NCBI GenBank assembly: GCA_038230495.1
Contig: JBBRNC010000008.1
Location: 30,378 to 94,377, forward strand
Origin: Verrucomicrobiales bacterium
Lineage (GTDB): Bacteria > Verrucomicrobiota > Verrucomicrobiia > Verrucomicrobiales > Verrucomicrobiaceae
DNA length: 64,000 nucleotides
Direction: 5' to 3'
Part shown: positions 1 through 64,000 of the stretch, one piece after another
Layout: each line of letters begins with the position of its first letter
How positions within the stretch are numbered: position 1 is the stretch's first letter
Translations under genes and position numbers: made by a program
The notes under the pieces: generated by a model
Told to the model about the DNA's origin: nothing
The model's database searches: none
What the model saw: the letters and a program-made list of their open reading frames with translations, nothing else

Positions 1-246
1 ATCCAAGGAACTACCTCAAGAAAGCCGAGCAAGGTCTCTGCGTGCGCTTGAAACAAGCGTGCGACGATCTGCTCAGCACGGGTAAGACGCTTTTTGGGAA
101 AGTGTGAATCTCGCTGCAAGGCGTCCATCGAAACAAGATGGAGCGCGAGTATGCCGCTAGGCTACTCGCCAATTTTTGGTCTTCCACGTCGCAGGAAAGT
201 TTGGCGAGTGGTCTGCGACACACTCGCGCTCCGTCTCTCTTTAGAG

Positions 247-810
247 CTACGGTGCCGCGCATTCCTCGACCAGCTTCCGGCTCTCCGCCGAAAGCTTGGC
301 GATGGGGTATTCCACCTTGGTGCCGTTGGGCATCTTGAAGATCACGCTCTGCCCGGTCACGCCGCCGAAGCCGGCCTTGATGGAGACGCCCTCGGCATTC
401 GTCCATTTCATGATTGGCGGCAGATCTTTCTTTACCGCCAGCTTCGGGGCGTTGGCATCGAAGGCTGCGCCCTCTTTGATCCATTGACGAATTTTCTCCT
501 GATCCTCTTTCGAGAGGCTGCCTTTGGGAGGCATGTGATTCTTTGCTTCGGGATCAGATATAACCTCGAAGAAATGACTGCTACCGGGACTGCCGGGTTC
601 GATGTTTAGATTGGGTCCGATGTCGTGGGCGAATCGTTTGAGATTGTCGAATACGAAGCCGCCCTTCTCTTTCTTCCGCTGTTCGCTGTGACACTCGTAA
701 CAGCTTTTCGACAGGATCGGTTTGATGTCCTTTTCAAAATCCACAGCAACGAGCCGCATGGCGCAGCCAATGGTCAGAGAAAATATAATGGCGAGGGGGT
801 GCCTAAGCAT
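247..810 (-). CDS. Secreted PSCyt1-type cytochrome c domain protein with C-terminal SHD1-like module
   Basis: N-terminal hydrophobic signal; CYECHS heme-binding CxxCH motif; C-terminal KWTNAEG...IAKLSAESRKLV module resembling SLA1-homology (SHD1) domain. ORF track 247..840, start trimmed to the Met before the signal peptide. Confidence 0.5.
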   Translation of the reverse strand: MLRHPLAIIFSLTIGCAMRLVAVDFEKDIKPILSKSCYECHSEQRKKEKGGFVFDNLKRFAHDIGPNLNIEPGSPGSSHFFEVISDPEAKNHMPPKGSLSKEDQEKIRQWIKEGAAFDANAPKLAVKKDLPPIMKWTNAEGVSIKAGFGGVTGQSVIFKMPNGTKVEYPIAKLSAESRKLVEECAAP

Positions 811-1052
811 GCTGGCAAATGGAACGAATTCTATGTTCAAAGTCTTAGGATAATCTTAGAAAAGGAGCTGCGAGTTCATGGTTGATAGTTGTTAGTTGAG
901 AGCCAGACATTGACACAATAAGATCGAATATAATGGTTAATCCATATGTGAGATGGGTATGCACATTCATGGAATTCATTTTTAGGCTCTCAACTATACA
1001 CTCTAAACTCTCAACTTCTTTTCTTGGATAATCTGCGCCCTCGCTCACGCAA

Positions 1053-1814
1053 GTGCTTGCCCTGATGCGCGACCCGCGTTCAATGACCGGAGTGTCCCAC
1101 GCGCCCCAGCCCAATGCCCTCGCCGATTTGCTGCTCACTGTCGTGCTGCCCTCGCTGGTGCTCGATCAACTCAGCGAGCCTGCCCGACTCGGCCCGTTCT
1201 GGGCGCTTGTGATCTCCCTGCTGTTTCCGGTGGGCTTCGGTATCTGGTGCTGGTGGAAAAAATCCGGTTGGAACCTTTTCTCTATACTCGGTTTCGTCAC
1301 CATCCTGCTCAGCGGTGGACTCGGACTTCTCAAGCTCGATGCCTTCTGGTTCGCCATTAAGGAAAGCGCTATGCCGCTCGCACTCGGCGCGGCGTTCCCA
1401 TTGAGCCATTTCTTTGGCAAGCCGCTCATCAGTGTGCTGGTTATGCAGCCGCAACTGCTGAACCTGCGCGCCCTTCACACCGCGCTCGATACGCCGGAGA
1501 AACAGCGCGGATTCCAAACCGCTCTCATGCACGGCTCATGGTGGATCGGACTGGCCACAGTCGGTTCATCCATTGGGAATTTCTTTCTCGCTATCTATCT
1601 ACTTAATGGAAAAGAACCGGGCGGTGAAGCTTTCGTCAAAGGCATCGGCACCCTAAACTGGGCGAGCATTCTAGTCATCGGCATTCCGCTCTGCGCCGTG
1701 ATGCTGCTCGTCTTCGTTTTCATGATCCGCAAAATTCAGCGGATCACCGGACTGGAACGTGCGGACCTAATGAATCCGGGGCGGACGGTTCGCCGTCAGA
1801 TCACGCCCGAGTAA
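1053..1814 (+). CDS. Multi-pass inner membrane protein, unknown function
   Basis: 253-aa ORF with about 6 hydrophobic helices; divergent from the cytochrome gene across an AT-rich 210-bp promoter region; start codon uncertain. Confidence 0.4.
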   Translation: MLALMRDPRSMTGVSHAPQPNALADLLLTVVLPSLVLDQLSEPARLGPFWALVISLLFPVGFGIWCWWKKSGWNLFSILGFVTILLSGGLGLLKLDAFWFAIKESAMPLALGAAFPLSHFFGKPLISVLVMQPQLLNLRALHTALDTPEKQRGFQTALMHGSWWIGLATVGSSIGNFFLAIYLLNGKEPGGEAFVKGIGTLNWASILVIGIPLCAVMLLVFVFMIRKIQRITGLERADLMNPGRTVRRQITPE

Positions 1815-1821
1815 TTGCGAT

Positions 1822-2625
1822 TCAGCCCAGCTTGTTTTCCTGAAGATAATTGCTCACCGCTTTGATGATCTCGAAGAAGCTGCCGCTCTCTAAGCTCGCG
1901 CCACCAACGAGTGCGCCATCCACATCGGGCTGGGCGATGATCTCGGCCATGTTGTTGGGCTTGACGCTGCCGCCGTATTGAATGCGGATTTTGCTCGCAG
2001 TGTCGGTGTCGAACATGGAGCCGAGAACCTGACGGATGAAAGCGTGCGCTTCTTGCGCTTGCTCCGGAGAGGCGGTGCGTCCGGTGCCGATGGCCCAGAC
2101 GGGTTCATAGGCGATGACTATATCCTGCAAGCGACGCGAACCAACTTCGGCGAGACTTTCACGCAGTTGTGATTCGAGGATTTTTTCAATCAAGCCGCCA
2201 TCGCGTTCTTCCAGTGTTTCACCGACGCAGAGAATCGGGTGCAATCTGGCTTCCAACGCGGCAAGAACCTTGGCGTTCACGATCTGATTGGTCTCGCCAT
2301 ACAAGGCACGGCGCTCACTGTGGCCAAGGATGACATGACGGACGCCACATTCTTTCAGCATGAGCGCACTGATCTCACCAGTGTGGGCGCCGCTGGGATG
2401 CTGGCTCATATTTTGTGCGCCGAGTTCCACGACTTCGGTGCGCCCGCTCTGAATCAATTCCTGAGCTTTAGGCAGGGAGATGAACGGCGGCACGATGACG
2501 ACCTGCACCGGTGAACTGTCCAGAATAAGGCGGAGGAAGGAACGAAGATATTTCTCCGTGTCGGACGGAGGATTGTTCATCTTCCAGTTCGCGGCGACGA
2601 TGGGTTTGCGGAATACGGGGGGCAT
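1822..2625 (-). CDS. tpiA: Triosephosphate isomerase
   Basis: IVAANWKMN N-terminus, AYEPVWAIGTG active-site motif, 267 aa. Confidence 0.9.
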   Translation of the reverse strand: MPPVFRKPIVAANWKMNNPPSDTEKYLRSFLRLILDSSPVQVVIVPPFISLPKAQELIQSGRTEVVELGAQNMSQHPSGAHTGEISALMLKECGVRHVILGHSERRALYGETNQIVNAKVLAALEARLHPILCVGETLEERDGGLIEKILESQLRESLAEVGSRRLQDIVIAYEPVWAIGTGRTASPEQAQEAHAFIRQVLGSMFDTDTASKIRIQYGGSVKPNNMAEIIAQPDVDGALVGGASLESGSFFEIIKAVSNYLQENKLG

Positions 2626-2629
2626 ATGA

Positions 2630-3127
2630 CTATTTATTACTCCAATTTACATCACTTGGTTTTTTGCTGTCCTTGAAAGCGGCGAGTCCTTTTTCTACAT
2701 ATGGTTTCATCGAACCCATGGACCCATCGGCTTTGTAAATATCCATAGGAGCATCGTTTCCGTTATGCTTTTGACCCAAAATTGCTTCCCAACTTTGCCC
2801 TCTATGGACAAATTCAAAAATCCAATATCTTTGGCGATCATTCGGATCGTGGAGTTTGACTTTCCCGTAATATGCAATTTTCCCGCCTTCATCTTTGCGT
2901 TCAACTCCGAGAATTTCAGCCTTATATGCGGCAACAAATTCTTCTCTTTTATTGATATGTCCGCCCAAGGTGGTGGTTTCACGTAAACACATATCACCCG
3001 CATACCAAAAAATCTCAGGAAGGACGCGACAAAGCAATTCCAGATTCGACTTGGCGCGTTGAGTGTTGTCATCCGCACCCATTAGCTGAAGCGAAAAAAG
3101 CATTACGAGTGAAAAAACGGACTTCAT
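2630..3127 (-). CDS. Small secreted hypothetical protein embedded in the gap-pgk-tpiA operon
   Basis: 165-aa ORF with N-terminal signal-like hydrophobic segment; lies in a markedly AT-rich segment (roughly 42% GC by eye) between pgk and tpiA. Confidence 0.5.
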   Translation of the reverse strand: MKSVFSLVMLFSLQLMGADDNTQRAKSNLELLCRVLPEIFWYAGDMCLRETTTLGGHINKREEFVAAYKAEILGVERKDEGGKIAYYGKVKLHDPNDRQRYWIFEFVHRGQSWEAILGQKHNGNDAPMDIYKADGSMGSMKPYVEKGLAAFKDSKKPSDVNWSNK

Positions 3128-3185
3128 GGGGTAATCAAAATATACGGATAGAAATGATAAATTTTTAAAACTCTACACCACACCG

Positions 3186-4400
3186 TTAACGCTCCTGCAG
3201 CGCGGCAACTCCGGGGAGTTCCTTACCTTCGAGCAGTTCGAGGCTGGCACCGCCGCCAGTGGAGATGAAGGTCATTTTATCGGCGAGTTTTGCTTTCTTC
3301 ACGGCCTTCACGCTGTCACCACCACCGATGATGGTTTTGGCACTGCTATTGGCAGCCACGGCTTCGGCGATGTCAAAAGTGCCTTTCGAGCTTTCCTTGA
3401 TTTCAAATACGCCCATCGGCCCATTCCAGATGACTGTCTTGGCTTTGGCGATTTCGGCAGCGAATATTTTTACGGTCTCAGGGCCGATATCAACGCCTTC
3501 CCAACCGTCCGGGATGCTTCCACCGGGCGTGGTGAATTTCGTATTGCCGAGTTTCTTGGCATCAAAATCAAAAGCGTCGGTGATCATGGAGTCCACGGGA
3601 ATGAGCAGCTTCACGCCGCGTTCCTTGGCCTTGTCGAGCGCAGCCTGCGCAATGGGTTCCCACTCGGGCTTGTAGAGGCTCTTCCCGATCGTGATGCCAT
3701 TAACGAGCTTCATGAAAGTGTAAGCCATACCGCCACCGATGATGATGGTGTCGGCCTTTTCGAGCAGGCGATTGATGACACCGATCTTATCATTCACTTT
3801 TGCACCGCCAAGGATCACCACGAAAGGACGCTCGGGATTTTCCAGTTCGTCATGCAGCCAGGTCAATTCCTTCTCCATTAACAAACCGGAAACAGCAGGT
3901 AAATAGGCTGCAACACCCGCAGTCGAACTGTGCGCGCGATGCGCGGAGCCGAAGGCGTCGTTCACATAAATTTCCGCGAGGTCAGCCATCTGCTCGGCGA
4001 GTTCCGCGTCGTTCTTTTCTTCGCCTGCGTGGAAACGCACATTCTCTAGCAGCAGCACACCGCCATTGCCCAAAGCAATCGCCTTGGCCTTAGCATCGGC
4101 GCCGATGCAATCATCCGCGAAATCCACAGGACGGCCCAACATTTCGCTGAGACAAGCCGCGACGGGCTTGAGTGATTGCTTAGGATCGCGCTGGCCTTTC
4201 GGACGGCCAAGATGGCTGCAAAGAATCAGCTTCGCGCCCTGCTCGATGAGGTAATTCAACGTGGGCAGTGTTTCCTTGATGCGGGTGTCATCGGTGATGA
4301 CCATCGTGCCGTTCTGGTCGTCGAGGGGCACGTTGAAATCCACGCGGACGAGGCAGCGCTTGCCGCTCACATCAATGTCACGAATGCTTTTTTTTGCCAT
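3186..4400 (-). CDS. pgk: Phosphoglycerate kinase
   Basis: RVDFNVP N-terminal motif, 404 aa, canonical PGK length and conserved blocks. Confidence 0.95.
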
Positions 4401-4410
4401 TTGGATGAAG

Positions 4411-4442
4411 GGATAAAAAACGGGCGGCGCACTCGCCGCCCG
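4411..4442 (-). terminator. Stem-loop plus T-run between gap and pgk (partial terminator or processing site)
   Basis: On the minus strand, GC stem CGGGCGGCG-AGTGC-CGCCGCCCG followed by TTTTTTATCC; located between the gap stop and the pgk start. Confidence 0.5.
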
Positions 4443-4459
4443 TCATAAATTACGAATTC

Positions 4460-5599
<1,140 letters not shown>

Positions 5600-5685
5600 T
5601 CAACCGGTGAATACCCCCTCTGAAAGCAAGCCTCGGGCCATTCTGACACATTACGTGGCTGTCCATGCCGCGACTGCCTATTGAG

Positions 5686-5726
5686 GGGCAAAAAAGTGGC
5701 CCGGCGGACTCCCATCCGCCGGGCCT
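5686..5726 (-). terminator. Rho-independent terminator downstream of the men operon
   Basis: Minus strand reads GGCCCGGCGGATGGGAGTCCGCCGGGCC followed by ACTTTTTTGCCCC; lies 3' of menE and upstream of the gap promoter region. Confidence 0.65.
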
Positions 5727-5959
5727 TAGGCATCTACCTCAACACATGTTCCGGTCACCCGGAACTTAATTTACAACAACCAATCACTCTTAATTTGCAG
5801 CGCGGCGTGTTAACCGCACAACGCTGTATTAGGTTAGAATCCTTACTCGATCTTCTGTTCAAAATTGTTGAACTTTTTTTATATTCCCGCCCAAGCCCCT
5901 AAATACCCCCTAAAATCGAGCCTTTCTGGACGGCTTTTTGACGGAAATTATAGAAATTT

Positions 5960-7099
5960 TTAGGCGCTCAAGAACTTTCTTATCACCTCGCGGTCCAACT
6001 TGCCCAGTGCGCTCCGTGGAATTTTTGGCACAACGGCACTTTCCTCGATTTCCTCTATTCCAGCACTTAGGATATTGAACCGCTCCCGCAGTTCTTCGAG
6101 TTCCAGCGCACTTAACTCCCCAACCAGCACCAGTTTGCTTCCCCTCCGAGCATCGGGCAAGGCACAGACGGCGACACAATGCGGCACGTCAGTGAGCGAT
6201 TCCAATCGTGATTGCAATACCTCTATATTAACCAGCTCGCCCATGACCTTTACCAATGAAGATTCACGCGCGAGGAAATTTAAGCTGCGTCGAATCCCTC
6301 GATCTCTGATGTCCACATGATCGCGCGTGAGCAGTCCCCATGACGAATCCATTTCCATCCAACGCCACACATTGCTTTCCTTGATTGCATAGCCGGAGGC
6401 CAGCGCCGGACCGCGCACCGACAGCCGCTGATCTTCATCGGTCTGCAAATCCCAGATCGGCAGCACTTCCAAAACATCCGGATCAAACTCGCGCCGCAGA
6501 CCCTCCAGCGAACTAGTCGCAATTTGTGAAGCCGTCTCCGTCATGCCGTAACTTTGCAGCACTGGCCAGCCAAGCTGCCTCGCTTCATTCCCGATTCCAC
6601 GGTTCAGGCCCGCACCACCCACCACGACAGCTCGTAGCGATAATGGCGCAATAATTTTCGCCTGCACGAGATCAAATACCTGCGTCGGCACCAACGATGT
6701 CAGTGTGATTTTTTCCTCCGCACAGTTCTTCGCAAACTTCACCGCATCCCATTTCCCGCTCATCTGAACAAACGACGCGCCGCTCGCGAAGCATCGCGCC
6801 AAGATGGAAAATCCGCCGACATGATGCAGCGGCAACGCAATGAGCCAGCGATCTCGCGAAGATGCTTCCAGATGCGCGTTCACCGCCTGCGCTGAAGCCA
6901 GCATCGCAGCACGCGACAGTCCGCACCATTTGGGCGCACCCTCGCTGCCGCTGGTTTGAAAAAAAATCAGGCTACGTGTGGCATCACTGCTTGCTGCAAA
7001 CTCAGCCAGACCAGCGGCATCACCCGCTCGATGCGGATTTACAGCGACATTAAAATCGCTGCCGCGCCAGAAGACTTCATTATCAAAAGCGGATGTCAT
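5960..7099 (-). CDS. menE: Short AMP-binding acyl-CoA synthetase, probable o-succinylbenzoate-CoA ligase
   Basis: TSGSEGAPK adenylation P-loop motif, YGMTE block; 379 aa; first gene of a menE-menC-menA-menB arrangement. Confidence 0.6.
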   Translation of the reverse strand: MTSAFDNEVFWRGSDFNVAVNPHRAGDAAGLAEFAASSDATRSLIFFQTSGSEGAPKWCGLSRAAMLASAQAVNAHLEASSRDRWLIALPLHHVGGFSILARCFASGASFVQMSGKWDAVKFAKNCAEEKITLTSLVPTQVFDLVQAKIIAPLSLRAVVVGGAGLNRGIGNEARQLGWPVLQSYGMTETASQIATSSLEGLRREFDPDVLEVLPIWDLQTDEDQRLSVRGPALASGYAIKESNVWRWMEMDSSWGLLTRDHVDIRDRGIRRSLNFLARESSLVKVMGELVNIEVLQSRLESLTDVPHCVAVCALPDARRGSKLVLVGELSALELEELRERFNILSAGIEEIEESAVVPKIPRSALGKLDREVIRKFLSA

Positions 7100-7192
7100 C
7101 GCAAATCCGTAGCAGCCGACGTGAGGAGGCTCAAACTTAATCGCCTAGCACTTTACAACACCGCTGAAAACAGAGCCTCCTTACGTCGGCTG

Positions 7193-8197
7193 CTACAAAG
7201 TGCACCAAGGAAGATTTGACAGCACATCATCAAATCCAAGCCCGGTGCCGTTGCGATCCACTTGCAGCTTCCCGCCATGCGAACTCAATCGCTCGAAGAA
7301 CGCATCTTTCTCAAACAGATGCTCCGTGCACAGACCGCACAAATCCATCCGCGCCCCAAATTCACGCCAAGCCAGCGCGGCTTCATACGCGGCGAAACTT
7401 TGTCCAATGGCGTGATCCATTGCGGAGGTAATCACGATGCGCGCATTTGCCGGAATCCCAGCCATCGTGCTGCGCCACTCGCGCCGACCCGGCTTGAGCA
7501 CGGCGACTTCATAGCCCCACTGAGTCGAACGCGCATCATCCGTTCGCATCAATCCTTTGTCACACGCGAGCCGAACGCCAAACTTTGTCTGAGCTGCGCT
7601 CCAAGCCGCCGCATCATACGGAAATGGATCCTCGATGAAATCAATCCGCTCGCGCACCCGGTCAGACATAGCGCCCATGAAGTCCGTGAATCGCGATTCA
7701 GTGAGGCACGAATTAAAATCAACGCGCAGCTTCAACTGAGCGTTACCCGAGAGCGCGACCAGCGTCTCTAATACATTGAGCGTCTTCTCGATTTCAGGAG
7801 ACCCCTTAGTCTTGATGGCCAGCCAGCCTTCTTGAATGACCCGCTGCATTTGAGGTTCAAGCGCCTGATTCTGATCGAGCGAAAAATGCGAGGGCGGAAT
7901 CTCCAATCCCGCAAACAAACTCACCCCGCGTCTCCGCGCCTCACCGTCCACTGCCGCCATGCGCAAGGCACGCTCGATGACTTTCGACGTGCCGCCGTCG
8001 CGCAGATTATTTAATTGTTCATCAATAGGCGCGTCACCGAACTCCGGCCACGGATGCAAGCAGCCGATGCCATCATCCACTTTGATTAGAGCACCATGAA
8101 ATTCACGACGCTGAGACACGGCATTGAGCGAGCCGCTGGAGCGAAGAACGTAAGGCTGGAATTGAACGGCGGACACGTTGAAAACTAGATAAGGCAA
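7193..8197 (-). CDS. menC: o-Succinylbenzoate synthase (enolase superfamily)
   Basis: Enolase-superfamily architecture (KLRVDFN, IEDP blocks), 334 aa, flanked by menE and menA with a 13-bp overlap. Confidence 0.65.
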   Translation of the reverse strand: MPYLVFNVSAVQFQPYVLRSSGSLNAVSQRREFHGALIKVDDGIGCLHPWPEFGDAPIDEQLNNLRDGGTSKVIERALRMAAVDGEARRRGVSLFAGLEIPPSHFSLDQNQALEPQMQRVIQEGWLAIKTKGSPEIEKTLNVLETLVALSGNAQLKLRVDFNSCLTESRFTDFMGAMSDRVRERIDFIEDPFPYDAAAWSAAQTKFGVRLACDKGLMRTDDARSTQWGYEVAVLKPGRREWRSTMAGIPANARIVITSAMDHAIGQSFAAYEAALAWREFGARMDLCGLCTEHLFEKDAFFERLSSHGGKLQVDRNGTGLGFDDVLSNLPWCTL

Positions 8198-9099
8198 ATC
8201 GCCATCAAACTAAAGAGGATGGAGAATCCGAGAAGATGCGCGCCTGCCATAGCAAGATCACGATTACTATCCTTTGAGGGTTCGTTAACCCAGATGGAGT
8301 TCGTGATAACCATAGCGAACGGAAACATGATCCAAGGCAATCCCCAGACCAACCACTTATCGGGCCGCCAGTTCAGTTGCAGCAGATACGTCCCGATGAA
8401 AAGTGCAGTGATCTCAATTCGCGCAAATCGTTTTCCAAACCTCACCGCCAGCGTGCGCTTTCCCGTCTTCGTGTCTTCTTCAATATCTCGCAGGTTGTTG
8501 ATTGCGATAAGGATAGTGCTCAACATACCGATTTGAAGTCCCGCGATCACAGCCTCGAAGTGCCAGTGTCCGCTTTGCACAAAGGCTGAACCCGTAACTG
8601 CGATTAAGCCAAAAAAGAGCACCACGAAAAGTTCGCCGAGTCCGCGATACGCCAACGGCATTGGCCCGCCCGTATAGCCGTAGCAGAACCAAAGCGATGG
8701 AATGCCGATGGCGATGATGGGCCAACCGCGATAGATAAACAAAGGCACGGCCAGCAACGTTGCGAGCGCGAGCACGCCCGCAGCGACCCACATGACCGTC
8801 TTCGCGGGCATCATGCCGGAGGCGGTGATGCGCAATGGCCCGAGGCGTTCCTTCGTATCACTGCCCTTCATGCCATCCACGGCGTCATTAAATAGATTGG
8901 TCGCGATTTGCAAACACATGCAACTACCGAGCGTCGCGAGTGCGAGCCAGATACTAAATTGCCCGCTCAATTTCCATCCAATTGTGATGCCGACCAGCAC
9001 TGGCGCGATGGCGGCTCCGAGCGTCTTCGGACGCGCAGCGAGGAGCCAGGGTTTGAGATTGGGCATCGCGCAAAGTAGGCGATGCCTCCGGCTTCGCAA
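8185..9099 (-). CDS. menA: 1,4-dihydroxy-2-naphthoate octaprenyltransferase (UbiA family)
   Basis: N-terminal LAARPKTL motif, NDxxDxxxD Asp-rich motif (NDAVDGMKGSD), 8-9 TM helices, 304 aa. Confidence 0.8.
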   Translation of the reverse strand: MRSRRHRLLCAMPNLKPWLLAARPKTLGAAIAPVLVGITIGWKLSGQFSIWLALATLGSCMCLQIATNLFNDAVDGMKGSDTKERLGPLRITASGMMPAKTVMWVAAGVLALATLLAVPLFIYRGWPIIAIGIPSLWFCYGYTGGPMPLAYRGLGELFVVLFFGLIAVTGSAFVQSGHWHFEAVIAGLQIGMLSTILIAINNLRDIEEDTKTGKRTLAVRFGKRFARIEITALFIGTYLLQLNWRPDKWLVWGLPWIMFPFAMVITNSIWVNEPSKDSNRDLAMAGAHLLGFSILFSLMAICLI

Positions 9100-9157
9100 T
9101 TCCTCAAAGAGGGACGCCCATCTTGCGAGGCTGAAGGCGCTCGCCTAATATAATGTC

Positions 9158-9889
9158 ATGGCCTACATCTTCGCACTCTTCGTCATCACGCTGGTCTCGC
9201 TCCTCATCATTCGCGTGGGCACGACAGCGCTGATGATGACAGGCCTGAGCTGGGACACGGCCAGCTTTCAGTCTTACTCCGCATTCTTCGGCGTGGGCTT
9301 CACGACGAAGGAGGCAGAATTAGTAATGAATCATCCTGTGCGGCGGCGGATCATCCGCGATCTCATTGTTGCAGGAAACGTCGGCCTGACCTCTGGCTTG
9401 GTGACGTTGATCGTTACCGTGTTGCAGGAAAAAACCTGGCTCAATCCGTTAACGGCCATCGGAGCAATCATTGGCACCATCATTATTCTGCTGCTGCTTT
9501 TCAAAATCGGCATCTTCCAACGGTTGCTCGATCATGTAATCCGAAGGGCGCTTGAGAAAGCTGGCATCGTGCGTGCGCTCGACTACGAATTACTGCTGCG
9601 CATCCAGTCGGGTTTCTGCGTATCCGAAATTGAAATCATGGCCGATACTTGTCTTTGCGGGAAGATGCTCAAAGAAACACGACCTGCTGAATGGGGCGTA
9701 TTAATCATGGCCATTTCACGGGATGGAATAGTGATGGATGGCATCCCTGGACCGAAGACCGTGGTGCAAGCAGGCGATGTGATTACCGCTTACGGTCACG
9801 AAACTGAATTAAAAAAACTGCTATCTAAGGAACTTCCACAGGACATCGATGTGCCACTGGCATATCAAAAAGATAGTCCAGTATCTTAG
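9158..9889 (+). CDS. Membrane protein with C-terminal TrkA-C (RCK_C) domain
   Basis: N-terminal TM helices; C-terminal EIEIMADTC...GDVITAYGHETELKKL resembles RCK_C; interrupts the men cluster on the opposite strand. Confidence 0.5.
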   Translation: MAYIFALFVITLVSLLIIRVGTTALMMTGLSWDTASFQSYSAFFGVGFTTKEAELVMNHPVRRRIIRDLIVAGNVGLTSGLVTLIVTVLQEKTWLNPLTAIGAIIGTIIILLLLFKIGIFQRLLDHVIRRALEKAGIVRALDYELLLRIQSGFCVSEIEIMADTCLCGKMLKETRPAEWGVLIMAISRDGIVMDGIPGPKTVVQAGDVITAYGHETELKKLLSKELPQDIDVPLAYQKDSPVS

Positions 9890-9908
9890 CCTGACTTTCG
9901 CTTCATCA

Positions 9909-10721
9909 CTACGGCACTCGCGGAAACTTCGAGAAATCCGGCTCGCGCTTCTCGATGAAGGCGTTCTTCCCCTCCTTAGCTTCCTCGCTCATATAATAGA
10001 GCAGCGTGGCATTCCCTGCGAGATCGAGCAGACCCATCTGGCCGTCACAATCGGCATTGAGCGCGGACTTGAGACAGCGCAGCGCGAGTGGCGAATGCTT
10101 CATGATTTCTCGCGCCCATTTTAACGTCTCGATTTCGAGATCGGCCAGCGGCACCACCGTGTTCACCAAGCCCATGTCGAGCGCCTGTTGCGCATTGTAT
10201 TGGCGGCAGAGATACCAAATTTCCCGCGCCTTTTTCTGTCCGACAATGCGCGCGAGATAGCTGCTGCCTAACCCGCCGTCGAATGAACCGACCTTCGGAC
10301 CTGTTTGACCAAATCGCGCGTTGTCCGCGGCTATCGTGAGATCACAGACAACGTGCAGCACATGCCCGCCGCCGATGGCGTAACCGGCTACCATCGCGAT
10401 AACGGGCTTGGGAATGCTGCGGATTTTCTTTTGCAGATCGAGCACGTTCAAGCGCGGCACGCCGTCGCTGCCGACATAGCCCGCGTGGCCGCGCACTTTC
10501 TGATCGCCGCCGGAGCAGAACGCGTCCGGCCCTTCGCCCGTGAGAATGATGACGCCGACCTTCGGGTCTTCATGTGCGATGTCGAAGGCCTCCAGCATTT
10601 CCTTTACGGTGAGCGGGCGGAAGGCGTTGCGCACCTTCGGGCGATTGATGGTGATCTTAGCGATGCCATCGCTGGTCTTCTCCAGTTTGATGTCGGTGAA
10701 TTCTTTAATGGGTTTCCACAT
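9909..10721 (-). CDS. menB: 1,4-dihydroxy-2-naphthoyl-CoA synthase (crotonase family)
   Basis: [42 protein letters not shown] blocks diagnostic of MenB; 270 aa. Confidence 0.9.
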
Positions 10722-10727
10722 GATGCA

Positions 10728-11918
10728 TTACTCGTAGCGGATTTCTTCAAACACGCCACCACCAAGCAATCGCTCACCATCATAAATCGCACAAATTTGT
10801 CCGGGCGTTAGGGCGCGTTGCGGCTCGTCAAAAATAAGCTCGGCGCACAGTTCGGTGCCGCGCTCGAACGGTTTATATTCCGCAGCGGCAGCGGGACTGC
10901 GATAGCGCGGCATAGCATCGAGCCTGCGCGGTTGCGTCAAGTCGGGGCCAGTGGTGGAGATGTTGTTGATCGTGCAACGACGCGCCCAGAGCAGCGGCGT
11001 GTCGGGACGTTCAATGGCAATGACGAGGGCATTCGACTCCATGCGTTTGGCGACAACGACATAGGCTTGCTTATAAAGATTGCTTGCCACGCCAAGTCCC
11101 TTGCGCTGGCCTAGCGTGTAGAGATGCAGGCCGCGATGTTCGCCGAGAACCTTGCCTGAAAGATCAACAATGGGGCCGGGCTTGTCCGGCACGAAGGTGC
11201 GCAGGAAATCTTCCATCTTCACTTCACCGATGAAGCAGATGCCTTGGCTATCTTTCTTCTCGGCTGTCTTCAATCCAAACTCTCTCGCGAGTTCACGCAG
11301 CTCCGGCTTCAACAGATGCCCTATGGGAAAGCGCGCGATCTCCACCTGCTCGGGCCGCATCATGGCGAGAAAGTATGTCTGGTCTTTGTTGGGATCAGCG
11401 CCCTTAAGAACTTCTGAATACGAACATTGAACATTGAACATTGAACTCTGAACATTGAGACTCGCAGCAACGCGTTCCGATTTCGGATTTGCCTCATTCA
11501 ATGTTGAATGTTCGACGTTCAATGTTCGATGTTCGACGCGCCTCGCATAGTGTCCGGTCGCGATGGCATCGAAGCCGTTGTCCCGCGCCCATTCCCAGAG
11601 CACGCCGAATTTCATCTCGCGATTGCACATCACATCAGGATTGGGCGTGATGCCTTGCGTGTAGCCTTCGAGAAGATATTTCACGACTTTCTCGCGATAC
11701 TCCTTCATCAGGTTCACGACGCGGAACTCAATACCGAGCTTGTCCGCGACAGCTCGTGCATCCTCGATGTCCTCTTGCCACGGGCAATGGCCAATGATGT
11801 TCTCTTCATTGATCCAGTTCTTCATGTAAGCACCAGACACGTCATATCCCTCGCGGACCAACAGCGCGGCGGCCACGCTGCTGTCCACGCCTCCGGACAT
11901 GGCGACGAGAATTTTCAT
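10728..11918 (-). CDS. mnmA: tRNA 2-thiouridine(34) synthase MnmA, carrying an in-frame ~34-aa insertion
   Basis: [19 protein letters not shown]-loop, DQSYFL-like block (NKDQTYFL), GICFIGE block; 396 aa versus about 360 typical. Confidence 0.9.
11421..11535. repeat. Imperfect ~115-bp palindromic element of tandem GAACATT heptamers, inside mnmA
   Basis: Left arm CGAACATTGAACATTGAACATTGAACTCTGAACATTGAG and right arm CTCATTCAATGTTGAATGTTCGACGTTCAATGTTCGATGTTCG are about 85% reverse-complementary; central TCCGATTTCGGA hairpin. Confidence 0.8.
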
Positions 11919-12048
11919 GTCGATTCAATAATGCAAAATTTGCAATGATCCAAGGAATGATGGCGTCTCCCCGTCACCCACACCCATGACGGCGAGACGC
12001 CATCATTCCTTGTGTTGCCTTTTGCCTCTGTTCCGCCATTCATGACGT

Positions 12049-12771
12049 ATGTCCAAAATCGAAAAAGTCCCGACCGCCCAGTTCAATCCATTCTACGGGT
12101 GCGCGATTCTCGTGATCATGGTGCTGACTTTCGGCGGCATTGTGACGTGGATGATCTATAGCGGCATCGAGCAGGATCGACAGATCGCTACTTTCACCAC
12201 GGAAAACGCGCCACCGTTGCCGGCACTCGGCGTGAGCGACGGCGAGAAAGTAGCCTTGAAAAACAAGCTCACACTATTCGCCGAGTCCGTATCGAAGGGT
12301 GATGCGGCTCAACTCTCGCTCAGCGTCGATGATGCCAATGCTCTGCTCATTCTGGCTGCGGACGCTGGAATCGGTGAAGACAAGGAAAGTTTGTCTTATC
12401 GCGAAATGCTGCGCTTCACTGGCTTCGACAACAAATCGCAATTCGTGAGCGGGAGCTTGCGAATGCCCATCAACAAACTGCCTTGGGCCGGTGGTGACAA
12501 ACGCTACCTTGTCGGCTCTGCCAGCTTCAAACCAGACGTGGAGAACGGAAATTTTTCTTTGAAAATCGAGACCATCACCGTTCCCGGCAAGATCGTGAGC
12601 GAAGGATTCGTCAACAACATGAAAACCATGGACTGGCTCAGTCTGGCGAAACAAAAGGACAATAAAATCGCGGAAGCCTTGAAAAAAGTATCCACCTGCC
12701 GCATCGCCGAGGATGGTAGCGCTCTCATTTTAGATTGCGCCAAGACGGCGCCGCCTAGTGCGAAACCATGA
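12049..12771 (+). CDS. Membrane-anchored hypothetical protein
   Basis: 240-aa ORF with a single N-terminal TM helix; no recognisable motifs. Confidence 0.4.
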   Translation: MSKIEKVPTAQFNPFYGCAILVIMVLTFGGIVTWMIYSGIEQDRQIATFTTENAPPLPALGVSDGEKVALKNKLTLFAESVSKGDAAQLSLSVDDANALLILAADAGIGEDKESLSYREMLRFTGFDNKSQFVSGSLRMPINKLPWAGGDKRYLVGSASFKPDVENGNFSLKIETITVPGKIVSEGFVNNMKTMDWLSLAKQKDNKIAEALKKVSTCRIAEDGSALILDCAKTAPPSAKP

Positions 12772-12817
12772 ACGGATGGTTGATTAAATCCGTCAGTGCT
12801 GGATTAGTATAGAAGCG

Positions 12818-13372
12818 GTGTTTGCCGCGACGCACATGGAAAATCCTTGGACCACCCTCAGTTCGCGAGTTGCGTATGACAATCCTTGGATTCGGGTGCG
12901 CGAGGATCAAGTGATCAATCCCAGCGGCGGCCCCGGCATTTACGGAGTGGTGGAATACAAGAACCGCGCCGTGGGCGTTATCCCGATTGACGACGCTGGG
13001 CACACTTGGCTGGTCGGCCAGTATCGCTACACTCACCACAGCTATGAATGGGAAATCCCCGAGGGCGGCTGCCCGGAGAACGAGGATTTGCTGGACTGCG
13101 CCAAGCGCGAGCTGCTGGAAGAGACAGGCATCGTCGCCGGTCACTATGAACTGATCCTCGAGGACGTTCAGCTTTCCAACTCCACCACTAATGAGGTCGC
13201 CAACATCTATATAGCGCGCGGCTTGAATTTCACCGAGGCCCAGCCTGAGGCCACGGAAAAGCTGACCGTGAAGCGCGTGTTGCTAGAGGAAGCCATCGAA
13301 ATGGCCCGCGACGGCACTATCCGGGACGGCATGTCCGTTCTGGGGCTGCTCTGGCTAGGAAGCCAGCCCTAG
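12818..13372 (+). CDS. NUDIX hydrolase (ADP-ribose pyrophosphatase-like)
   Basis: NUDIX box EGGCPENEDLLDCAKRELLEETGI; 184 aa. Confidence 0.7.
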   Translation: MFAATHMENPWTTLSSRVAYDNPWIRVREDQVINPSGGPGIYGVVEYKNRAVGVIPIDDAGHTWLVGQYRYTHHSYEWEIPEGGCPENEDLLDCAKRELLEETGIVAGHYELILEDVQLSNSTTNEVANIYIARGLNFTEAQPEATEKLTVKRVLLEEAIEMARDGTIRDGMSVLGLLWLGSQP

Positions 13373-13468
13373 CCGGGCGTTAATTTCCGCGAATCGGCTA
13401 GCCGGAGTTGACACCACGGGTGCGGCATGTATTTTCGCCGCCCTCAATTCACCCCCAAGTCGCAAGCC

Positions 13469-13972
13469 ATGGCCCACACGCAAGTCATCCTCAAGGAAAA
13501 AATCATCAACCTCGGCGCTGAAGGCGACCTAGTGAAAGTTCGTGCCGGATTCGCCCGCAATTTCCTCCTGCCCCAAGGCAAGGCTTTTGCAGCCACGAAG
13601 AGCAATCTCACCCAACTCGAGAGCCTCAAGAAAATTCGCGCCGAACGCGAAACGAAAGAACTCGAAGAAGCGGAAAAAACAGCCGTCAAACTCCGCCGCC
13701 TCAAGCTCAAGCTCACCCTCGCCACTGGTCAGGGAGGCAAAGCTTTCGGCTCCATCACCGCGATGGACATTCAAAAAGCCGTGGCCGAGAGCAGCGCGAA
13801 AGTCGATCTCGAGAAGCATCAAATCGAACTCGACAAGCCAATCAAGAGCACTGGCAGCTTCGATATCCCAGTCAAACTGCACAACGATATCGAGTGCGTC
13901 ATCAAGCTCGTTGTTTCTGCCGCTGATGGCAAAAACGCGGGCGGCGAAAGCTCCGAAGATTCCGAAGGCTAA
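13469..13972 (+). CDS. rplI: 50S ribosomal protein L9
   Basis: MAHTQVILKEKIINLGAEGDLVKVRAGFARNFLLPQGKA is the canonical L9 N-domain; ORF track start 13427 trimmed to the internal Met. Confidence 0.85.
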   Translation: MAHTQVILKEKIINLGAEGDLVKVRAGFARNFLLPQGKAFAATKSNLTQLESLKKIRAERETKELEEAEKTAVKLRRLKLKLTLATGQGGKAFGSITAMDIQKAVAESSAKVDLEKHQIELDKPIKSTGSFDIPVKLHNDIECVIKLVVSAADGKNAGGESSEDSEG

Positions 13973-14010
13973 TTCAGTCCGGCTCGTTAATCATCGAGCA
14001 CTAATCTTTA

Positions 14011-14041
14011 AAACGACGGTTTCATCACCGTCGTTTTTTTG
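14011..14041 (+). terminator. Rho-independent terminator after rplI
   Basis: ACGACGGT-TTCATC-ACCGTCGT stem-loop followed by TTTTTTTT. Confidence 0.7.
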
Positions 14042-14103
14042 TGCCTATATTCGAAGCGCCTAGCCGTATTGAGTTATTCACATCAATTCACATACGATGA
14101 TGG

Positions 14104-15624
14104 TTGCTTCATGCGCGACACGCGGCAAATTTTATTCCCTTTATTATGTCGGAACCTTCTAACATCGCCCCTTTCGACCCCAACGCAGTAGCCGCCCCCA
14201 GCGCCCCTGCTTTGCAAAAGGCCATCGCGCCCAGTCCGCGCGGAACAGAGTCCATGCGGGCCATGCCTTACAGCGATGACGCAGAGAAGGGCGTGCTCTC
14301 CTGCTTCCTGCAGAACCCCGTGGATGTGCTGGACGATGCACAGGTGAATCTTTCCGCAGAAGCTTTTTATCATCCGGGTAACCGCCTCATTTTCGAGGAG
14401 CTGATGGGCTTCAATAACCAACTAGGTAAGGCACTCGACCTCGTCACTTTCTCTCAGCATCTCATCGACAAAAATCTCATGGACAAGATCGGCGGGCCTT
14501 CCACGCTTGCCGAATTGCTGAACTTCGTCCCCACACCCGCGCACTATCCTTACTATCGCGGCATTCTACGGGACAAGCATCTCCTGCGTCGCGTCATCGG
14601 CGCCTGCACCGAGGGCATCCAGAGTGCCTACGAGTATCAAGAGGATGTGCCCGGTTTGCTCGACCGCGTAGAGCAACGCATCCTCGCCGTGCGCGAGGAA
14701 TCGCAGACGCGGGACAACATCAAGCCGCTCAAAGACCACGTCTCCGAGGCCATCGACGCCATGCAGGAGATGATCAAGAATCCCGGCATGTTGCGCGGGC
14801 TTTCCACCGGCTACGGCCTGCTCGACAAGCTGACCAACGGCCTGCAAAAAAGCGAAATGTTCGTCATTGCCGCAAGGCCTTCCATGGGCAAGACCTCGCT
14901 GGCCATGAACATGGTCGAGCACATCGCCCTTGTGCAGAAAAAGCCCGTCGCCGTTTTCAGCCTGGAAATGAGCGCTTCCATGCTCGTGCAGCGTCTCATT
15001 GTCGCCCGCGCAGGTGTCAATATGGGGAAAATCCACGGCGGCCTTCTCGCTCGCGAAGAAATGCGCGCCGTCATGAAAGCCTGCACCGAGCTTCAAGACG
15101 CGAACATTTTTATCGACGACACACCGGGTCTCGAAATCCTCGAACTACGGGCCAAGGCGCGACGATTGAAAAAGCAATACGGCATTGAACTCGTCGCCAT
15201 CGATTACCTCCAGCTCCTCACCTCCGGCAGCAAACGCGGCAAGGAAAACCGCCAAATCGAGATCGCAGAAATCTCCGCCGGCATCAAGGGTCTCGCCAAA
15301 GAACTGAACATCCCCGTGCTCGTGCTCGCCCAACTTAACCGTCAGGTGGAGCAGAATAAGAATCAAAAGCCCATGCTCAGTCACCTGCGTGAATCAGGTT
15401 CCATCGAGCAAGATGCTGACGTGGTCGGCCTGCTCACCCGTTCCGACTACGCGGGAGCCAAACAGGAAGACGCCGACGGCGCAGAAGATGAAAGCAAGAA
15501 AGGTGAGTCCGAACTCATCATCGCCAAGAATCGTAACGGCCCCACCGACAGCGTTCCACTCCGCTTCAAAGGCGAACTCATGCGCTTCACCGAGCGCGAG
15601 TTCGAGCGCGGATCAGATCATTGA
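14104..15624 (+). CDS. dnaB: Replicative DNA helicase DnaB
   Basis: Walker A ARPSMGKTS, LSTGYGLLD, DYLQLL, SGSIEQDADVV blocks; follows rplI as usual; exact start uncertain (possibly 14146). Confidence 0.9.
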   Translation: MLHARHAANFIPFIMSEPSNIAPFDPNAVAAPSAPALQKAIAPSPRGTESMRAMPYSDDAEKGVLSCFLQNPVDVLDDAQVNLSAEAFYHPGNRLIFEELMGFNNQLGKALDLVTFSQHLIDKNLMDKIGGPSTLAELLNFVPTPAHYPYYRGILRDKHLLRRVIGACTEGIQSAYEYQEDVPGLLDRVEQRILAVREESQTRDNIKPLKDHVSEAIDAMQEMIKNPGMLRGLSTGYGLLDKLTNGLQKSEMFVIAARPSMGKTSLAMNMVEHIALVQKKPVAVFSLEMSASMLVQRLIVARAGVNMGKIHGGLLAREEMRAVMKACTELQDANIFIDDTPGLEILELRAKARRLKKQYGIELVAIDYLQLLTSGSKRGKENRQIEIAEISAGIKGLAKELNIPVLVLAQLNRQVEQNKNQKPMLSHLRESGSIEQDADVVGLLTRSDYAGAKQEDADGAEDESKKGESELIIAKNRNGPTDSVPLRFKGELMRFTEREFERGSDH

Positions 15625-15679
15625 ATTTCTCTGGTCCAACTCAGGGGCCGGGTTGCTTCACATCCATGACTATCACGCA

Positions 15680-18556
15680 TCACGCCGCAATCCCACGAAT
15701 ATACGTCGCCACATAATCCACCACGCGATCGAACACGCGTTTCTTGCTGGGTCCTCGCTCCATAACCCTCAATGGTATTAGGATGAGTTCGGCAATGTCC
15801 GGGTCCGGCAACGGCTCTTTGCCGGTATAGACATAGCGGTCGATGACCTTTTTCAATTTGTCGGCATCAAGATGTTCTTCTTCGACAAGCCGATCGAAAG
15901 CTGCCAGGCGTTCTTTTTCCCAAAATGCTTCAAAAGTCTCGGGAATCTCCGCCGCGCTACCTGCCGCTGGTAAATTCGTTTCGATAAACTTCTCAATCAG
16001 CTCTTTCTTGCTCCGCAGTTCAATGTCGCTGGCTACGCTGTCGAGAATGAGCTTTCTGATCGCAGGTGCTTCGGTTGCATCCGCTCCGTAGAGTTTCGCC
16101 AACAGCGTCAGGATATACTGCACGTTGATTACGTCGCGGTGGATCAGTTCCAGTTCAAAGTCCACGTCGTTGAGGATGGATGCCTTGTCCTTCGTGTTGT
16201 CAGTTTTGACCTTGTCGTAGAGGTCCAGATAAGCGCTGCGATAGTCGGCGAAACGCTGCCCAGTCATCGCGAGGTCGTCGTTTTGGAACTCGGAAAACGA
16301 TTCGAGGATGTTCCGCAGACGCATCAGCTCGCGGAAAATCTTCACGAACAGCATCTCCGCCTCCTCGTCCTTCAGTTCCTTCACGCTCGCCACCGTGGGT
16401 GTGAGTTTGCGCAGTTCTTCAACAACCTCGTTGAACCGCTTCACATACTCCTCATAGGGCGGGACAAAGATTTCCTCCTTCGCCTTCACATTGGAGAAGA
16501 GCGCGATGGCCTCATCCGTGCGCTTCTTGAGGTTGCGGAAGACAACGATGTTCCCCTGACTCTTTACCTCGTTGAGGATGCGGTTTGTTCGAGAGTAAGC
16601 CTGCACCAGCCCGTGGAAGCGCAGATTCTTGTCCACGTAGAGCGTGTTCAGCGTCTTGCTGTCGAAGCCGGTGAGAAACATGTTCACCACCAGCAGCAGG
16701 TCCACCTTCCGTTCCTTCACCTTCTTGGCGATGTCCTGATAGTAGTTATAAAAGCTCTGCGTGTCCTTGGTGGAGTAGTTCGTGGCGAACATTCCGTTGT
16801 AGTCGCCGATGAAGCGCTCCAGCTTGTCGCGGGTGTGCGGGTTTCCGCCGTCACCGCCGATGATCTCGCTGTCTCCGTCCAGGATACCGTCCGCGTCTTT
16901 GTCCTCCTCATTGCTGGTGTAGCTGAAGATCGTCGCCACGCGCAGCTTGTGCTTTCCTTCGGTCTTCCGCTTGGCGAACAGCTCATAGTATTTGATCAGC
17001 ACATCCACGTTGCTCACGCACATCATCGCGGTGAACTCCTTGTTCCGCGTCTTCACCGCGTGATGTTCAATGATGTAGTCCGTGATCTTCTCCAGCCGCG
17101 CCGGGGACTCCATCAACTCGCGCGTGTCGATCCCTTCCACCTCAATGTCCACTTCTGTAGCCGTGCCGGGCTTCTTCTTGTAACGGCCCACATACTCCAC
17201 GGCAAACTTCAGCACATTCTCGTCCTTGATCGCATCCGTGATCACATAGCTGTGCAGCTTCTGGTGGAAGAGGTCTTTCGTCGTGTGCTTCTTCCCGTCC
17301 TTAGTCGCTGCGTTGTCGGCGAAGATCGGCGTGCCGGTGAAGCCGAACATCTGGTGATTGCGGAAGAAGCCGGTGATCCGCTTATGGGTGTCGCCGAACT
17401 GGCTGCGGTGGCACTCATCGAAGATGAAAATGATCCTCTCGTCTTGGAGCTTCGCCATCTTCTCCAGATACTGCGGCTTGCTGATCGCCGCGTTCAGCTT
17501 TTGCAGCGTGGTAACGATCAGCTTGGTGTCGTCGGTGAACTGCTGCACCAGCTTGTGTGTGTTGTTCGTGCTGTCCACGCTCCCTTTGCTGAAGCCGTTG
17601 AACTCTTTGATCGTCTGATAATCTAAATCCTTGCGATCCACCACGAAGACGACTTTATAAATGCCGGGCAGGCCGGTGAGAATCTGCGCCGCCTTGAAGC
17701 TCGTCAACGTCTTGCCGCTGCCAGTTGTGTGCCAGACATAGCCATTGGCGTCTGTCTCCGGTGGGAACTTCACTCGCTCCACGATGCGCACCACCGCGTA
17801 GTATTGATATGGGCGCAGCACCATCAGGATTTTGTCCGTCGCATTGAGCACGATGTATTTCCCGATCATCGTGCCGAGGTGCTCGCGATTGAGGAAGGCG
17901 GTGGCAAAGGGCGTCAGTTCACGGATCGTCTTGTTGTCCTCAGCCGCCCAGTAAAAGGTTTGCTTGAAGGATTGCCGCCGCGCGTTGGCGTAATACTTTG
18001 TGTTCACCCCATTGGAAATCACGAAGAGCTGGACGTAGTGAAACAAGCCTTGCCCGCTCCAGAAGCTGTGTTTCTGGTAACGCTGAATCTGGTTGAACGC
18101 TTCCTTCATCTCCAGCCCGCGCCGCTTTAGTTCGATCTGCACCAGCGGCATGCCATTGACGAGGATCGTCACGTCGTAGCGATTCTTGTAGCTGCCCTCC
18201 ATGGCTACTTGCTGCGTCACCTGATAGCGATTCCGCAGCGGATTCACGGAGTCGAAGAACTCCAGATACGTCACCGTCCCGTCATCGCGGTTCAGCTTCA
18301 TCCGGTCGCGCAGGATTTTCGCCTTCTCGAAGACACCCGCGCTTTTCGTGAGGTGATGCATCACCTGTGTGAACTCGCCTGCCGTCAGCGCCACGCCGTT
18401 GAATGCCTCTAATTGCGCCTTCAGGTTCGCCAGCATCGAAGCCTCGTCCGTCACCGCCGCCTTCGCGTAGCCCATGCCCACGAGCTGCGCGACGAGCGCA
18501 TCCTCCAGCACCTGCTCGGGTTGGGTCATCGGAACAATGTTGAGGGAGGTGCTCAC
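15680..18556 (-). CDS. hsdR: Type I restriction enzyme R subunit (HsdR), SF2 helicase/endonuclease
   Basis: HTTGSGKTLTSF Walker A, DECHRSQ DEAD-box II, 958 aa, typical HsdR length; 4-bp overlap with the upstream gene. Confidence 0.9.
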   Translation of the reverse strand: MSTSLNIVPMTQPEQVLEDALVAQLVGMGYAKAAVTDEASMLANLKAQLEAFNGVALTAGEFTQVMHHLTKSAGVFEKAKILRDRMKLNRDDGTVTYLEFFDSVNPLRNRYQVTQQVAMEGSYKNRYDVTILVNGMPLVQIELKRRGLEMKEAFNQIQRYQKHSFWSGQGLFHYVQLFVISNGVNTKYYANARRQSFKQTFYWAAEDNKTIRELTPFATAFLNREHLGTMIGKYIVLNATDKILMVLRPYQYYAVVRIVERVKFPPETDANGYVWHTTGSGKTLTSFKAAQILTGLPGIYKVVFVVDRKDLDYQTIKEFNGFSKGSVDSTNNTHKLVQQFTDDTKLIVTTLQKLNAAISKPQYLEKMAKLQDERIIFIFDECHRSQFGDTHKRITGFFRNHQMFGFTGTPIFADNAATKDGKKHTTKDLFHQKLHSYVITDAIKDENVLKFAVEYVGRYKKKPGTATEVDIEVEGIDTRELMESPARLEKITDYIIEHHAVKTRNKEFTAMMCVSNVDVLIKYYELFAKRKTEGKHKLRVATIFSYTSNEEDKDADGILDGDSEIIGGDGGNPHTRDKLERFIGDYNGMFATNYSTKDTQSFYNYYQDIAKKVKERKVDLLLVVNMFLTGFDSKTLNTLYVDKNLRFHGLVQAYSRTNRILNEVKSQGNIVVFRNLKKRTDEAIALFSNVKAKEEIFVPPYEEYVKRFNEVVEELRKLTPTVASVKELKDEEAEMLFVKIFRELMRLRNILESFSEFQNDDLAMTGQRFADYRSAYLDLYDKVKTDNTKDKASILNDVDFELELIHRDVINVQYILTLLAKLYGADATEAPAIRKLILDSVASDIELRSKKELIEKFIETNLPAAGSAAEIPETFEAFWEKERLAAFDRLVEEEHLDADKLKKVIDRYVYTGKEPLPDPDIAELILIPLRVMERGPSKKRVFDRVVDYVATYIRGIAA

Positions 18557-19263
18557 GCCTTCGTGTAGGCTTGTTTTTCGTGGTTGGGAGTGTCTGGGAA
18601 AGCCCTTCGGAGACGCTTGTCTTTACACAGCTTCGATAGAAAATCCTGCCGGAGTGTTCTCTCTCCTCGGTCCATGATTTTTGCCAGAGAGCTAATCGTC
18701 ACAAAATGTCCTTCACATACCTGAACAATCAGGTCCTCCAGTTCCTTCCGGTCGATTTTTCCTTTTGTTCTTGGGAGAGTCGCCATCGCCTCCAGTTTCT
18801 CGCGGAAATCTTGAGTCAGTTTATCCACGGAATCCACAAAAGGCAGTCGAAACTGTTCGGCGACCAGCCGCCCGACTTCATCGCGTTTGAGAACCTGTTT
18901 GCCCTCGATAATTGTGGAGCTAGGCCCGATAATTGTAGAGCTGCCCGTCAAAATTGTAGAGCTCGGATCGATAATGATAGTGCTGCCGGGACCAAAAATG
19001 TCATCAGGGTTGGCGGTATCGAAAAGCACTTTCAGAATCTTGTCCGGCTTTTCAATCGAGTTGAAGGCGAACTTCCCCTCCTTCTCCTTCACCCCCAGCA
19101 GCACGATCCCACCATGCATATTCGCCATGGCTGAATAGCTTCTCCAAAAGTCCTGAGGCAATTCTCCTTTTCCATCACGTCCAGCCGCCAACTTGCATTC
19201 GAGTTCATAGTACTCGCGCAGTTGCTCTAGGTCAGCCGTGTTTTGTAGTGGAAACGAGATCAT
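18553..19263 (-). CDS. AlbA_2-like (Schlafen-type) DNA-binding domain protein with C-terminal HTH; contains internal 7-aa tandem repeats
   Basis: N-terminal EQLREYYELECK...IVLLGVKEKEGKF resembles PF04326-type putative DNA-binding domain; PSSTII x3-4 repeats; sits between hsdS and hsdR. Confidence 0.5.
   Translation of the reverse strand: MISFPLQNTADLEQLREYYELECKLAAGRDGKGELPQDFWRSYSAMANMHGGIVLLGVKEKEGKFAFNSIEKPDKILKVLFDTANPDDIFGPGSTIIIDPSSTILTGSSTIIGPSSTIIEGKQVLKRDEVGRLVAEQFRLPFVDSVDKLTQDFREKLEAMATLPRTKGKIDRKELEDLIVQVCEGHFVTISSLAKIMDRGERTLRQDFLSKLCKDKRLRRAFPDTPNHEKQAYTKA
18906..18990. repeat. Four tandem imperfect ~21-bp repeats (CGATAATTGTAGAGCT-like) inside the AlbA_2-like gene
   Basis: cgataattgtggagctaggcc / cgataattgtagagctgcccgt / caaaattgtagagctcggat / cgataatgatagtgctgccggg; encode [GD]PSSTII repeats on the minus strand. 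Confidence 0.75.
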
Positions 19264-19284
19264 GGCGGTTGAACAGAGGCAAGG

Positions 19285-20460
19285 TTAAACAAACATTTGC
19301 TGAAGCAACCCGCGTTTGAAGGTTTGGGTGTGGGTGATCTGCGCGGCCACGGTTTCTATCTTGCGGTCGAGCGCTGTGAGGAAGTTGGCGATCTTGGTTT
19401 GTTCTGCTTGGCAAGGAAGCCCCATTTCCAAACCAGAGATGTCTTCTTTTGTGAATCCTTGAATCGACGTCCCTTGGTTGAAAGTTAGAAGTTTGTTCAG
19501 TGAAAACTTCAAGAAGTAAGCAACAAAGTATGGATTAGCATTCGAAGGAATCAGGCTGGTGAAATCCTGACTCGTGCAAAGGTCCGAAGGAGCGACGACT
19601 GCCTTTCCGACCCCGACCCTTGAAACAATCAGAACGCTGCCTTTCGGAACCAGTTTAGTGGCTGATTCTGCAATGGCCTCGCTGGTGATGAAGCGATTAA
19701 TTCTGATTTGTGTGATGCTCTCTTGCACAAGGTCGGAGCTGGAAACCCAAGGAATACTTCCGCTCCAATATTTTTTCTCGGATTTGCTGGGTGTTCCTCC
19801 GCCAATGAATTTGCCAAGCGTTCCGAAGGTAGTCTCCTCCCAATCGGGGAATTCATTGCCGTGGTCGTCTTGGAAGCGGAGGGCTTGGGTAAAGAGTTGT
19901 TGCATCACGCCTTTCTTGTAAGCCTCCAGCAGAGCTTTCTTTTGGCTCAGTTGCGCCAGCCGCCCATCCACCGCCGTCAAGAAATTCGCAATTTTCCGCT
20001 GCTCGGGTAGGAAGGGGGAACTAATGCTGTAACCTCCGATCTGTGGTCCAGTGAGTTGAGGAACGCCCGTTGATTCAATGAAAAATGGTATTCTGCTTAT
20101 CGCACTCTCGAAAAAGTTGACGTCACCAGCAGCCCGAGGCCGGAGCACGAGCAGCCTTACTATCGGAACGAATCGCTCGTGACGAGCGTGGGGCGTCCCA
20201 AGGTTTCCTCTTCCCGAAACCGTAACACAGCCTCCTTCCTCTTTGTAGTAACTCGCATAGCCGTAGAACCCCTTGTCAGTCTCCGCGTTTGCAAAGACTG
20301 GATATGGAAAATCGTCTGTCTTGGTTTTAGACAGCCTCTCTTTGTCGATGTCGCCTCCAGCTCCAATACGGAATACTTCACTGAGTTCATTAGTTTCCCA
20401 GCTCTCCGTAAATTCGGAAAACCTCAATTTGGGCACGCTCATGGTCTGCTCCATCTTCAT
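19285..20460 (-). CDS. hsdS: Type I restriction-modification specificity subunit (HsdS), two target-recognition domains
   Basis: Two TRD halves separated and followed by conserved coiled regions (LTALDRKIE..., FLTAVDGRLAQL); 391 aa; lower GC. Confidence 0.85.
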   Translation of the reverse strand: MKMEQTMSVPKLRFSEFTESWETNELSEVFRIGAGGDIDKERLSKTKTDDFPYPVFANAETDKGFYGYASYYKEEGGCVTVSGRGNLGTPHARHERFVPIVRLLVLRPRAAGDVNFFESAISRIPFFIESTGVPQLTGPQIGGYSISSPFLPEQRKIANFLTAVDGRLAQLSQKKALLEAYKKGVMQQLFTQALRFQDDHGNEFPDWEETTFGTLGKFIGGGTPSKSEKKYWSGSIPWVSSSDLVQESITQIRINRFITSEAIAESATKLVPKGSVLIVSRVGVGKAVVAPSDLCTSQDFTSLIPSNANPYFVAYFLKFSLNKLLTFNQGTSIQGFTKEDISGLEMGLPCQAEQTKIANFLTALDRKIETVAAQITHTQTFKRGLLQQMFV

Positions 20461-21515
20461 TCCGTGTCCTCCTCTTTGGCCTCAAATCTGGCCCTTGAAA
20501 GCTGGATGGCTTCGTGGAGTTTTTGTTGCAGGAGTTGACGGTCGGGCAGACCGGTGAGGTATTCGGCGACGTGGATGCCGGTGCCGCTGAGTTCCAGCAG
20601 CTCGATCTGCTCAGTCTTTTTTCCGGCGCAGAGGATGAGGCCGAGGGGCGGTTCCTCGCCGGGCTGTTGTTCATGCTTAGCCAGCCAGCGGAGGTAGAGT
20701 TCCATCTGGCCTTTATACTCGGCTTTGAAGTCGCCGAGCTTGAGGTCGATGGCGATGAGGCGCTTGAGCCGCCGGTGATAAAAAAGGAGGTCGATGTAGA
20801 AATCATCCGAGTCGATCTGGATGCGGAATTGTCGGGCCTGAAAGGTGAAGCCGTCTCCCATTTCGAGGAGGAAGTTTTCCAACTCACGCAGGATGGCGTC
20901 CTCCAAGTCCTTTTCCAGATAGCGGTCTTTCAGCCCCAGGAAATCGAGGATGTAGGGATCGCGGAAAACGAGTGAGGGGGTGAGTTTGTCCTCTTCTCTC
21001 AAGGCGGAGAGTTCGGCCTTGGCGACTTCCGCTGGCTGCTTGGAGATGGCGGTGCGCTCGAAAAGCATGGAGTCGATCTTCGAGCGCAAGGTGCGGACGC
21101 TCCAGCGCTCAATGCGGCACATCTCGGCGTAAAAGTCCCGCTGGAGGTCGTCTTTGAGGGGTATAATTTCTTTGAAATGGGACCATCCCAATTGTCGCGA
21201 CAGTGTAGCAACAATTTCACCCTCCGAGAACACTTGGTTAAACCTGACCATCCGGGTGAGGGCGGAGTAGTTGTAACCGCTCCCAAACTCTGCCGTCAAA
21301 GTTTGCGACAGTGTAGCAAGAATCTCCTTCCCATACCCAGCCCGCTTGTTTCCAAGGACTTCAGTCTGGATGCGCTTGCCGATGCGCCAGTAGAGAAGCG
21401 TCAACGCCGCGTTGGCAACTCCGGCCAGCGCGGTTCGAGTCTGCTGGATCATGCTCCGCACATCGGAGACGACACCGGCTGGGCTTTCGATGATGGTGAA
21501 GTCGGCGTCCTTCAT
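20457..21515 (-). CDS. DUF1016/YhcG-like PDDEXK nuclease-domain protein
   Basis: N-terminal LLYWRIGKRIQTEVL...GYGKEILATLSQTL signature of the YhcG family; 352 aa; inserted between hsdM and hsdS as is common for this family. Confidence 0.75.
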   Translation of the reverse strand: MKDADFTIIESPAGVVSDVRSMIQQTRTALAGVANAALTLLYWRIGKRIQTEVLGNKRAGYGKEILATLSQTLTAEFGSGYNYSALTRMVRFNQVFSEGEIVATLSRQLGWSHFKEIIPLKDDLQRDFYAEMCRIERWSVRTLRSKIDSMLFERTAISKQPAEVAKAELSALREEDKLTPSLVFRDPYILDFLGLKDRYLEKDLEDAILRELENFLLEMGDGFTFQARQFRIQIDSDDFYIDLLFYHRRLKRLIAIDLKLGDFKAEYKGQMELYLRWLAKHEQQPGEEPPLGLILCAGKKTEQIELLELSGTGIHVAEYLTGLPDRQLLQQKLHEAIQLSRARFEAKEEDTE

Positions 21516-21518
21516 GAC

Positions 21519-23087
21519 TCAAAAAGGTGGTTTGATTCCCAACTCTGCACAAAAGGCTGCGATGGTAGCATTCGTCCCGCTCATTTCCTGCTCCAGCGTG
21601 GCGAGTTGGGCGGAGACGGCGGCGAGGTCGATGGATTCCTCCGCGTCGAAGGTATCGACGTAGCGCGGGATGTTCAGGTTGTAGTCGTTGGCCTCGACCT
21701 CGCTGCGCTCGGCGACTTTGCTGAATTTCTCGATGCTCTCGCGCTTCCGGTAGGTGCTGACGATGCGCTCTATGTCCTCGGGGCGGAGTTGGTTTTGATT
21801 GCCGACTTTTTCAAAGTGCTGGCTGGCGTCGATGAAGAGGATGTCGTCGGGATGCTCGCGCTGCTTTTTCAGCACGAGGATGCAGGTGGGGATGCCGGTG
21901 CCGTAGAAGATGTTGGCCGGGAGGCCGATGACCGCGTCGAGGTAGTTGCAATCCTCGATGAGATACTTGCGGATGTGGCCTTCTGCCGCGCCGCGAAACA
22001 AGACGCCGTGCGGGAGGACGCAGGCCATGGTGGCACCGCTATCGAGGTGGTGGACCATGTGCTGGACGAAGGCGAAGTCGGCCTTGGTTTTAGGAGCCAG
22101 TTTGCCATAGGCGCTGAAGCGGTCGTCGCTCTCATGGATGGCGCTGGCGGACCAGTTGGCGGAGAAGGGCGGATTGGCGACGATGGCCTCGAAGCGCAAA
22201 TCGGCGTGCTCGGGCGCGGGATGCTCCAGGGTGTCCTCGTTCTTCAGGTCGAAGCGCTGGTAGTGGACACCGTGCAGAATCATGTTCATGCGGGCGAGGT
22301 TGTAGGTCGTGGGGTTCATCTCCTGCCCGTAGAAGTGGCCCACGTCCTCAACCTCCTTCGCCACGCGCAGCAGCAACGAGCCGGAGCCGCAGGTGGGATC
22401 ATAGACGCTTTTTAGCTTGGTCTTTCCGGTGGTGACGATCTTCGCTAAAATGGTGCTGACCTCCTGCGGCGTGTAGAACTCGCCGGCCTTCTTCCCCGCC
22501 CCGCTGGCGAACTGGCCGATGAGGTATTCGTAGGCATCGCCCAGCACGTCGGCCTCGGTATCGGCGAGGCGGAAGTCGATGCCATCGAGGTGGACGAGGA
22601 CTTTGGCGATGAGTTCGTTTTTCTGGTTCTCGGTCTTGCCGAGCTTCGACGAGCCGAGGTCGAGGTCCTCGAACAAGCCCTCGAAGTCGTCCTCACTGTC
22701 ATGGCCCATGGTGCTGGCCTCGATGTGCTTGAGGATGGCGGTGAGGTCTTCCAAGATGAAATTGTCCGTCTTCTGCGCACCCTTTTCGGCGACCTTGTGG
22801 AAGAGTTCGGACGGCTTCAGAAAATAGCCCAGCCGCCCGATGCATTCCTCCTGAATGGCTACGAGCATTTCCTTCCCCTTCTTGGTGGACTCGTCGATGT
22901 CGGCGAATTTGATCCCGTCATTCTTCAGGATGTCATCCGCGAAGAGGTGCATCCGCTCGGAGAGGTATTTGTAAAAGATGAAACCGAGGATGTAGTCGCG
23001 AAACTCATCAGCCCCCATCTTCCCGCGCAGGGTGTTGGCGATGTTCCAGAGCTGGGATTGGAGCGTCTTTTTGTGGTCGTCGGACAT
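21519..23087 (-). CDS. hsdM: Type I restriction-modification DNA methyltransferase subunit (HsdM), N6-adenine
   Basis: N-terminal HsdM_N helix (LWNIANTLRG), SAM motif DPTCGSGSLL, catalytic NPPF; 522 aa. Confidence 0.9.
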   Translation of the reverse strand: MSDDHKKTLQSQLWNIANTLRGKMGADEFRDYILGFIFYKYLSERMHLFADDILKNDGIKFADIDESTKKGKEMLVAIQEECIGRLGYFLKPSELFHKVAEKGAQKTDNFILEDLTAILKHIEASTMGHDSEDDFEGLFEDLDLGSSKLGKTENQKNELIAKVLVHLDGIDFRLADTEADVLGDAYEYLIGQFASGAGKKAGEFYTPQEVSTILAKIVTTGKTKLKSVYDPTCGSGSLLLRVAKEVEDVGHFYGQEMNPTTYNLARMNMILHGVHYQRFDLKNEDTLEHPAPEHADLRFEAIVANPPFSANWSASAIHESDDRFSAYGKLAPKTKADFAFVQHMVHHLDSGATMACVLPHGVLFRGAAEGHIRKYLIEDCNYLDAVIGLPANIFYGTGIPTCILVLKKQREHPDDILFIDASQHFEKVGNQNQLRPEDIERIVSTYRKRESIEKFSKVAERSEVEANDYNLNIPRYVDTFDAEESIDLAAVSAQLATLEQEMSGTNATIAAFCAELGIKPPF

Positions 23088-23250
23088 GAAGTATTTTTAA
23101 GTGTGGCTCGGCATTTATATCTAAGACAAGTCGCAGAGAAGAAAGAACTACACGTCAGCGAACAGACAAGTCCAGAATTTTAGACCACACGGTATAAATT
23201 TTACCTTGGAATATGTTGCTCCGCGGGCAGATGATCTTCATTAACGCAAA

Positions 23251-23943
23251 TCAATCGCGGCAGGCTTTCACGACAAAATCCAAAAGCGCAGCACTGAGCG
23301 GCTGGACACGCAGATCAATGGGTGCCAGCAGACCGTCGTTCATCAGAATGATGTTGCCACGATGCGTGTCAGAAATCACCACGTTCCTTTCAGGATCAAA
23401 GTAAGCCACTTCCCCGCTGACTGTGAAGCGCTTCCAGCCGTTACCGGTGAAAAAGTCGTTGATCTGAGCCAGCGTTGCTGGTTCTCCTTCGATGGCCTGC
23501 TGCTGGATCACCAGCCTCAGTCTGCTATCCGCTTCCCACACTCCGAGAAAGCTCACCGTGTCGCCAAACATCTCGTTGTGCAGTTGCCATCGTTCAAGAT
23601 AGGCGATGGGCGATGACCGCTCATCTTCGTCCTGCCGGTAGAGCACCTGCATCCCGAAAAAATCCGGCCATGTGATCTTCAAATAAGTGTTCTTATCCGG
23701 TTGAAACCAGACCTGATGCTCGTTGCCCTCCTCATCGGGCTTCCGGCTCAGTTCTGTGGGCGGGCCTGATAGGAGGAAGAATCCTCTCTCACACGCGTAG
23801 TCCCTGAAGATTCTGACCTCTTCGAGGTAATGGGTAGAACCGCCCTGAACATGCGAAGCTGCTTCACAGCGGCTTCGTAGCTCTTCAACGTGTGCTTCGA
23901 GCGGGATTCCCGCAATTGATCGGCCAGACTCATTGGAGGACAT
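23251..23943 (-). CDS. Hypothetical protein with HipA-C-like kinase-fold catalytic motifs
   Basis: ISDTHRGNIILMNDG (D-x-H-x-x-N catalytic-loop-like) followed by LLAPIDL (resembles the HipA LAPxYD activation segment); 230 aa, no P-loop seen. Confidence 0.4.
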   Translation of the reverse strand: MSSNESGRSIAGIPLEAHVEELRSRCEAASHVQGGSTHYLEEVRIFRDYACERGFFLLSGPPTELSRKPDEEGNEHQVWFQPDKNTYLKITWPDFFGMQVLYRQDEDERSSPIAYLERWQLHNEMFGDTVSFLGVWEADSRLRLVIQQQAIEGEPATLAQINDFFTGNGWKRFTVSGEVAYFDPERNVVISDTHRGNIILMNDGLLAPIDLRVQPLSAALLDFVVKACRD

Positions 23944-24690
23944 TGGTTTGGAATTCGTTAAAGTTCAAGTGCCATCATTCAGACAAACATCAACAGAACT
24001 TAGCCCTGCTTCGCAAAGCCGAAGTATTGTTGGTTAAAAATCGTTGCTCAGCATAAATGCAACCCACTGTCCATGTTCCTACTGAACAGGTTATTGCCAC
24101 TTGCTCACAAGTTATTCACAACGCGCCAAGCCTTGATTTTAGGGGCTTCGGGCTATGCCACGAACGCTTTGCCCTGATTTCATAAGGCTTGCGGAATGAA
24201 GCCTTGATGGAACTGCATTTCCCACGCCGTGGAACGCCTGCTTTTGTGCTGTGGAACGAAAACGTCACATTGGCGAATAACTGCCTATCCCCATAAACAG
24301 GCCCTTCCAGCGCTTTTTATGGAATAGACGCGAAATCTCCGCTCCTCTACTACTGACGTAAAACGTTGCCGTTCAGTGTTTTACTGTTTCACTTTTCCGA
24401 TGTGACATTCGTAGCACACAACAACAAATTTGAACCAATTCCTCATTCATGCCGACATCCATTGCTCGTCGCCAGTGTCCCTGTCTAACAAATCCGTAAC
24501 CTGCCCGATTATCCCGCCAAATAATAATTCTCCAATTTTTTCGGCACGCATCGTAGCACTATACTTCTTCCACTGCCCAGTGCGTCAGCATCCAAATGGC
24601 TAAAAGGTTAACAAATAGGCAAGTTATTCACAGCCCGCGCATTTACCCTGTAAACGCACGATCAGCCACTGCCCCTTACCTTGTCCGATC

Positions 24691-25653
24691 CTATTTCCCC
24701 CACTGAATCGCACCGAGGAGATCGCCGAGATCGCGGGCGGCTTTGGCCACGCGTTCTTCACCCCAGACACGGAATTTCTCCTTGGTGTCAGGCTTGAGAT
24801 TCAGATAGAGCGTCCAATAACTCCCGGTGCGCGGGAAGCGTTTTCCGAACTTGAGTTCCGCATAGATCATGCGCGAAGTCTCGGCAGAATCCATGGCCCA
24901 CTGAGGCGGACATTCGCGGCAGGGGCCGTTGTTGGCGGGTTTGAGCTCCGCCATTTTCTTGCGGATGATGACAGCGAGCTTGACCTCAGTCTCTGCGGTC
25001 ATGGCCACGACGTTTTCGTCCCAATACCGGTGCAGTGGAAGTTCCTTGGTGAGCAGGAGCTTGTTGCCGCCGCTGTCTTTGGCCTCGGGATTTTTCGCCG
25101 CCTCGTCGGGACTAGTGATGAGGGTCGCGCGGCCATCGTCATCGAATTTGAAAAATCCCGCCGCCACATGCAGTGGCTGATGCACGTCGCCGCCCAGATG
25201 AACGAGCCAGCGCAAGGCATCGCGCTTGCTCATGAACTCTGATTTGCCTTCGAGAACATCGATGCACTTCCCGATAGTGGCCACAATGTCGTTATCTGCG
25301 ATGAAGCGTTTGTCTTGGGCGTATGTTTTGATGTCGAGCGGCAGGTCCAGATAGTGCCACGAGGAATTGTCCGGGTGGGCTTCTGTGAAGGCTTTGCCTT
25401 CGGGAGTTTCGGAAAACCTGCCAGAGCGCGATTTCATTTTCGAGTGCCGGATGTCATCGGGCCAGATGGATGCGTCCTCAATGCTTTCGCCTGCGAGGAT
25501 TTCCTTCACCTTAGCGGCTGCGACAGGATTCGTTTTCTGAAGTTGCTCCAAAGCCAGTGTGGCAATGGTGCGGTGGCCCAGCGGCCCCCAAGCAAATGCA
25601 GGTGCGCTCATCAACAAGGCCAGAGCGGTGATCAGAAGGGCGGTTAGTTTCAT
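24691..25653 (-). CDS. S1/P1-family secreted zinc nuclease
   Basis: Signal peptide then mature N-terminus WGPLGHRT (Trp1/His ligands), conserved His/Asp clusters; ORF track start 25692 trimmed to MKLTALL. Confidence 0.75.
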   Translation of the reverse strand: MKLTALLITALALLMSAPAFAWGPLGHRTIATLALEQLQKTNPVAAAKVKEILAGESIEDASIWPDDIRHSKMKSRSGRFSETPEGKAFTEAHPDNSSWHYLDLPLDIKTYAQDKRFIADNDIVATIGKCIDVLEGKSEFMSKRDALRWLVHLGGDVHQPLHVAAGFFKFDDDGRATLITSPDEAAKNPEAKDSGGNKLLLTKELPLHRYWDENVVAMTAETEVKLAVIIRKKMAELKPANNGPCRECPPQWAMDSAETSRMIYAELKFGKRFPRTGSYWTLYLNLKPDTKEKFRVWGEERVAKAARDLGDLLGAIQWGK

Positions 25654-25698
25654 AGGTGAAGAATGATGGATTATATACGATTTGTCCCGCAAATTATT

Positions 25699-27642
25699 TC
25701 ATTCCACGCTGGCCTCGGCGATTTTCGCCAATTCTTCCCAACGACTGTAAAGAACGGGCACGGACTTTTTCGTGATCTCCAGTTCCGCGATCAAACCACC
25801 AACCTCACTGGCACGCGTGATAAAAAATTCAGAGTCGCTCAGCATGGTCTCTAGTTCGGACACGCGCGACTCCGATTTAAGTATCGTCGCTTCCATGCCT
25901 TCAAGTTCCTCGCGTTCTTTAAAGCTCAGCTTGCGCGGGCGAGCTTTTTTTGCTGCCTGCTGCTTTTCCAGCCTGCTGACTTCCGCGAGATAATTGCGGT
26001 CACGCAGTTCACGCTCTTTGCGCTTCTCCAAATAATACGAATAGTTTCCCGGCTGAACAAAAACGCCCGCGTCTTCAAACGCGACGACCTGATCGCAGAT
26101 GCGGTCGAGAAAATAACGGTCATGGCTCACCACCAGCACACAGCCGTCGAAGTCCGCCAGCGCCTCTTCCAGCATTCGCAGACTGGGCAGATCGAGATCG
26201 TTCGTCGGTTCATCCAGCACGATGACATTGCCTCCGTGACGCAATACTTTCGCCAGTGTGAGTCGGGCACGCTCGCCGCCAGAGAGCCGGTCCACGCGCT
26301 CGTTCACGCGATCATCAGTGAACAAAAATCGCTTCAGATACGACCGCGCGTTCATGCGCTGATTGCCGAACATGACCGTCTCCGCGCCGTCCGCCACTTC
26401 CAGGAGCACGGTGCGTTCGCCATTTAAAGTCATGCGCGTCTGGTCGATATAATTGAAGGCAACTTTTTTTCCGATGGTCACCTCGCCTTCATCCGGCGCC
26501 CGCGTGCCGAGGCATTGGCGTAGCAATGTGGTCTTGCCCGCGCCATTGCGCCCCACGATGCCAGTGCATTGACCCGGTTTCATGGAGAGCGTCAGACCAC
26601 GGAACAACCAGCGCTCGTCCGCGCCTTCGCCAACTTTCGCACCAGCGTTTTCCAGATTGATCGCGATGTCGCCGATCTGCGGTGGCGGCGGAATAAGCAA
26701 ATCCATCTCGCGTTCTTCCGGCGGAGCCTCCTGACCTTCGATTTGATAAAAGGTGTCGAGCCGATGTCGCGCCTTGGTGCCGCGCGCTTTCACGCCCGCG
26801 CGAACCCATTCAAGTTCCACGCGCAAGAAGCGCTGACGCCGACGCTCAGATTGTTCCGCGATCTGATGGCGCACGGCCTTGGACTCCAGATAGGCGGTGT
26901 AGTTTCCGGGATGCGAAAAGCATCGTCCATCGGCCAACTCGATGATGCGCGTCGCGATTACATCAAGGAAGTATCGGTCATGCGTAACGAATATCACCGC
27001 ACCTTTAAAATCATGCAGGAACTCCTCAAGCCAGCGAATGGACTCCGCATCGAGATGGTTCGTCGGCTCATCGAGCAACAGCAAATCCGGCTCAGCCACA
27101 AGGGCGCGACACAGCGCAACGCGACGTTTCTCCCCGCCGGAAAGCGGCCCGACCAGCGCATCCAGCGGCGGCGCAGAAAGTGCCGTGGCCTCCGACTTGA
27201 TGCGCGTTTGCAGATTCCATCCGTCCGCCTCATCAATGCGATGATGCAGATCAGCCAGCACCTTCTCGCTGCCCTCTCCCTCTTCGTATCGGCGAATCCA
27301 CTCCATCAGGTCCGCCGCGCCAGCCTCGATGTTTTGCAGCACCGTCATTTCTCCATCGAGCTCAAACTCCTGCGGCAGATAACCGACGCGCAAGCCTCGG
27401 CGACGCGATACGGTGCCGGAGTCTGGATCATCTGTGCCCGCGAGAATTTTCAGCAGACTCGTCTTCCCGCAGCCGTTGCGCCCCACCAGTCCGACCTTCT
27501 CACCCGGCGACACCGCGAGCGACACGCTCTCCAGCAAGGCCTGATAGCCATAGGCCAGGGCGATTTCATTGGCGGACAATAATGGATGCGGAATAGAACT
27601 CATATGATATGGGGGCCATTGTGATAACGCTGGCAAGCCCAC
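25699..27642 (-). CDS. ABC-F family ATPase (translation factor/ribosome-associated type)
   Basis: Two ABC cassettes, each with Walker A (GRNGCGKTS; GRNGAGKTT), signature LSGGE, Walker B LLLDEPTNHLD; no TM domain; 647 aa. Confidence 0.85.
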   Translation of the reverse strand: MGLPALSQWPPYHMSSIPHPLLSANEIALAYGYQALLESVSLAVSPGEKVGLVGRNGCGKTSLLKILAGTDDPDSGTVSRRRGLRVGYLPQEFELDGEMTVLQNIEAGAADLMEWIRRYEEGEGSEKVLADLHHRIDEADGWNLQTRIKSEATALSAPPLDALVGPLSGGEKRRVALCRALVAEPDLLLLDEPTNHLDAESIRWLEEFLHDFKGAVIFVTHDRYFLDVIATRIIELADGRCFSHPGNYTAYLESKAVRHQIAEQSERRRQRFLRVELEWVRAGVKARGTKARHRLDTFYQIEGQEAPPEEREMDLLIPPPPQIGDIAINLENAGAKVGEGADERWLFRGLTLSMKPGQCTGIVGRNGAGKTTLLRQCLGTRAPDEGEVTIGKKVAFNYIDQTRMTLNGERTVLLEVADGAETVMFGNQRMNARSYLKRFLFTDDRVNERVDRLSGGERARLTLAKVLRHGGNVIVLDEPTNDLDLPSLRMLEEALADFDGCVLVVSHDRYFLDRICDQVVAFEDAGVFVQPGNYSYYLEKRKERELRDRNYLAEVSRLEKQQAAKKARPRKLSFKEREELEGMEATILKSESRVSELETMLSDSEFFITRASEVGGLIAELEITKKSVPVLYSRWEELAKIAEASVE

Positions 27643-27665
27643 AGGACAAGCCCTAGGGTGACAAA

Positions 27666-27965
27666 ATGAAATTGCAACAAAACCAAGTCTGGCGGCTGCA
27701 CGACCAATTCATCCGGATCGTTAATCTGGAACGGATGTGCGTGGACTACAAAACGATGACTGATCTCGCCAATCGCACCGGCACTCATCGCCGCATCACT
27801 AAAAAAGAATTCTGCCGGATGATGAAAGGCGCTGTGCTGTTGACGCCCGAAGAGGATCAAGTGCTCAGGGCCGTCTTGCAGACGAATGAGGTGGACGATT
27901 CCGCCAAAACTGAAACTGATCCTGCTGTCGAAGATATTGCGGAGGACGCTGAGGCGAAATGCTGA
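27666..27965 (+). CDS. Small hypothetical protein, possible HTH
   Basis: 99-aa ORF, acidic C-terminus; overlaps the next gene by 7 nt, suggesting coupling. Confidence 0.3.
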   Translation: MKLQQNQVWRLHDQFIRIVNLERMCVDYKTMTDLANRTGTHRRITKKEFCRMMKGAVLLTPEEDQVLRAVLQTNEVDDSAKTETDPAVEDIAEDAEAKC

Positions 27966-28318
27966 AAATTTACACCTACAAGTCTTGCTCCACCTGCCGC
28001 AACGCGACCGCATGGTTAAGAGCGCAAGGCATCAACTTTGAAGAACATCCCATTCGCGAGACGCCTCCGACATTGCTCGAACTCCAGTCCATGCTTGCAG
28101 CGCGTGAAGGAAATATCCGATCACTCTTCAACACCTCCGGTCTCGATTACCGCGCCCTGAATCTCAAGGACAAGCTTCCTACCATGAAGCCGGACGAAGC
28201 GCTCCGTCTCCTGCAAACGAACGGCAATCTCGTGAAGCGCCCCTTTGCACTCGAAGAATCCAAGGGCATCCATCTACTCGGCTTCCGCGAATCAGAGTGG
28301 AGCGCGACGCTCTCGTAA
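27959..28318 (+). CDS. ArsC/Spx-family thioredoxin-fold protein (CxxC)
   Basis: MLKIYTYKSCSTCRNATAWL N-terminus with CxxC, KRPF near the C-terminus; 119 aa. Confidence 0.7.
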   Translation: MLKIYTYKSCSTCRNATAWLRAQGINFEEHPIRETPPTLLELQSMLAAREGNIRSLFNTSGLDYRALNLKDKLPTMKPDEALRLLQTNGNLVKRPFALEESKGIHLLGFRESEWSATLS

Positions 28319-28350
28319 ATTCGCCAGCTTCATTTAACTCCCCGCATCTC

Positions 28351-28716
28351 ATGTATAAAACCGGCCAGCGCATTGTCTGTATCAACGACGACTTCGAGCC
28401 GTGGGTCTATGATCTCTACCGCGCCTTGCCCAAGAAGGACAAAATCTACACTGTGCGCGCCATCGGCATGGGGCGATCTAATCCGCAGTTTACCGTCAAT
28501 GATGACGCGCAGATCAAGCTCACTGGTGCCGAGTTTGATTTCCTCATTCTCCTAACGGAACTCCTCAATCCCGACGATCCGCATTCCAGCGCGAAACAGG
28601 AACTTGGATTTCGCGCGGAACGTTTCGCACCCTTGCAAGAAGACTATGAGGAGGAAAAAGAATACGAACTCGTCGGCGCTGGGAAAGCCAAGGAGTGGGA
28701 GCCGCAGCCCAGTTGA
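28351..28716 (+). CDS. Hypothetical protein
   Basis: ORF track 28297..28716, trimmed to MYKTGQ after the stop of the upstream gene; no motifs recognised. Confidence 0.35.
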   Translation: MYKTGQRIVCINDDFEPWVYDLYRALPKKDKIYTVRAIGMGRSNPQFTVNDDAQIKLTGAEFDFLILLTELLNPDDPHSSAKQELGFRAERFAPLQEDYEEEKEYELVGAGKAKEWEPQPS

Positions 28717-28743
28717 ATGATTGATGGATTTAGTGACTAAGAA

Positions 28744-29523
28744 ATGCTTGCCAAGGCTCCAATCTCCACTCAAATCTCAATCCTTATGTTCGTTCGCACA
28801 TTGTTAGTCCTATCAGTCGCCGTTACCATGCCGTTCCAGTTGAATGCGCAGAACGCATCCGCAAAAAAAGGCTGGGGAGGTGATCCGGCCTCGGCCACCA
28901 AACTTAAGGCGCACTGGCATTACAATTGGTGGACAAACGGCAAATCAAGTCACGGCTTGGAATTTGTCCCGATGGTAAAAGGAAAAAAACAAGTGAACGA
29001 CACGGTGCTCAAAGCTATCAAGAGCAATGGCGCGAAAGTCATCCTCTGCTTGAACGAACCGGAACGCGCCTCGCAAGGCGACACCACTGTTGAAGAAGCC
29101 CTCAATCTCTGGCCAAAGCTTATGAAGACTGGCCTGCGCCTCGGAAGTCCCGCGCCCTCATCCGATGCTGCTGGTATGGCTTGGCTGGATACTTTTATGC
29201 AGGGTGTCGAGAAGAAGAAACTGCGAGTCGATTTCATCGCCCTACACTGGTATCGCAGTTCCGATCCCGACAAGTTTGAGGAATTTTTAAAAGAGATTCA
29301 CGACAAATATAAGCGCCCCATTTGGGTTACAGAGTTCAATTCCCAATACTCCAAAGGAGACCGTGACCAATTTGCCGCTCAGGCCTTCAAAATTTGTGAC
29401 CGCCTCGATTTCGTTGAACGCTACAGTTACTTCACCACCAAACCCGGCGAACCCGGCAGCTTGTGGAAAGATGGCGGACACAAGGAACTCACTCCGCTCG
29501 GTAAGGACTACACATCCCATTGA
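28744..29523 (+). CDS. Secreted glycoside hydrolase, GH128-like (Glyco_hydro_cc)
   Basis: Signal peptide; conserved LCLNEPE (catalytic Glu) and VTEFN (nucleophile Glu) blocks typical of the GH128/Glyco_hydro_cc fold. Confidence 0.65.
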   Translation: MLAKAPISTQISILMFVRTLLVLSVAVTMPFQLNAQNASAKKGWGGDPASATKLKAHWHYNWWTNGKSSHGLEFVPMVKGKKQVNDTVLKAIKSNGAKVILCLNEPERASQGDTTVEEALNLWPKLMKTGLRLGSPAPSSDAAGMAWLDTFMQGVEKKKLRVDFIALHWYRSSDPDKFEEFLKEIHDKYKRPIWVTEFNSQYSKGDRDQFAAQAFKICDRLDFVERYSYFTTKPGEPGSLWKDGGHKELTPLGKDYTSH

Positions 29524-29549
29524 GTGCTGGTTGTAACAGTGAAGATGAA

Positions 29550-30329
29550 ATGCTTGCCAATTCTCCAATTTCCACACAAATCCCGGCTCTTATGTTCCTT
29601 CGCCTATTCTTAGTTCTGACGATCGCTGTTATAACGCCATTTCAGTTGAATGCGGAAAACGCTTCTGCAAAAAAAGGCTGGGGAGGTGATCCTGCCACCG
29701 CCACCAAACTTAAGGCTCACTGGTATTACAACTGGTGGACAAACGGCAAATCAAGTCCTGATCTGGAATACGTTCCGATGGTAAAAGGGAAAAAACAAGT
29801 CAATGAGAAGACGCTCGATGCCATCAAGGCCAGCGGCGCAAAAGTTCTGCTCTGCTTGAACGAACCGGAACGTGACTCGCAAGGTGACACCACCGTTGAC
29901 GAAGCCCTCAATCTCTGGCCCAAGCTTATGAAGACCGGCCTGCGCCTCGGAAGTCCCGCGCCCTCTTCCGATCATGGCGGCATGGCATGGCTGGATCGCT
30001 TCATGCAGGGCGTTGCCAAAAGGAAGCTCCGGGTCGATTTCATCGCTTTGCACTGGTATCGCAGTTCCAACCCCAAGGAGTTTGAGGATTTTTTAAAAGA
30101 GATTCACCACAAGTATAAACGCCCCATCTGGGTTACTGAGTTCAATTCCCAATACTCCAAAGGGGACCGCGACCACTTTGCAGTGCAAGCCTTCAAAATC
30201 TGTGACCGCCTAGATTTCGTCGAGCGCTACAGTTACTTCAGCGCCAAACCCGGTCACCCCGGCAGCTTATTTAAAGAAGGCGGACACTCGGAATTGACGC
30301 ACCTCGGAGAAGACTACCTCCGGCATTAA
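29550..30329 (+). CDS. Secreted GH128-like glycoside hydrolase, tandem paralog of the preceding gene
   Basis: About 80% aa identity to 28744..29523 along the full length, same LCLNEPE/VTEFN motifs; ORF track start 29520 trimmed to the MLANSPIST Met. Confidence 0.65.
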   Translation: MLANSPISTQIPALMFLRLFLVLTIAVITPFQLNAENASAKKGWGGDPATATKLKAHWYYNWWTNGKSSPDLEYVPMVKGKKQVNEKTLDAIKASGAKVLLCLNEPERDSQGDTTVDEALNLWPKLMKTGLRLGSPAPSSDHGGMAWLDRFMQGVAKRKLRVDFIALHWYRSSNPKEFEDFLKEIHHKYKRPIWVTEFNSQYSKGDRDHFAVQAFKICDRLDFVERYSYFSAKPGHPGSLFKEGGHSELTHLGEDYLRH

Positions 30330-30404
30330 TGACATTGTTCGTCGATAGCTATCGACAGCAAGAATCGGGTGGGATCACGGCCCAGATGCGATTAGGATCG
30401 GTGG

Positions 30405-31241
30405 ATGAATGACTATGACCGGATCGCCGCCGTGATTCGATTTATGGACGGACATCACACCGTCCAGCCCTCTCTCGCCGATCTCGCCGCGGCAAGCAAT
30501 TTGAGCGAATCTCATTTCCACCGGCTCTTTCATCGCTGGGCCGGTGTCACGCCGAAGGACTTTCTGCAATGCCTCACGCTCGAACATGCGAAGCACCGCT
30601 TGCGCGAATCGGCCAGCGTCATGGATGCCGCGCTCGATACAGGCTTGTCTGGGCCAGGTCGCTTGCACGATCTGCTCGTGACCATCGAAGCCGCATCGCC
30701 AGGCGAGTTCAAGAGCGGTGGTCGCGGCCTGAGCATCGAATGGGGCTTGGCTGAAAGTCCTTTCGGTTCATGCAGTCTGGGCTGGAACTCACGCGGCATA
30801 TGTCATCTGGTTTTTCGTGAAACGGATGAAGCCAGCGTCGAACCACCTGAACTTCGTGCCATGTGGCCTAATGCGGAGTTGCGCCGCAATGACAAAAAAG
30901 CGCGGCATCAGTCGGAAATCATTTTTCATCGCGCCGCGTCGTTTGGCACCACGCTAAAAACTATTGTTCGCGCCACGCCGTTTCAATTGAAAGTCTGGCG
31001 CGCCTTGCTCCGCATTCCAGAAGGTTGTGTCACGAGTTATGGCTCAATTGCGGATTCCATCGGCAATCCCAAAGCATCACGTGCAGTCGGCAGCGCCTGC
31101 GGCTCGAATGCCATCGCCTATCTCATCCCGTGTCATCGCGTCATCCGCGAGACGGGCGTGATTCAGGGTTATAGGTGGGGCCAGACGCGCAAGCAGGCGC
31201 TTCTGGCGTGGGAATCGTCGCGCACTTTTGAAAACTCGTGA
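30405..31241 (+). CDS. Ada-like bifunctional regulator: AraC-type HTH plus O6-methylguanine-DNA-protein-cysteine methyltransferase
   Basis: N-terminal AraC HTH (LSESHFHRLFHRWAGVTPKDF); C-terminal MGMT active site IPCHRVI with SRAVGSACGSN; 278 aa. Confidence 0.8.
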   Translation: MNDYDRIAAVIRFMDGHHTVQPSLADLAAASNLSESHFHRLFHRWAGVTPKDFLQCLTLEHAKHRLRESASVMDAALDTGLSGPGRLHDLLVTIEAASPGEFKSGGRGLSIEWGLAESPFGSCSLGWNSRGICHLVFRETDEASVEPPELRAMWPNAELRRNDKKARHQSEIIFHRAASFGTTLKTIVRATPFQLKVWRALLRIPEGCVTSYGSIADSIGNPKASRAVGSACGSNAIAYLIPCHRVIRETGVIQGYRWGQTRKQALLAWESSRTFENS

Positions 31242-31348
31242 CCTGCACCCACTCCTGTTTAACACAGCACAAACATACAGCGTAAATTGTTCTAATGATT
31301 CCTGCCAGTGCCGGGGAAAAATCTCCCGGCACTGGTCCACATTTGCCG

Positions 31349-32653
31349 TCAGTTTTTATGCTCGGGCATAGGCACGTTCAGCAGCATGTTCGGATGACTC
31401 AGTCCACCCATGAAATAGGTGGGGAAACGTCCATCCCACTTATCATACTGCTTCTGCTGTGTGTCGAGCGTGCGGAGTTGTATGAAGATGGGACTGCAGT
31501 TGGCGAGCGATTCGTTCACTAGATGGATGGCCTTGGCCTCGGCTGTCGCTTCGAGTGTCCTGCGTTCTGCGTCAGCAGTGGCTTTCATGGTAATCTTCTC
31601 GGCATCGGCTTTTGCAGCAAGAAGAACGCGCTCGTTGGTCTTGGCCTGGGCTTCAAACTCGGCAAGTGCCACGTTCTTCTTTTGTTGGGCAACGAAGACC
31701 TCATCAATGGACTGCTGAATTTTCGGATTCTCATACGTCATGCCTCCGAACATGCCGATGGTGGTGATGCTGATGCCGCGTTTGCTGAAAAATGGCACAA
31801 GGTCGCCGTCGAGAGCGCCCATGATGTCACTCTTTCTTTCACGCAACTGATCCAGAGGGAACTTTGCCGCAGTCTCCGCAGCTAACTTTTGAATACGCGC
31901 GCGAATCTCTGAATCCATGACGGACTGGAGCGAGCCGGAGGGATACATGTAAAGGAACTTCGCAGAGTCTTCCTCTTTGATATAGGCCGTGCAAGAAACA
32001 CCCATGCTAAAACCAACACTGTCGGCTGATTCAATCCAGATGGCTTTGTCGCTTCCCTTTTGGCTGGCAGCCGAGGAGTTCCACTCACGCGTGACTGGCG
32101 AACGATCAACCTTCAAGACCGCAACGGTGGGAATCCAAGTTCCGCTGAACCAAAGACGTCCATTAGCCTGCCAGCGATGCGGCACCTGGATGCGTTTGGT
32201 CAGCACCTTGGACTGGTTGAGATATTCCTCGCTATTGAACCGGACTTGAACATCCTGTTTTTCCTTCGCGTCCTCCAATGGGATGACGAAGGCCGTTTCG
32301 TTGTTATTTACCTGAAGATATTCCACCTCGTCATAGGGCTTGCAGCTTGGTAACAACAAGGTGCCCAACGCGAGCATGACGACAGTGCTAGTCACGCGAC
32401 GCGATTTCCGATTCATCCACACACTGCGCACAATGAGAAGCGCGATGACTCCTGTTAACAGGCCGAGGAGAGTATTCAAGACCCGGAACAGCTCCACGTT
32501 CGTCCGGGCCGTTGTGAATTCCACACTCCCTCCACGAGCAGCATCGAGTGCGGAGGCGGTAACTAGATGCGGTTGCACCCAGACATCTGAGATGAGCTGA
32601 CTGCCACAGAGCGTAAGAGCACATAGGGCAAGAAATAATATTTTCGTTTTCAT
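31349..32653 (-). CDS. SPFH/band-7 (flotillin/YqiK-like) membrane protein
   Basis: N-terminal signal/TM, second TM, then SPFH domain and a C-terminal Ala/Glu-rich coiled coil (AEFEAQAKTNERVLLAAKADAEKI); ORF track start 32809 trimmed to MKTKILFL. Confidence 0.6.
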   Translation of the reverse strand: MKTKILFLALCALTLCGSQLISDVWVQPHLVTASALDAARGGSVEFTTARTNVELFRVLNTLLGLLTGVIALLIVRSVWMNRKSRRVTSTVVMLALGTLLLPSCKPYDEVEYLQVNNNETAFVIPLEDAKEKQDVQVRFNSEEYLNQSKVLTKRIQVPHRWQANGRLWFSGTWIPTVAVLKVDRSPVTREWNSSAASQKGSDKAIWIESADSVGFSMGVSCTAYIKEEDSAKFLYMYPSGSLQSVMDSEIRARIQKLAAETAAKFPLDQLRERKSDIMGALDGDLVPFFSKRGISITTIGMFGGMTYENPKIQQSIDEVFVAQQKKNVALAEFEAQAKTNERVLLAAKADAEKITMKATADAERRTLEATAEAKAIHLVNESLANCSPIFIQLRTLDTQQKQYDKWDGRFPTYFMGGLSHPNMLLNVPMPEHKN

Positions 32654-33241
32654 AATGGTGATTCTATTTTTACAGATTGATTCCGCTGATGTTGGAACGC
32701 AGCCGCACAATCCCCAGCGAAATGGGATGGCGGAGTTTTTGATTGTCGCGGCAAAACTTGACCGCGACTCTGACTCTAAGGAGTCAGATGATAAGTGACC
32801 GGTGCACACCTAGGGTGGCCCGTCGCGTCGTCCTGTGTCTGTATGCATGATAGTAGCGCCTCGCGTTAATGATCCGCGGTCTGCGCTGCGCATGGCACTC
32901 GCTTCCCGTGAATCGTTGTCTCACGGGGCGAACATGACCCCCACCACTCGGTGGGGCAGAGGATCGCCCTCCCAATACACCTGCGAGGTTAGCTGTCGGA
33001 CTAGGTCTTGGAAGTGACCCCAAAGTATGTTACCACACTTCGTGCGCCCCTTCCCAGCGGCTTTTGGAAGGCTGCTGGGAGTTCGGTTCCCCCGTGTCAG
33101 CCCCCAGGAAGGAAGGCCGACTTCGGCTGCGTCTTCTTTCAAAGACACGATGAAACTAATAGCAAGAATCAATGGGAAATCAAATGGAATCGGATAGTGC
33201 AATTATCGATTCTGCACTCGTATGAGTTATCGCGGGGTTAT

Positions 33242-34309
33242 TCACTCGGGCTGAAAAAACAGCGTGAACTCGTGCCGGTTGTAAGTCAGGTGCGTCTGCG
33301 CGAACAACTTCAATCCACCGATGGCTGCTGCTCTTACGATTTCATCAAAAAGTTCCAGCGGTGCATGCACTGTTTCTATGCGCGGAATTTTCAGAGTGAA
33401 AATAACCAGCCCATTCTTCTTCAAAAATACTGACAGCCTGATGACCTGATTGATTGATTCGTGAGGGTCGCCATTCATGTCTGAAAGCAACGCATCATAT
33501 TTCGCGCCCGTCTCTGGTTGAAATTCCGCCACGTTACCACGCACAAATTTTAGCCCGCGCTGATTATGCAGCCGAGCATCTAAAACCGCTACATCTAGCG
33601 CCGTCACGCGCTGTCCCCGCGCCAGCAATTCCGCCGTCATCCCACCGGGACTCGCTCCAAGCTCCAGCCAGTGACTGCCCGCAGGCAGCGGCATGCGATA
33701 CAGTAAAAGATAATGCAAGGCCTCGGCGATCTTCGCCCCGGCGCGACTGATAAGATCAGGCGATTCCACGCCGATGTATTTGCTCCCTCCGGCATAGAAG
33801 CCGTTGGCTGCGCGAGGACTTTGCATACCGCAGAACAATCCTTCCTTACCTACGAGACAGAACAACGTCTCCGCCTCAGGATTCTGCTGCTCCACCTCCT
33901 TCACTCGCAGAGGCGGAAAAAGTTGGAGCACGCGACCGCGCAGATTCGTGGCCAGACTTTTGTAGTAACGATCCGGCGATCCCGCATTGATCTGGCCGAC
34001 GAGAATCGTCTGCGGATTCCGCACCCCGAATTTCTTGAACAATGTCTGCGCCGCCTTCTCGACGAAGCCTTCCATCTTCTGAGGATTGCAGGGCCACGCG
34101 TGTTCTAATGGCAGGTTCCAGCGGACAAATTTCGCTGCGCCCGAGTGCCTCACAGCCTCGGTCTGCTGCGTCTTGATCAAATAATATTCGTTGCCCAGCT
34201 TAGTGCAAATTTGCGCATGGAAGCGTTGCAGAATCTCATCCGCGATGCCTGAAAAAATCTCCGGGATGCGCACTAGCCACGCGACCACATTGTTCTGATC
34301 TGCATTCAT
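33242..34309 (-). CDS. rlmM: RlmM-like 23S rRNA 2'-O-ribose methyltransferase (THUMP-like N-domain plus FtsJ-like MTase)
   Basis: SAM motif LELGASPGGMT, catalytic region DMNGDP, 355 aa; 4-bp overlap with the upstream LRR-kinase gene. Confidence 0.6.
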   Translation of the reverse strand: MNADQNNVVAWLVRIPEIFSGIADEILQRFHAQICTKLGNEYYLIKTQQTEAVRHSGAAKFVRWNLPLEHAWPCNPQKMEGFVEKAAQTLFKKFGVRNPQTILVGQINAGSPDRYYKSLATNLRGRVLQLFPPLRVKEVEQQNPEAETLFCLVGKEGLFCGMQSPRAANGFYAGGSKYIGVESPDLISRAGAKIAEALHYLLLYRMPLPAGSHWLELGASPGGMTAELLARGQRVTALDVAVLDARLHNQRGLKFVRGNVAEFQPETGAKYDALLSDMNGDPHESINQVIRLSVFLKKNGLVIFTLKIPRIETVHAPLELFDEIVRAAAIGGLKLFAQTHLTYNRHEFTLFFQPE

Positions 34310-35640
34310 AGCGTTATTTTCACAAGCCGCGCGAGTTCCGATTCAATCTCCGCAAACAAAGGCCGCGCTGACACCTCTGCCGCAATGCAGCGCGCTTGCA
34401 AGGCCCGCAATCCATCCATGACCGGCTTTTGTGCTGGCTCCAATACCACGCGATCCAATAACTCTTCCAGCAGACATGCAAACGCGCGGACTTCGATTCG
34501 TTGCAACGCGGATGACGCCCGGTTCTCCATCGCTGAATAGAATGAGGCCGCGCCGAAGTCACCCAAGAGACAGTGCCCGTCTTCATGCCACAACACATTA
34601 TGCGCGTAGAGATCGCCGTGCATGATGCCCCGCACATGAAGCCGTTGCGCCGCAGAAGCAATACCACGCGCGATACGAAACGATACGGAGAGGGTAAAGT
34701 TTTGATCTTCCGCATAAAGATCGCGCGTGCACGAATCAAAATCTGGCGGCCCGGCGAGTGTGCGGAATTCGGGTTCAATCAATGACATCACTAGCCCTTC
34801 GCTTCGCATCGGATGATTCACGATGCGCCCCATCACCTCGATCAAATTTGGATGCGCACCGGCAGCGAGACACGCGGCCATTTCGCTAGCAGGCAGTCCG
34901 TCACTGGTGACTGCGCCTTTGAAAACCTTCACTGCCACCGATTGCGACACATCACCGCTCGCTGATCGCCAAGACGCACGATGAATCACGCCCGAGGCTC
35001 CCTCGCCGAGTTGCTCATGCAACTCAATCTGCGCCCAATCAATCTCCGCCATCACGTCTGAATCATTATCCAACGCGTTCGCACAAGGATTGCCCGCCAG
35101 TGCCAGCCATGACAACTTCGGCAGCGAAAGCAGCCACTCCGGCAAGGCGCGGAGATTGTTAGCCGCCAGCCGGATGAGTTCCAGATTCTTGCACGCCGCC
35201 ATCTCCACAGGTAGCTCGTCGAGTTGATTGCCAGCGAGCATCAGCTTCTGCAACCGAGTGCAGCGCCCGATGGTCGGCGGCAACTTGCGGATTCGATTGT
35301 CCGTGAGACTCAGCCAGCGCAAAGCCGGAGAAAACGCGCCCTCATCCACGGAATCAATGCGGTTTGATTTGAAACCGATCATGCTCAGATTCTCGCAATC
35401 GCTGAGCACGGCGGGAAGATGAGTAAAGTCGTTCGATGAACAAAAGAGGATGCGCAACTTGCGCAGTCGGCCCAGATCATCCGGCAGTGTGGAGAGCCGG
35501 TTGTTCGTCAGACTGAGAACCTCCAGCGAATCCGCCAGATCAAAAATCTCTCGCGGAAACTCCGTTAGCCCGCAGGCCAGTTCCAGCCGAGTCGCCCCGG
35601 CCAGCTTTCCGGCGCGCAATAATTCAAGAGTGTCCATCAT
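34306..35640 (-). CDS. Leucine-rich-repeat protein fused to a eukaryotic-like Ser/Thr protein kinase domain
   Basis: About 7 LRRs (LxxLxLxxNxL: LEVLSLTNNRLSTLP, LRILFCSSNDFTHLP, LRWLSLTDNRIRKLP...) then a kinase with GEGASG loop, VAVKVFK lysine, HGDLYAHNVLW catalytic loop and LGDFGAA. Confidence 0.75.
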   Translation of the reverse strand: MMDTLELLRAGKLAGATRLELACGLTEFPREIFDLADSLEVLSLTNNRLSTLPDDLGRLRKLRILFCSSNDFTHLPAVLSDCENLSMIGFKSNRIDSVDEGAFSPALRWLSLTDNRIRKLPPTIGRCTRLQKLMLAGNQLDELPVEMAACKNLELIRLAANNLRALPEWLLSLPKLSWLALAGNPCANALDNDSDVMAEIDWAQIELHEQLGEGASGVIHRASWRSASGDVSQSVAVKVFKGAVTSDGLPASEMAACLAAGAHPNLIEVMGRIVNHPMRSEGLVMSLIEPEFRTLAGPPDFDSCTRDLYAEDQNFTLSVSFRIARGIASAAQRLHVRGIMHGDLYAHNVLWHEDGHCLLGDFGAASFYSAMENRASSALQRIEVRAFACLLEELLDRVVLEPAQKPVMDGLRALQARCIAAEVSARPLFAEIESELARLVKITL

Positions 35641-35674
35641 GAATGGCGTCGTGCTGTTCGTGGCGAGAGCAATG

Positions 35675-36397
35675 TTACGGACTCAGCCGCGAGCGCAACC
35701 AGCCGCCTTCCTTTCGCGAGAAGCTAAACCGATCATGCAGGCGGCTCGGTCTTCCCTGCCAGAATTCGATTTCATCAGGAGCGAGCACGTAGCCGCCCCA
35801 GTTCGGGGGGAGCGGGACTTGGCCTTCGGGAAATTTTTCGGTGAGTTCGCGCTCACGATTCTCCAGCCATGCGCGATCCGGGATGCGCTCGCTTTGTTCG
35901 CTAACCCACGCGCCGATCTGGCTGCCGTAAGGACGTGATTGAAAATAGGTGTCTGATTCTTCATGACTGAGACGGCTGACGATGCCGCGAACGCAGACCT
36001 GTCTTTCGCGTTCTTTCCAGAAGATGGTGAGCGCAGCCTTTGGGTTCGTCGCGAGTTCGCGGCCTTTGCGGCTGTTGTAATTCGTGAAGAAGGAGAAGCC
36101 GCGCGTGTCGAAGCCCTTCAGTAAAACTGTGCGACAAGATGGCTGGCCATCTGCGGAAACGGTTGCGAGCGTCATGGCGTTCGGTTCCACCAAGGCGGCT
36201 GCGATGGCGTCGTCGAGCCAAAGTTTGAAAAGCACGAAGGGATCACCGGGCAGCGTGGCCTCGTCGAGTGCACCTTTTTCGTAATTCAGGCGCAAGTCGG
36301 CGAGATTCGGTTTGCCAGAGGGCGATGCTGATGGATAGAAGACGGACACAAGACAAGGATGAAGGATGAAAGATGGAGGAGCAAGTAATCTAAGCAA
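35675..36397 (-). CDS. pdxH: Pyridoxamine 5'-phosphate oxidase
   Basis: FMN-binding split-barrel blocks and the conserved C-terminal [13 protein letters not shown] motif; exact start uncertain. Confidence 0.85.
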
Positions 36398-36400
36398 ACC

Positions 36401-36958
36401 ATGAGCACGACCCCCGGAGTTTTATCAAGCCTCGAACGCGTGCTGCTGGATGCAGGCACGATCCAACGTCGTGTTGCAGAGATGGCTGCGGAGATCGAGC
36501 GCGATTTCGCCGGGCGTGAGTTGAGTGTGGTGACGCTGATGGACGGGGCTTTGTTCTTCGTGGCAGACCTGCTGCGGGCTATTAACTTACCAGTGCGGCT
36601 GCACACGCTGACGGTCAGCAGCTATCATGGCGGCACCAGTTCCAGTGGGCGTGTGCATTTGGCGCAGCAGCTTCCCTTTGATCTGACAACGCGCCATGTG
36701 CTGCTGATTGACGACATCCTCGACACTGGCCTGACGCTGGCGACCGTGCGTGAGCGCATCCTCGCAGAATGCAAACCGATAACGCTGCGTGTGGCCGTGC
36801 TCCTAAGTAAACAGCGGGAACGTGAACGCGAAGTGCCAGTGGATTACGCAGGATTTGAGATCGCAGATGAGTTTGTCGTCGGCTACGGCATGGATTATCA
36901 GGGACACTACCGGAATCTGCCGTGCATCGGGATTCTGAATCCGGGGAAGGCAGAGTGA
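36401..36958 (+). CDS. hpt: Hypoxanthine-guanine phosphoribosyltransferase
   Basis: PRPP-binding motif [14 protein letters not shown]; 185 aa. Confidence 0.85.
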
Positions 36959-37007
36959 AGAAAGGAACGATGGAAGATTGGAATGTTGGAATACTGAAAG
37001 GCATGTG

Positions 37008-37253
37008 ATGAAAGTTCGTGTTCTATTTTTTTCCGTGCTTCGCGACATCGTTGGCACTGACGAGTGGACAATGGAAATGCCTGATGACGCATCGGTAAGC
37101 GATCTCCTCGATGAGGCCTTCACGCGTTGGCCAAAGCTAAAGGATTGGGACGCCAGCCTACTGATCGCTGTCGATCAATCCTACACAAAACGCGATACCA
37201 CGCTGCATGACGGCGCAGAAGTTGCCCTCATGCCGCCGGTGCAAGGAGGATGA
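37008..37253 (+). CDS. moaD: MoaD/ThiS-family sulfur carrier protein
   Basis: 82-aa beta-grasp ORF ending in the diglycine PPVQGG; ORF track start 36978 trimmed to MKVRVLF. Confidence 0.65.
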   Translation: MKVRVLFFSVLRDIVGTDEWTMEMPDDASVSDLLDEAFTRWPKLKDWDASLLIAVDQSYTKRDTTLHDGAEVALMPPVQGG

Positions 37254-37317
37254 AATAATGAGTGATGAATAGACTTCCAGCCCGTTCCATAACTCATAAC
37301 TCATAACCCGTCCTCCC

Positions 37318-38370
37318 ATGCCCTGCCCTTTCCTCCCCCTGCCCTCGCGCGTCTTCACACACGATGACATGCACGCGCTAGGAAAAGATCGCAGCGCGGT
37401 CTTTTATCATACTGCGCTGAATTACGGGCAGTCGCTGTGGCTGACGGGTTTCCCGGCGAAATCACTATTACTGATCAATCGCGCGCTTTCCTGCAAGCTG
37501 CTGGATGTTGCACTCGATGGTGACGCGAAACCCTATCACGCCATTGCGTGGATTTTGCTGAATCGCCCGGCAGATCGTTTCATTGGAAATCCACGCCGTC
37601 ACTATCAGCATCTCGCCACGCGAATGGTGGAACCGCACAAGGAACTGCGGACTTGGCGCGCATGGGCTTGCTGGTATCTCGCTAAACAATTGCTGGATGA
37701 AGGAGAGTTCCCACCCGATGTGGTGCAAGTGCGCGAGGAACTAATCGTCAAGCCGCGCCGCGCCGACATTGCCAGTAATCTTGTGAAGTTGAGTCCCAGC
37801 GATGATTTGATAGCGTGGCAAGCCGCGCTATCTTGGGCGCAGGAACAAACGGGCCAGCTTCATCGCACAGAGCCGACATTGGTAGATTTTCATCTCATAG
37901 GTGAGGAAGACTTGAATGAAGTGTGGCGGCTGGCACAACTTATCTGGCACGCTGTTTATCCGGACATTATCAGTGTGGCGCAGATTGATTACATGCTGAA
38001 GGAAAGGTATGCGCCCGCAGTATTGCTAAATGATCTGGCGCGCGGAGTTCACATGTCGCTAATTCGCGAAGGCCCGGATAACATCGGCTTTATAGCGTGG
38101 GAGGCCTTGCCTGACGGAGTGGCGTTTCTGCATAAGCTCTATGTGCTCCCCGCCCGACACGGATGCGGCGTAGGTGCGCAGGCTTTGCGTTGGGTCGCAG
38201 AACAGGCCCGCACTGCCGGCATGACTTGCGTCAGCCTGCGAGTGAACCGCAAAAATCTGAAGGCGATCCGGGCCTATCTCCGCGAAGGATTTTTATTTGA
38301 GCAAGACGTGTGCACTGAGATCGGTGAAGGCTACGTGATGGACGATCATGTGATGACGCGTCCACTTTGA
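37318..38370 (+). CDS. Two-domain protein with C-terminal GNAT N-acetyltransferase
   Basis: C-terminal HKLYVLPARHGCGVGAQAL (GNAT motif A); N-terminal ~200 aa of unknown function. Confidence 0.55.
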   Translation: MPCPFLPLPSRVFTHDDMHALGKDRSAVFYHTALNYGQSLWLTGFPAKSLLLINRALSCKLLDVALDGDAKPYHAIAWILLNRPADRFIGNPRRHYQHLATRMVEPHKELRTWRAWACWYLAKQLLDEGEFPPDVVQVREELIVKPRRADIASNLVKLSPSDDLIAWQAALSWAQEQTGQLHRTEPTLVDFHLIGEEDLNEVWRLAQLIWHAVYPDIISVAQIDYMLKERYAPAVLLNDLARGVHMSLIREGPDNIGFIAWEALPDGVAFLHKLYVLPARHGCGVGAQALRWVAEQARTAGMTCVSLRVNRKNLKAIRAYLREGFLFEQDVCTEIGEGYVMDDHVMTRPL

Positions 38371-38376
38371 ATCGCG

Positions 38377-39174
38377 TCACTGTAATGTGAGGCGTTCTAT
38401 GAGGAATTTAATTTTCTCGTAACTGAAGTTCACCACGTCCGCAGTGGGGTGATCCTGAACATCCTGCCAGTGGCGCTGAAGCTGGTCGAGCAATACCCCA
38501 AGACGGGCAATGGATTCATCGGCGCGAACGGGAGCACTGAGCTTATTGAATTGTTCACTCAAATCTTTGAGCAGACTTATGGAACCAATGCAGATGGTTT
38601 TATTCTGCAAGTCTGGATCATTGCTAACAATGCTAGAACTGATCTCCAATAATCGCACCCACACGCCCAAATCCACGAGTAACGCTAGGTCTTCATCCTT
38701 CTGTTCATTGAGCAATTTTACGATCTGCGGCACGGTGTCAGAAATCTGCTTACGCACCGCAACCCAGTCGCCAGTCTCCGCCATCTTCGACTGCGCAAGT
38801 ATGCTCGGAGTGACCTTCTCACTAACACCTAGCACTTTGCAGTAGCTGAGCAGTTCCTGATTGTTGTTCTTGAACTGCTGGGCGTCCGCTGCCTGCATGG
38901 CCAGAAAAGAATTTGCGACCAGACTGCCTAAAGTAAATGCGACGCGCAAGCGCTCAGTGGACGGTGTTGGCGGAGGCGTGCGGAAAAGCTGACGCCAACG
39001 CGCTTTGGTTTGCTGGGCCAGATTATCGAGGAATTCAGTGGGTGTGATCCGCTTCTCGATTTCAGGTGCTTTGTCCTGCCCTATGACTGGTTGAAAACAA
39101 AAAAGGCCGCCGACGATCATGATGGAGCAGGCGATGATGCGCGGAAATTTTCCGCCTATTAGCTCGGTTGCCAT
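38377..39174 (-). CDS. Secreted hypothetical protein, translationally coupled to glmS
   Basis: The ATG overlaps the glmS stop by 1 nt (TGATG on the minus strand); signal-like IIACSIMIVGGLF; ORF track start 39303 trimmed. Confidence 0.45.
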   Translation of the reverse strand: MATELIGGKFPRIIACSIMIVGGLFCFQPVIGQDKAPEIEKRITPTEFLDNLAQQTKARWRQLFRTPPPTPSTERLRVAFTLGSLVANSFLAMQAADAQQFKNNNQELLSYCKVLGVSEKVTPSILAQSKMAETGDWVAVRKQISDTVPQIVKLLNEQKDEDLALLVDLGVWVRLLEISSSIVSNDPDLQNKTICIGSISLLKDLSEQFNKLSAPVRADESIARLGVLLDQLQRHWQDVQDHPTADVVNFSYEKIKFLIERLTLQ

Positions 39175-41024
39175 CACTCTACGGTCACGCTCTTGGCTAG
39201 GTTTCTGGGCTTGTCCACATCGCAACCGCGCGCTACGGCGACGTAGTAAGCCAGAAGCTGCAACGGGATCACGGTGAGGAGCGGGCTGAGAATGGACGGG
39301 CACGATGGTATGTAGATGACATCATCGGCGATTCGTTCAAGTTTCGTCTGCCCCTCAGTCGTAATTGCGATGACCGGACCCTTTCGCGCCTTGACCTCCT
39401 CGATGTTGCTCATGTTTTTATCGAATACCGCATCATCTGGCGCTATGAACACGCTGGGCAATTCCGGTTTCACCAAAGCGATGATGCCGTGCTTCAATTC
39501 CGCGCTGGGATGGCCGCTGGCATAGATGTAGCTGATTTCCTTCATCTTCAGCGCACCCTCCATGGCCACGGGATAATTGTTCTGCCGGCCCATGAAAAGC
39601 ATGCCCTCAACGTGCGCGTATTTGTTCGCGATCTCGCGGATGCGATCTGCCTGTTTCAGAATGGAGGCGATCTTATCGGGAATGGTCTCCAGTTCGTCAA
39701 TCATGTCCAGGCCGTCGGTGGTGGACAGATGATGGATGCGGCCAAAGAGCAGCCCCAGCAGAGTGAGCACCGCGACCTGGGAAGTGAAACTTTTCGTCGC
39801 TGCCACTCCAATTTCTGGTCCGGCATGGATGTAGATGCCGCCGTCCGTCTCGCGCGCGATGGTGCTGGCGACGTTATTGACGATGCCGAGAACTTTCATG
39901 CCCTTGCGCTTCGCCTCGCGCAACGCAGCTAGAGTATCAATCGTCTCGCCACTCTGGCTGATGACGAACTGTAAAGTGTTCTTATCCGTGGGCACGTTGC
40001 GGTAACGGAACTCGCTGGCGAACTCCACCTCGGTGGGAATGCGCGCGAGCGACTCCATGAGATACTCCCCGACCATGCACGCATGATGTGCCGTGCCGCA
40101 GCCGCTAAAAATGATGCGCTCGATGCGCCGCAGTTCGAGCGGAGACATCTGCAAGCCACCCAGCACTGCCGTGGCCTCCTCACGCGAAAGACGCCCGCGC
40201 ATGGCATTGCGCAGCGAGACCGGCTGCTCGTAAATTTCCTTGAGCATGAAATGCTCGAAGTCGCCCTTCTCCGCTTCCTCCTCACTGAAATCAACTCGGC
40301 TCACCAGCACATTCGCCACACCGCCTTCCAGCGATTGCACCTCAAAAGTATCTCGCCGTAGCGTAACAATGTCGTAGTCATTCAGATAAATCACATCGCG
40401 AGTGTGGGCGACGATAGCAGACACATCACTGGCGAGATAATTCTCACCCTGGCCCAAGCCGATCACCAAAGGGCTGCCAAGCCTCGCACCCACGATCACA
40501 TCCGGCGCATCCACATGAATCACGGCGATGCCATAAGTTCCCTTGATCTTGGCGAGGGCGTTTTGCACGGCAGACACCAACCTTTGAACAGGTTCCTTCT
40601 CGACTGATGAATCATAATTCGCCCCTATCAAATGAGCGAGCACCTCAGTGTCAGTCTCCGAAGTGAAGACATGCCCGTCGGCTGCCAAGCGTTCGCGCAG
40701 CGTGATATAATTTTCAATCACTCCGTTGTGAACCAGCGCCAGATTGCCCGACTGGTCACGATGCGGGTGCGCGTTTTCATCAGTGGGTGCTCCATGTGTG
40801 GCCCAGCGGGTGTGACTAATTCCAACATCGCCCTGCGGCTGACGCTCAGCCACCATCTGTCGCAAATTTTCAATCCGTCCGGCGCGACGCAGCACTTCAA
40901 GCTTTCCCTCATGCTGCAAGGCCATCCCCGAAGAATCGTAGCCGCGATATTCCAGACGTCGTAATCCATCCAGAAGAATGGGACTCGCCTGCCGTTTGCC
41001 GATATATCCGATGATGCCGCACAT
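39174..41024 (-). CDS. glmS: Glutamine--fructose-6-phosphate aminotransferase
   Basis: MCGIIGY Ntn-amidotransferase start, two SIS domains, C-terminal KSVTVE; ORF track start 41060 trimmed to the catalytic Cys2 Met. Confidence 0.95.
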   Translation of the reverse strand: MCGIIGYIGKRQASPILLDGLRRLEYRGYDSSGMALQHEGKLEVLRRAGRIENLRQMVAERQPQGDVGISHTRWATHGAPTDENAHPHRDQSGNLALVHNGVIENYITLRERLAADGHVFTSETDTEVLAHLIGANYDSSVEKEPVQRLVSAVQNALAKIKGTYGIAVIHVDAPDVIVGARLGSPLVIGLGQGENYLASDVSAIVAHTRDVIYLNDYDIVTLRRDTFEVQSLEGGVANVLVSRVDFSEEEAEKGDFEHFMLKEIYEQPVSLRNAMRGRLSREEATAVLGGLQMSPLELRRIERIIFSGCGTAHHACMVGEYLMESLARIPTEVEFASEFRYRNVPTDKNTLQFVISQSGETIDTLAALREAKRKGMKVLGIVNNVASTIARETDGGIYIHAGPEIGVAATKSFTSQVAVLTLLGLLFGRIHHLSTTDGLDMIDELETIPDKIASILKQADRIREIANKYAHVEGMLFMGRQNNYPVAMEGALKMKEISYIYASGHPSAELKHGIIALVKPELPSVFIAPDDAVFDKNMSNIEEVKARKGPVIAITTEGQTKLERIADDVIYIPSCPSILSPLLTVIPLQLLAYYVAVARGCDVDKPRNLAKSVTVE

Positions 41025-41086
41025 GAAGTGAAAACTTAATGCCGAATTGAGAAGGGTCAAATTGCCGCTCGAGTTTGTAATATAAA

Positions 41087-42427
41087 TTGACGCGCGAATT
41101 CAACTCCGCATCATCCAAAATCATGATAATCTGGAAAGGCCGTGGTCTATTAATTCTACTATTTGCTGCACTTGGCGCCATGGCCTTTGCCGCAGCGTTT
41201 AAAGCCATATCACATGGCCCCCTAAGCGAATGGAATACCGTCGCGGGTATGATTGGAGCAAGTGTCGGAATCTGGGTATGCGCCATGACAGTTTGTAAAC
41301 CTAACCAACAAACATTTCTCGATCCAGCAACGCGCAGTCCGATCGTTCTCAAGCGCACACATGACCTCTATTTTCTATCTGCTAGGAGTTGGGCGATCCT
41401 GATCAGCCTTGTTACAGTGGCCACCATTATGCTCACTTTAGCAGCGGTTTCGCCGCTGAATAAACCTGCTGAACCGTCATCTTTATCGGGCAAGACCACA
41501 TCTGAATTTACTAATGCCAATAGACTGATTGATATTTATAAAGACAAAGTCGCGCACGGCAACACAGCCGCAGCAGAGAGCCTCGCAGAAGTGTTTGCAA
41601 CGAATCTCTCCAGCCTGCGCGATGAAGCCATTAGTAAAGGCCGATCATCCTCCTTTTCGGCGACCAAGGGACGCTTTCTTACTTACTGTCACATCGCTGG
41701 TAATGGTGTGTGCTTCATGGTTCATGTGCCTGAACTGCGCAAATTTAAGACTGACGCAAAAGACGCTATCGCCCAGCTTGCCTGGATAGTCGCGAGTGCA
41801 GCCGCCAAAGAAATGAACCCTCCAGCAACTAGGATTGCGATAGGAATTCGTGGCGCGATTCTCTACGACCGCACATGGGTAGGGACTCCTGTGAAAGATA
41901 TTGATAATCCCGAGGCCACCATTCAGAGCCGCTCTAGCGATTCCGATGATGCTAAAAACTTGCTATCGGATTTCCTCGTTGAAATTGAGAAAAGAACTCC
42001 TCCAGTTTTGGAAACCACGCCAATATCTAGTCCTGGAAAGAAGAAACCAAAATTGGTGAAATCCAATTCTCCAACTTCAACTGTTGTCGAAACGGTTAAA
42101 ACTCCTGTCACCGCCGTTGTTGTTCCAACTCCTATTGCAACAACTGAGCCAAAGCCAACACCCGCAACCGCGCCGGAAGTCCCATCAATAACGCCACCTC
42201 CTGCACCGCCAATTCTACCCACCGCCGTCCGTGAATGGAATGACAGTGCGGGACGACCCTTGAAAGCGTCACTGGAACGATTCACTTCACCGGCTTGCGA
42301 CACGGCAGAATTCAAGCGAGAGGACGGTCAAGCGTTTCAAATTTCTGTCAGTAAATTTTCTCAGAAGGACCAGGATGACATCAATAAAATTGCTGAGAAG
42401 GTGAAGGCTGAGCAGAGCGGAAAGTAG
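41087..42427 (+). CDS. Membrane protein with Pro/Thr-rich linker and C-terminal SHD1-like module
   Basis: Several N-terminal TM helices, TPVTAVVVPTPIATTEPKPTPATAPEVP linker, C-terminal REWNDSAGRPLKASL...SKFSQKDQDDINKI; start uncertain. Confidence 0.45.
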   Translation: MTREFNSASSKIMIIWKGRGLLILLFAALGAMAFAAAFKAISHGPLSEWNTVAGMIGASVGIWVCAMTVCKPNQQTFLDPATRSPIVLKRTHDLYFLSARSWAILISLVTVATIMLTLAAVSPLNKPAEPSSLSGKTTSEFTNANRLIDIYKDKVAHGNTAAAESLAEVFATNLSSLRDEAISKGRSSSFSATKGRFLTYCHIAGNGVCFMVHVPELRKFKTDAKDAIAQLAWIVASAAAKEMNPPATRIAIGIRGAILYDRTWVGTPVKDIDNPEATIQSRSSDSDDAKNLLSDFLVEIEKRTPPVLETTPISSPGKKKPKLVKSNSPTSTVVETVKTPVTAVVVPTPIATTEPKPTPATAPEVPSITPPPAPPILPTAVREWNDSAGRPLKASLERFTSPACDTAEFKREDGQAFQISVSKFSQKDQDDINKIAEKVKAEQSGK

Positions 42428-42435
42428 AACCATTC

Positions 42436-43734
42436 TCAAAAGCTTTTCCACGCGCGAAAACACTCGACGAATCCGCTGGCGAAGTCCTGTGGTCTTGCGG
42501 TGATCCAGGTGGCGATCTGATCAGGCTTGAAGAATGCACCGCTCGCGATTTCATCGGGCGCGAAATTCATTGGGCCGTTGTGCTGTGCGCGATGAAGCTC
42601 GACGAACTCCCAGCCAGTTTTTTGGGTCGCAGGAATCTTCGCGATGCATTGCGTCTCAGCTTCGATGCCGAGTTCCTCTTTCAATTCCCGCACGGCTGCG
42701 GTCGCATAGTCCTCGCCCGCATCGAGATGACCGGCGGCGCTTGAGTCCCAAGCCAGCGGATGCACATCCTTCAAATGCGAGCGCTGTTGCAGCCAGAGTT
42801 CGCCGTGTTTGTTGAAGACAAAAATATGCACGGCGCGGTGAATGAGATTTTTTGCGTGGACTTCGCCTCGCGGAGCCTGGCCGGTAACTTCATTGAGTTC
42901 GTTCACCACATCAAACATCTCGCTGGCCTTCTGACCGCGATCTTCCTCATGCCGTCCTTCATAGTGTCGCGTGAGCTGAACCCACTCAGCGAGTGAAAGC
43001 TCCTCGGCGCGGAGCATGGGCGTCTTCCCAAGTTCGGCAAACAGCGGCTCCCATCCGTCGGGCGGCGGTGGCATAACATTTTTTAATTGCTTCCTTCTCT
43101 GGGAAAATGCCACACGCACGAGACGGTCGAAGACCTTGCGATCAAACACTGGCAGCGAGCCTGTGGCGCGCGGTGTGAGTCGAACGACGGCAGAATCCAC
43201 TCTCGGCCTAGGTTTGAACGCTTCCGGCGGCACTACACGCAGCACTTCGACATTCCAATGCTGTTGCACCAACAAGCTGAGTGCGCCGTAGCCATCCTGC
43301 CCGCACTGGGCAGCTAGCCGATCACACACTTCCTTTTGTAACATGAAGACCGCCTCGTTCACTGGTGTGGGCGAAGCTAGAAAGCGGCGCAGAATGGGCT
43401 GTCCCATTGAGTAGGGAAGATTGCCGATGACTTTCAGTCCTCCGAATCGAAAGAGTGGTCGCAAATCATAGCTCGTGGCGTCGCCATGCCAGACTTCTAC
43501 ATCGGCACGCCTGGAATACTCGACGTGCAAATTGTCGGCGAGAAAATTATCTTTCTCGATGAGCAACAACTTCTCACAACGGCCCACGAGATATTTCGTC
43601 AGCGCTCCCTGCCCCGGCCCGATCTCGATGACCAACGGTGCACCATCAGGCCGGATTTGATCCGCGATCCAGCGCGAGATGCTTTCATCGAGCAGGAAAT
43701 TCTGCCCGAGACTTTTCTTGTGAACAAATGACAT
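42436..43734 (-). CDS. rsmA: Fusion protein: 16S rRNA (adenine1518/1519-N6)-dimethyltransferase KsgA/RsmA plus C-terminal NUDIX hydrolase
   Basis: N-terminal LGQNFLLDESI and EIGPGQGALT SAM motif of KsgA; C-terminal NUDIX box GHLDAGEDYATAAVRELKEELGI; a single uninterrupted ORF; start set at MSFVHKK. Confidence 0.75.
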   Translation of the reverse strand: MSFVHKKSLGQNFLLDESISRWIADQIRPDGAPLVIEIGPGQGALTKYLVGRCEKLLLIEKDNFLADNLHVEYSRRADVEVWHGDATSYDLRPLFRFGGLKVIGNLPYSMGQPILRRFLASPTPVNEAVFMLQKEVCDRLAAQCGQDGYGALSLLVQQHWNVEVLRVVPPEAFKPRPRVDSAVVRLTPRATGSLPVFDRKVFDRLVRVAFSQRRKQLKNVMPPPPDGWEPLFAELGKTPMLRAEELSLAEWVQLTRHYEGRHEEDRGQKASEMFDVVNELNEVTGQAPRGEVHAKNLIHRAVHIFVFNKHGELWLQQRSHLKDVHPLAWDSSAAGHLDAGEDYATAAVRELKEELGIEAETQCIAKIPATQKTGWEFVELHRAQHNGPMNFAPDEIASGAFFKPDQIATWITARPQDFASGFVECFRAWKSF

Positions 43735-43816
43735 CGCGGAGACTCGCGCAGAGAAAGGCGTGAAGCAAATCCAGCGAGCAGGTAACGCCATACACGCGCT
43801 ACTATTTATACTCCAT

Positions 43817-46570
43817 TTATGAGATCAACTTCCGTGCTTCAGCGAGCGCGGCATCGACCTTCGCAACATCTTTACCACCGCCTCGCGCGAAGTCTGGTTT
43901 GCCGCCGCCTTTGCCACCGACAATGGGCGCAATGGCTTGGATGATCTTGCCGGCTTGCACCTTAGCTTGGTGCTCTTTTGAGACGGATGCAATCAAGGCG
44001 ACGTTGCTGCCGCCAGTGGTCGCGAGCACGACGATGCCGTTGAAGTTGCCTTTCAAGGCATCGCTCACGGCGACGGCGTAATCGGCATCGACATCGCCGA
44101 GATTCACGATGATGGCGTTGTTCTCGGCTTTGCTCAGGAGGTCTTTCGCTCGGCCTGCGGCTTCGCGTTGTTGCGCGGCCTTGAGCGTCTTCTCGAGTTC
44201 CTTCTGCTGCGTAAGGAGTTGATCGAGCTTCTTTTCGAGATCAGCCGCGCCTTGTGCACTCACTTTTCCAGCAAGAAGTTTTATCAACTCCGCATCGGCA
44301 CGCGCGGCGTTGTAGGCTTCGAGTCCGGCGATGGCTTCGATGCGGCGCACACCACTCGCGACGGCGCTTTCACTGACGAGGCGGAACAGGCCGATCTCAC
44401 CAGTGCTTCTCGTGTGAGTGCCGCCGCAGAGTTCCATGCTGTATCCATTGAGCTTGTGCGGCTGGCCGCCGATCTGCACGACGCGGACGAGGTCTCCATA
44501 CTTCTCGCCGAAGAGCGCCATGATGCCGGGATTGGCCTTGGCTTCGACGTAGGGGACTTCGCTCCAGGAAACAGATTCGTTGGCGACGACGCGTTCGTTA
44601 ACGAGACGCTCGATGTCGGCGATTTGCTGCGCGGTGAGTGCGGCACTGTTGAAGTCGAAGGTGAGCTTGTCGGGCGTGACGCTGGAGCCTTTCTGCGTGG
44701 CGTCCTTGTTCACCACTTCATGCAACGCCCAATGCAAGATGTGCGTGACAGTGTGGTGGCGCTCAATGGCGTGACGACGCGGCGCATCGACGAAGAGTTT
44801 CACCGTGGCATCGACGGCAGGAGCTTCATCACCTTCGAGGAAGTGCAGCCAGGTGTTGCCGACTTTGGTGGTGGCGCTGATCGGATAGGTGTTCGCGCCA
44901 AGGATGAGCTGGCCGCTGTCGCCGATCTGCCCGCCCATCTCGGCGTAGCAAGTGGAGACATCGAGCACGATAGCGGTCTTGTCCTTCATCTCGACGACCT
45001 CGAGCACTTTTACATCAGCTTCGAGCGTGTCGTAACCGATGAACTTGGTCGGCGCCTTGGTCTCGATTTCACTGACGGAGACGACTTGCTTGTTCTTCTT
45101 GCCGGCTTCGCGCGCCATGGCCTTTTGCTTCTCCATGAGTTCGTTGAAGCCATCGACATCAACTGTGAGACTGCGCTCGCGAGCCATGAGTTCAGTAAGG
45201 TCGAGCGGGAAACCTTGCTCGTCATAAAGTTTGAAGGCGAAAGCACCATCAATGGTTTTCCCAGAGTTGGCCGCATCTTCAAACAACGAGATGCCTTTAT
45301 CCAAGGTCCGATTGAAACTCTCCTCTTCCACCTTCAGCACCGCTTTGATCTGCTCCTTCTTCGTCCGCACTTCGGGGAACACATCGCCCATCTGCGTGGC
45401 GAGAACATCGACGAGCTTGTAGAAGAACGGTTCTTTGAACTCGAGCGTGCGGCCATACTTCACGGCGCGGCGGAGGATTCTTCTCAGGGTGTAGTTGCGG
45501 TCGGAGTTGCCGGGCTGGATGCCGTCGGCGATGGCGAAACTGAGGGTGCGCAGGTGGTCGGCGATGACGCGGAAGGCGACATCGATTTTCTCCTGCTCGG
45601 TCACGGGCACGACGTGGCCTTGCTCATTGGCCTTGGGCAGCGTGCTCGCATAGGTCTTGCCGCTGAGCTTGGTGAGTTCGTCAAAGATGGGTTTGAAGAC
45701 GTCGGTGTCGTAGTTGCTAATCTTCGTGTTCTCGAAGTCGGTGAAGTTCTTCGTGCCTTGGATGATGCTGCACACGCGCTCGAAGCCCATGCCGGTATCG
45801 ACGTGCTGCGCAGGCAGCGGGACGAAGCTGCCGTCGGGGTTGGCGTTGTATTGAATGAAGACGTTGTTCCAGATCTCGATGCAGCTCGCATCGCTGCCGT
45901 TGACCAACAGGGCACCAGCACGCTGGCGATCTTCATCGAGCGCGATGGGGCCGGGGGTGAGGTCGATGTGGATTTCAGTGCACGGGCCGCAGGGGCCGGT
46001 GTCGCCCATCATCCAGAAGTTGTCCTTCTTATTGCCGTTGACGATGTGGATGTCGGGATCGAGACCGATGCTGCGGAATTTTTCGGCCCACATGTCCCAA
46101 GCTTCCGTGTCACGCTCGGCGGGGTCGTTTGGACCGGGATGGTAGATGGTGGCGAACACGCGGGTCGGTGGGAACTTCCAGCGCTCGATGATGAGTTCCC
46201 AGGCCCAAGAGATGGCGTCTTTTTTGAAATAATCACCGAAGCTCCAGTTGCCGAGCATCTCGAAGAGCGTGTGGTGGTAGGTATCAAGGCCCACGTCTTC
46301 GAGGTCGTTGTGCTTGCCGCCAGCGCGAATGCATTTCTGTGTGTCCGCCGCGCGAGTCGGCAATCCTTTGTGCAAGACGCCGGGCCAGGTATCCACATCC
46401 GCACTGCGCTCGCCGAGGAAGATGGGCACGAACTGATTCATGCCTGCATTGGTGAAGATGCGCGCGCCATCGCGGCTGGTGTAGCCGACGTTGTCACTCG
46501 GGACGATGGTGTGTTGCTTCTCTTTGAAGAAGTCGAGGAAGCTTTGCCGGATTTGCGCGGAGGTCATCAT
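43817..46570 (-). CDS. alaS: Alanine--tRNA ligase
   Basis: Class II core, editing-domain HxxxH-CxxxH region (HTVTHILHWALHEV...CGGTH), C-terminal DHHA1; 917 aa. Confidence 0.95.
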   Translation of the reverse strand: MMTSAQIRQSFLDFFKEKQHTIVPSDNVGYTSRDGARIFTNAGMNQFVPIFLGERSADVDTWPGVLHKGLPTRAADTQKCIRAGGKHNDLEDVGLDTYHHTLFEMLGNWSFGDYFKKDAISWAWELIIERWKFPPTRVFATIYHPGPNDPAERDTEAWDMWAEKFRSIGLDPDIHIVNGNKKDNFWMMGDTGPCGPCTEIHIDLTPGPIALDEDRQRAGALLVNGSDASCIEIWNNVFIQYNANPDGSFVPLPAQHVDTGMGFERVCSIIQGTKNFTDFENTKISNYDTDVFKPIFDELTKLSGKTYASTLPKANEQGHVVPVTEQEKIDVAFRVIADHLRTLSFAIADGIQPGNSDRNYTLRRILRRAVKYGRTLEFKEPFFYKLVDVLATQMGDVFPEVRTKKEQIKAVLKVEEESFNRTLDKGISLFEDAANSGKTIDGAFAFKLYDEQGFPLDLTELMARERSLTVDVDGFNELMEKQKAMAREAGKKNKQVVSVSEIETKAPTKFIGYDTLEADVKVLEVVEMKDKTAIVLDVSTCYAEMGGQIGDSGQLILGANTYPISATTKVGNTWLHFLEGDEAPAVDATVKLFVDAPRRHAIERHHTVTHILHWALHEVVNKDATQKGSSVTPDKLTFDFNSAALTAQQIADIERLVNERVVANESVSWSEVPYVEAKANPGIMALFGEKYGDLVRVVQIGGQPHKLNGYSMELCGGTHTRSTGEIGLFRLVSESAVASGVRRIEAIAGLEAYNAARADAELIKLLAGKVSAQGAADLEKKLDQLLTQQKELEKTLKAAQQREAAGRAKDLLSKAENNAIIVNLGDVDADYAVAVSDALKGNFNGIVVLATTGGSNVALIASVSKEHQAKVQAGKIIQAIAPIVGGKGGGKPDFARGGGKDVAKVDAALAEARKLIS

Positions 46571-46732
46571 GGGGCGGGCATTGAAAACCAGAATGCGCGG
46601 GTGCTCAAGGCATTGTTCTTGCTTGTGAAGGTTGCTTGGAGCAGTAAGATCGAATCATGCTGCTGGCATTCAAGATGCTGGAAACTCTCCAACGAATCGA
46701 AGCTAAACAAAAATAACCTGCATAATAAAACT

Positions 46733-47142
46733 ATGAGCACACTAGAAGACCAATCCAATCAGAGCGCACCGTCCACCCCTCCTGCGGTATCAACCGGAGG
46801 CAGCTTGAGTAAGAATGAGCAGAACATGGGAATGCTGTGTCACCTTCTGGCACTGTCGGGTTTCCTCATCCCCTCGGCAATCTCATTGGTCCGCTTGTCT
46901 TGTGGTTGGTGAAAAAGGAGGAGATGCCCTTCGTCGATAGCCAAGGTAAGGAGTCGCTGAACTTTCAGATCACGACCTCGATCTTTGCTGTTGTAGGATT
47001 TTTACTGTGCTTTGTCCTCATCGGATTTCTGGTTCTGCCTCTGGTTCTGATTTTCGATCTCGTCTGTGTCATTCTTGCTTCCATCGAGACATCCAATGGC
47101 AAGCCCTATCGTTATCCGTTCTGCATTCGCCTTATCAAATAA
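46733..47142 (+). pseudogene. DUF4870-family small membrane protein gene split by a -1 frameshift
   Basis: Frame-2 ORF MSTLEDQ...MLCHLLALSGFLIPS... ends at 46912; frame-1 continuation ...PLGNLIGPLVLWLVKKEEMPFVDSQGKE... matches the contiguous DUF4870 consensus; shift lies near a CCCC run at about 46871. Confidence 0.5.
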
Positions 47143-47156
47143 AGGCTGGGCACTTA

Positions 47157-47779
47157 TGAAACTGACCGCCATTCTCACCTCCATCCTCATCGCCACCGCC
47201 CACGCCGGCAGCCCTGCCATCATCTTCGATGGTGAAACGCTCAAAGGTTGGGAGGGTGACACGACACTGTGGCATGTGAAAGATGGCGCGATCACCGCCG
47301 GCTCGCCGGATAAAAAGCAGGAGCGCAATGAGTTCCTCAGCACGAACAAAAGCTACGGCGACTTCGAGTTGCATCTGAAGTTCAAGCTCGAAGGCGATCC
47401 CAAGACTGGTTTCGTGAACAGCGGCGTGCAGTTCCGCAGCGAGCGTCATGCCGACGGTCACGAAATGATCGGTTATCAAGCCGACATCGGTGATCCGAAA
47501 TACTGGGGCGCACTCTATGACGAGTCACGTCGCAAGAAGGTGCTGGCGGAGCCGGACATGACCAAATTGGAGCCAGAGCTGAAGCGCAACGACTGGAATG
47601 ATTTAACGATCATCTGCCGGGGCGCGAACATCAAAATCATCATCAATAACGTGACCACTGTGGACTACACAGAAGAAGACAAAAGCATTCCGCTGACCGG
47701 AAAGATCGGGCTGCAAATCCACGGCGGCGCAAACACTACGGTGTCCTTTAAGAACATCATGATCGCCACTTTGAAGTGA
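47157..47779 (+). CDS. Secreted DUF1080 (3-keto-disaccharide hydrolase-like, LamG-fold) protein
   Basis: Signal peptide; IFDGETLKGWEGD...WHVKDGAI...NEFL...GNSGVQFR...IGLQIHGG pattern typical of DUF1080; ORF track start 47066 trimmed. Confidence 0.7.
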
Positions 47780-47799
47780 CTGCTGGCGCAGCCCGGAGG

Positions 47800-50442
47800 T
47801 CACGCCTTTTTATCTTCCAGACCCTGCTTGATCACGAAGATGATTTGCGCGTGATGCGGACGGTTTGATTCAACGACGTCAGGCTCTTCTGCTTCCATCT
47901 TTTTCTGGATTCGCTGCAATTCATAAAGCGCGACTGAGCGGGCGGCGGCAAAATGGGTTTTGCCTTTCACGATACTGATCAAGCGATCCACATAGTCGAT
48001 CTGCAAATTCTGCCGGACGGTGCTCACGGGCGCGTTCGCGGCCTCGCCATTCATGATCGTCAGAGTGAGGTCGCGCATCATCTGATGCAAGGGATAGCCA
48101 TTCCCATAAAGTGCGCTGTCGAGGATGCGGTTCTGCGTGTTCGCGTGAAGCAGATGATCGAGCAAAGCGCGCTGAAAAGTGAGCACGCGTGTATGAAGCT
48201 TGGGGTCTTCTCCGGTTTCTCTGAAATCAAAGCCGCGGCGTTGCTGCTGAAGATGGCGCAGCAAATCTTCTGGCACCTGCCATGAGTCGGGGCCAAAAGC
48301 GAACTTGGCGAGCGCAGCCATCGCGGCTTTCTGCTTCTCAGCTTCCACAGGCTTGAAGGGATCAGGCGTGTTTTCTTTGACCTGCCCGACGAAGGCACGC
48401 TCCACATAAACTCCGCCAACGTATCGACTGATGGCGGTTAGCGCATTGCTCTTCTCTGTGCTGAGCGAGATGTAGCTCTGCAAAAGTTCCTGCCAGCTCC
48501 GGCCTTCTTTGGGGCGATCAGCCATCAGCTTTCCGATGGCCTGCTGCACGATCTCGCATCGCTCCGTGCCATAAGCGACGGGATCGCTGCTCATGTCGAA
48601 CACTTGGGCGCGCGGATCAATTCCCTTGCCGGGCATACGCATGTCATCCGCATCATTGGCGAAGCCTAACTGCGGTTCATTCGAGCGACTCGCGATTACG
48701 GCCAGTCGCTTAGATTCGGCTACTGCATCCGGCAAAGCCTCGCTGTATCCGTAGGCAATAGCCCAGTCATCATAGACACCTGGGGCGTCCATGTAATACT
48801 GGCCCTGATGCTTTTTATCGGGGCCGAGGTTGAGCGGCATGTAATCCATCACGGATGCACTTAGCCCGGTTTTCTCAGTCAGAGCGCGGTCGCGAAGATC
48901 TGCAGGAGAGTGGAGATGGCTGGCGCGGAAATTATGATTGAGACCGAGCGTGTGCCCAAGTTCATGGAGGATGAGCTGGGACATGGACTCCTTCAGCATC
49001 GTGTCAAAATCTACCTGATCTGCTTTACGCAAGCGCAGCATGTTCGATCCGAATAGCAGACCCTGCTGGGTCATCGTGGCCGCCATGCAAGCGTGTTGAT
49101 CGAACGCGGCATCGCCATTGCTTTTCGACAGTCCGGCCATTCCAAGTTCATCCCAGAGGCGGTGCGCCATCACGCGATTCTTCACGAAACTGAACTCAAA
49201 CATAATGTCCGCACCGAGAATCTGTCCCGTGCGCGGATTGGCAAAGCTCGGCCCGTAGCCGCCGAACGGAGCCTTGGGCGAAGATGTCCAGCGCAGGACA
49301 TTATGATCAAGGTCGCCAGCGTTCCATTTGGCGTCATCGGGCTGCACATTGACGACGAGAGCATTTTTAAATCCGATCTTTTCAAAGGACTTGTTCCAGA
49401 GTAGTGCGGCATTTTTGATGGTCTCGCGAAACTCAAGTGGCGTGGTGTTCTCAATCCACCACACGATTGGTTCCACCGGCTCGCTCAAGGCGGCCTCGGG
49501 TTCCTTCTTTTTTAGATTCCAGCGATGAATGAAATCGCGATAGGGCGTGGCCTCGGTCGAAATCTGGTCGGTGAGATGCGTCATGAAATAGCCCACGCGC
49601 GGATCGTCGGAGCGCGGCTGGTAATCATTCTCCGGCATGGCCACCAGCGTGTGCTGCACGCGAATGCTCACGTAGCGCGGATCAGCCATGTCCTGCAATC
49701 CCTTGGCATCATCCTCCTGCTTAGACGGCGTGGGATTTTCATAAACGTAGTCAACCACGAAAAACGTATTGCGAGGATAGGAACCCCAACGGGTGAACTT
49801 GGTCTTCGATTCGGAGAGCTTTCCGAGCACCGCCTTGCCTTCGGGGCCGGATGAACTCGGCTTCACTTGCATGAATGCCTCTCTCAAGAATAGACTGCCC
49901 GCGCTGACGAGAAAGCCTTCATCGTTCGATGCGATGATCGGTTCCGAGGCCACAATCGCGTTGCTGATGTTCGCGTTTGCGGCGCGAGCCAGCGGATGTT
50001 CGGGATCAAAATAATACGCGGTGTTTTGCAGAATGAACTCCAGCTTGCCATAGAGCTTCGAGATCGTGAAAACTTCACTCTCAGCAAACTGTCCCCGGTT
50101 GCGCCCGGCTTGCACCACTCCGTCAACCACGTGCGAGAAATAGATGAACTCCCGTTTGATCTGATCTTTTTTAACAAAGAGATAGAGCGCTCCAGTTTCG
50201 CGATCGGCGAAGACCTGAAACAGTCCTTTAAATTCCTGACAGTTCTTCGTGACGTCAGCGATGCTCTTTTTCTTAGGTGAAGCATCGGCTGGAGTAGCGT
50301 GATCGGCTGGCTTCGCGGGGGCGACCTGCGGCGCGGGTTGCGGCGTTTCGGGTTTAGGTTGTGGCTGCGGCTCAGGCGTCTGCGCGACTAAGGACGCGGC
50401 AGAAATCGCCGTTGCGAGAAAGAGCTTTAGGGTATGTTTCAT
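47800..50442 (-). CDS. Secreted zinc-dependent metalloprotease (DUF4953/DUF5117 family)
   Basis: Signal peptide, Pro/Gln-rich linker, HELGHTLGLNHN zinc-binding HExxH motif; 880 aa. Confidence 0.75.
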   Translation of the reverse strand: MKHTLKLFLATAISAASLVAQTPEPQPQPKPETPQPAPQVAPAKPADHATPADASPKKKSIADVTKNCQEFKGLFQVFADRETGALYLFVKKDQIKREFIYFSHVVDGVVQAGRNRGQFAESEVFTISKLYGKLEFILQNTAYYFDPEHPLARAANANISNAIVASEPIIASNDEGFLVSAGSLFLREAFMQVKPSSSGPEGKAVLGKLSESKTKFTRWGSYPRNTFFVVDYVYENPTPSKQEDDAKGLQDMADPRYVSIRVQHTLVAMPENDYQPRSDDPRVGYFMTHLTDQISTEATPYRDFIHRWNLKKKEPEAALSEPVEPIVWWIENTTPLEFRETIKNAALLWNKSFEKIGFKNALVVNVQPDDAKWNAGDLDHNVLRWTSSPKAPFGGYGPSFANPRTGQILGADIMFEFSFVKNRVMAHRLWDELGMAGLSKSNGDAAFDQHACMAATMTQQGLLFGSNMLRLRKADQVDFDTMLKESMSQLILHELGHTLGLNHNFRASHLHSPADLRDRALTEKTGLSASVMDYMPLNLGPDKKHQGQYYMDAPGVYDDWAIAYGYSEALPDAVAESKRLAVIASRSNEPQLGFANDADDMRMPGKGIDPRAQVFDMSSDPVAYGTERCEIVQQAIGKLMADRPKEGRSWQELLQSYISLSTEKSNALTAISRYVGGVYVERAFVGQVKENTPDPFKPVEAEKQKAAMAALAKFAFGPDSWQVPEDLLRHLQQQRRGFDFRETGEDPKLHTRVLTFQRALLDHLLHANTQNRILDSALYGNGYPLHQMMRDLTLTIMNGEAANAPVSTVRQNLQIDYVDRLISIVKGKTHFAAARSVALYELQRIQKKMEAEEPDVVESNRPHHAQIIFVIKQGLEDKKA

Positions 50443-50512
50443 TAGTAGATAAGGTATAAGCGATCAGCACTGGTGTTCTTACCAGAATCAATTCGGGCAA
50501 TCCATTTGATCC

Positions 50513-51472
50513 CTAGCGCTTTGGTCTGCGCACTCTAAAAAACAGAAGGATTGCCGCGCTGCCAACTAACAGTGCCGACGAGGGTTCGGGCACGGCAACA
50601 ATGCTTTGAATCTCCGCTGCACTGCTGCTCACACGCGAAAGATAAAGTGATGATGGGCCGGTGACCGAAATCCAGATGCTGCCGTTTTGCTCATAATATC
50701 CGCTGGTATCGAACAGCGCCGCCGTGAATGAATTGGAACCATCCGCACTGGCCGAGAACGGGCCATTTTCAACTCCGTAATTGATGCCCACGAGTTGCCA
50801 CACTCCGCCCACATTGATAAAGGCTCCGCCACCGGAGTCACCGCCCGAAAGGGTGAACTCTTCCAGACTCGGTAACGGATTAAAGTCCGCCACCAGCAAT
50901 GGCCCTACCCCGCTGCTCACCGAGCCGGTGAAGTTGTTCACTCCCCAACGTGCGACGCCGTCGCTCCCGTTGGTGCTGTAGCCTTTCAAGACGCTGCTCA
51001 GTGTGACATCCGCGCCGCGCGGCCCGCCACGCCCCGTGCCCACAAATTCTGCCGTCAAATCCGCGTTACCAGTATATACTGGCGCGTAGGTTGAAAATAT
51101 TCCTCCAGTAATCTGATAAATGCGTAAGTCGGTGCCCGCGATGTCCCAGTAGCCGGTGCCGCCATTGGCGCTGGTGTTAATGGAATAATTCACCGTGGCC
51201 GCACCGCTGAAAATCGTGTCGTATGAAAACGTAGAACTGTTCACTCCGATGTGTTGCGCAGTGATGAACATCGTGGGCGAAATCATAGTCCCCAGATAAC
51301 TGCCGAAATAGCCTTCATACTGCCATCCAGAGTCTACATACGTCCCAGTCGGAGCAGCGATGTTGTGCGAGGCATCGCCCGTGTCGTAAAACAGAATGCC
51401 CTGAGCCACAGGCGCGAATGCCATCAAAAACGACAGCACTACAATCGGAAAAATGAGAGGACGACGCGACAT
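50513..51472 (-). CDS. Secreted PEP-CTERM sorting-domain protein
   Basis: N-terminal signal; C-terminal VPEPSSALLVGSAAILLFFRVRRPKR (PEP motif + TM + basic tail). Confidence 0.7.
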   Translation of the reverse strand: MSRRPLIFPIVVLSFLMAFAPVAQGILFYDTGDASHNIAAPTGTYVDSGWQYEGYFGSYLGTMISPTMFITAQHIGVNSSTFSYDTIFSGAATVNYSINTSANGGTGYWDIAGTDLRIYQITGGIFSTYAPVYTGNADLTAEFVGTGRGGPRGADVTLSSVLKGYSTNGSDGVARWGVNNFTGSVSSGVGPLLVADFNPLPSLEEFTLSGGDSGGGAFINVGGVWQLVGINYGVENGPFSASADGSNSFTAALFDTSGYYEQNGSIWISVTGPSSLYLSRVSSSAAEIQSIVAVPEPSSALLVGSAAILLFFRVRRPKR

Positions 51473-51543
51473 GAAACAGGAAGTCGCTTAATTTATAGTA
51501 ATTATAAGCAATAGCAAGCCACATCGCTCTCACGAAGGACAAC

Positions 51544-51655
51544 GTAGGTGATGCGTCTCGCTTCACTCACCGGTTCCCGTCCCATGATAAACGACTTCAC
51601 TCCCACGTGGTCATGGGTCTTTCGTGGAGTGAGTGAAGCGAGACGCATCACCTAC
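51544..51655. repeat. Perfect 27-bp inverted repeat with 58-bp spacer containing a nested inverted repeat
   Basis: GTAGGTGATGCGTCTCGCTTCACTCAC ... GTGAGTGAAGCGAGACGCATCACCTAC; inner CCCATGA...TCATGGG; immediately 3' of the mpl stop and 5' of the PEP-CTERM gene. Confidence 0.85.
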
Positions 51656-51658
51656 ATT

Positions 51659-53041
51659 CTAAAGCCGCTCCATGAGCTTTTGATGTATGCCTTCAAATCC
51701 GCCGTTGCTAAAGACGATCACCACATCGCCCGATTTCACCAGCGGCTTCAAGCGCGCGATGATCGCGTCCACTCCGGTTTCATGAAAGGCTTCGCGACCC
51801 GCCGCTCGAACTGCTGCAGCCACGGCATCCACATCCAGAAGCTGACCGGCAGGAACTTTCTCTGGTGTGTTCACCGCCGCGATGATTGAGCCATCGGCCT
51901 CCTTGAGCGCGGTGATGAGTTCGTTCTGGAGAAGATTGCGCCGACTGGTGTTGGAGCGCGGTTCAAACAAGGCCCACAAACGCGCGCCCTTGTATCGCTG
52001 GCGCAGACCGCGCAAGGTCTCGCGGATAGCGGTCGGATGATGGCCGAAATCGTCAATGATGTGAATGCCATTCACGGTGCCGCGTTCCGTCTGACGTCGC
52101 AGCACACCCCTGAACTCCAGCAGCGCCGCGCGAATCTGGGCATCGCTCAATCCCGCATGACGCGCCGCGCATACGGCCATCGCAGCATTGCGCACATTGA
52201 ACTCGCCGACCATCGGCACGATGAAATTTTCGCCATTCAACTCGAAGCCTGTGTGCTCCGCCGCTGCATCCGTGATTTTGATTTTGATCTCGCAATCTTC
52301 GCCAATGCCAACGGTTGAAACCGGCGCGGGACAGTCCTTGATCAAAGCCCGGCAGTTGTCTTCGTCGCCATTCAAGAAAACACGCCCTGTTCGCGGCACG
52401 AGCTTCAACATGCGCGTGAACTCGCGCTGAATGTCCTTCACGGACTCGAAGATGTCCGCGTGATCCATTTCGAGATTGTTGACGATGACGCACTCAGGCA
52501 GGTAGTGGATGAACTTCGAGCGTTTGTCGAAGAAGGCGGTGTCGTATTCATCGCCCTCAATCACAAAAAACTCCGAGGCATTGAAGCGCGCGCCCACTGC
52601 AAAATTGTCCGGCACACCGCCGATGAGATAGCCCGGGTTTTTGCCTGCGTGCTCTAGCAGCCAAGCTAGAATCGAGGTCGTGGTCGTTTTTCCATGGGTG
52701 CCAGTGACGACTAAATTCCGTCGCCCTTGCAGAACTTGAGAGCGCAGCAGTTCCGCGAGAGAAGTAAAAGGCAATCGGCGTTCGAGCACCGCCTCGACCT
52801 CTGGATTGCCACGCGAAATGGCGTTGCCCACCACGATGCAGTCTGCTTCTGCGGGCAAGTTTTCTGGCTTGTAGCCTTCCATTACTTTGATGCCGCACTT
52901 CTCCAGCATCGTGGACATCGGTGGATAAACTTTTTGATCCGAGCCGGTGATGACATGTCCGGCCACGCGCATGGCCGCAGCCGCAGAGCCCATCGCCGTG
53001 CCGCCGATGCCGATGAAGTGAAAGTGTTTGGGGGAAGCCAT
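51659..53041 (-). CDS. mpl: Mur ligase family; probable UDP-N-acetylmuramate:L-Ala-gamma-D-Glu-meso-DAP ligase (Mpl), possibly MurC
   Basis: HFHFIGIGGTAMGSAA N-terminal motif, Mur ligase middle domain GTHGKTTTTS; about 460 aa; not within a dcw cluster. Confidence 0.6.
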   Translation of the reverse strand: MASPKHFHFIGIGGTAMGSAAAAMRVAGHVITGSDQKVYPPMSTMLEKCGIKVMEGYKPENLPAEADCIVVGNAISRGNPEVEAVLERRLPFTSLAELLRSQVLQGRRNLVVTGTHGKTTTTSILAWLLEHAGKNPGYLIGGVPDNFAVGARFNASEFFVIEGDEYDTAFFDKRSKFIHYLPECVIVNNLEMDHADIFESVKDIQREFTRMLKLVPRTGRVFLNGDEDNCRALIKDCPAPVSTVGIGEDCEIKIKITDAAAEHTGFELNGENFIVPMVGEFNVRNAAMAVCAARHAGLSDAQIRAALLEFRGVLRRQTERGTVNGIHIIDDFGHHPTAIRETLRGLRQRYKGARLWALFEPRSNTSRRNLLQNELITALKEADGSIIAAVNTPEKVPAGQLLDVDAVAAAVRAAGREAFHETGVDAIIARLKPLVKSGDVVIVFSNGGFEGIHQKLMERL

Positions 53042-53154
53042 CAGAGCCGCGTTCCTTACTTCGCGATGAGCGAAGCGCAACTTTGGAGTGAAATTTGGAG
53101 CGCGGCGAATTTGACTGGACGGACGTGCGCAGTTCCATCATCCTTTCCGACAAT

Positions 53155-54472
53155 GAAACGCCACTCCTGCCTCCAGCTTGAGATGTTTTCGATCCTGCTC
53201 CTTCTGAGCACCAGCGTCGTTGCGCGAGAATGGAAAGACAGCGCGGGCAGAAAAATTGAAGCTGACATTCTCGGCATCGAACAAGGCAACGCCGTCGTGA
53301 TCGTGCAAGGCAAGCAACGCGCCAAGCTGCCTCTAGCCAAACTGTCTGCTGATGACCAAACATGGTTGAAGGAATGGGCCAAGGATAAATCCCCCGCGCA
53401 ACAGCTCCCGCTTCCGATCTGGCCCGAGACCGTGCTCCAGCCAGAGATCAAGCTCACAGGCGGAAAATCCAAAGATGGAGTCTTCGTTTTCCACAGCCCG
53501 CATTATGAATTTAATTGCGACGCTGAAGTATCCGCATCCGTGATCAATGACTTCGCCACCGTCGCTGAAGGCACACTGAAATTAATCTACTCGTTACCGC
53601 TGCGCTTCGCTCCATTGGAGGGCCGCACCTTTGGCGCACGCATCTGCCAGAGCCGCACGGCTTACGAACGCGCAGGCGGCCCACCCGGCAGCGGGGGCGT
53701 GTTCATCATGGGAAACATGAGCGGCCAAGGCGTGCTCCTCGTTCCATTCGAGAGTCTGGGCATCGAGAAATTCGCGGGACACAATACTAAGAGTTACAAC
53801 TATCACTCCACCGTGCTCATTCATGAGATGGCGCATCAGACCACAGCGGAACTGCTGCCGCTCATGCCCAAATGGGTTGCGGAAGGCCTGGCCGAATACG
53901 CAGGTAACATGATCTATCGCAACGGAGTGTTCTATCTCGGTGCCCGCGACCGCTTGCAGGCCTTGCACACGCGGCTGGATACCTACGATAAGCTCTCGCG
54001 AGAACAAGACGCGCAAGTAATGGCCTCGCCCTCTAATAAACCGCCCGCTCCCGCGAATGCTACGCCGACTCGCCTACCGGAAAGCTGGATCATGCGCCCT
54101 AGCGAACTGGTGAAAAAAACTGACCGCGACTGGAGCACTAATGTCAATAATCGCGCCGCTCATATCCAGCTCCATCGCATGTATCTCTCCTCCATGTTCC
54201 TCGTGCATTACTATCTCCACATGGCCGACAATGGTGAAGCGCGCCGCATCCGCTTATACTTTGACGAACTGGCCACCGACTCCGCCTGGTTCCGCACTCA
54301 GGGACGCGGCGGCGAACCCGCCCCCTCTTACCTTAAGAGCGATTCTTCCATCGAAGACATTCGCAGTCACTATGCGCGTCATCTTTTCTCAGCAAGTGAT
54401 CTCGCCGCGCTCGATGCGGATTTCCGCGCGAAATATGTTGCTCTGGGGTTCAGGATTCCGGAGTGGAAGTGA
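53155..54472 (+). CDS. Secreted protein with N-terminal SHD1-like module and HExxH (HEMAHQ) metallopeptidase-like motif
   Basis: Signal peptide; REWKDSAGRKIEADILG...AKLSADDQTWLKEWA; later IHEMAHQ; ORF track 52727..54472, start trimmed to MKRHSCLQ. Confidence 0.5.
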
Positions 54473-54506
54473 ACTGGCTGTTTTTTTGATAAAATACTGG
54501 AAAATC

Positions 54507-54575
54507 CCCGTGAATGAACAGCTTCCGGCTCATCCAAAAGTAACTCCATCTGGAGATCAGCGTCAGATAGTGTCT
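54507..54575. repeat. Degenerate ~66-bp copy of the pgsA 3' end (left boundary of the DUF433/DUF5615 cassette)
   Basis: ccgtgaatgaacagcttccggctcatccaaaagtaactccatctggagatcagcgtcagatagtg is about 75% identical to 55210..55275; minus-strand translation LTLISRWSYFWMSRKLFIHGDF versus the PgsA C-terminus LTLISGWSYFYKNRSLFLNGAG. Confidence 0.75.
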
Positions 54576-54642
54576 GTGCTGCTCCGCGACACGGTTCTGC
54601 GTGCGCCTTGACTCGTGATGCCAAAATAGCTAACTTCCCAAC

Positions 54643-54879
54643 ATGAATTACCGAGAGCGTATTATGATCGATCCACGCATTCGCAGCGGCAAGCCCTGCA
54701 TACGCGGCACACGGATCGCAGTGGCGGACGTTTTCGATTACCTCGGTGGCGGCATGACCATTGCCGAAGTGCTGGACGATTTTCCTGACCTGACCGCCGA
54801 CGACATTCAGGCGTGCTTTGCGTTTGCCGCTGACAGTGACCGCCGCCTAAACGTCGTTCCGCATGCAGTTGCTCTTTGA
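54643..54879 (+). CDS. DUF433-family putative antitoxin
   Basis: IDPRIRSGKPCIRGTRIAV...FPDLTADDIQACFAFAA is the DUF433 consensus; 78 aa. Confidence 0.7.
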   Translation: MNYRERIMIDPRIRSGKPCIRGTRIAVADVFDYLGGGMTIAEVLDDFPDLTADDIQACFAFAADSDRRLNVVPHAVAL

Positions 54880-55201
54880 TGAGAATCTTTCTCCCAAGCT
54901 GCCTCGCTTGGTGGAGATGCTTTTCCCCAACAGCACGCACGTCCGCGAGTGCGGGCTGCTTGGCCAACCCGACGAGGAAGTGTGGGAGTATGCGCGCACC
55001 CACGGCTTAGCCATCATCACGAAGGACTCCGACTTTCATCAGCGCAGTATGCTTTACGGCCATCCACCCAAAATCGTCTGGCTACGTATTGGCAACTGCA
55101 CCCGAGAGCAACTCGTCCAACTAATCACGGCACACGAACTGGTTATACACGCGCTCGACACAGACCCCTTCGAAGCTGTGCTCATCCTCTCCTCACCCTA
55201 A
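54863..55201 (+). CDS. DUF5615-family (PIN-like) putative toxin
   Basis: MQLLFDENLSPKL...GLLGQPDEEVWEYARTHGLAIITKDSDF matches the DUF5615 consensus; overlaps DUF433 by 17 nt. Confidence 0.7.
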   Translation: MQLLFDENLSPKLPRLVEMLFPNSTHVRECGLLGQPDEEVWEYARTHGLAIITKDSDFHQRSMLYGHPPKIVWLRIGNCTREQLVQLITAHELVIHALDTDPFEAVLILSSP

Positions 55202-55824
55202 CTCCCCGCTCCGTTGAGAAACAGTGAGCGGTTTTTATAAAAGTAACTCCAGCCGGAGATCAGTGTCAGTGAAACCATGATGGCGAGACAGGAGAAGCCG
55301 AACACGTGGGGCGAGAACCATTTCCACTCGAACGCATGGGCGGCCCATTGCATCATCGGTTCGCCACCGCCAGGGCCGGGTGGCTCTGCGCTGGCGCGCG
55401 CGGCCATGAAATAGACGACGGTGATCATCTGCCAGAGGGTTTTGTGCTTGCCGAGTTTCTCTGCGGCCAGCACCGCGCCCTTGTTCATCGCGAGCAGGCG
55501 AATGCCAGTCACGAAGAACTCGCGAGCTAACACCACGATCACCGTCCATGCGGGTAGTCGCAATGGCTCGCGCGGCTCAGCCGCCAGCATCACTAGGGCC
55601 GCAGCCATGAGAATCTTGTCTGCCAGTGGATCCATCAGCTTGCCGAAATCCGTGACGAGATTCTGCCGACGAGCGATCTCGCCATCGAGGTAATCCGTGA
55701 ATGATGCGACGAGGAATATGATCAACGCCCACGACACTCGGTTTTCTAGCGGGACATAAAACAACACGACGAACACCACCGTCAGCAGAAGACGGGCAAT
55801 GGTGAGTTTGTTAGGAAGATTCAT
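55198..55824 (-). CDS. pgsA: CDP-diacylglycerol--glycerol-3-phosphate 3-phosphatidyltransferase
   Basis: CDP-alcohol phosphatidyltransferase motif DYLDGEIARRQNLVTDFGKLMDPLADK; 208 aa. Confidence 0.85.
   Translation of the reverse strand: MNLPNKLTIARLLLTVVFVVLFYVPLENRVSWALIIFLVASFTDYLDGEIARRQNLVTDFGKLMDPLADKILMAAALVMLAAEPREPLRLPAWTVIVVLAREFFVTGIRLLAMNKGAVLAAEKLGKHKTLWQMITVVYFMAARASAEPPGPGGGEPMMQWAAHAFEWKWFSPHVFGFSCLAIMVSLTLISGWSYFYKNRSLFLNGAGS
55210..55278. repeat. Intact pgsA 3'-terminal segment, right copy of the direct repeat flanking the TA cassette
   Basis: See 54507..54575; this copy encodes the actual PgsA C-terminus. Confidence 0.75.
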
Positions 55825-55871
55825 GCGCGTTGCGTCGAACCGTTGTTAGAAGCAGACGATGCAAAGTCAAT

Positions 55872-56315
55872 TCACCTTTCGGAAAACACCGGCTTTTTCC
55901 AAATAGGCACGCTGGTCTTGATCTCTTTTAGATACCACCGGCACAGATCAAATGAGAGCGCACTGTGCTTTGTCCGCACGCGAATGATGATGCTCGGTTC
56001 TTTCGCGGGAACAAAGCCAAGCCGATGCCTGATCTCGACATGATGCGCCCCATGCTCGACTTGGGCGCGTTCGCAGAGGGCCGCGAGTTCGTTGTCGGCC
56101 ATCGGGCGATAAGCGCTGTATTCGATCCCGCTGATCGGCTGGCCATCTTCCTCGCCGCGCACCACCCCGAGAAATTGCGTCTCCGCGCCCTCGCCATCGG
56201 CAAATACCGTAGGCCCGGCGATGATCGGGCTTTCTGAAAGATGGATGGTGAACGCGGGCATGAACACACGATCCATCGCGATTTCTGCCGCAACATCAAG
56301 CTTGCCGTTTGCCAT
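55872..56315 (-). CDS. moaE: Molybdopterin synthase catalytic subunit
   Basis: MoaE fold blocks (HRLGFVPAKEPSIIIRV); 147 aa; moaD lies 19 kb away. Confidence 0.75.
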   Translation of the reverse strand: MANGKLDVAAEIAMDRVFMPAFTIHLSESPIIAGPTVFADGEGAETQFLGVVRGEEDGQPISGIEYSAYRPMADNELAALCERAQVEHGAHHVEIRHRLGFVPAKEPSIIIRVRTKHSALSFDLCRWYLKEIKTSVPIWKKPVFSER

Positions 56316-56338
56316 CGGAGTCTGTTAATCTTAGCCTC

Positions 56339-56836
56339 ATGAACTCGCACAGACTTTGTTTCAAGCCGTTAGTTATCGCGATCTTGCTGGCCGCATGGGC
56401 TGATTTGGCCAGCGCTCAAGTCGTGCCCGCGTCGCCGAAAGGATTCACCACCCGCACCACTGGCGGCGGCAGTTCGAGCAATATCGGTGTGACCAGCCAG
56501 CCCAAGCCACAGGAAAAAACTGTTCGCACCATCTCCTACATTTCGCTGAGCGAACCCCGTCAGTGGAAAAGCGCCGATGGGAAATCGCTACTTGGAAAGC
56601 TCATCGCCTTCGAGGATTTGATAGTGGAAACAAAAATCGCAGCGGACGCCAAACCATCTCCCTCTGCGCCACCGCTGATGCCAGATCATCCGACCGTGGT
56701 GCGCGATGCCAAAGCGCGGCTCTTCATTGACAGCAAACCCGTCGAGGTGGCGCTAGCTAGGCTCAGTGAGGACGACCAGAAATTCATTGAAAACATCCGC
56801 GCCAGCATCACGGCATCGGCCACTAAGAAGAACTGA
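56339..56836 (+). CDS. Secreted hypothetical protein with SHD1-like module
   Basis: Signal peptide; RQWKSADGKSLLGKLIAFED... and ...VEVALARLSEDDQKFIENI; ORF track start 56309 trimmed. Confidence 0.45.
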   Translation: MNSHRLCFKPLVIAILLAAWADLASAQVVPASPKGFTTRTTGGGSSSNIGVTSQPKPQEKTVRTISYISLSEPRQWKSADGKSLLGKLIAFEDLIVETKIAADAKPSPSAPPLMPDHPTVVRDAKARLFIDSKPVEVALARLSEDDQKFIENIRASITASATKKN

Positions 56837-56951
56837 GCTGAAGATTCATGCGATGCATGAAGAATTTCCCAGTTGCCAAGCGGCTGGTTGAGGCTAGTTG
56901 AATCCCCGCTTTGTCAGAACGACTGCGGATAACTCGACACTAAAAAAGAAC

Positions 56952-58394
56952 ATGAGCAACAAAAGTGATTTCGGATTGATCGGCCTCGCCGTGATGGGAC
57001 AGAACCTAGTCTTGAACGTGGAAAGCCGCGGCTTCCAAGTCAGCGTCTTCAACCGCACCACCGCCACCACGGACGAGTTCATCGCCAAGCATCCCGGCAA
57101 GAAACTCGTCGGCTGCCACACGCTCGAAGAATTCGTTCAAAGCCTCGCCACGCCGCGCAAAATTCACATCATGGTCAAATCCACCGCCACGGCCGACAGT
57201 GATCGCGATGCCGTGGACGCAGTGATTGAACAGCTCATTCCGCTTCTCTCGAAAGACGACATCATCATTGACGGCGGTAACTCCTTCTACAAAACCACCG
57301 AACGTCGCGATGCCTATCTCACCGGCAAAGGACTGCGCTTCATCGGCGCAGGCGTGAGCGGTGGAGAAGAAGGCGCGCGCAAAGGCCCGAGCATCATGCC
57401 CGGCGGCCCTGCGAGCACTTGGGAAGTAATGAAGCCCATCTTTGAGAGCATCGCCGCGAAAGTGGACGGCGAGCCTTGCGTCATTCACATCGGCCCCGGC
57501 GGCGCTGGCCATTACGTGAAGATGATCCACAACGGCATTGAGTATGGCGACATGCAGCTCATCTGCGAGGCCTACAACATTTTCAAACACGCTGGCTTCA
57601 CCACCGACGAAATGGCCGCGATCTTCAACGAATGGAACGATGGCGACCTGCAAAGCTATCTGATCCAGATCACCGGAAAAGCGCTTGAACAAAAAGACCC
57701 TGAGACCGGCAAGCCCATCGTTGAACTCATCCAGGACAAGGCCGGACAAAAAGGCACAGGCCAATGGACACTGATCAATGCTGCGGAAAACGCCGTCGTC
57801 ATCAGCACCATCAACGCCGCCGTGGAAGCCCGCATTCTGTCGAGCCAGAAGAAACAACGCGTCGCCGCCAGCACTCAGCTCGCTGGCCCTGACGGCACCA
57901 TCAAGACCGATAAGGCTGCCCTTGTGAAAAAAGTCCACGACGCTCTCTACGCCTCGAAGATCATCAGCTACGCCCAAGGTCTCGACCTCATCAAAACGAT
58001 GGGGGAGAAAAAGAACTGGGGTCTCGACCTCGGACGCATCGCCGCCATCTGGCGCGGCGGCTGCATCATCCGCGCGAAATTCCTCAATCGCATCACCGAC
58101 GCCTATCGCAGCAATCCCGCGCTAGTGAACCTCATGCTCGATCCCTTCTTCAAAGACCTAATCAGCAAGACCCAGCAAAACTGGCGCGAGGTCGTCGCCC
58201 TCACCACTCTCAACGGCATCCCCGTCCCCGCATTCTCCGCGAGCCTCGGTTACTACGACAGCTACCGCGCCGAACGCCTCCCCGCGAATCTCCTCCAAGC
58301 CCAAAGAGATTTCTTCGGCGCTCATACCTACGAGCGCACCGACAAACCCGAAGGCCAGTTCTTCCATACGGAATGGCCGGAGGTGATTGGGTAG
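56952..58394 (+). CDS. gnd: 6-phosphogluconate dehydrogenase (decarboxylating)
   Basis: GLIGLAVMGQNLVLN Rossmann N-terminus, IIDGGNS, full-length about 480 aa; ORF track start 56898 trimmed. Confidence 0.9.
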   Translation: MSNKSDFGLIGLAVMGQNLVLNVESRGFQVSVFNRTTATTDEFIAKHPGKKLVGCHTLEEFVQSLATPRKIHIMVKSTATADSDRDAVDAVIEQLIPLLSKDDIIIDGGNSFYKTTERRDAYLTGKGLRFIGAGVSGGEEGARKGPSIMPGGPASTWEVMKPIFESIAAKVDGEPCVIHIGPGGAGHYVKMIHNGIEYGDMQLICEAYNIFKHAGFTTDEMAAIFNEWNDGDLQSYLIQITGKALEQKDPETGKPIVELIQDKAGQKGTGQWTLINAAENAVVISTINAAVEARILSSQKKQRVAASTQLAGPDGTIKTDKAALVKKVHDALYASKIISYAQGLDLIKTMGEKKNWGLDLGRIAAIWRGGCIIRAKFLNRITDAYRSNPALVNLMLDPFFKDLISKTQQNWREVVALTTLNGIPVPAFSASLGYYDSYRAERLPANLLQAQRDFFGAHTYERTDKPEGQFFHTEWPEVIG

Positions 58395-58397
58395 GCA
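58330..58397. repeat. gnd 3'-terminal segment, left copy of a ~66-bp direct repeat flanking the hicAB cassette
   Basis: cgagcgcaccgacaaacccgaaggccagttcttccatacggaatggccggaggtgattgggtaggc is about 90% identical to 58876..58942. Confidence 0.8.
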
Positions 58398-58416
58398 ACC
58401 ACAAAACGATCTTTTC

Positions 58417-58617
58417 ATGCCGCGAAAAATCCGCCAGCTTGCCCAAGACCTGATGGGTGCCGGTTTCGCTTTGCGATCTGGCGGCAAGGGATCCCACCGT
58501 AAATTCACACATCCCAATTTGGACGGATTTGCTTTGTTATCGGGAAAAGATGGCGAGGATGCAAAACACTATCAGGAAAAGCATGTTCGTGATAAGATAC
58601 GGGAGTCAAAATCATGA
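58417..58617 (+). CDS. hicA: HicA/YcfA-family type II toxin (mRNA interferase)
   Basis: MPRKIRQLAQDLMGAGF...GGKGSHRKFTHP...HYQEKHVRDKI fits the HicA family; about 66 aa; starts just after the gnd stop. Confidence 0.7.
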   Translation: MPRKIRQLAQDLMGAGFALRSGGKGSHRKFTHPNLDGFALLSGKDGEDAKHYQEKHVRDKIRESKS

Positions 58618-58856
58618 GAACAACCATTCAACAGCTCGCCGACAACTACGTGAAACTCGTGCGATGGAGTGACGAGGACAGTTGCTTTGTGGGCAGCATC
58701 CCGGACTTGTGTGGCGACTGCTGCCACGGTGATACACCTGGCGAGGTTTACGATCAGCTGGTGGAAATCGCCGAAGATTTGGTTGCCACAGCTCAGCGCG
58801 ATGGCCTTACTCTACCCATAGTCCGCACAAAAGTTATGATGGAAATGGCGTCTTGA
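58614..58856 (+). CDS. hicB: HicB-family (UPF0150) antitoxin
   Basis: YVKLVRWSDEDSCFVGSIPDLCGDCCHGDTPGEVYDQLVEIAEDLV fits HicB; ATGA 4-nt overlap with hicA. Confidence 0.7.
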   Translation: MRTTIQQLADNYVKLVRWSDEDSCFVGSIPDLCGDCCHGDTPGEVYDQLVEIAEDLVATAQRDGLTLPIVRTKVMMEMAS

Positions 58857-58867
58857 ATCTTTTAGCG

Positions 58868-58942
58868 CCTACACCACGAACGCACCGACAAACCCGAAGG
58901 CCAGATGTTCCACACGGAATGGCCAGAGGTGATTGGGTAGGC
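58868..58942. repeat. Degenerate copy of the gnd 3' end (right boundary of the hicAB cassette)
   Basis: cgaacgcaccgacaaacccgaaggccagatgttccacacggaatggccagaggtgattgggtaggc; would encode ERTDKPEGQMFHTEWPEVIG-stop versus the genuine ...GQFFHTEWPEVIG-stop. Confidence 0.8.
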
Positions 58943-58982
58943 CGCCGCTCAAGAGACGGACAGGAGCATCCGACTTGTCAGT

Positions 58983-59366
58983 TCACGTCTGAGGAAATAT
59001 TAAATCCTCGGCGTGATCCCCTACCTGATTCCTGAGTTCGTGAATGTAGGGAAAGCCCATGGCCATCCAGGTTTCATCCTGATCCAACGGCGATACAAAC
59101 TCATCAAGTCGATCCTCTTGTTCCGCGATTACGAGACGCGTCAGATGCTCGGATACCGCCGGAACAAGCCTTTCAAGAAATCGACCGAAAGCCGGTTGAT
59201 CTAAAAATTCAAATGCAGCCGTCGTCATCCGAAGCATTTTTTCAGAATCCGCGACAATGTCAGGTCCGTCCAGCAGCACGGCAGCTTGAAGACCTTGGGA
59301 TTGCTGAAGAATCTCGAATCTCGTGACCAACATCATGACCCGCAGGCGCTCTGGAAGAAGTTCCAA
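58983..59366 (-). CDS. HEPN-domain protein (Rx4-6H motif)
   Basis: ELRNQVGDH matches the HEPN R-x4-6-H motif; all-helical 127-aa protein. Confidence 0.45.
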   Translation of the reverse strand: MELLPERLRVMMLVTRFEILQQSQGLQAAVLLDGPDIVADSEKMLRMTTAAFEFLDQPAFGRFLERLVPAVSEHLTRLVIAEQEDRLDEFVSPLDQDETWMAMGFPYIHELRNQVGDHAEDLIFPQT

Positions 59367-59434
59367 CGCCTTGAACTCCTTTTGATGCGACTAAAGAAAC
59401 TCAGCGGCCTTTTTCGTGGAAACCACCCATCACC

Positions 59435-59650
59435 TTGGTTATCCTCTTGCCAATGGCTTCCGACCTCACTCCTGAATATATCGCCACGCTGCGTCGCATG
59501 ACGGGTGCACAAAAGCTGCGCACAGCTTTCGGACTCTACTGGTCCGCGCGGAAGCTGAAAGCGGCTCGCTTGCGGGAGCAGCACCCCGAATGGAGCGAGG
59601 ACAGGGTGCAGCAGCGCGTGAAGGAAATTTTCAAACATGCCGTTACCTGA
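59435..59650 (+). CDS. Small hypothetical protein, upstream partner of the nucleotidyltransferase
   Basis: 71-aa ORF (possibly starting at MASDLTPEY) overlapping the next gene by 14 nt. Confidence 0.3.
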   Translation: MVILLPMASDLTPEYIATLRRMTGAQKLRTAFGLYWSARKLKAARLREQHPEWSEDRVQQRVKEIFKHAVT

Positions 59651-60203
59651 GCCATTTCTCATATTCACCCGGAAGCTCAATGAACTGGGCCTTCGCTACA
59701 TGGTGAGCGGCAGCGTCGCAGCGATCTACTACGGCGAGCCCCGCATGACCAATGACGTGGATATCATCGTCTTTCTCAAGCGCGAAGATGCAGTCCGCAT
59801 TGAACAAGCATTCCCTGCTGACGAGTTCTATTGCCCACCACAAGAAGTCATACAGATCGAACTGTCACGCCCGCAACGCGGTCATTTCAACCTGATCCAT
59901 CACGATACCGGATTCAAGGCCGACATCTACCTCACAGGTCACGACAAACTGCATGAATGGGGTCTCGCCCATGCCCGCACCGCAGACCTTGAAGGCGACT
60001 ACGTAATCTTCGCCCCACCGGAATATGTTATCATCAGGAAGCTCCAGTTTTACCGCGAAGGAGACGCAGCGAAACATCTGCGTGACATCAGCCGGATGTT
60101 GTCGAGCCTGGGTGATGAATGGGATCACCAGCCATTGATCGAACTCATTCAGCAGCATGGTCTGGAACATGAGTGGCAGAGCGCACTGAAGTTCAGTGAT
60201 TAA
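59637..60203 (+). CDS. Minimal nucleotidyltransferase (MNT)-fold protein
   Basis: GSVAAIYYGEPRMTNDVDIIV carries the GS...DxD signature of the pol-beta-type nucleotidyltransferase fold; 188 aa. Confidence 0.55.
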   Translation: MPLPEPFLIFTRKLNELGLRYMVSGSVAAIYYGEPRMTNDVDIIVFLKREDAVRIEQAFPADEFYCPPQEVIQIELSRPQRGHFNLIHHDTGFKADIYLTGHDKLHEWGLAHARTADLEGDYVIFAPPEYVIIRKLQFYREGDAAKHLRDISRMLSSLGDEWDHQPLIELIQQHGLEHEWQSALKFSD

Positions 60204-60350
60204 AGCAGTGCATTGTCTGGCCTATGAATCTGGCAGCGCCTTCTCAGCGATGACCATGTGGAGGCGGTGCAGAAAAGCTTGAGAGGCGTGGCGCCACGCG
60301 TAACACAACTCGTCCCGACTGTGTTACTCCACTCGACGCGATAATGAATC

Positions 60351-61457
60351 TCACGCCTTCACCGCCCAGCGCAGTTTCGCGGGCGCGGCTCTGGAGTTGA
60401 GACGGATTTCTTCTGCTGTGGGACGCTGCACTTCATCGCTGATGGCTGAGAAAATGCCGCTGCGCTCGGCGGTTTGGAAGCATTTTTTTACACGACGATC
60501 CTCGCCGGAGTGGAACGTGAGAATTGCAACCCGTCCACCAGAACGGAGACAGTCTGGCAGTTCACGCAGGAAGGAATCGAGCGCGCTGAATTCCTCATTT
60601 ACAGCGATTCGCAAGGCTTGAAACACGCGGCGCGTGGTGGTCGCTACAGCATCTTCACTCATATGACGCGGCAGGTTCTTTTTCACTGCCGACGCGAGAA
60701 CTTGAGTGCCAGCATAATTCTGGCCAGCTAGCACTTCAGCGAGGGCTGAGGCATGGGGTTCGTCAGCGTTTTCTTTGAGCAAGGCTGCTAATTTTTCGGC
60801 ACTGATTATTCGCAAGAGATCACGCGCGGAGACTCCGCGCTGTGGGTTCATGCGCATGTCGAGCGGGCCGTCGTTTTTGAAACTGAAGCCGCGTGCGGGG
60901 TTATCCAGTTGCATGGAGGACACGCCGAGATCGGCGAGGATCACGTCTGCTCCGACGCTCCATCCTATTTCATCAAGAGCACGGCGAACTCCGGCAAAGT
61001 TCGTGCGCTGCACGGTCAGGCATTTGTCAGGAAACCCGAGCGTGCGCAGTCGCGTCTCCGTCTTCACTATCTCAATGGGATCCTGATCCAGTCCGAGCAG
61101 ACAACCCTTGGGCTGCAGCGCGCGGAGCAGCGCCTCGGCGTGACCGCCATAGCCGAGTGTGGCATCCACCACTCGTTCACCCGGCTGCGGTGCAAGCACT
61201 TCCATAATTTCCGCGAGCATGATCGGCACATGTTGCCCAGCGGGTGTCTTGCCGGATGCGCGCACTTTGGCAACGGTATCCGCGTATCGCTCCGGCTGAT
61301 GTTCTTTGTATTTGTCCTCGAAACGGCGCGGATTTTTTCCGCCATATCGCTTTCTACGCTGATGCTTCGGCGCAGGCACATCGGCATTAGATTGGTCGGA
61401 AGGATCTATCATCTGGATGACGAGACGCCGGATGATCTCCGAGGTCAAGTTTTCCAA
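60351..61457 (-). CDS. rsmH: 16S rRNA (cytosine1402-N4)-methyltransferase RsmH/MraW with ~70-aa basic N-terminal extension
   Basis: HVPIMLAEIMEVL, VDATLGYGGHA, LGLDQDP blocks; not followed by ftsL/ftsI on this strand. Confidence 0.85.
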   Translation of the reverse strand: MENLTSEIIRRLVIQMIDPSDQSNADVPAPKHQRRKRYGGKNPRRFEDKYKEHQPERYADTVAKVRASGKTPAGQHVPIMLAEIMEVLAPQPGERVVDATLGYGGHAEALLRALQPKGCLLGLDQDPIEIVKTETRLRTLGFPDKCLTVQRTNFAGVRRALDEIGWSVGADVILADLGVSSMQLDNPARGFSFKNDGPLDMRMNPQRGVSARDLLRIISAEKLAALLKENADEPHASALAEVLAGQNYAGTQVLASAVKKNLPRHMSEDAVATTTRRVFQALRIAVNEEFSALDSFLRELPDCLRSGGRVAILTFHSGEDRRVKKCFQTAERSGIFSAISDEVQRPTAEEIRLNSRAAPAKLRWAVKA

Positions 61458-61534
61458 GAAGCGGTTGCGTGGCTTGCTAGACTCAGTGTTCTTCTCCGCT
61501 TGCCTGAGGCTAAAGTCAGTAACAATGTCATGTC

Positions 61535-62713
61535 ATGAATGCATCACGATTCGCCACTGCCGCCGTCTTATTGCTAACCCTCGTGTCAGCAGGTCACGCC
61601 GCTGATACTCTGCTGAAAAGCGCGACTTATTGCCGGACGCTCGATGAAAACCAGTCAGCGAAAGACAAGGCAGAATCGTTTTATCCCGATGAAAAAATTC
61701 GCCTCTCGATTGAGTTGAAGGGACGGCCGAAAAGTGGAATCGCGACAGCGAAATTTTTCTTTCAAGACCAACTGATCGCGGAAGCCAAGGTGGATGTGGC
61801 GGAGGTGAACAAGGGCGTGATGTTTTCCATCGGTCAGAACACTTTTGTGGGTTTCAGCTTGAAGCCCAACGCGGCTCTGCCGGTGGGCGCGGTCTATCAT
61901 ACAGATGTGACCTTTGATGGTGCAGCACTGGGCAGCTTTCCCTTTGTGGTCGCGCCACCGAAGGATTCTATCCCGAGCAAGATCAACTCCGTGACATTAG
62001 CGCGCGGCATTGATGATAAGAGCGCCCCAGTGGATGAGACGCGGGCATTCACGAACTTGCAAAAAGTTGTGCTGGCTGGGCGCGGCGACCTCGGGAACGG
62101 CTCATGGCTGGAAGTAAACTGGATGGTCGGCGGCAAACTTGATCCGGCGGGAACGAAGAGTTTCACGATGGAGGAAAACAAAAAGGATGTGCCATTTTAT
62201 TTTTCATTCTTTCCGAAAGGCGGTTGGCCGGAAGGCGCGCATGAAGTCGTGGTCGTGGTGAACGGAAAGGAATCGTCCAGAGAGAAGTTCTCGGTCAAGG
62301 CCGACGCGAATGTGAAGCCGGGCAAACCAGCAGTCGCGAAGGTTTCATTCTTCCACGACAACGGCAAAGGAGCGCCCGATGAAGCTGCGAAATCTTTTGG
62401 AACGGACGATAAGATATTCCATGCTGAGTTCTCGCTGACCGCGCCCGCCATAGTGCAGGGCACACGGGTGATCTGGACTCTCGTGGAAGCAGCGGGTGAA
62501 AAAAATCAAGAGATCGCGGTGGCTCCTATCAAGGCCGAAGGCGCACAAAAATCTCTCACCAGTTTATTGCGGGCCAAAAATGGATTGCCGCCGGGGAAAT
62601 ACCGCGTGCAACTTCTGCTCGGCGACGAGGAGTTGGGCATACAGGACTTCGATGTGGTGGAGGCAGAGAAAAGCGTTCCCTCTGTCGGTGGTGGTTTAAA
62701 ACCCAAAAAATAG
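61535..62713 (+). CDS. Secreted hypothetical protein
   Basis: Signal peptide MNASRFATAAVLLLTLVSAGHA; 392 aa; beta-rich composition. Confidence 0.4.
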   Translation: MNASRFATAAVLLLTLVSAGHAADTLLKSATYCRTLDENQSAKDKAESFYPDEKIRLSIELKGRPKSGIATAKFFFQDQLIAEAKVDVAEVNKGVMFSIGQNTFVGFSLKPNAALPVGAVYHTDVTFDGAALGSFPFVVAPPKDSIPSKINSVTLARGIDDKSAPVDETRAFTNLQKVVLAGRGDLGNGSWLEVNWMVGGKLDPAGTKSFTMEENKKDVPFYFSFFPKGGWPEGAHEVVVVVNGKESSREKFSVKADANVKPGKPAVAKVSFFHDNGKGAPDEAAKSFGTDDKIFHAEFSLTAPAIVQGTRVIWTLVEAAGEKNQEIAVAPIKAEGAQKSLTSLLRAKNGLPPGKYRVQLLLGDEELGIQDFDVVEAEKSVPSVGGGLKPKK

Positions 62714-62746
62714 AATTGATTCAGGTCAATTCCAAACTTGCAATAA

Positions 62747-63298
62747 TCACTGCTGCGGGACCAATATGCGTTTCGGACTCCATGAGTTCACGACTTCGAC
62801 AGTCGTTCCTACATTGACATGATCGAAGATGAACTGCGCACTCTCGCGAGGCATCCGTATGCAGCCATGTGAAGCGGGATAGCCCGGCAACAAGCCCTCA
62901 TGCATGCCGAACTCGGTCTGTCCCATGCGCATCCAGAAGGGCATGGGACATTTGTAGATGTTGGAAATCTTGCCGGTTCGGACTTTATCCTTGATCGCGA
63001 ATGCGCCGCGCGGTGTGCGGAAGCCAACCACAGCGCTGGAGATCGGTGTATCGAAGGCGACTTGATTGCCATTGATAAGATAGATGCGCTGAGTGCCTAT
63101 GCTCACAATCATGCGCAATTCTGCATTCGGTGTATCGAGAACGCCGGGATAAATATGCGGTGCATCTTGCACGAGCTTCTGGGAGTTCACTTGCAACTTG
63201 GTGCCGTTCGGACTTGCGAAAGCCACAAGCTCATCCGCGAATGCGCTTCTCCCGAAAAAAATTACCAACGCGACCAAGCTGATGACACCAGCTTTCAC
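62747..63298 (-). CDS. L,D-transpeptidase (YkuD fold)
   Basis: Catalytic HEGLLPGYPASHGCIRMP motif (His/Cys); signal peptide. Confidence 0.75.
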   Translation of the reverse strand: MKAGVISLVALVIFFGRSAFADELVAFASPNGTKLQVNSQKLVQDAPHIYPGVLDTPNAELRMIVSIGTQRIYLINGNQVAFDTPISSAVVGFRTPRGAFAIKDKVRTGKISNIYKCPMPFWMRMGQTEFGMHEGLLPGYPASHGCIRMPRESAQFIFDHVNVGTTVEVVNSWSPKRILVPQQ

Positions 63299-64000
63299 GC
63301 TGCGATCGCGCTGCCGTGACTGCTGCCGCTGCTGAGAACGCGATGCACGACTTGCGAGAGCATGGAGGCCACGTAGGGCTTGGGCAAGACCTCGGCAAAG
63401 CCCGCTGAAGTATATTCTTGCCGCATCTGCTCCACGAGTCCGCCACTGGACGCGATCACTTTGGCACGCGGATCAAAGGCGATAATTTCCCGCATGGCCT
63501 CCTCGCCGCTTAATCCACCGGCGAGCGTGAGATCCATGATGACTACATCTGCCGGGTCATTCGCACGGGCGAGTTGCTGATAGGTGCGCACGCCGTCTTC
63601 GCCATTATGCGCTGCGAAGACACGATAGCCGCAGCGCTTGAGCACGGCGACGGTCGCGATCAGAAGATCGGGTTCATCGTCCACCAACAAAATGGAACCA
63701 GTGCCGCGCATCAAAGTTTGTGGCGCGCGTGATTCCACCTTCGCGGGTGCCAGATGAGTAGCTGGCAGAAAGAAGGTGAACTCGGTGCCGGTGCCGATCA
63801 TGGAGGACACGCGAATGTCTCCGCCATGATCTTCAATGATGCGCTTGCAGGTCATCAAGCCGACACCGTTGCCGCGTTGCTTGGTCGTGAATGATTCATT
63901 GAAGAGTCGCAACACTGTCTCTGGCGACATGCCTGCTCCACGATCGCGCACAATGATTTCGACATAGCGACCCGGCGCGATTTTTTTGTCGCCTTGAGTG
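63295..64000 (-). CDS. Hybrid sensor histidine kinase/response regulator, C-terminal part (5' end beyond the window)
   Basis: HATPase_c boxes (VRDRGAGM, GNGVGLMTCKRIIEDHGG, GTGTEFTF) then a receiver domain (LLVDDEPD...VVIMDLTLAGG); reading frame stays open to the window end. Confidence 0.7.
   Translation of the reverse strand, partial: TQGDKKIAPGRYVEIIVRDRGAGMSPETVLRLFNESFTTKQRGNGVGLMTCKRIIEDHGGDIRVSSMIGTGTEFTFFLPATHLAPAKVESRAPQTLMRGTGSILLVDDEPDLLIATVAVLKRCGYRVFAAHNGEDGVRTYQQLARANDPADVVIMDLTLAGGLSGEEAMREIIAFDPRAKVIASSGGLVEQMRQEYTSAGFAEVLPKPYVASMLSQVVHRVLSSGSSHGSAIAA

Follow-up and report, generated by a model that had tools for sequence, protein, structure and literature searches.

Restriction-modification (R-M) genes have been found inserted between direct repeats of 30 to >400 bp, some of which overlap the 3' end of a gene, an arrangement named "insertion with long target duplication" (Nobusato et al. 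2000, cited in Furuta, Abe and Kobayashi 2010, PMC2853133; comparisons made here concern the part of the latter paper that describes these insertions). Small units at gene 3' ends are also known as CIMEs (1.2-13 kb) and microCIMEs (130-220 bp) (PMC7563491), the targets of CIMEs in Firmicutes being the 3' ends of rpmG, rpsI, fda, rplL, and tRNA-Lys (PMC5704250, PMC7563491). By definition, CIMEs derive from ICEs or IMEs by deletion, and one survey looked for them solely in tandem with such elements (PMC7563491). Furthermore, a ParDE-like toxin-antitoxin (TA) pair of Microcystis aeruginosa is located between two 152-bp direct repeats downstream of an orthocaspase gene (PMC7935541).

The 64-kb stretch of Verrucomicrobiales DNA analyzed here (the window) contained two unrelated putative TA pairs, HicAB and DUF433/DUF5615, each located between direct repeats of the 3' end of a conserved gene (gnd and pgsA, respectively). 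In terms of the features given for R-M genes in the cited part of PMC2853133, the repeats were longer than 30 bp (67 nt and 59 nt), and the inserts were smaller than 20 kb with no mobility gene. Further likenesses were an addictive selfish pair as cargo, long and variable repeats, and, at the related loci L002 and L005, repeats that aligned with the single-copy target of an empty site. On the other hand, the cargo consisted of type II TA, SLATT, nucleotidyltransferase, or other small genes, the inserts were smaller (0.55-2 kb), the reading frame of the housekeeping gene was rebuilt in two cases, and the "duplication" at one related locus (L002; see below) was two alleles joined by a reciprocal crossover, all of which differed from the R-M insertions as described in that part of PMC2853133. 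The window inserts are a recurrent insertion scar of a type already described for other selfish gene pairs. An earlier interpretation of the window from its letters alone (the sequence-only reading) had known of no description for such small units; integrase-less, repeat-bounded inserts were in fact known (PMC2853133, PMC7563491, PMC7935541).

Like CIMEs, the window inserts were small, were bounded by direct repeats formed from the 3' end of a conserved gene, and had no integrase, relaxase, coupling protein, or transfer genes. They differed in that no parental element, tandem partner, or relic of one was found, and in the host phylum (Verrucomicrobiota rather than Firmicutes). Concerning deletion from an ICE or IME, which defines CIMEs, a search of 80 related gnd loci with an integrase and a resolvase (one of each) as queries found no integrase-bearing element. 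The Microcystis pair is likewise a TA module between long direct repeats, which begin 14 bp past the stop codon of the upstream gene; unlike those of the window, these repeats are identical and non-coding with inverted repeats, and no gene end is duplicated (PMC7935541). Integrase islands at tRNA or gene 3' ends (e.g. the classical 7.3-kb island of L039 in the same family, at tRNA-Arg with a 79-nt repeat of 87% identity) also supply a replacement 3' end and displace a slightly different far copy, but they carry their own tyrosine integrase beside att, whereas the window inserts were a few hundred bases long with TA genes only. Integron cassettes are similar in that they are sub-kilobase, often TA pairs, and dependent on a recombinase encoded elsewhere (an integron feature), but are bounded by dedicated attC sites, whereas the window inserts were bounded by copies of the adjacent gene. 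The pdif modules of Acinetobacter plasmids are also sub-kilobase and often TA pairs, and are bounded by XerC/D sites with the recombinase elsewhere; neither kind of dedicated site was present at the window inserts.

Insert at the 3' end of gnd

The gnd gene (56952-58394; protein 92-93% identical to those of Prosthecobacter-like genomes) ended in one copy of a direct repeat (58330-58396, the last 21 codons and the TAG stop), the other copy of which was located at 58876-58942: 67 nt, 93% identical (62/67), and 546 nt apart. Weaker similarity, with a 1-nt indel, extended back to about -77 from the stop. The live 3' end (58318-58396, plus strand; TAG at 58392-58394) and the displaced second copy (58864-58942, plus strand), which had its own TAG stop, both included this extension.

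The insert (58408-58856, plus strand, co-directional with gnd) was an ORF-only cassette of hicA (58408-58617) and hicB (58614-58856), overlapping by 4 nt. The gap between the gnd stop and the ATG of hicA was 11 nt, and the weaker part of the second repeat began just past the stop of hicB. Pfam scores were just below threshold for both HicA_toxin (26.7 bits; cut-off, 27) and UPF0150 (HicB-like; 21.6; cut-off, 27.3). Relatives at 60-63% identity paired with Pfam-positive HicA, and those of HicB carried the source annotation "HicB family nuclease". With both family scores below threshold, this pair is a putative type II TA system, HicAB. In relatives linked to glpK, similarity began at the ATG of hicA and stopped at the hicB stop. 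Between gnd and hicA, no promoter-like sequence was detected, and hicAB is probably transcribed by read-through from gnd.

Of the five differences between the gnd copies, four were at third codon positions and one at a first codon base. Three were synonymous third-position changes, while the remaining two turned codon TTC into ATG; each state was common among 52 related genomes (first base, 29/23; third base, 26/23). The TAG stop was rare (3/52 relatives) yet common to both copies, the last 15 nt of which were also identical. By the five differences, the two copies are two natural alleles of the gnd end.

Insert at the 3' end of pgsA

The pgsA gene (55198-55824, minus strand) matched CDP-OH_P_transf in Pfam (1.5e-43). 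Its live 3' end (55211-55269, minus strand) was repeated at 54508-54566 (minus strand), with identity at 43/59 positions (73%), the copies being 703 nt apart. After the near copy, pgsA continued with four new codons (GAGS) and a stop overlapping that of the DUF5615 gene. The far copy was a displaced, decaying remnant that had lost the stop codon and was still pgsA-like in frame: its translation was LTLISRWSYFWMSRKLFIHG, compared with the C-terminus LTLISGWSYFYKNRSLFLNGAGS (then stop) of live pgsA and LTLISGFSYFWKNRRLFSDA (then stop) of relatives. The longest perfect block in this old pair was 13 nt; every other repeat pair retained one of 22-35 nt.

Between the copies, a discrete unit of ~600 nt (54592-55201, plus strand) extended from a promoter-like TTGACT (54608-54613) to the toxin stop. 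It consisted of a DUF433 antitoxin-like gene (54643-54879, plus strand; Pfam 7e-25, 87 bits) and a predicted DUF5615/PIN_10 (PIN-like) toxin gene (54863-55201, plus strand; 1e-33, 116 bits), both well above the cut-offs. The identical pairing, a DUF433 gene and then an overlapping DUF5615/PIN_10 gene, was found in L174-L193, and the whole unit recurred in two unrelated contexts (L174 and L184) with 79-85% nucleotide identity, ending at the same boundaries.

When the whole window was scanned for direct-repeat families of at least 35 nt with copies within 8 kb, only four were found. For random 59-mers from outside the listed repeat regions, the best match within 1.5 kb covered 28.4 ± 2.2 positions (99th percentile, 33). 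The pgsA repeat was 6.7 SD above this expectation, and the gnd repeat was likewise far beyond the random distribution. Neither match is due to chance, which had been named as the possible undoing of the earlier proposal. The two TA pairs share one genuine insertion signature, as that proposal held.

Recurrence and empty sites

In three other Verrucomicrobial genomes, different small cargo was located between direct repeats at or just past the end of gnd. Flanking direct repeats were also detected for 14 of the 66 hicAB relatives in metagenomes, versus 4 of the 231 arbitrary control sites, and some of them were the ends of murA-like genes, fabI-like genes, or a tRNA. The arrangement was recurrent in the same gene of other species and in other genes of unrelated metagenomes. 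Gene 3' ends as the target, on the other hand, held for gnd and pgsA but were too narrow a definition: the repeats of L052 (46 nt, 98% identical), L107, and L113 were wholly within intergenic or promoter DNA. Across cases, the repeats were 27-164 nt long and the targets were gene ends, intergenic DNA, and a promoter region; the seven inserts examined in detail were 0.55-2.0 kb. The outer end of the repeat marked the limit of donor-recipient similarity; in L109 this limit was about 30 nt beyond the stop, in L002 it was behind the terminator, and in the window and L005 it coincided with the stop codon. Three events that differed in cargo (window, L002, and L027) all had the left edge of the gnd repeat within the range of -65 to -77. 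This agreement counts against independent random events, and would be explained by a fixed recombination site or a shared ancestry of the repeat structure.

The comparison of occupied and empty sites that had been recommended was available for two pairs, L005 vs L010 and L002 vs L021/L022: in each, both repeats aligned with a single-copy target that carried no insert. L002 was the same gnd site as in the window with other cargo, a SLATT_5 gene and a 166-aa ORF; its sisters L003 and L001 were 97.9 and 97.5% identical in the body of gnd, and L049 had this cargo directly behind gnd. In a SNP table, the live copy of L002 was L003-like at -63..-51 (5/5 sites) and L049-like at +58..+86, while the remnant had the reversed pattern, with consensus-like sites to the left and L001/L003/L021/L022-like sites to the right. 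Each repeat copy of L002 is a chimera of one native and one foreign allele, and the two chimeras are reciprocal. It follows that the crossover was located inside the repeat and that homology with the incoming DNA extended to either side of it, into non-coding DNA as well. This speaks for one reciprocal crossover with an incoming molecule that brought its own gene end, rather than for a copy made on the spot.

Mechanism of insertion

As had been noted previously, no integrase was visible among the ORFs of the 64-kb window, and a tblastn search of the window with the tyrosine integrase and resolvase of a related genome, which was of limited sensitivity, gave no match. The ORFs at 54.5-60.3 kb were all Pfam-assigned or relics, with no transposase, integrase, or other mobility gene. 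No recombinase was present within the seven inserts, no gnd-end site was found in viral contigs, and no conserved arm sequences were common to the cargo ends beside the repeats. DNA folding z-scores were -2.2, -1.4, -2.3, and +0.4 for the four repeat copies in the window and +1.1 to -2.3 for the repeats overall, without attC-like symmetry. Among target gene ends, 3/5 had z < -2, a value reached by 4% of the 116 control ends, in a post hoc comparison of very few cases. The murA-like and SASA targets had 7-10 bp inverted repeats flanking a 7-nt spacer, resembling a tyrosine-recombinase core.

Our tentative preference, ahead of an integrase acting in trans, is that each module is a small piece of foreign DNA acquired in one reciprocal crossover through the homologous recombination of the host. 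A conserved gene of the recipient would have paired, at its 3' end, with a homologous gene-end copy that accompanied the cassette on the incoming DNA, which may have been circular (Campbell-type insertion) or a repeat-flanked cassette using both repeats as homology arms. The product would have the order of gene body, hybrid live end, cassette, hybrid displaced end, and native downstream DNA; the housekeeping gene would be left intact, and the apparent target duplication would be two alleles side by side. With 25-160 nt of homology to act on, RecA or a single-strand annealing protein would most likely catalyze the crossover, and the addictive TA pair would then maintain the insert. Both inserts of the window would share this origin. 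Host recombination is supported by the two-allele nature of the gnd copies, the reciprocal chimerism of L002, the end of donor-recipient similarity at the outer repeat ends, the absence of a recombinase from the seven inserts and the negative search of the 80 gnd loci, the variable length and targets of the repeats, the perfect blocks of 22-35 nt, and the enrichment near hicAB. The coincident left edge at gnd, the well-folding targets, and the integrase beside the tRNA in L133 count against it, as does the origin of the first circular or repeat-flanked donor, which it leaves without explanation. A more specific and rather doubtful version is that minimal TA/defence cassettes carry, as a portable arm of homology, the terminal 30-160 nt of a highly conserved gene, inserting by host homologous recombination without a dedicated recombinase and rebuilding the gene. 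If true, stand-alone TA modules would have a general integrase-free route of spread into any genome with that gene, and "long target duplications" would be recast as donor and recipient alleles side by side.

A possible but less probable alternative to host recombination is a CIME-like origin, in which the repeats are attL and attR of a site-specific tyrosine integrase whose target is the gnd or pgsA 3' end; this enzyme would act in trans from another element, a mode also put forward in the sequence-only reading, or have been deleted while the addictive TA pair and both att sites were retained. The architecture is that of islands targeting 3' ends, in which the element supplies the replacement gene end (PMC5704250), and integrase-less CIMEs and microCIMEs are common at streptococcal gene 3' ends (PMC7563491). 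The coincident left edge in three genomes, the hairpin-like inverted repeats with 7-nt spacers at some targets, and the classical island of L039 are also in line with this origin, as is L133, in which a hicAB mini-insert is located at the 27-nt 3' end of tRNA-Ser and an integrase gene adjoins that tRNA. However, no integrase-bearing element was found in the 80 gnd loci or the window, and no gnd-end site in viral contigs. The cassettes were also tight against both repeats without debris of deleted modules, all seven inserts were ≤2 kb, and their ends shared no arm sequences; in agreement with the sequence-only reading, the inserts were too compact to look like random deletion remnants of larger islands. 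Moreover, the homology of the element-borne site in L002 to gnd DNA continued to either side of the crossover and reached non-coding DNA; a core-type att site has no need of this.

A true duplication of the target in place, by a long staggered break or template switching at a stalled fork, with identical copies that diverged later, is improbable. It is the literal sense of "insertion with long target duplication" as the term is used in the cited part of PMC2853133, and both the rare TAG stop with the identical last 15 nt in the window and the repeat of L052 are compatible with it. The gnd copies, however, differed in an allelic or synonymous fashion, one codon being replaced at two bases by that of another common allele, which argues against an in-place copy that later decayed, and in L002 this origin is contradicted by the foreign alleles in the right half of the live copy and the left half of the remnant.

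Capture of integron-type cassettes at secondary sites by an integron integrase, which had been put forward previously, is highly improbable. HicB-family relatives were seen by eye between attC-like repeats in metagenomic arrays (L102, L119/L120, L131, and L148), whereas the window repeats were coding-sequence alleles without attC-type palindromes, and the window contained no intI, attI, or cassette array. To our knowledge, integron recombination does not duplicate 60-160 nt of the target.

Chance similarity or an assembly artefact is hardly credible: the window and most comparison loci derive from metagenome assemblies, but the matches (43/59 and 62/67) were far beyond random and in frame with gene ends, an independent Logan assembly of SRR19962015 had identical junctions, the copies differed in sequence and were hence no collapsed repeat, and independent samples showed the same architecture. 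In the collections searched, the nearest gnd to that of the window had 85% nucleotide identity, and the exact proteins of the window were found in one sample only.

Genes between hicAB and rsmH

The ORF at 58983-59366 (minus strand), previously taken for a HEPN gene, was rejected as such: it had no match in Pfam, NCBIfam, or PADLOC, it was a 3' fragment of a ~450-aa gene, and its R...H motif (RNQVGDH) was not conserved in the second-closest homologue, P0144. The relic (58992-59387, minus strand; phmmer and tblastn against P0143) corresponded to the C-terminal 132 residues of a HExxH-containing protein, with 60% identity to residues 324-447 of the 449 in P0143 (phmmer, 2.5e-42); by tblastn, the window contained residues 316-447 only. 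A single-sequence structure model of the ORF (pLDDT 49) was too poor for use. This relic, the only one nearby, was located outside the repeat-bounded hicAB unit; it shows that deletion occurs at this locus, in favor of a CIME-like origin.

A decayed copy of the gnd terminator hairpin (59384-59416, plus strand) was recognized by alignment with L007, L008, L010, L011, and L040; in relatives, this hairpin stands within about 25-105 nt of the gnd stop. The pair of a small protein and an MNT nucleotidyltransferase in the sequence-only reading received weak support: the small protein (59435-59650, plus strand) passed the Pfam cut-off for the Rv0078B antitoxin, while the matches of the predicted nucleotidyltransferase (59637-60203, plus strand) to DUF2204, AbiEii, and NTP_transf_5 were all below the cut-offs. 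The small-protein gene was also found downstream of gnd in L007-L012 and L040, directly behind the terminator in some and up to 1.7 kb away in others, and the nucleotidyltransferase gene in L007 (partial), L009, and L011. By this distribution, the pair is an older resident of a hotspot downstream of gnd.

Repeats and cassettes in the window

Two toxin-antitoxin (TA) pairs were each flanked by a direct repeat, one copy of which was the in-frame end of the adjacent gene (pgsA or gnd), as the sequence-only reading had claimed. The first pair, DUF433 (54643-54879, +; the antitoxin-side gene) and DUF5615/PIN_10 (54863-55201, +), was located between a 439-aa secreted-type ORF ending at 54472 and pgsA (55198-55824, -), and the second, hicA (58408-58617) and hicB (58614-58856), followed gnd (56952-58394, +). 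The gene map of the 52-63 kb region also contained moaE (55872-56315, -) and a 175-aa ORF between moaE and gnd, a 127-aa ORF (58983-59366, -; referred to as orf127), an Rv0078B-like small gene (59435-59650), a nucleotidyltransferase gene (59637-60203), rsmH (60351-61457, -), and an mpl-like Mur ligase gene (-). The gnd repeat (58330-58396 and 58876-58942) was 67 nt long with 93% identity, and the pgsA repeat (54508-54566 and 55211-55269) was 59 nt long with 73% identity. These were two of the four direct-repeat families of at least 35 nt within 8 kb in the entire 64-kb window; the remaining two were a tandem paralogue pair and an apparent conserved motif in two adjacent genes. Chance matching, named beforehand as a possible objection, does not account for the pgsA pair: 43 positions matched, against a best match of 28.4 ± 2.2 (99th percentile, 33) for random 59-mers taken outside the repeat regions and sought within 1.5 kb.

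The live copy of gnd (the repeat ending the intact gene) contained the final 21 codons and the TAG stop. The live copy of pgsA encoded LTLISGWSYFYKNRSLFLN, the displaced copy (the spare gene end on the far side of the cassette) still translated to LTLISRWSYFWMSRKLFIHG, and pgsA of relatives terminated in LTLISGFSYFWKNRRLFSDA before the stop codon. Both cassettes tightly occupied the gap between their repeat copies: the gnd stop and the hicA ATG were 11 nt apart, the hicB stop directly abutted the weaker part of the gnd repeat, and the DUF5615 stop overlapped the new pgsA stop. A second, independent assembly (Logan) of the source sample reproduced the junctions exactly. Both cassettes are smaller than 1 kb and sharply delimited, one from promoter to stop codon and the other from ATG to stop codon, and on either side of each lies an allele of the target sequence. 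Exact-protein look-ups of HicB, DUF5615, pgsA, and gnd, for other strains or an empty site, gave the source sample only or nothing.

Inserts at the gnd end in related genomes

Eighty gnd loci, mostly from metagenome assemblies and many from Prosthecobacter-like Verrucomicrobiaceae, were fetched for comparison. The gnd protein was 91-93% identical to those of many Prosthecobacter-like genomes; at the DNA level, none was close, with the best gnd body among the comparison loci 85% identical to that of the window. When each locus was compared with itself, more inserts with different cargo emerged, flanked by direct repeats at the gnd end or shortly past it. In L002, a 164-nt repeat (87%; -77 to +86 relative to the gnd stop) enclosed 1.84 kb with a SLATT_5 gene, matched by the PADLOC RTasSLATT models (listed under DRT), and a 166-aa ORF. 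The L027 repeat (at least 41 nt, 85%) enclosed a DUF2204 nucleotidyltransferase gene, and the L052 repeat (46 nt, 98%), starting 6 nt past the gnd stop, enclosed an unrelated hicA whose partner was encoded on the other strand. At another target, a SASA esterase gene in L005, the duplicated sequence (51 nt, 94%) was the final 16 codons with the stop and enclosed 1.6 kb of cargo; L010 represented the empty site. A classical island of 7.3 kb was found in L039 (8238-15598), with a tyrosine integrase, a resolvase, and a repeat consisting of the 3' half of tRNA-Arg (79 nt, 87%); primase/helicase-like genes were also present in this island.

In L048 (10459-11304), an IS200/RAYT-like gene was located between 65-nt REP-like hairpin repeats, 22 nt past the gnd stop; this insert at the same hotspot arose by a different mechanism. 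The gnd protein was also 82-86% identical to homologues from the Betaproteobacteria Variovorax, Rhodoferax, and Xenophilus (L054-L065), which were nearly as close to that of the window as some verrucomicrobial homologues, and this similarity suggests that gnd may have been transferred between phyla.

Relatives of the two TA pairs in other contexts

No near-identical copy of the HicB of the window was found outside its own genome, and a relative with 79% identity was on a 617-nt contig in a different context. Relatives with 60-63% identity were located directly after glpK in Prosthecobacter-like contigs, and no flanking repeats were found around them, nor around the DUF433/DUF5615 pairs of L174 and L184; either such repeats disappear as inserts age or they do not form every time. 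In some populations (L083, L085, L089, and L091; about 4800-4910 in L083), the glpK-linked hicB was intact, and the upstream hicA was disrupted (a 35-aa ORF was called).

A HicB-family profile retrieved 80 metagenomic loci, 66 of which were testable for flanking repeats. Significant direct repeats surrounded hicAB in 14 of the 66, compared with 4 of 231 arbitrary sites in the gnd loci by the same test: an enrichment of about tenfold. Several of the 14 (L102, L119/L120, L131, and L148) appeared attC-like by eye, and others showed the pattern of the window. In L109 and L159, a 60-68 nt duplicate of a murA-like gene end (its final 19 codons with the stop) accompanied a co-directional hicAB, and the remnant began 3 nt past the hicB stop. 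The duplicated sequence was 123 nt of a fabI-like gene end in L139 (around a methyltransferase gene and hicAB), 27 nt of the 3' end of tRNA-Ser in L133, and approximately 30 nt with TTGACA in L107 and L113, in the former directly upstream of a pyrG-like gene. In L133 (3-2097), the hicAB insert was approximately 1 kb, and a Phage_integrase ORF was present 5' of the tRNA, beyond the segment enclosed by the repeats. Although L109 (1519-1580) and L159 (866-920) had the murA-like gene, hicAB, and remnant in common, the sequences beyond the remnant were wholly different, and therefore, the repeat-bounded unit has different downstream neighbours. HicB relatives in L102, L119/L120, L131, L142, and L148 were located between imperfect palindromes of 40-100 nt with ...TAAC / GTTA... 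ends, which look like integron attC sites as judged by eye; three copies were arranged in an array in L148.

The DUF5615 family gave more than 1200 matches, with 70-80% identity across phyla. A 600-nt DUF433/DUF5615 unit, from a TTGACT promoter box to the toxin stop, was 79-85% identical at the nucleotide level in three unrelated contexts, and similarity broke off sharply on both sides; conservation of the hicAB unit was confined to ATG through stop. These sharp limits indicated that both pairs are discrete, minimal, mobile units.

Origin of the repeats

The two gnd copies of the window differed at five positions: three were synonymous third-position changes (GAG/GAA, CAT/CAC, and CCG/CCA), and two swapped codon TTC for ATG, each state being frequent in the set of 52 related gnd genes (first base, 29/23; third base, 26/23). 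Such differences are not expected if one copy had been generated in situ and then decayed at random, and indicated that the copies are two natural alleles. The remnants of the window and L002 matched at 58 of 66 positions, no closer than to ordinary gnd ends, giving no sign of shared ancestry of the element-borne arms, and one rare base in common at -16 was weak evidence.

The L002 insert could be compared with close sisters, L003 and L001 (gnd body 97.9% and 97.5% identical), with empty sites in which the same TPR-ATPase gene directly follows gnd (L021 and L022), and with L049, in which the cargo of L002 directly follows gnd. At the sites that distinguished the two L002 copies, the live copy was L003-like on the left (-63 to -51, 5/5 sites) and L049-like on the right (+58 to +86), and in the displaced copy, the left side was consensus-like and the right side resembled L001, L003, L021, and L022. 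Such a SNP pattern is the mark of a single reciprocal crossover, which lay somewhere between -51 and +58 and joined the resident site to incoming DNA that was homologous to it on either side, the non-coding terminator included.

We tentatively attribute the crossover to host homologous recombination, with slightly less than even confidence. Homology on both sides of the crossover was extended and partly diverged, repeat length varied from 27 to 164 nt on different types of targets, perfect blocks of 22-35 nt were retained in all repeat pairs except the old pgsA pair, and the arrangement of L049 was donor-like. A recombinase gene was absent in and beside every examined insert of this kind; a tblastn analysis with the integrase and resolvase of L039 detected nothing in the window (64 kb of the genome) or the 80 gnd loci, and viral contigs, scanned for a helper element by means of the conserved gnd 3' motif, gave no matches. 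Somewhat less probably, a site-specific recombinase acted in trans, or the inserts are decayed islands (cis-mobilizable elements, CIMEs). This would fit the left repeat edge at gnd, which fell between -65 and -77 in three events that differed in cargo, the 7-10 bp inverted repeats around a 7-nt spacer in two targets, the integrase gene adjoining the tRNA in L133, and strong precedents (PMC5704250, PMC7563491). Three of five target gene ends also folded unusually well (z < -2, against 4% of controls) in a post hoc comparison that is suggestive only. Decay is, however, difficult to reconcile with cassettes tight against both repeats, a size of 2 kb or less in every case, and the lack of a parental element at gnd in the 80 loci or viral contigs. 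An attC-like or other structured recombination site in the repeats was rejected, as folding z-scores were modest and inconsistent, and the integron-like capture proposed in the sequence-only reading was not supported. Staggered-cut duplication, template switching, and homology-facilitated illegitimate recombination, as reasoned here, each predict a wholly native remnant, contradicted by the SNP pattern, and were rejected for L002.

Relationship to known systems

The closest description to these inserts is the "insertion with long target duplication" of restriction-modification (R-M) genes (PMC2853133): repeats of 30 to >400 bp without mobility genes, some overlapping a gene 3' end, by a mechanism stated there to be unknown. 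The architecture of the inserts is also that of CIMEs and microCIMEs, which by definition derive from ICEs or IMEs by deletion (PMC7563491), whereas the deletion-derivative feature, tested here, was not found. A Microcystis TA pair between 152-bp repeats has also been noted (PMC7935541). Given these precedents, the remark in the sequence-only reading that no description was known for such small units is not supported. Members of the same HicB family apparently also travel as integron cassettes, a separate route that the window does not show. Gene-end-duplicating inserts are real, recurrent, and mechanistically informative, and are not a new class of element.

According to a 2020 review, the movement of stand-alone TA modules has not been elucidated (PMC7167474); the signature described here bears on this question in a concrete and countable manner, and one case (L002) directly displays a reciprocal-crossover footprint. 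If host recombination alone suffices, highly conserved gene ends, that of gnd among them, would be cross-species landing pads for selfish and defence modules, and many published "target duplications" would have to be reinterpreted. If a recombinase instead acts in trans, Verrucomicrobiota would contain a family of very small satellite elements that has yet to be described.

Layered events downstream of gnd

The assignment of orf127 as a HEPN gene was not borne out: no Pfam, NCBIfam, or PADLOC match was found, and the ORF was a fragment of a larger protein. A word-indexed protein search returned no relative, and an exhaustive phmmer search revealed that orf127 corresponds to the final ~125 residues of ~450-aa proteins (60% identity with residues 324-447 of the homologue P0143), which bear an HExxH motif near residue 131. 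By tblastn, the P0143-type protein was represented in the window by residues 316-447 only (59387-58992, minus strand), so that orf127 is a gene relic; the loss of the 5' two thirds indicated that deletion has acted at this locus. The window thus keeps the C-terminal third (58992-59387, -) of an HExxH-containing family without a Pfam domain, and the RNQVGDH motif of orf127 was missing from another homologue, P0144.

Concerning the proposed small-protein/nucleotidyltransferase pair, the small partner exceeded the Pfam cut-off for Rv0078B, whereas matches of the nucleotidyltransferase were all sub-threshold. In L007, L008, and L011, a terminator hairpin (AAGGCGGCTGAGGAAACTCAGCCGCTTTTTT) came after gnd, and the Rv0078B-like gene came immediately next, with a nucleotidyltransferase gene behind it in L007 (partial) and L011; the Rv0078B-like gene was 0.4-1.7 kb further downstream in L009, L010, L012, and L040. 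The order in the window, gnd, hicAB, gnd remnant, gene relic, decayed terminator (59384-59416), and Rv0078B-like/nucleotidyltransferase pair, indicated at least three layered events, of which hicAB was apparently the newest. In relatives, the hairpin came about 25-105 nt after the gnd stop, and the decayed copy in the window was ~1 kb past the live stop. In L007 (10736-11448), the nucleotidyltransferase gene was truncated after 58 residues and followed by a transposase-like ORF, as judged by eye.

Other features of the window

A Type I R-M-like operon with hsdR-, hsdS-, and hsdM-like ORFs (15680-23087, -; assigned by eye) was interleaved with two extra ORFs (18553-19263 and 20457-21515), and no long flanking direct repeats were found around it (15.7-23.1 kb). 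Tandem paralogous genes for signal-peptide proteins were present at 28744-29523 and 29520-30329, with 80% identity over a 300-nt stretch.

Follow-up and report, generated by a model that had tools for sequence, protein, structure and literature searches.

A HicA/HicB pair between the intact 3' end of gnd and a relic copy of that end in a Prosthecobacter-like verrucomicrobium

A HicA/HicB toxin-antitoxin (TA) pair lies directly behind gnd, the gene for 6-phosphogluconate dehydrogenase, in a Prosthecobacter-like verrucomicrobium, and a second, relic copy of the gnd terminus forms its far boundary. This arrangement, proposed in the initial annotation, is supported by the sequence and by alignments across the 64-kb window (the whole stretch of DNA analyzed). 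The structure may be explained by recombination in the conserved gnd terminus, by which a gnd end was imported together with its cargo, the resident end was displaced and the addictive TA pair was retained; we give this reading a probability of about one half. The features of the locus are the following.

56952-58394, + strand: gnd (6-phosphogluconate dehydrogenase), intact, 480 aa (Pfam 6PGD, 1e-125; NAD_binding_2, 3.5e-46)
58308-58396, + strand: R1, the proximal repeat copy, made up of ~85 nt from the end of functional gnd, its stop codon and 2 further nt
58397-58416, + strand: short leader from R1 to hicA
58417-58617, + strand: hicA toxin gene, 66 aa (HicA_toxin profile, G-S-H motif)
58614-58856, + strand: hicB antitoxin gene, 80 aa, N-terminal domain only (AlphaFold model and Foldseek)
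58855-58942, + strand: R2, the distal relic of the gnd terminus (alignment, nhmmer profile)
58943-58997, + strand: ancestral spacer downstream of gnd, with the left half of its terminator (..TTCACGTCTGAGGAAA; empty-site alignment)
58998-59395, - strand: separate insertion of ~398 nt with orf127 (ORF 58983-59366), in the ancestral terminator loop
59396-59414, + strand: right half of the ancestral gnd terminator (GAAACTCAGCGGCCTTTTT; empty-site alignment)
59435-60203, + strand: older resident TA-like pair, an Rv0078B-like antitoxin and a nucleotidyltransferase (Pfam, tblastn)

The gnd gene extends from an ATG at 56952 to a TAG at 58392-58394, and its product shares 91-93% amino acid identity with gnd proteins of Prosthecobacter and other Verrucomicrobiaceae. 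As annotated initially, hicA follows closely, although the distance from the gnd stop is 22 nt (ATG at 58417) and not 23; the overlap of hicB with hicA by ATGA was borne out at 58614-58617. These are the sole genes between the repeats. The pair spans 0.46 kb with a GC content of 0.49-0.53, against 0.58 in gnd, and the inserted unit, in which a single gnd terminus copy of ~85 nt is joined to hicA-hicB, measures 546 bp. Promoter and terminator scans identified no terminator-like or sigma-70-like site in the leader and no + strand signal of either kind from gnd to the relic, while Rfam and tRNA scans of the region returned nothing relevant. Because the spacer is this short and holds no terminator, hicAB would be transcribed by read-through from gnd.

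HicA scores 26.9 bits (E=5.3e-6) with Pfam HicA_toxin (PF07927), just below the cut-off of 27, is 60% identical to a protein with a recorded PF07927 hit (locus L092), matches 1WHZ weakly (E=0.07) and has the G-x-H context of the conserved catalytic histidine near residue 25 (GGKGSHRKF, with the histidine at position 27). HicB also falls under the cut-off of its Pfam family (UPF0150, 21.6 bits). Its AlphaFold model (pLDDT 92.4) comprises three strands and a long helix, that is, a partial RNase-H-like N-domain of beta-beta-beta-alpha type, for which the best Foldseek matches are TTHA0281 and the HicB structures of Escherichia coli (6HPB), Burkholderia pseudomallei (6G1C) and Yersinia pestis (HicB3, 4P78), with probabilities of 0.87-1.0, TM scores of 0.53-0.71 and E-values that are weak because the domain is small. 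The identity of HicB is settled by this fold search on the predicted structure. Matches to Kv4 T1 domains in sequence-only PDB searches were rejected as spurious, since they arise through the CGDCC motif; the family to which this HicB belongs has an invariant CGDCCH motif, in which it differs from known HicAB systems.

In its toxin-first order, overlapping genes, HicA G-S-H motif and HicB N-domain fold, the pair resembles HicAB type II TA systems. Unlike in those systems, the 80-aa HicB stops after the helix, with no C-terminal RHH or HTH DNA-binding domain, which makes autoregulation doubtful; some longer HicB homologues contain a PF01381 HTH, a domain that is not universal in the family. HicA is predicted to be an mRNA-cleaving toxin that would be restrained by the HicB N-domain. 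The closest hicB homologue (79%, on a 617-nt contig) loses its similarity to the window right after the hicB stop codon, and hicAB relatives at 60-63% identity are found after glpK or elsewhere, without a duplication.

The pairwise alignment named as a test in the initial annotation revealed strong similarity between the two gnd ends: 58876-58942 matches 58330-58396 at 62 of 67 positions (93%), including the stop TAG and the GC that follows. Weaker similarity, interrupted by a 1-nt deletion, extends back to about 58855-58861, where hicB ends or just beyond. In an nhmmer alignment to a profile built from 160 gnd tails, the relic covers tail positions -86 to -1. A copy of ~66 bp with a stop codon had been noted about 15 nt behind hicB; the similarity and the stop hold, and the gap is instead 19 nt for the strongly similar part and about 0-5 nt for the whole relic. 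The Smith-Waterman score of R1 against R2 is 111, compared with a mean of 20.9 (sd 2.2) and a maximum of 29 in 300 shuffles, which excludes chance similarity. The relic is broken in frame, lacks a start codon and runs into ancestral downstream DNA. As predicted, it encodes the C-terminal peptide of gnd, reading ..ERTDKPEGQMFHTEWPEVIG before the stop, with 19 of 21 residues the same as gnd residues 460-480. As single-stranded DNA, either strand of both repeats folded unremarkably (z = -0.8 to -1.95), without significant secondary structure.

The similarity itself, and nothing more, would favor the view that R2 closes a longer gnd pseudogene paralogue and does not mark a cassette boundary. However, the copy covers only the last ~85 nt of gnd, the hicB coding sequence adjoins it directly upstream, and tblastn with gnd finds no other gnd fragment in the 64-kb window, its match being confined to residues 460-480 at 58875-58937. 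These results refute the pseudogene, whose remaining probability is negligible.

Past the relic, the window returns to a gene order found in relatives. The Rv0078B-like antitoxin (probable ATG at 59453) and the nucleotidyltransferase are orthologous to a pair in L011 (83% and 71% amino acid identity by tblastn), and the pair stands directly 3' of the gnd terminator in L011, L121, L007 and other relatives. The orf127 insertion has GAAA on either side, and orf127 matches no Pfam, PADLOC or NCBIfam entry. When the hicAB unit and the orf127 insertion are removed in silico, the remainder can be aligned over its full length with L011, L121 and L007. The empty site sought since the initial annotation is therefore found at the genus level, in these three loci without hicAB; as judged by alignment, the order gnd-spacer-terminator-Rv0078B/NTase is the empty-site state. 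Genome and metagenome scans yielded no locus or empty site of the same species (best match, 92-93% amino acid identity), an exact-protein look-up gave no record identical to the window gnd protein, and no donor of R1-hicAB emerged from homologue, genome and metagenome searches. The two gnd tails of the window are natural alleles, QFF and QMF, about equally distant from relatives, and their summed identities to 45 relatives (2477 versus 2443) are uninformative. With neither a donor nor a same-species empty site, R1 and R2 are not polarisable in the window itself.

The window contains a sister case at pgsA, listed below in + strand order after the whole.

54508-55269, - strand: whole pgsA case (alignment, Pfam)
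54508-54566: pgsA relic tail
54643-54879: DUF433 gene (Pfam)
54863-55201: DUF5615/PIN gene, whose stop overlaps the pgsA stop (Pfam)
55211-55269: functional pgsA tail

The initial annotation had pointed to a pgsA-associated module of like architecture, and a DUF433 and DUF5615-PIN pair indeed lies between copies that are 73% identical (54508-54566 against 55211-55269; LTLISRWSYFWMSRKLFIHG against LTLISGWSYFYKNRSLFLNG), with a Smith-Waterman score of 47 against a shuffle maximum of 28. DUF5615 homologues were seen in two other contexts, neither with a flanking duplication. A 300-nt repeat at 28.7-29.8 kb was also considered as a cassette and rejected, as it represents a pair of tandem paralogous genes.

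About nine further events, in which part of the gnd end is duplicated around 0.6-4.3 kb of cargo, occur among 155 gnd loci (L002, L027/L104, L100/L116, L101 and L131, as well as the short relic of L025/L105 and the intergenic L052), and from these sequences the gnd end looks like an insertion hotspot in related Verrucomicrobiaceae. The cargo includes nucleotidyltransferase TA pairs, SLATT_5, a Tiamat TmtA homologue and another HicAB; the repeats range from about 40 to 300 nt, and L116 has two relics. Small cassettes alternate at one site in L027 versus L106 and in L101 versus L102. Relics of L100 and L116 are identical at 64 of 78 positions and their functional tails at 75 of 78, indicating that relic decay is neutral.

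Two of these loci bear on which part arrived. The L100 relic is nearer than its R1 to the tail of the closest relative, L025, and is followed by orthologous downstream DNA, which indicates that the functional tail plus cargo was the imported part. In L025, spacer A and a nucleotidyltransferase block precede a relic with spacer B. The imported blocks of L025 and L100 carry a foreign spacer or terminator type of their own.

A duplication of the gnd end and cargo in tandem and in situ, followed by partial deletion, or a misassembly of two strain variants, is very unlikely as a source of the pattern. All examples do come from MAGs or metagenome contigs, and the L131 repeats are nearly identical (240 of 242 positions), as in a fresh duplication within a genome, yet 5 of their last 20 nt differ. 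Against such an origin, the window copies differ at 5 of 67 positions, hence their assembly is unambiguous; the pattern appears in many unrelated samples and assemblers; the L100 and L116 relics are orthologous and have diverged along with the species; and the different spacers behind the gnd end and the relic of L025 argue for an imported block rather than a local duplication. The window structure is also present in Logan contig L081, which probably derives from the same sample and so has limited independence.

The left edges of the duplicated segments vary between -274 and +11. In three events whose cargo is unrelated, these edges are 2-10 nt apart, at about -77 to -86, with a varying right edge, and the others begin at -30, -50, -105, -233, -274 and +11. 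The shared edge hints at a preferred site, although the significance of the clustering is not robust (p = 0.016 to 0.22 under different ways of calling edges). Moreover, six events have a gap of only 4-45 nt between the final cargo gene and the relic.

A common edge would be inherited with the cassette if R1-cargo-R2 were self-propagating and spread between species by ordinary double crossover, with the gnd body as left arm and the relic, which would pair with the recipient gnd tail, as a portable targeting arm on the right. This would also account for a decayed left part of the relic beside a well-matched right part refreshed in each recipient, and for the continuity of the relic with native downstream DNA; the nucleotide identity of the gnd tail, 80-93% across the family and 79% to a Neisseria record, would favor such pairing. 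However, no unit of cargo plus relic with the same edge was found in two non-sister genomes, the shared units (L100/L116, L027/L104 and L025/L105) fit vertical descent, the relics of L101 and L025 differ in their edges around the same nucleotidyltransferase cargo, and different cargo at one edge would need exact cargo replacement. Spread of this type is thus improbable.

Site-specific integration is a likelier alternative than either of these, though still an unlikely one. The unit would then be a non-autonomous or degenerate integrative or cis-mobilisable element served by an integrase encoded elsewhere, R1 and R2 would be attL and attR, and its attP would carry a mimic of the gnd terminus. 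The architecture fits the work of an integrase that inserts DNA at the 3' terminus of a gene and leaves a pseudo-terminus displaced, as do the common left edge and varying right edge of the three different-cargo events, whose relics are far more diverged in their first ~20 nt than in the rest, like a P-arm/core junction. The tight packing of cargo against the repeats and the two serial relics of L116, which resemble tandem accretion at an att site, point the same way. On the other hand, motif searches at ~150 loci detected no recombinase or integrase in the inserts or within 4.5 kb downstream of gnd, and a Pfam analysis of 104 downstream ORF families found no recombinase among the 25 families listed. 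An IUPAC pattern of the gnd tail is absent from viral contigs, and blastn of a 651-nt region against plasmids and phages returned nothing relevant, only the gnd tail of the Neisseria record at 79%. The scattered remaining edges, the fragile clustering, the absence of significant secondary structure in the repeat and the fact that relics are not conserved as functional sites also argue against an att site.

Import anchored in gnd homology is the preferred reading. The donor would be a relative in whose genome hicAB already followed gnd directly, and its DNA would recombine with the resident chromosome using the highly conserved gnd as a homology anchor. The other end would be joined ~80 nt upstream of the resident stop codon, either by an illegitimate event (homology-facilitated illegitimate recombination) or, equivalently, by a single Campbell-type crossover of a circularised fragment, so that the resident gnd tail would be shifted downstream and not replaced. 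The anchor side is as this model expects, with functional gnd continuing unbroken into R1 and the cargo, and the second junction varies among independent events (-274 to +11), as is also expected. The empty-site match, the recurrence with unrelated cargo, the lack of a recombinase in the searches above and the neutral decay of relics likewise count for import. The clustered edges at about -77 to -86, the repeat pattern of L131, the derivation of all examples from metagenome assemblies and the failure to find a donor count against it, as do the 4-45 nt gaps between cargo and relic, which are tighter than random donor breakpoints would leave. Precise RecA-mediated deletion between the repeats should let only addictive or strongly selected cargo persist, which would explain the TA and defense genes found there. 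TA modules suppress deletions between repeats (PMC6354349).

More tentatively, duplicated gene termini may represent a recombinase-free route by which TA and phage-defense islets enter, and then spread among, verrucomicrobial genomes. The targeting homology would be the nearly invariant last ~80-270 nt of gnd, occasionally of another gene, for instance pgsA or an esterase gene; the displaced copy would provide either a second, portable arm or the substrate of a reversible excision, and addictive cargo would guard the structure against collapse. Such a route would be a mode of defense-islet mobility distinct from integrases, transposases and integrons. In most hotspot models, TA and defense genes arrive through integrases, through transposases or by an exchange at two conserved flanks, whereas at gnd a conserved metabolic gene end is repeatedly struck by minimal cargo without a mobility gene, and each event leaves a datable scar in the form of a decaying second gene end. 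If acquisition is homology-anchored, small defense islets have a simple, general path across species wherever a gene end is sufficiently conserved, addiction that counters deletion explains why TA cargo is kept between direct repeats, and a duplicated gene tail provides a computational signature by which such islets can be found in any genome. Were a trans-acting integrase at work instead, the gnd tail would be a new att site used by a family of non-autonomous passengers.

Several known systems share part of this organization. Homology-facilitated illegitimate recombination has reportedly been described in transformation by de Vries and Wackernagel in 2002 and by Prudhomme and coworkers in 2002. 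As in that process, the foreign block runs without a break into a conserved homologous anchor (gnd) on one side and is joined at variable positions on the other, and the inserts are short (0.5-4 kb) and need no element-encoded enzyme. Unlike the classical process, which usually deletes recipient DNA, the gnd case leaves a duplicated anchor end, and its cargo ends unusually tight against the relic. The term itself is used in PMC6382021.

Integron and chromosomal TA cassettes are likewise sub-kilobase, tightly packed and largely promoterless modules, often TA pairs, with a repeat-like boundary after each module and the possibility of arrays (compare L116). By contrast with integron cassettes, the boundary repeat at gnd is a neutrally decaying copy of coding sequence, and neither an attC-like structured site nor an IntI was found nearby. 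Complex class 1 integrons with ISCR1 are said, in work by Toleman, Bennett and Walsh from 2006, to have a duplicated 3'-conserved segment around inserted DNA. There, a circular intermediate with part of the conserved segment integrates by homologous recombination, and two partial segment copies of variable length flank the cargo, as at gnd; the gnd case differs in having no ISCR or rolling-circle element and in that its repeat derives from the terminus of a chromosomal housekeeping gene. A further parallel is offered by the minimal mobile elements of Neisseria and by defense or integration hotspots between core genes. There, small cassettes alternate among strains at one site beside a conserved gene and are exchanged by flanking homology, which recalls L027/L106 and L101/L102, but those exchanges leave the flanking gene end unduplicated.

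A close architectural parallel is E. coli e14, which has icd on one flank and icdC, a C-terminal pseudogene, on the other (PMC13626634). According to that source, recombination between the two icd copies removes the insert (Hill et al. 1989, cited there). Like e14 and phage 21 in icd, the gnd islet occupies the 3' terminus of a dehydrogenase gene with a housekeeping role, the gene stays intact, and a second, non-functional C-terminal coding end marks the far boundary. However, e14 measures ~15 kb and has its own site-specific recombination system and a fixed att site, whereas the gnd islet consists of 0.46 kb with a TA pair only, no recombinase was found with it, and related events have variable repeat edges. 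The literature surveyed did not describe TA cassettes that lack an integrase and have duplicated gene termini as their boundaries. The duplicated-terminus architecture is classical, as e14 in icd illustrates, and its minimal, integrase-less and recurrent form is new.

The window gnd product is 91-93% identical to those of Prosthecobacter and Verrucomicrobiaceae MAGs, and the source of the window is a Prosthecobacter-like member of the Verrucomicrobiaceae. As proposed in the initial annotation, the terminus of this gene is duplicated beyond a hicAB pair; the two copies align locally with a score of 111, and none of 300 shuffles scored above 29. The layout is as follows (positions in the window).

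gnd: 56952 to the TAG stop codon at 58392-58394
hicA: 58417-58617, after a 22-nt spacer from the gnd stop
hicB: 58614-58856, overlapping hicA by ATGA
gnd-terminus repeat: 58330-58396 (proximal) and 58876-58942 (distal), 62/67 identical, stop codon and two more bases included

The insert between the repeats carries hicA and hicB and nothing else. The ATGA overlap (58614-58617) is present as described and hicA lies as close to gnd as had been claimed, the spacer being 22 rather than 23 nt. Upstream of 58876 the similarity is weaker, contains a 1-nt deletion and extends to about 58855-58861; on a profile of 160 gnd tails the distal copy, or relic, aligns to positions -86 to -1 (counted from the gnd stop codon). 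No further gnd fragment was found in the window; the distal copy is thus not the end of a longer gnd pseudogene, the case that would have spoken against a cassette boundary.

HicA matches Pfam HicA_toxin at 26.9 bits (cut-off 27), contains the G-S-H motif and shares 60% identity with a Prosthecobacter protein for which a PF07927 hit is on record. HicB (80 aa, without a DNA-binding domain) matches UPF0150 only below threshold; its AlphaFold model, built from 17 homologues, is confident (pLDDT 92.4), and structurally it most resembles TTHA0281 and the N-domains of HicB from E. coli, B. pseudomallei and Y. pestis (probability 0.87-1.0, TM 0.53-0.71). A C-G-D-C-C-H motif, invariant in the family alignment of this HicB subfamily (window 58614-58856), is a possible metal or disulfide site; matches to the Kv4 channel T1 domain were produced by this motif and rejected as spurious. 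The GC content is 0.49-0.53 in hicAB versus 0.58 in gnd. Neither the gnd-hicA gap nor the stretch from hicB to the relic contains a terminator-like or sigma-70-like site, so read-through from gnd would be the simplest route to hicAB expression.

In several relatives (loci L011, L121, L007, L008 and L126), the DNA after gnd consists of a short spacer, then an intrinsic terminator (GGCGGCTGAGGAAACTCAGCCGCTTTTTTT), then an Rv0078B-like/nucleotidyltransferase pair. This pair is orthologous (83% and 71% amino acid identity for L011) to window 59435-60203, which encodes an Rv0078B-like antitoxin, with a likely true start at ATG 59453, and a nucleotidyltransferase. Given its identical position, immediately past the gnd terminator, in L011, L121, L007, L009, L010, L012 and L040, the pair is a longer-standing resident of this hotspot. 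When one repeat copy with hicAB, together with 398 nt at 58998-59395 (orf127), was removed from the window, the reconstructed empty site aligned with those relatives end to end (tail, spacer, both terminator halves and antitoxin start). The relic therefore continues directly into the ancestral DNA downstream, and orf127 is a separate insertion. This ~398-nt piece falls precisely within the loop of the old gnd terminator: L011 and L121 show one GAAA loop, and the window has GAAA at either edge of the insertion (58994-58997 and 59396-59399). orf127 (127 aa, minus strand, ORF 58983..59366) has no match in Pfam, PADLOC or NCBIfam. Both tails in the window are natural alleles at a similar distance from relatives and a repeat-flanked insertion is circularly ambiguous, so that either the proximal or the distal copy may be the resident one.

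Further duplicated gnd ends are present among 155 gnd loci with downstream sequence, scanned in one genome per species and in metagenomes.

Duplicated gnd ends in relatives (segment duplicated, insert size, cargo)
L002: about -77..+89, 1.8 kb, SLATT_5 gene and 166-aa ORF
L100 and L116 (one event): -78..+100, about 0.77 kb, DUF6585-like membrane ORF
L116, second relic: starts about -101 to -105, 3.2 kb from the stop, cargo not annotated
L101: -233..+78, 0.70 kb, Rv0078B-like gene and DUF6036 NTase
L131: -274..+2 (98% identity), 4.3 kb, one 1400-aa TmtA (Tiamat) homologue (PADLOC 2e-67)
L027 = L104: about -50..-9, 0.77 kb, DUF2204 NTase on the other strand
L025 = L105: relic of about 12-30 nt found by eye, about 0.76 kb, NTase block
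L052: +11..+54 (intergenic), 0.62 kb, HicAB-like pair

Every example is metagenome-derived, as would be expected if the duplication arose in assembly; this is unlikely, however, since the pattern occurs in many unrelated samples and the window structure is also found in a separate Logan contig, probably from the same sample. The sole cargo between the L131 repeats (5650-9852) is the TmtA homologue, of the Tiamat anti-phage system. L116 has two relics in series behind one gnd (1470-1563 and 3799-3900), of which the distal is better preserved (93% to the functional tail versus 82% for the proximal), the reverse of the order predicted from simple stepwise accretion at the active tail. In L048 (7459-8304), a RAYT-like Y1 transposase ORF (7490..8299, minus strand; Pfam Y1_Tnp below cut-off) lies between 65-nt repeats (98%) just past the gnd stop, where relatives have spacer and terminator; these repeats also match in inverted orientation and therefore may be REP-like elements.

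Tail duplication is rare at other genes: among roughly 1300 ORF ends it was found at pgsA in the window and at an esterase gene in L005. The gnd end is thus strongly enriched, albeit in loci that had themselves been chosen through gnd. The pgsA-associated cassette with the same architecture, reported earlier, is real: a decayed copy of the pgsA tail (54508-54566) is 73% identical to the functional one (55211-55269), retains 14 of 20 residues and aligns to it with a score of 47, where shuffles reached 28 at most; a DUF433/DUF5615-PIN pair lies between the two (54508-55269). The toxin stop codon overlaps that of pgsA on the opposite strand, which places the last pgsA codons at the cassette junction. 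Across phyla, Gloeobacter included, this TA pair keeps 73-80% identity. L175 and L177 carry related pairs, with 75% and 78% identity to the toxin of the window, after and before an Aminotran_5 gene, respectively, with a TPR protein gene adjoining in both; neither shows a flanking duplication. In L005, a SASA-type esterase gene has a second copy of its last 51 nt downstream (9488-9538 and 11160-11210, 94% identity), with 1.6 kb and two minus-strand ORFs in between. A further cassette candidate at window 28744-30329 proved to be an ordinary tandem duplication of two paralogous genes (259 and 269 aa; ~80% nucleotide identity over 300 nt).

A model of homology-anchored acquisition fits the data: gnd homology would anchor incoming DNA, and the second junction would form within the resident gnd tail or close to it, at positions that vary. 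A linear fragment could have entered by homology-facilitated illegitimate recombination, or a circularised one by a single Campbell-type crossover; the latter is invoked to explain why complex class 1 integrons carry a duplicated 3'-conserved segment. The gnd tail would be an unusually good anchor because its nucleotide identity is 80-93% across the family (79% even to a Neisseria record). The L131 repeats do not fit well, being identical at 240 of 242 positions over -262..-21 with 5 differences in the last 20 nt.

An integrase acting in trans on a core near -77 is a less likely rival, but one of considerable weight. Such an enzyme would account for three observations that agree poorly with homology-anchored acquisition: for left edges only 2-10 nt apart and adjoining a small inverted repeat in three events with unrelated cargo (p = 0.016 or 0.22, according to edge calling), for the far greater divergence of the first ~20 nt of those relics than of the remainder, and for cargo stopping 4-45 nt ahead of the relic in six events. 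No recurrent recombinase was found downstream of gnd by motif scan, nor by Pfam on 104 ORF families within 4.5 kb; a degenerate gnd-tail pattern was absent from 2.9 million viral contigs, and phage and plasmid collections gave no relevant match. There were no tRNA or Rfam elements nearby and no significant fold in the repeat.

The polarity of acquisition can be read in L100 by comparison with its nearest relative, L025: the L100 relic and the DNA after it are orthologous to the L025 tail and what follows that tail, and the L100 functional tail differs more from L025 than the relic does; thus, the imported piece is the functional tail with the cargo. L025 itself has an imported block of gnd tail, spacer A, terminator and NTase, then a short relic and native spacer B. 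The orthologous L100 and L116 relics are identical at 64 of 78 positions and their functional tails at 75 of 78, which indicates that relics evolve neutrally and are not maintained sites. That relics serve as portable homology arms is improbable, and no cargo-plus-relic unit common to non-sister genomes supports it. Within each of two strain pairs (L101/L102 and L027/L106), the entire cassette is replaced between conserved flanks. The two repeats should favour precise deletion, and a TA pair would counter-select deletions between them, an effect shown experimentally on Pseudomonas plasmids (PMC6354349); surviving cargo would thereby be biased to TA and defence genes.

The e14 and phage 21 insertions in icd have the same architecture, with icdC as the pseudo-terminus (PMC13626634). 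We found no description in the literature of a small insert without mobility gene, with variable edges and recurrent TA/defence cargo. Unlike those prophages, the window insert is only 0.46 kb and has no mobility gene, repeat edges vary among gnd events, and the arrangement recurs family-wide at one gene end with TA and defence cargo.
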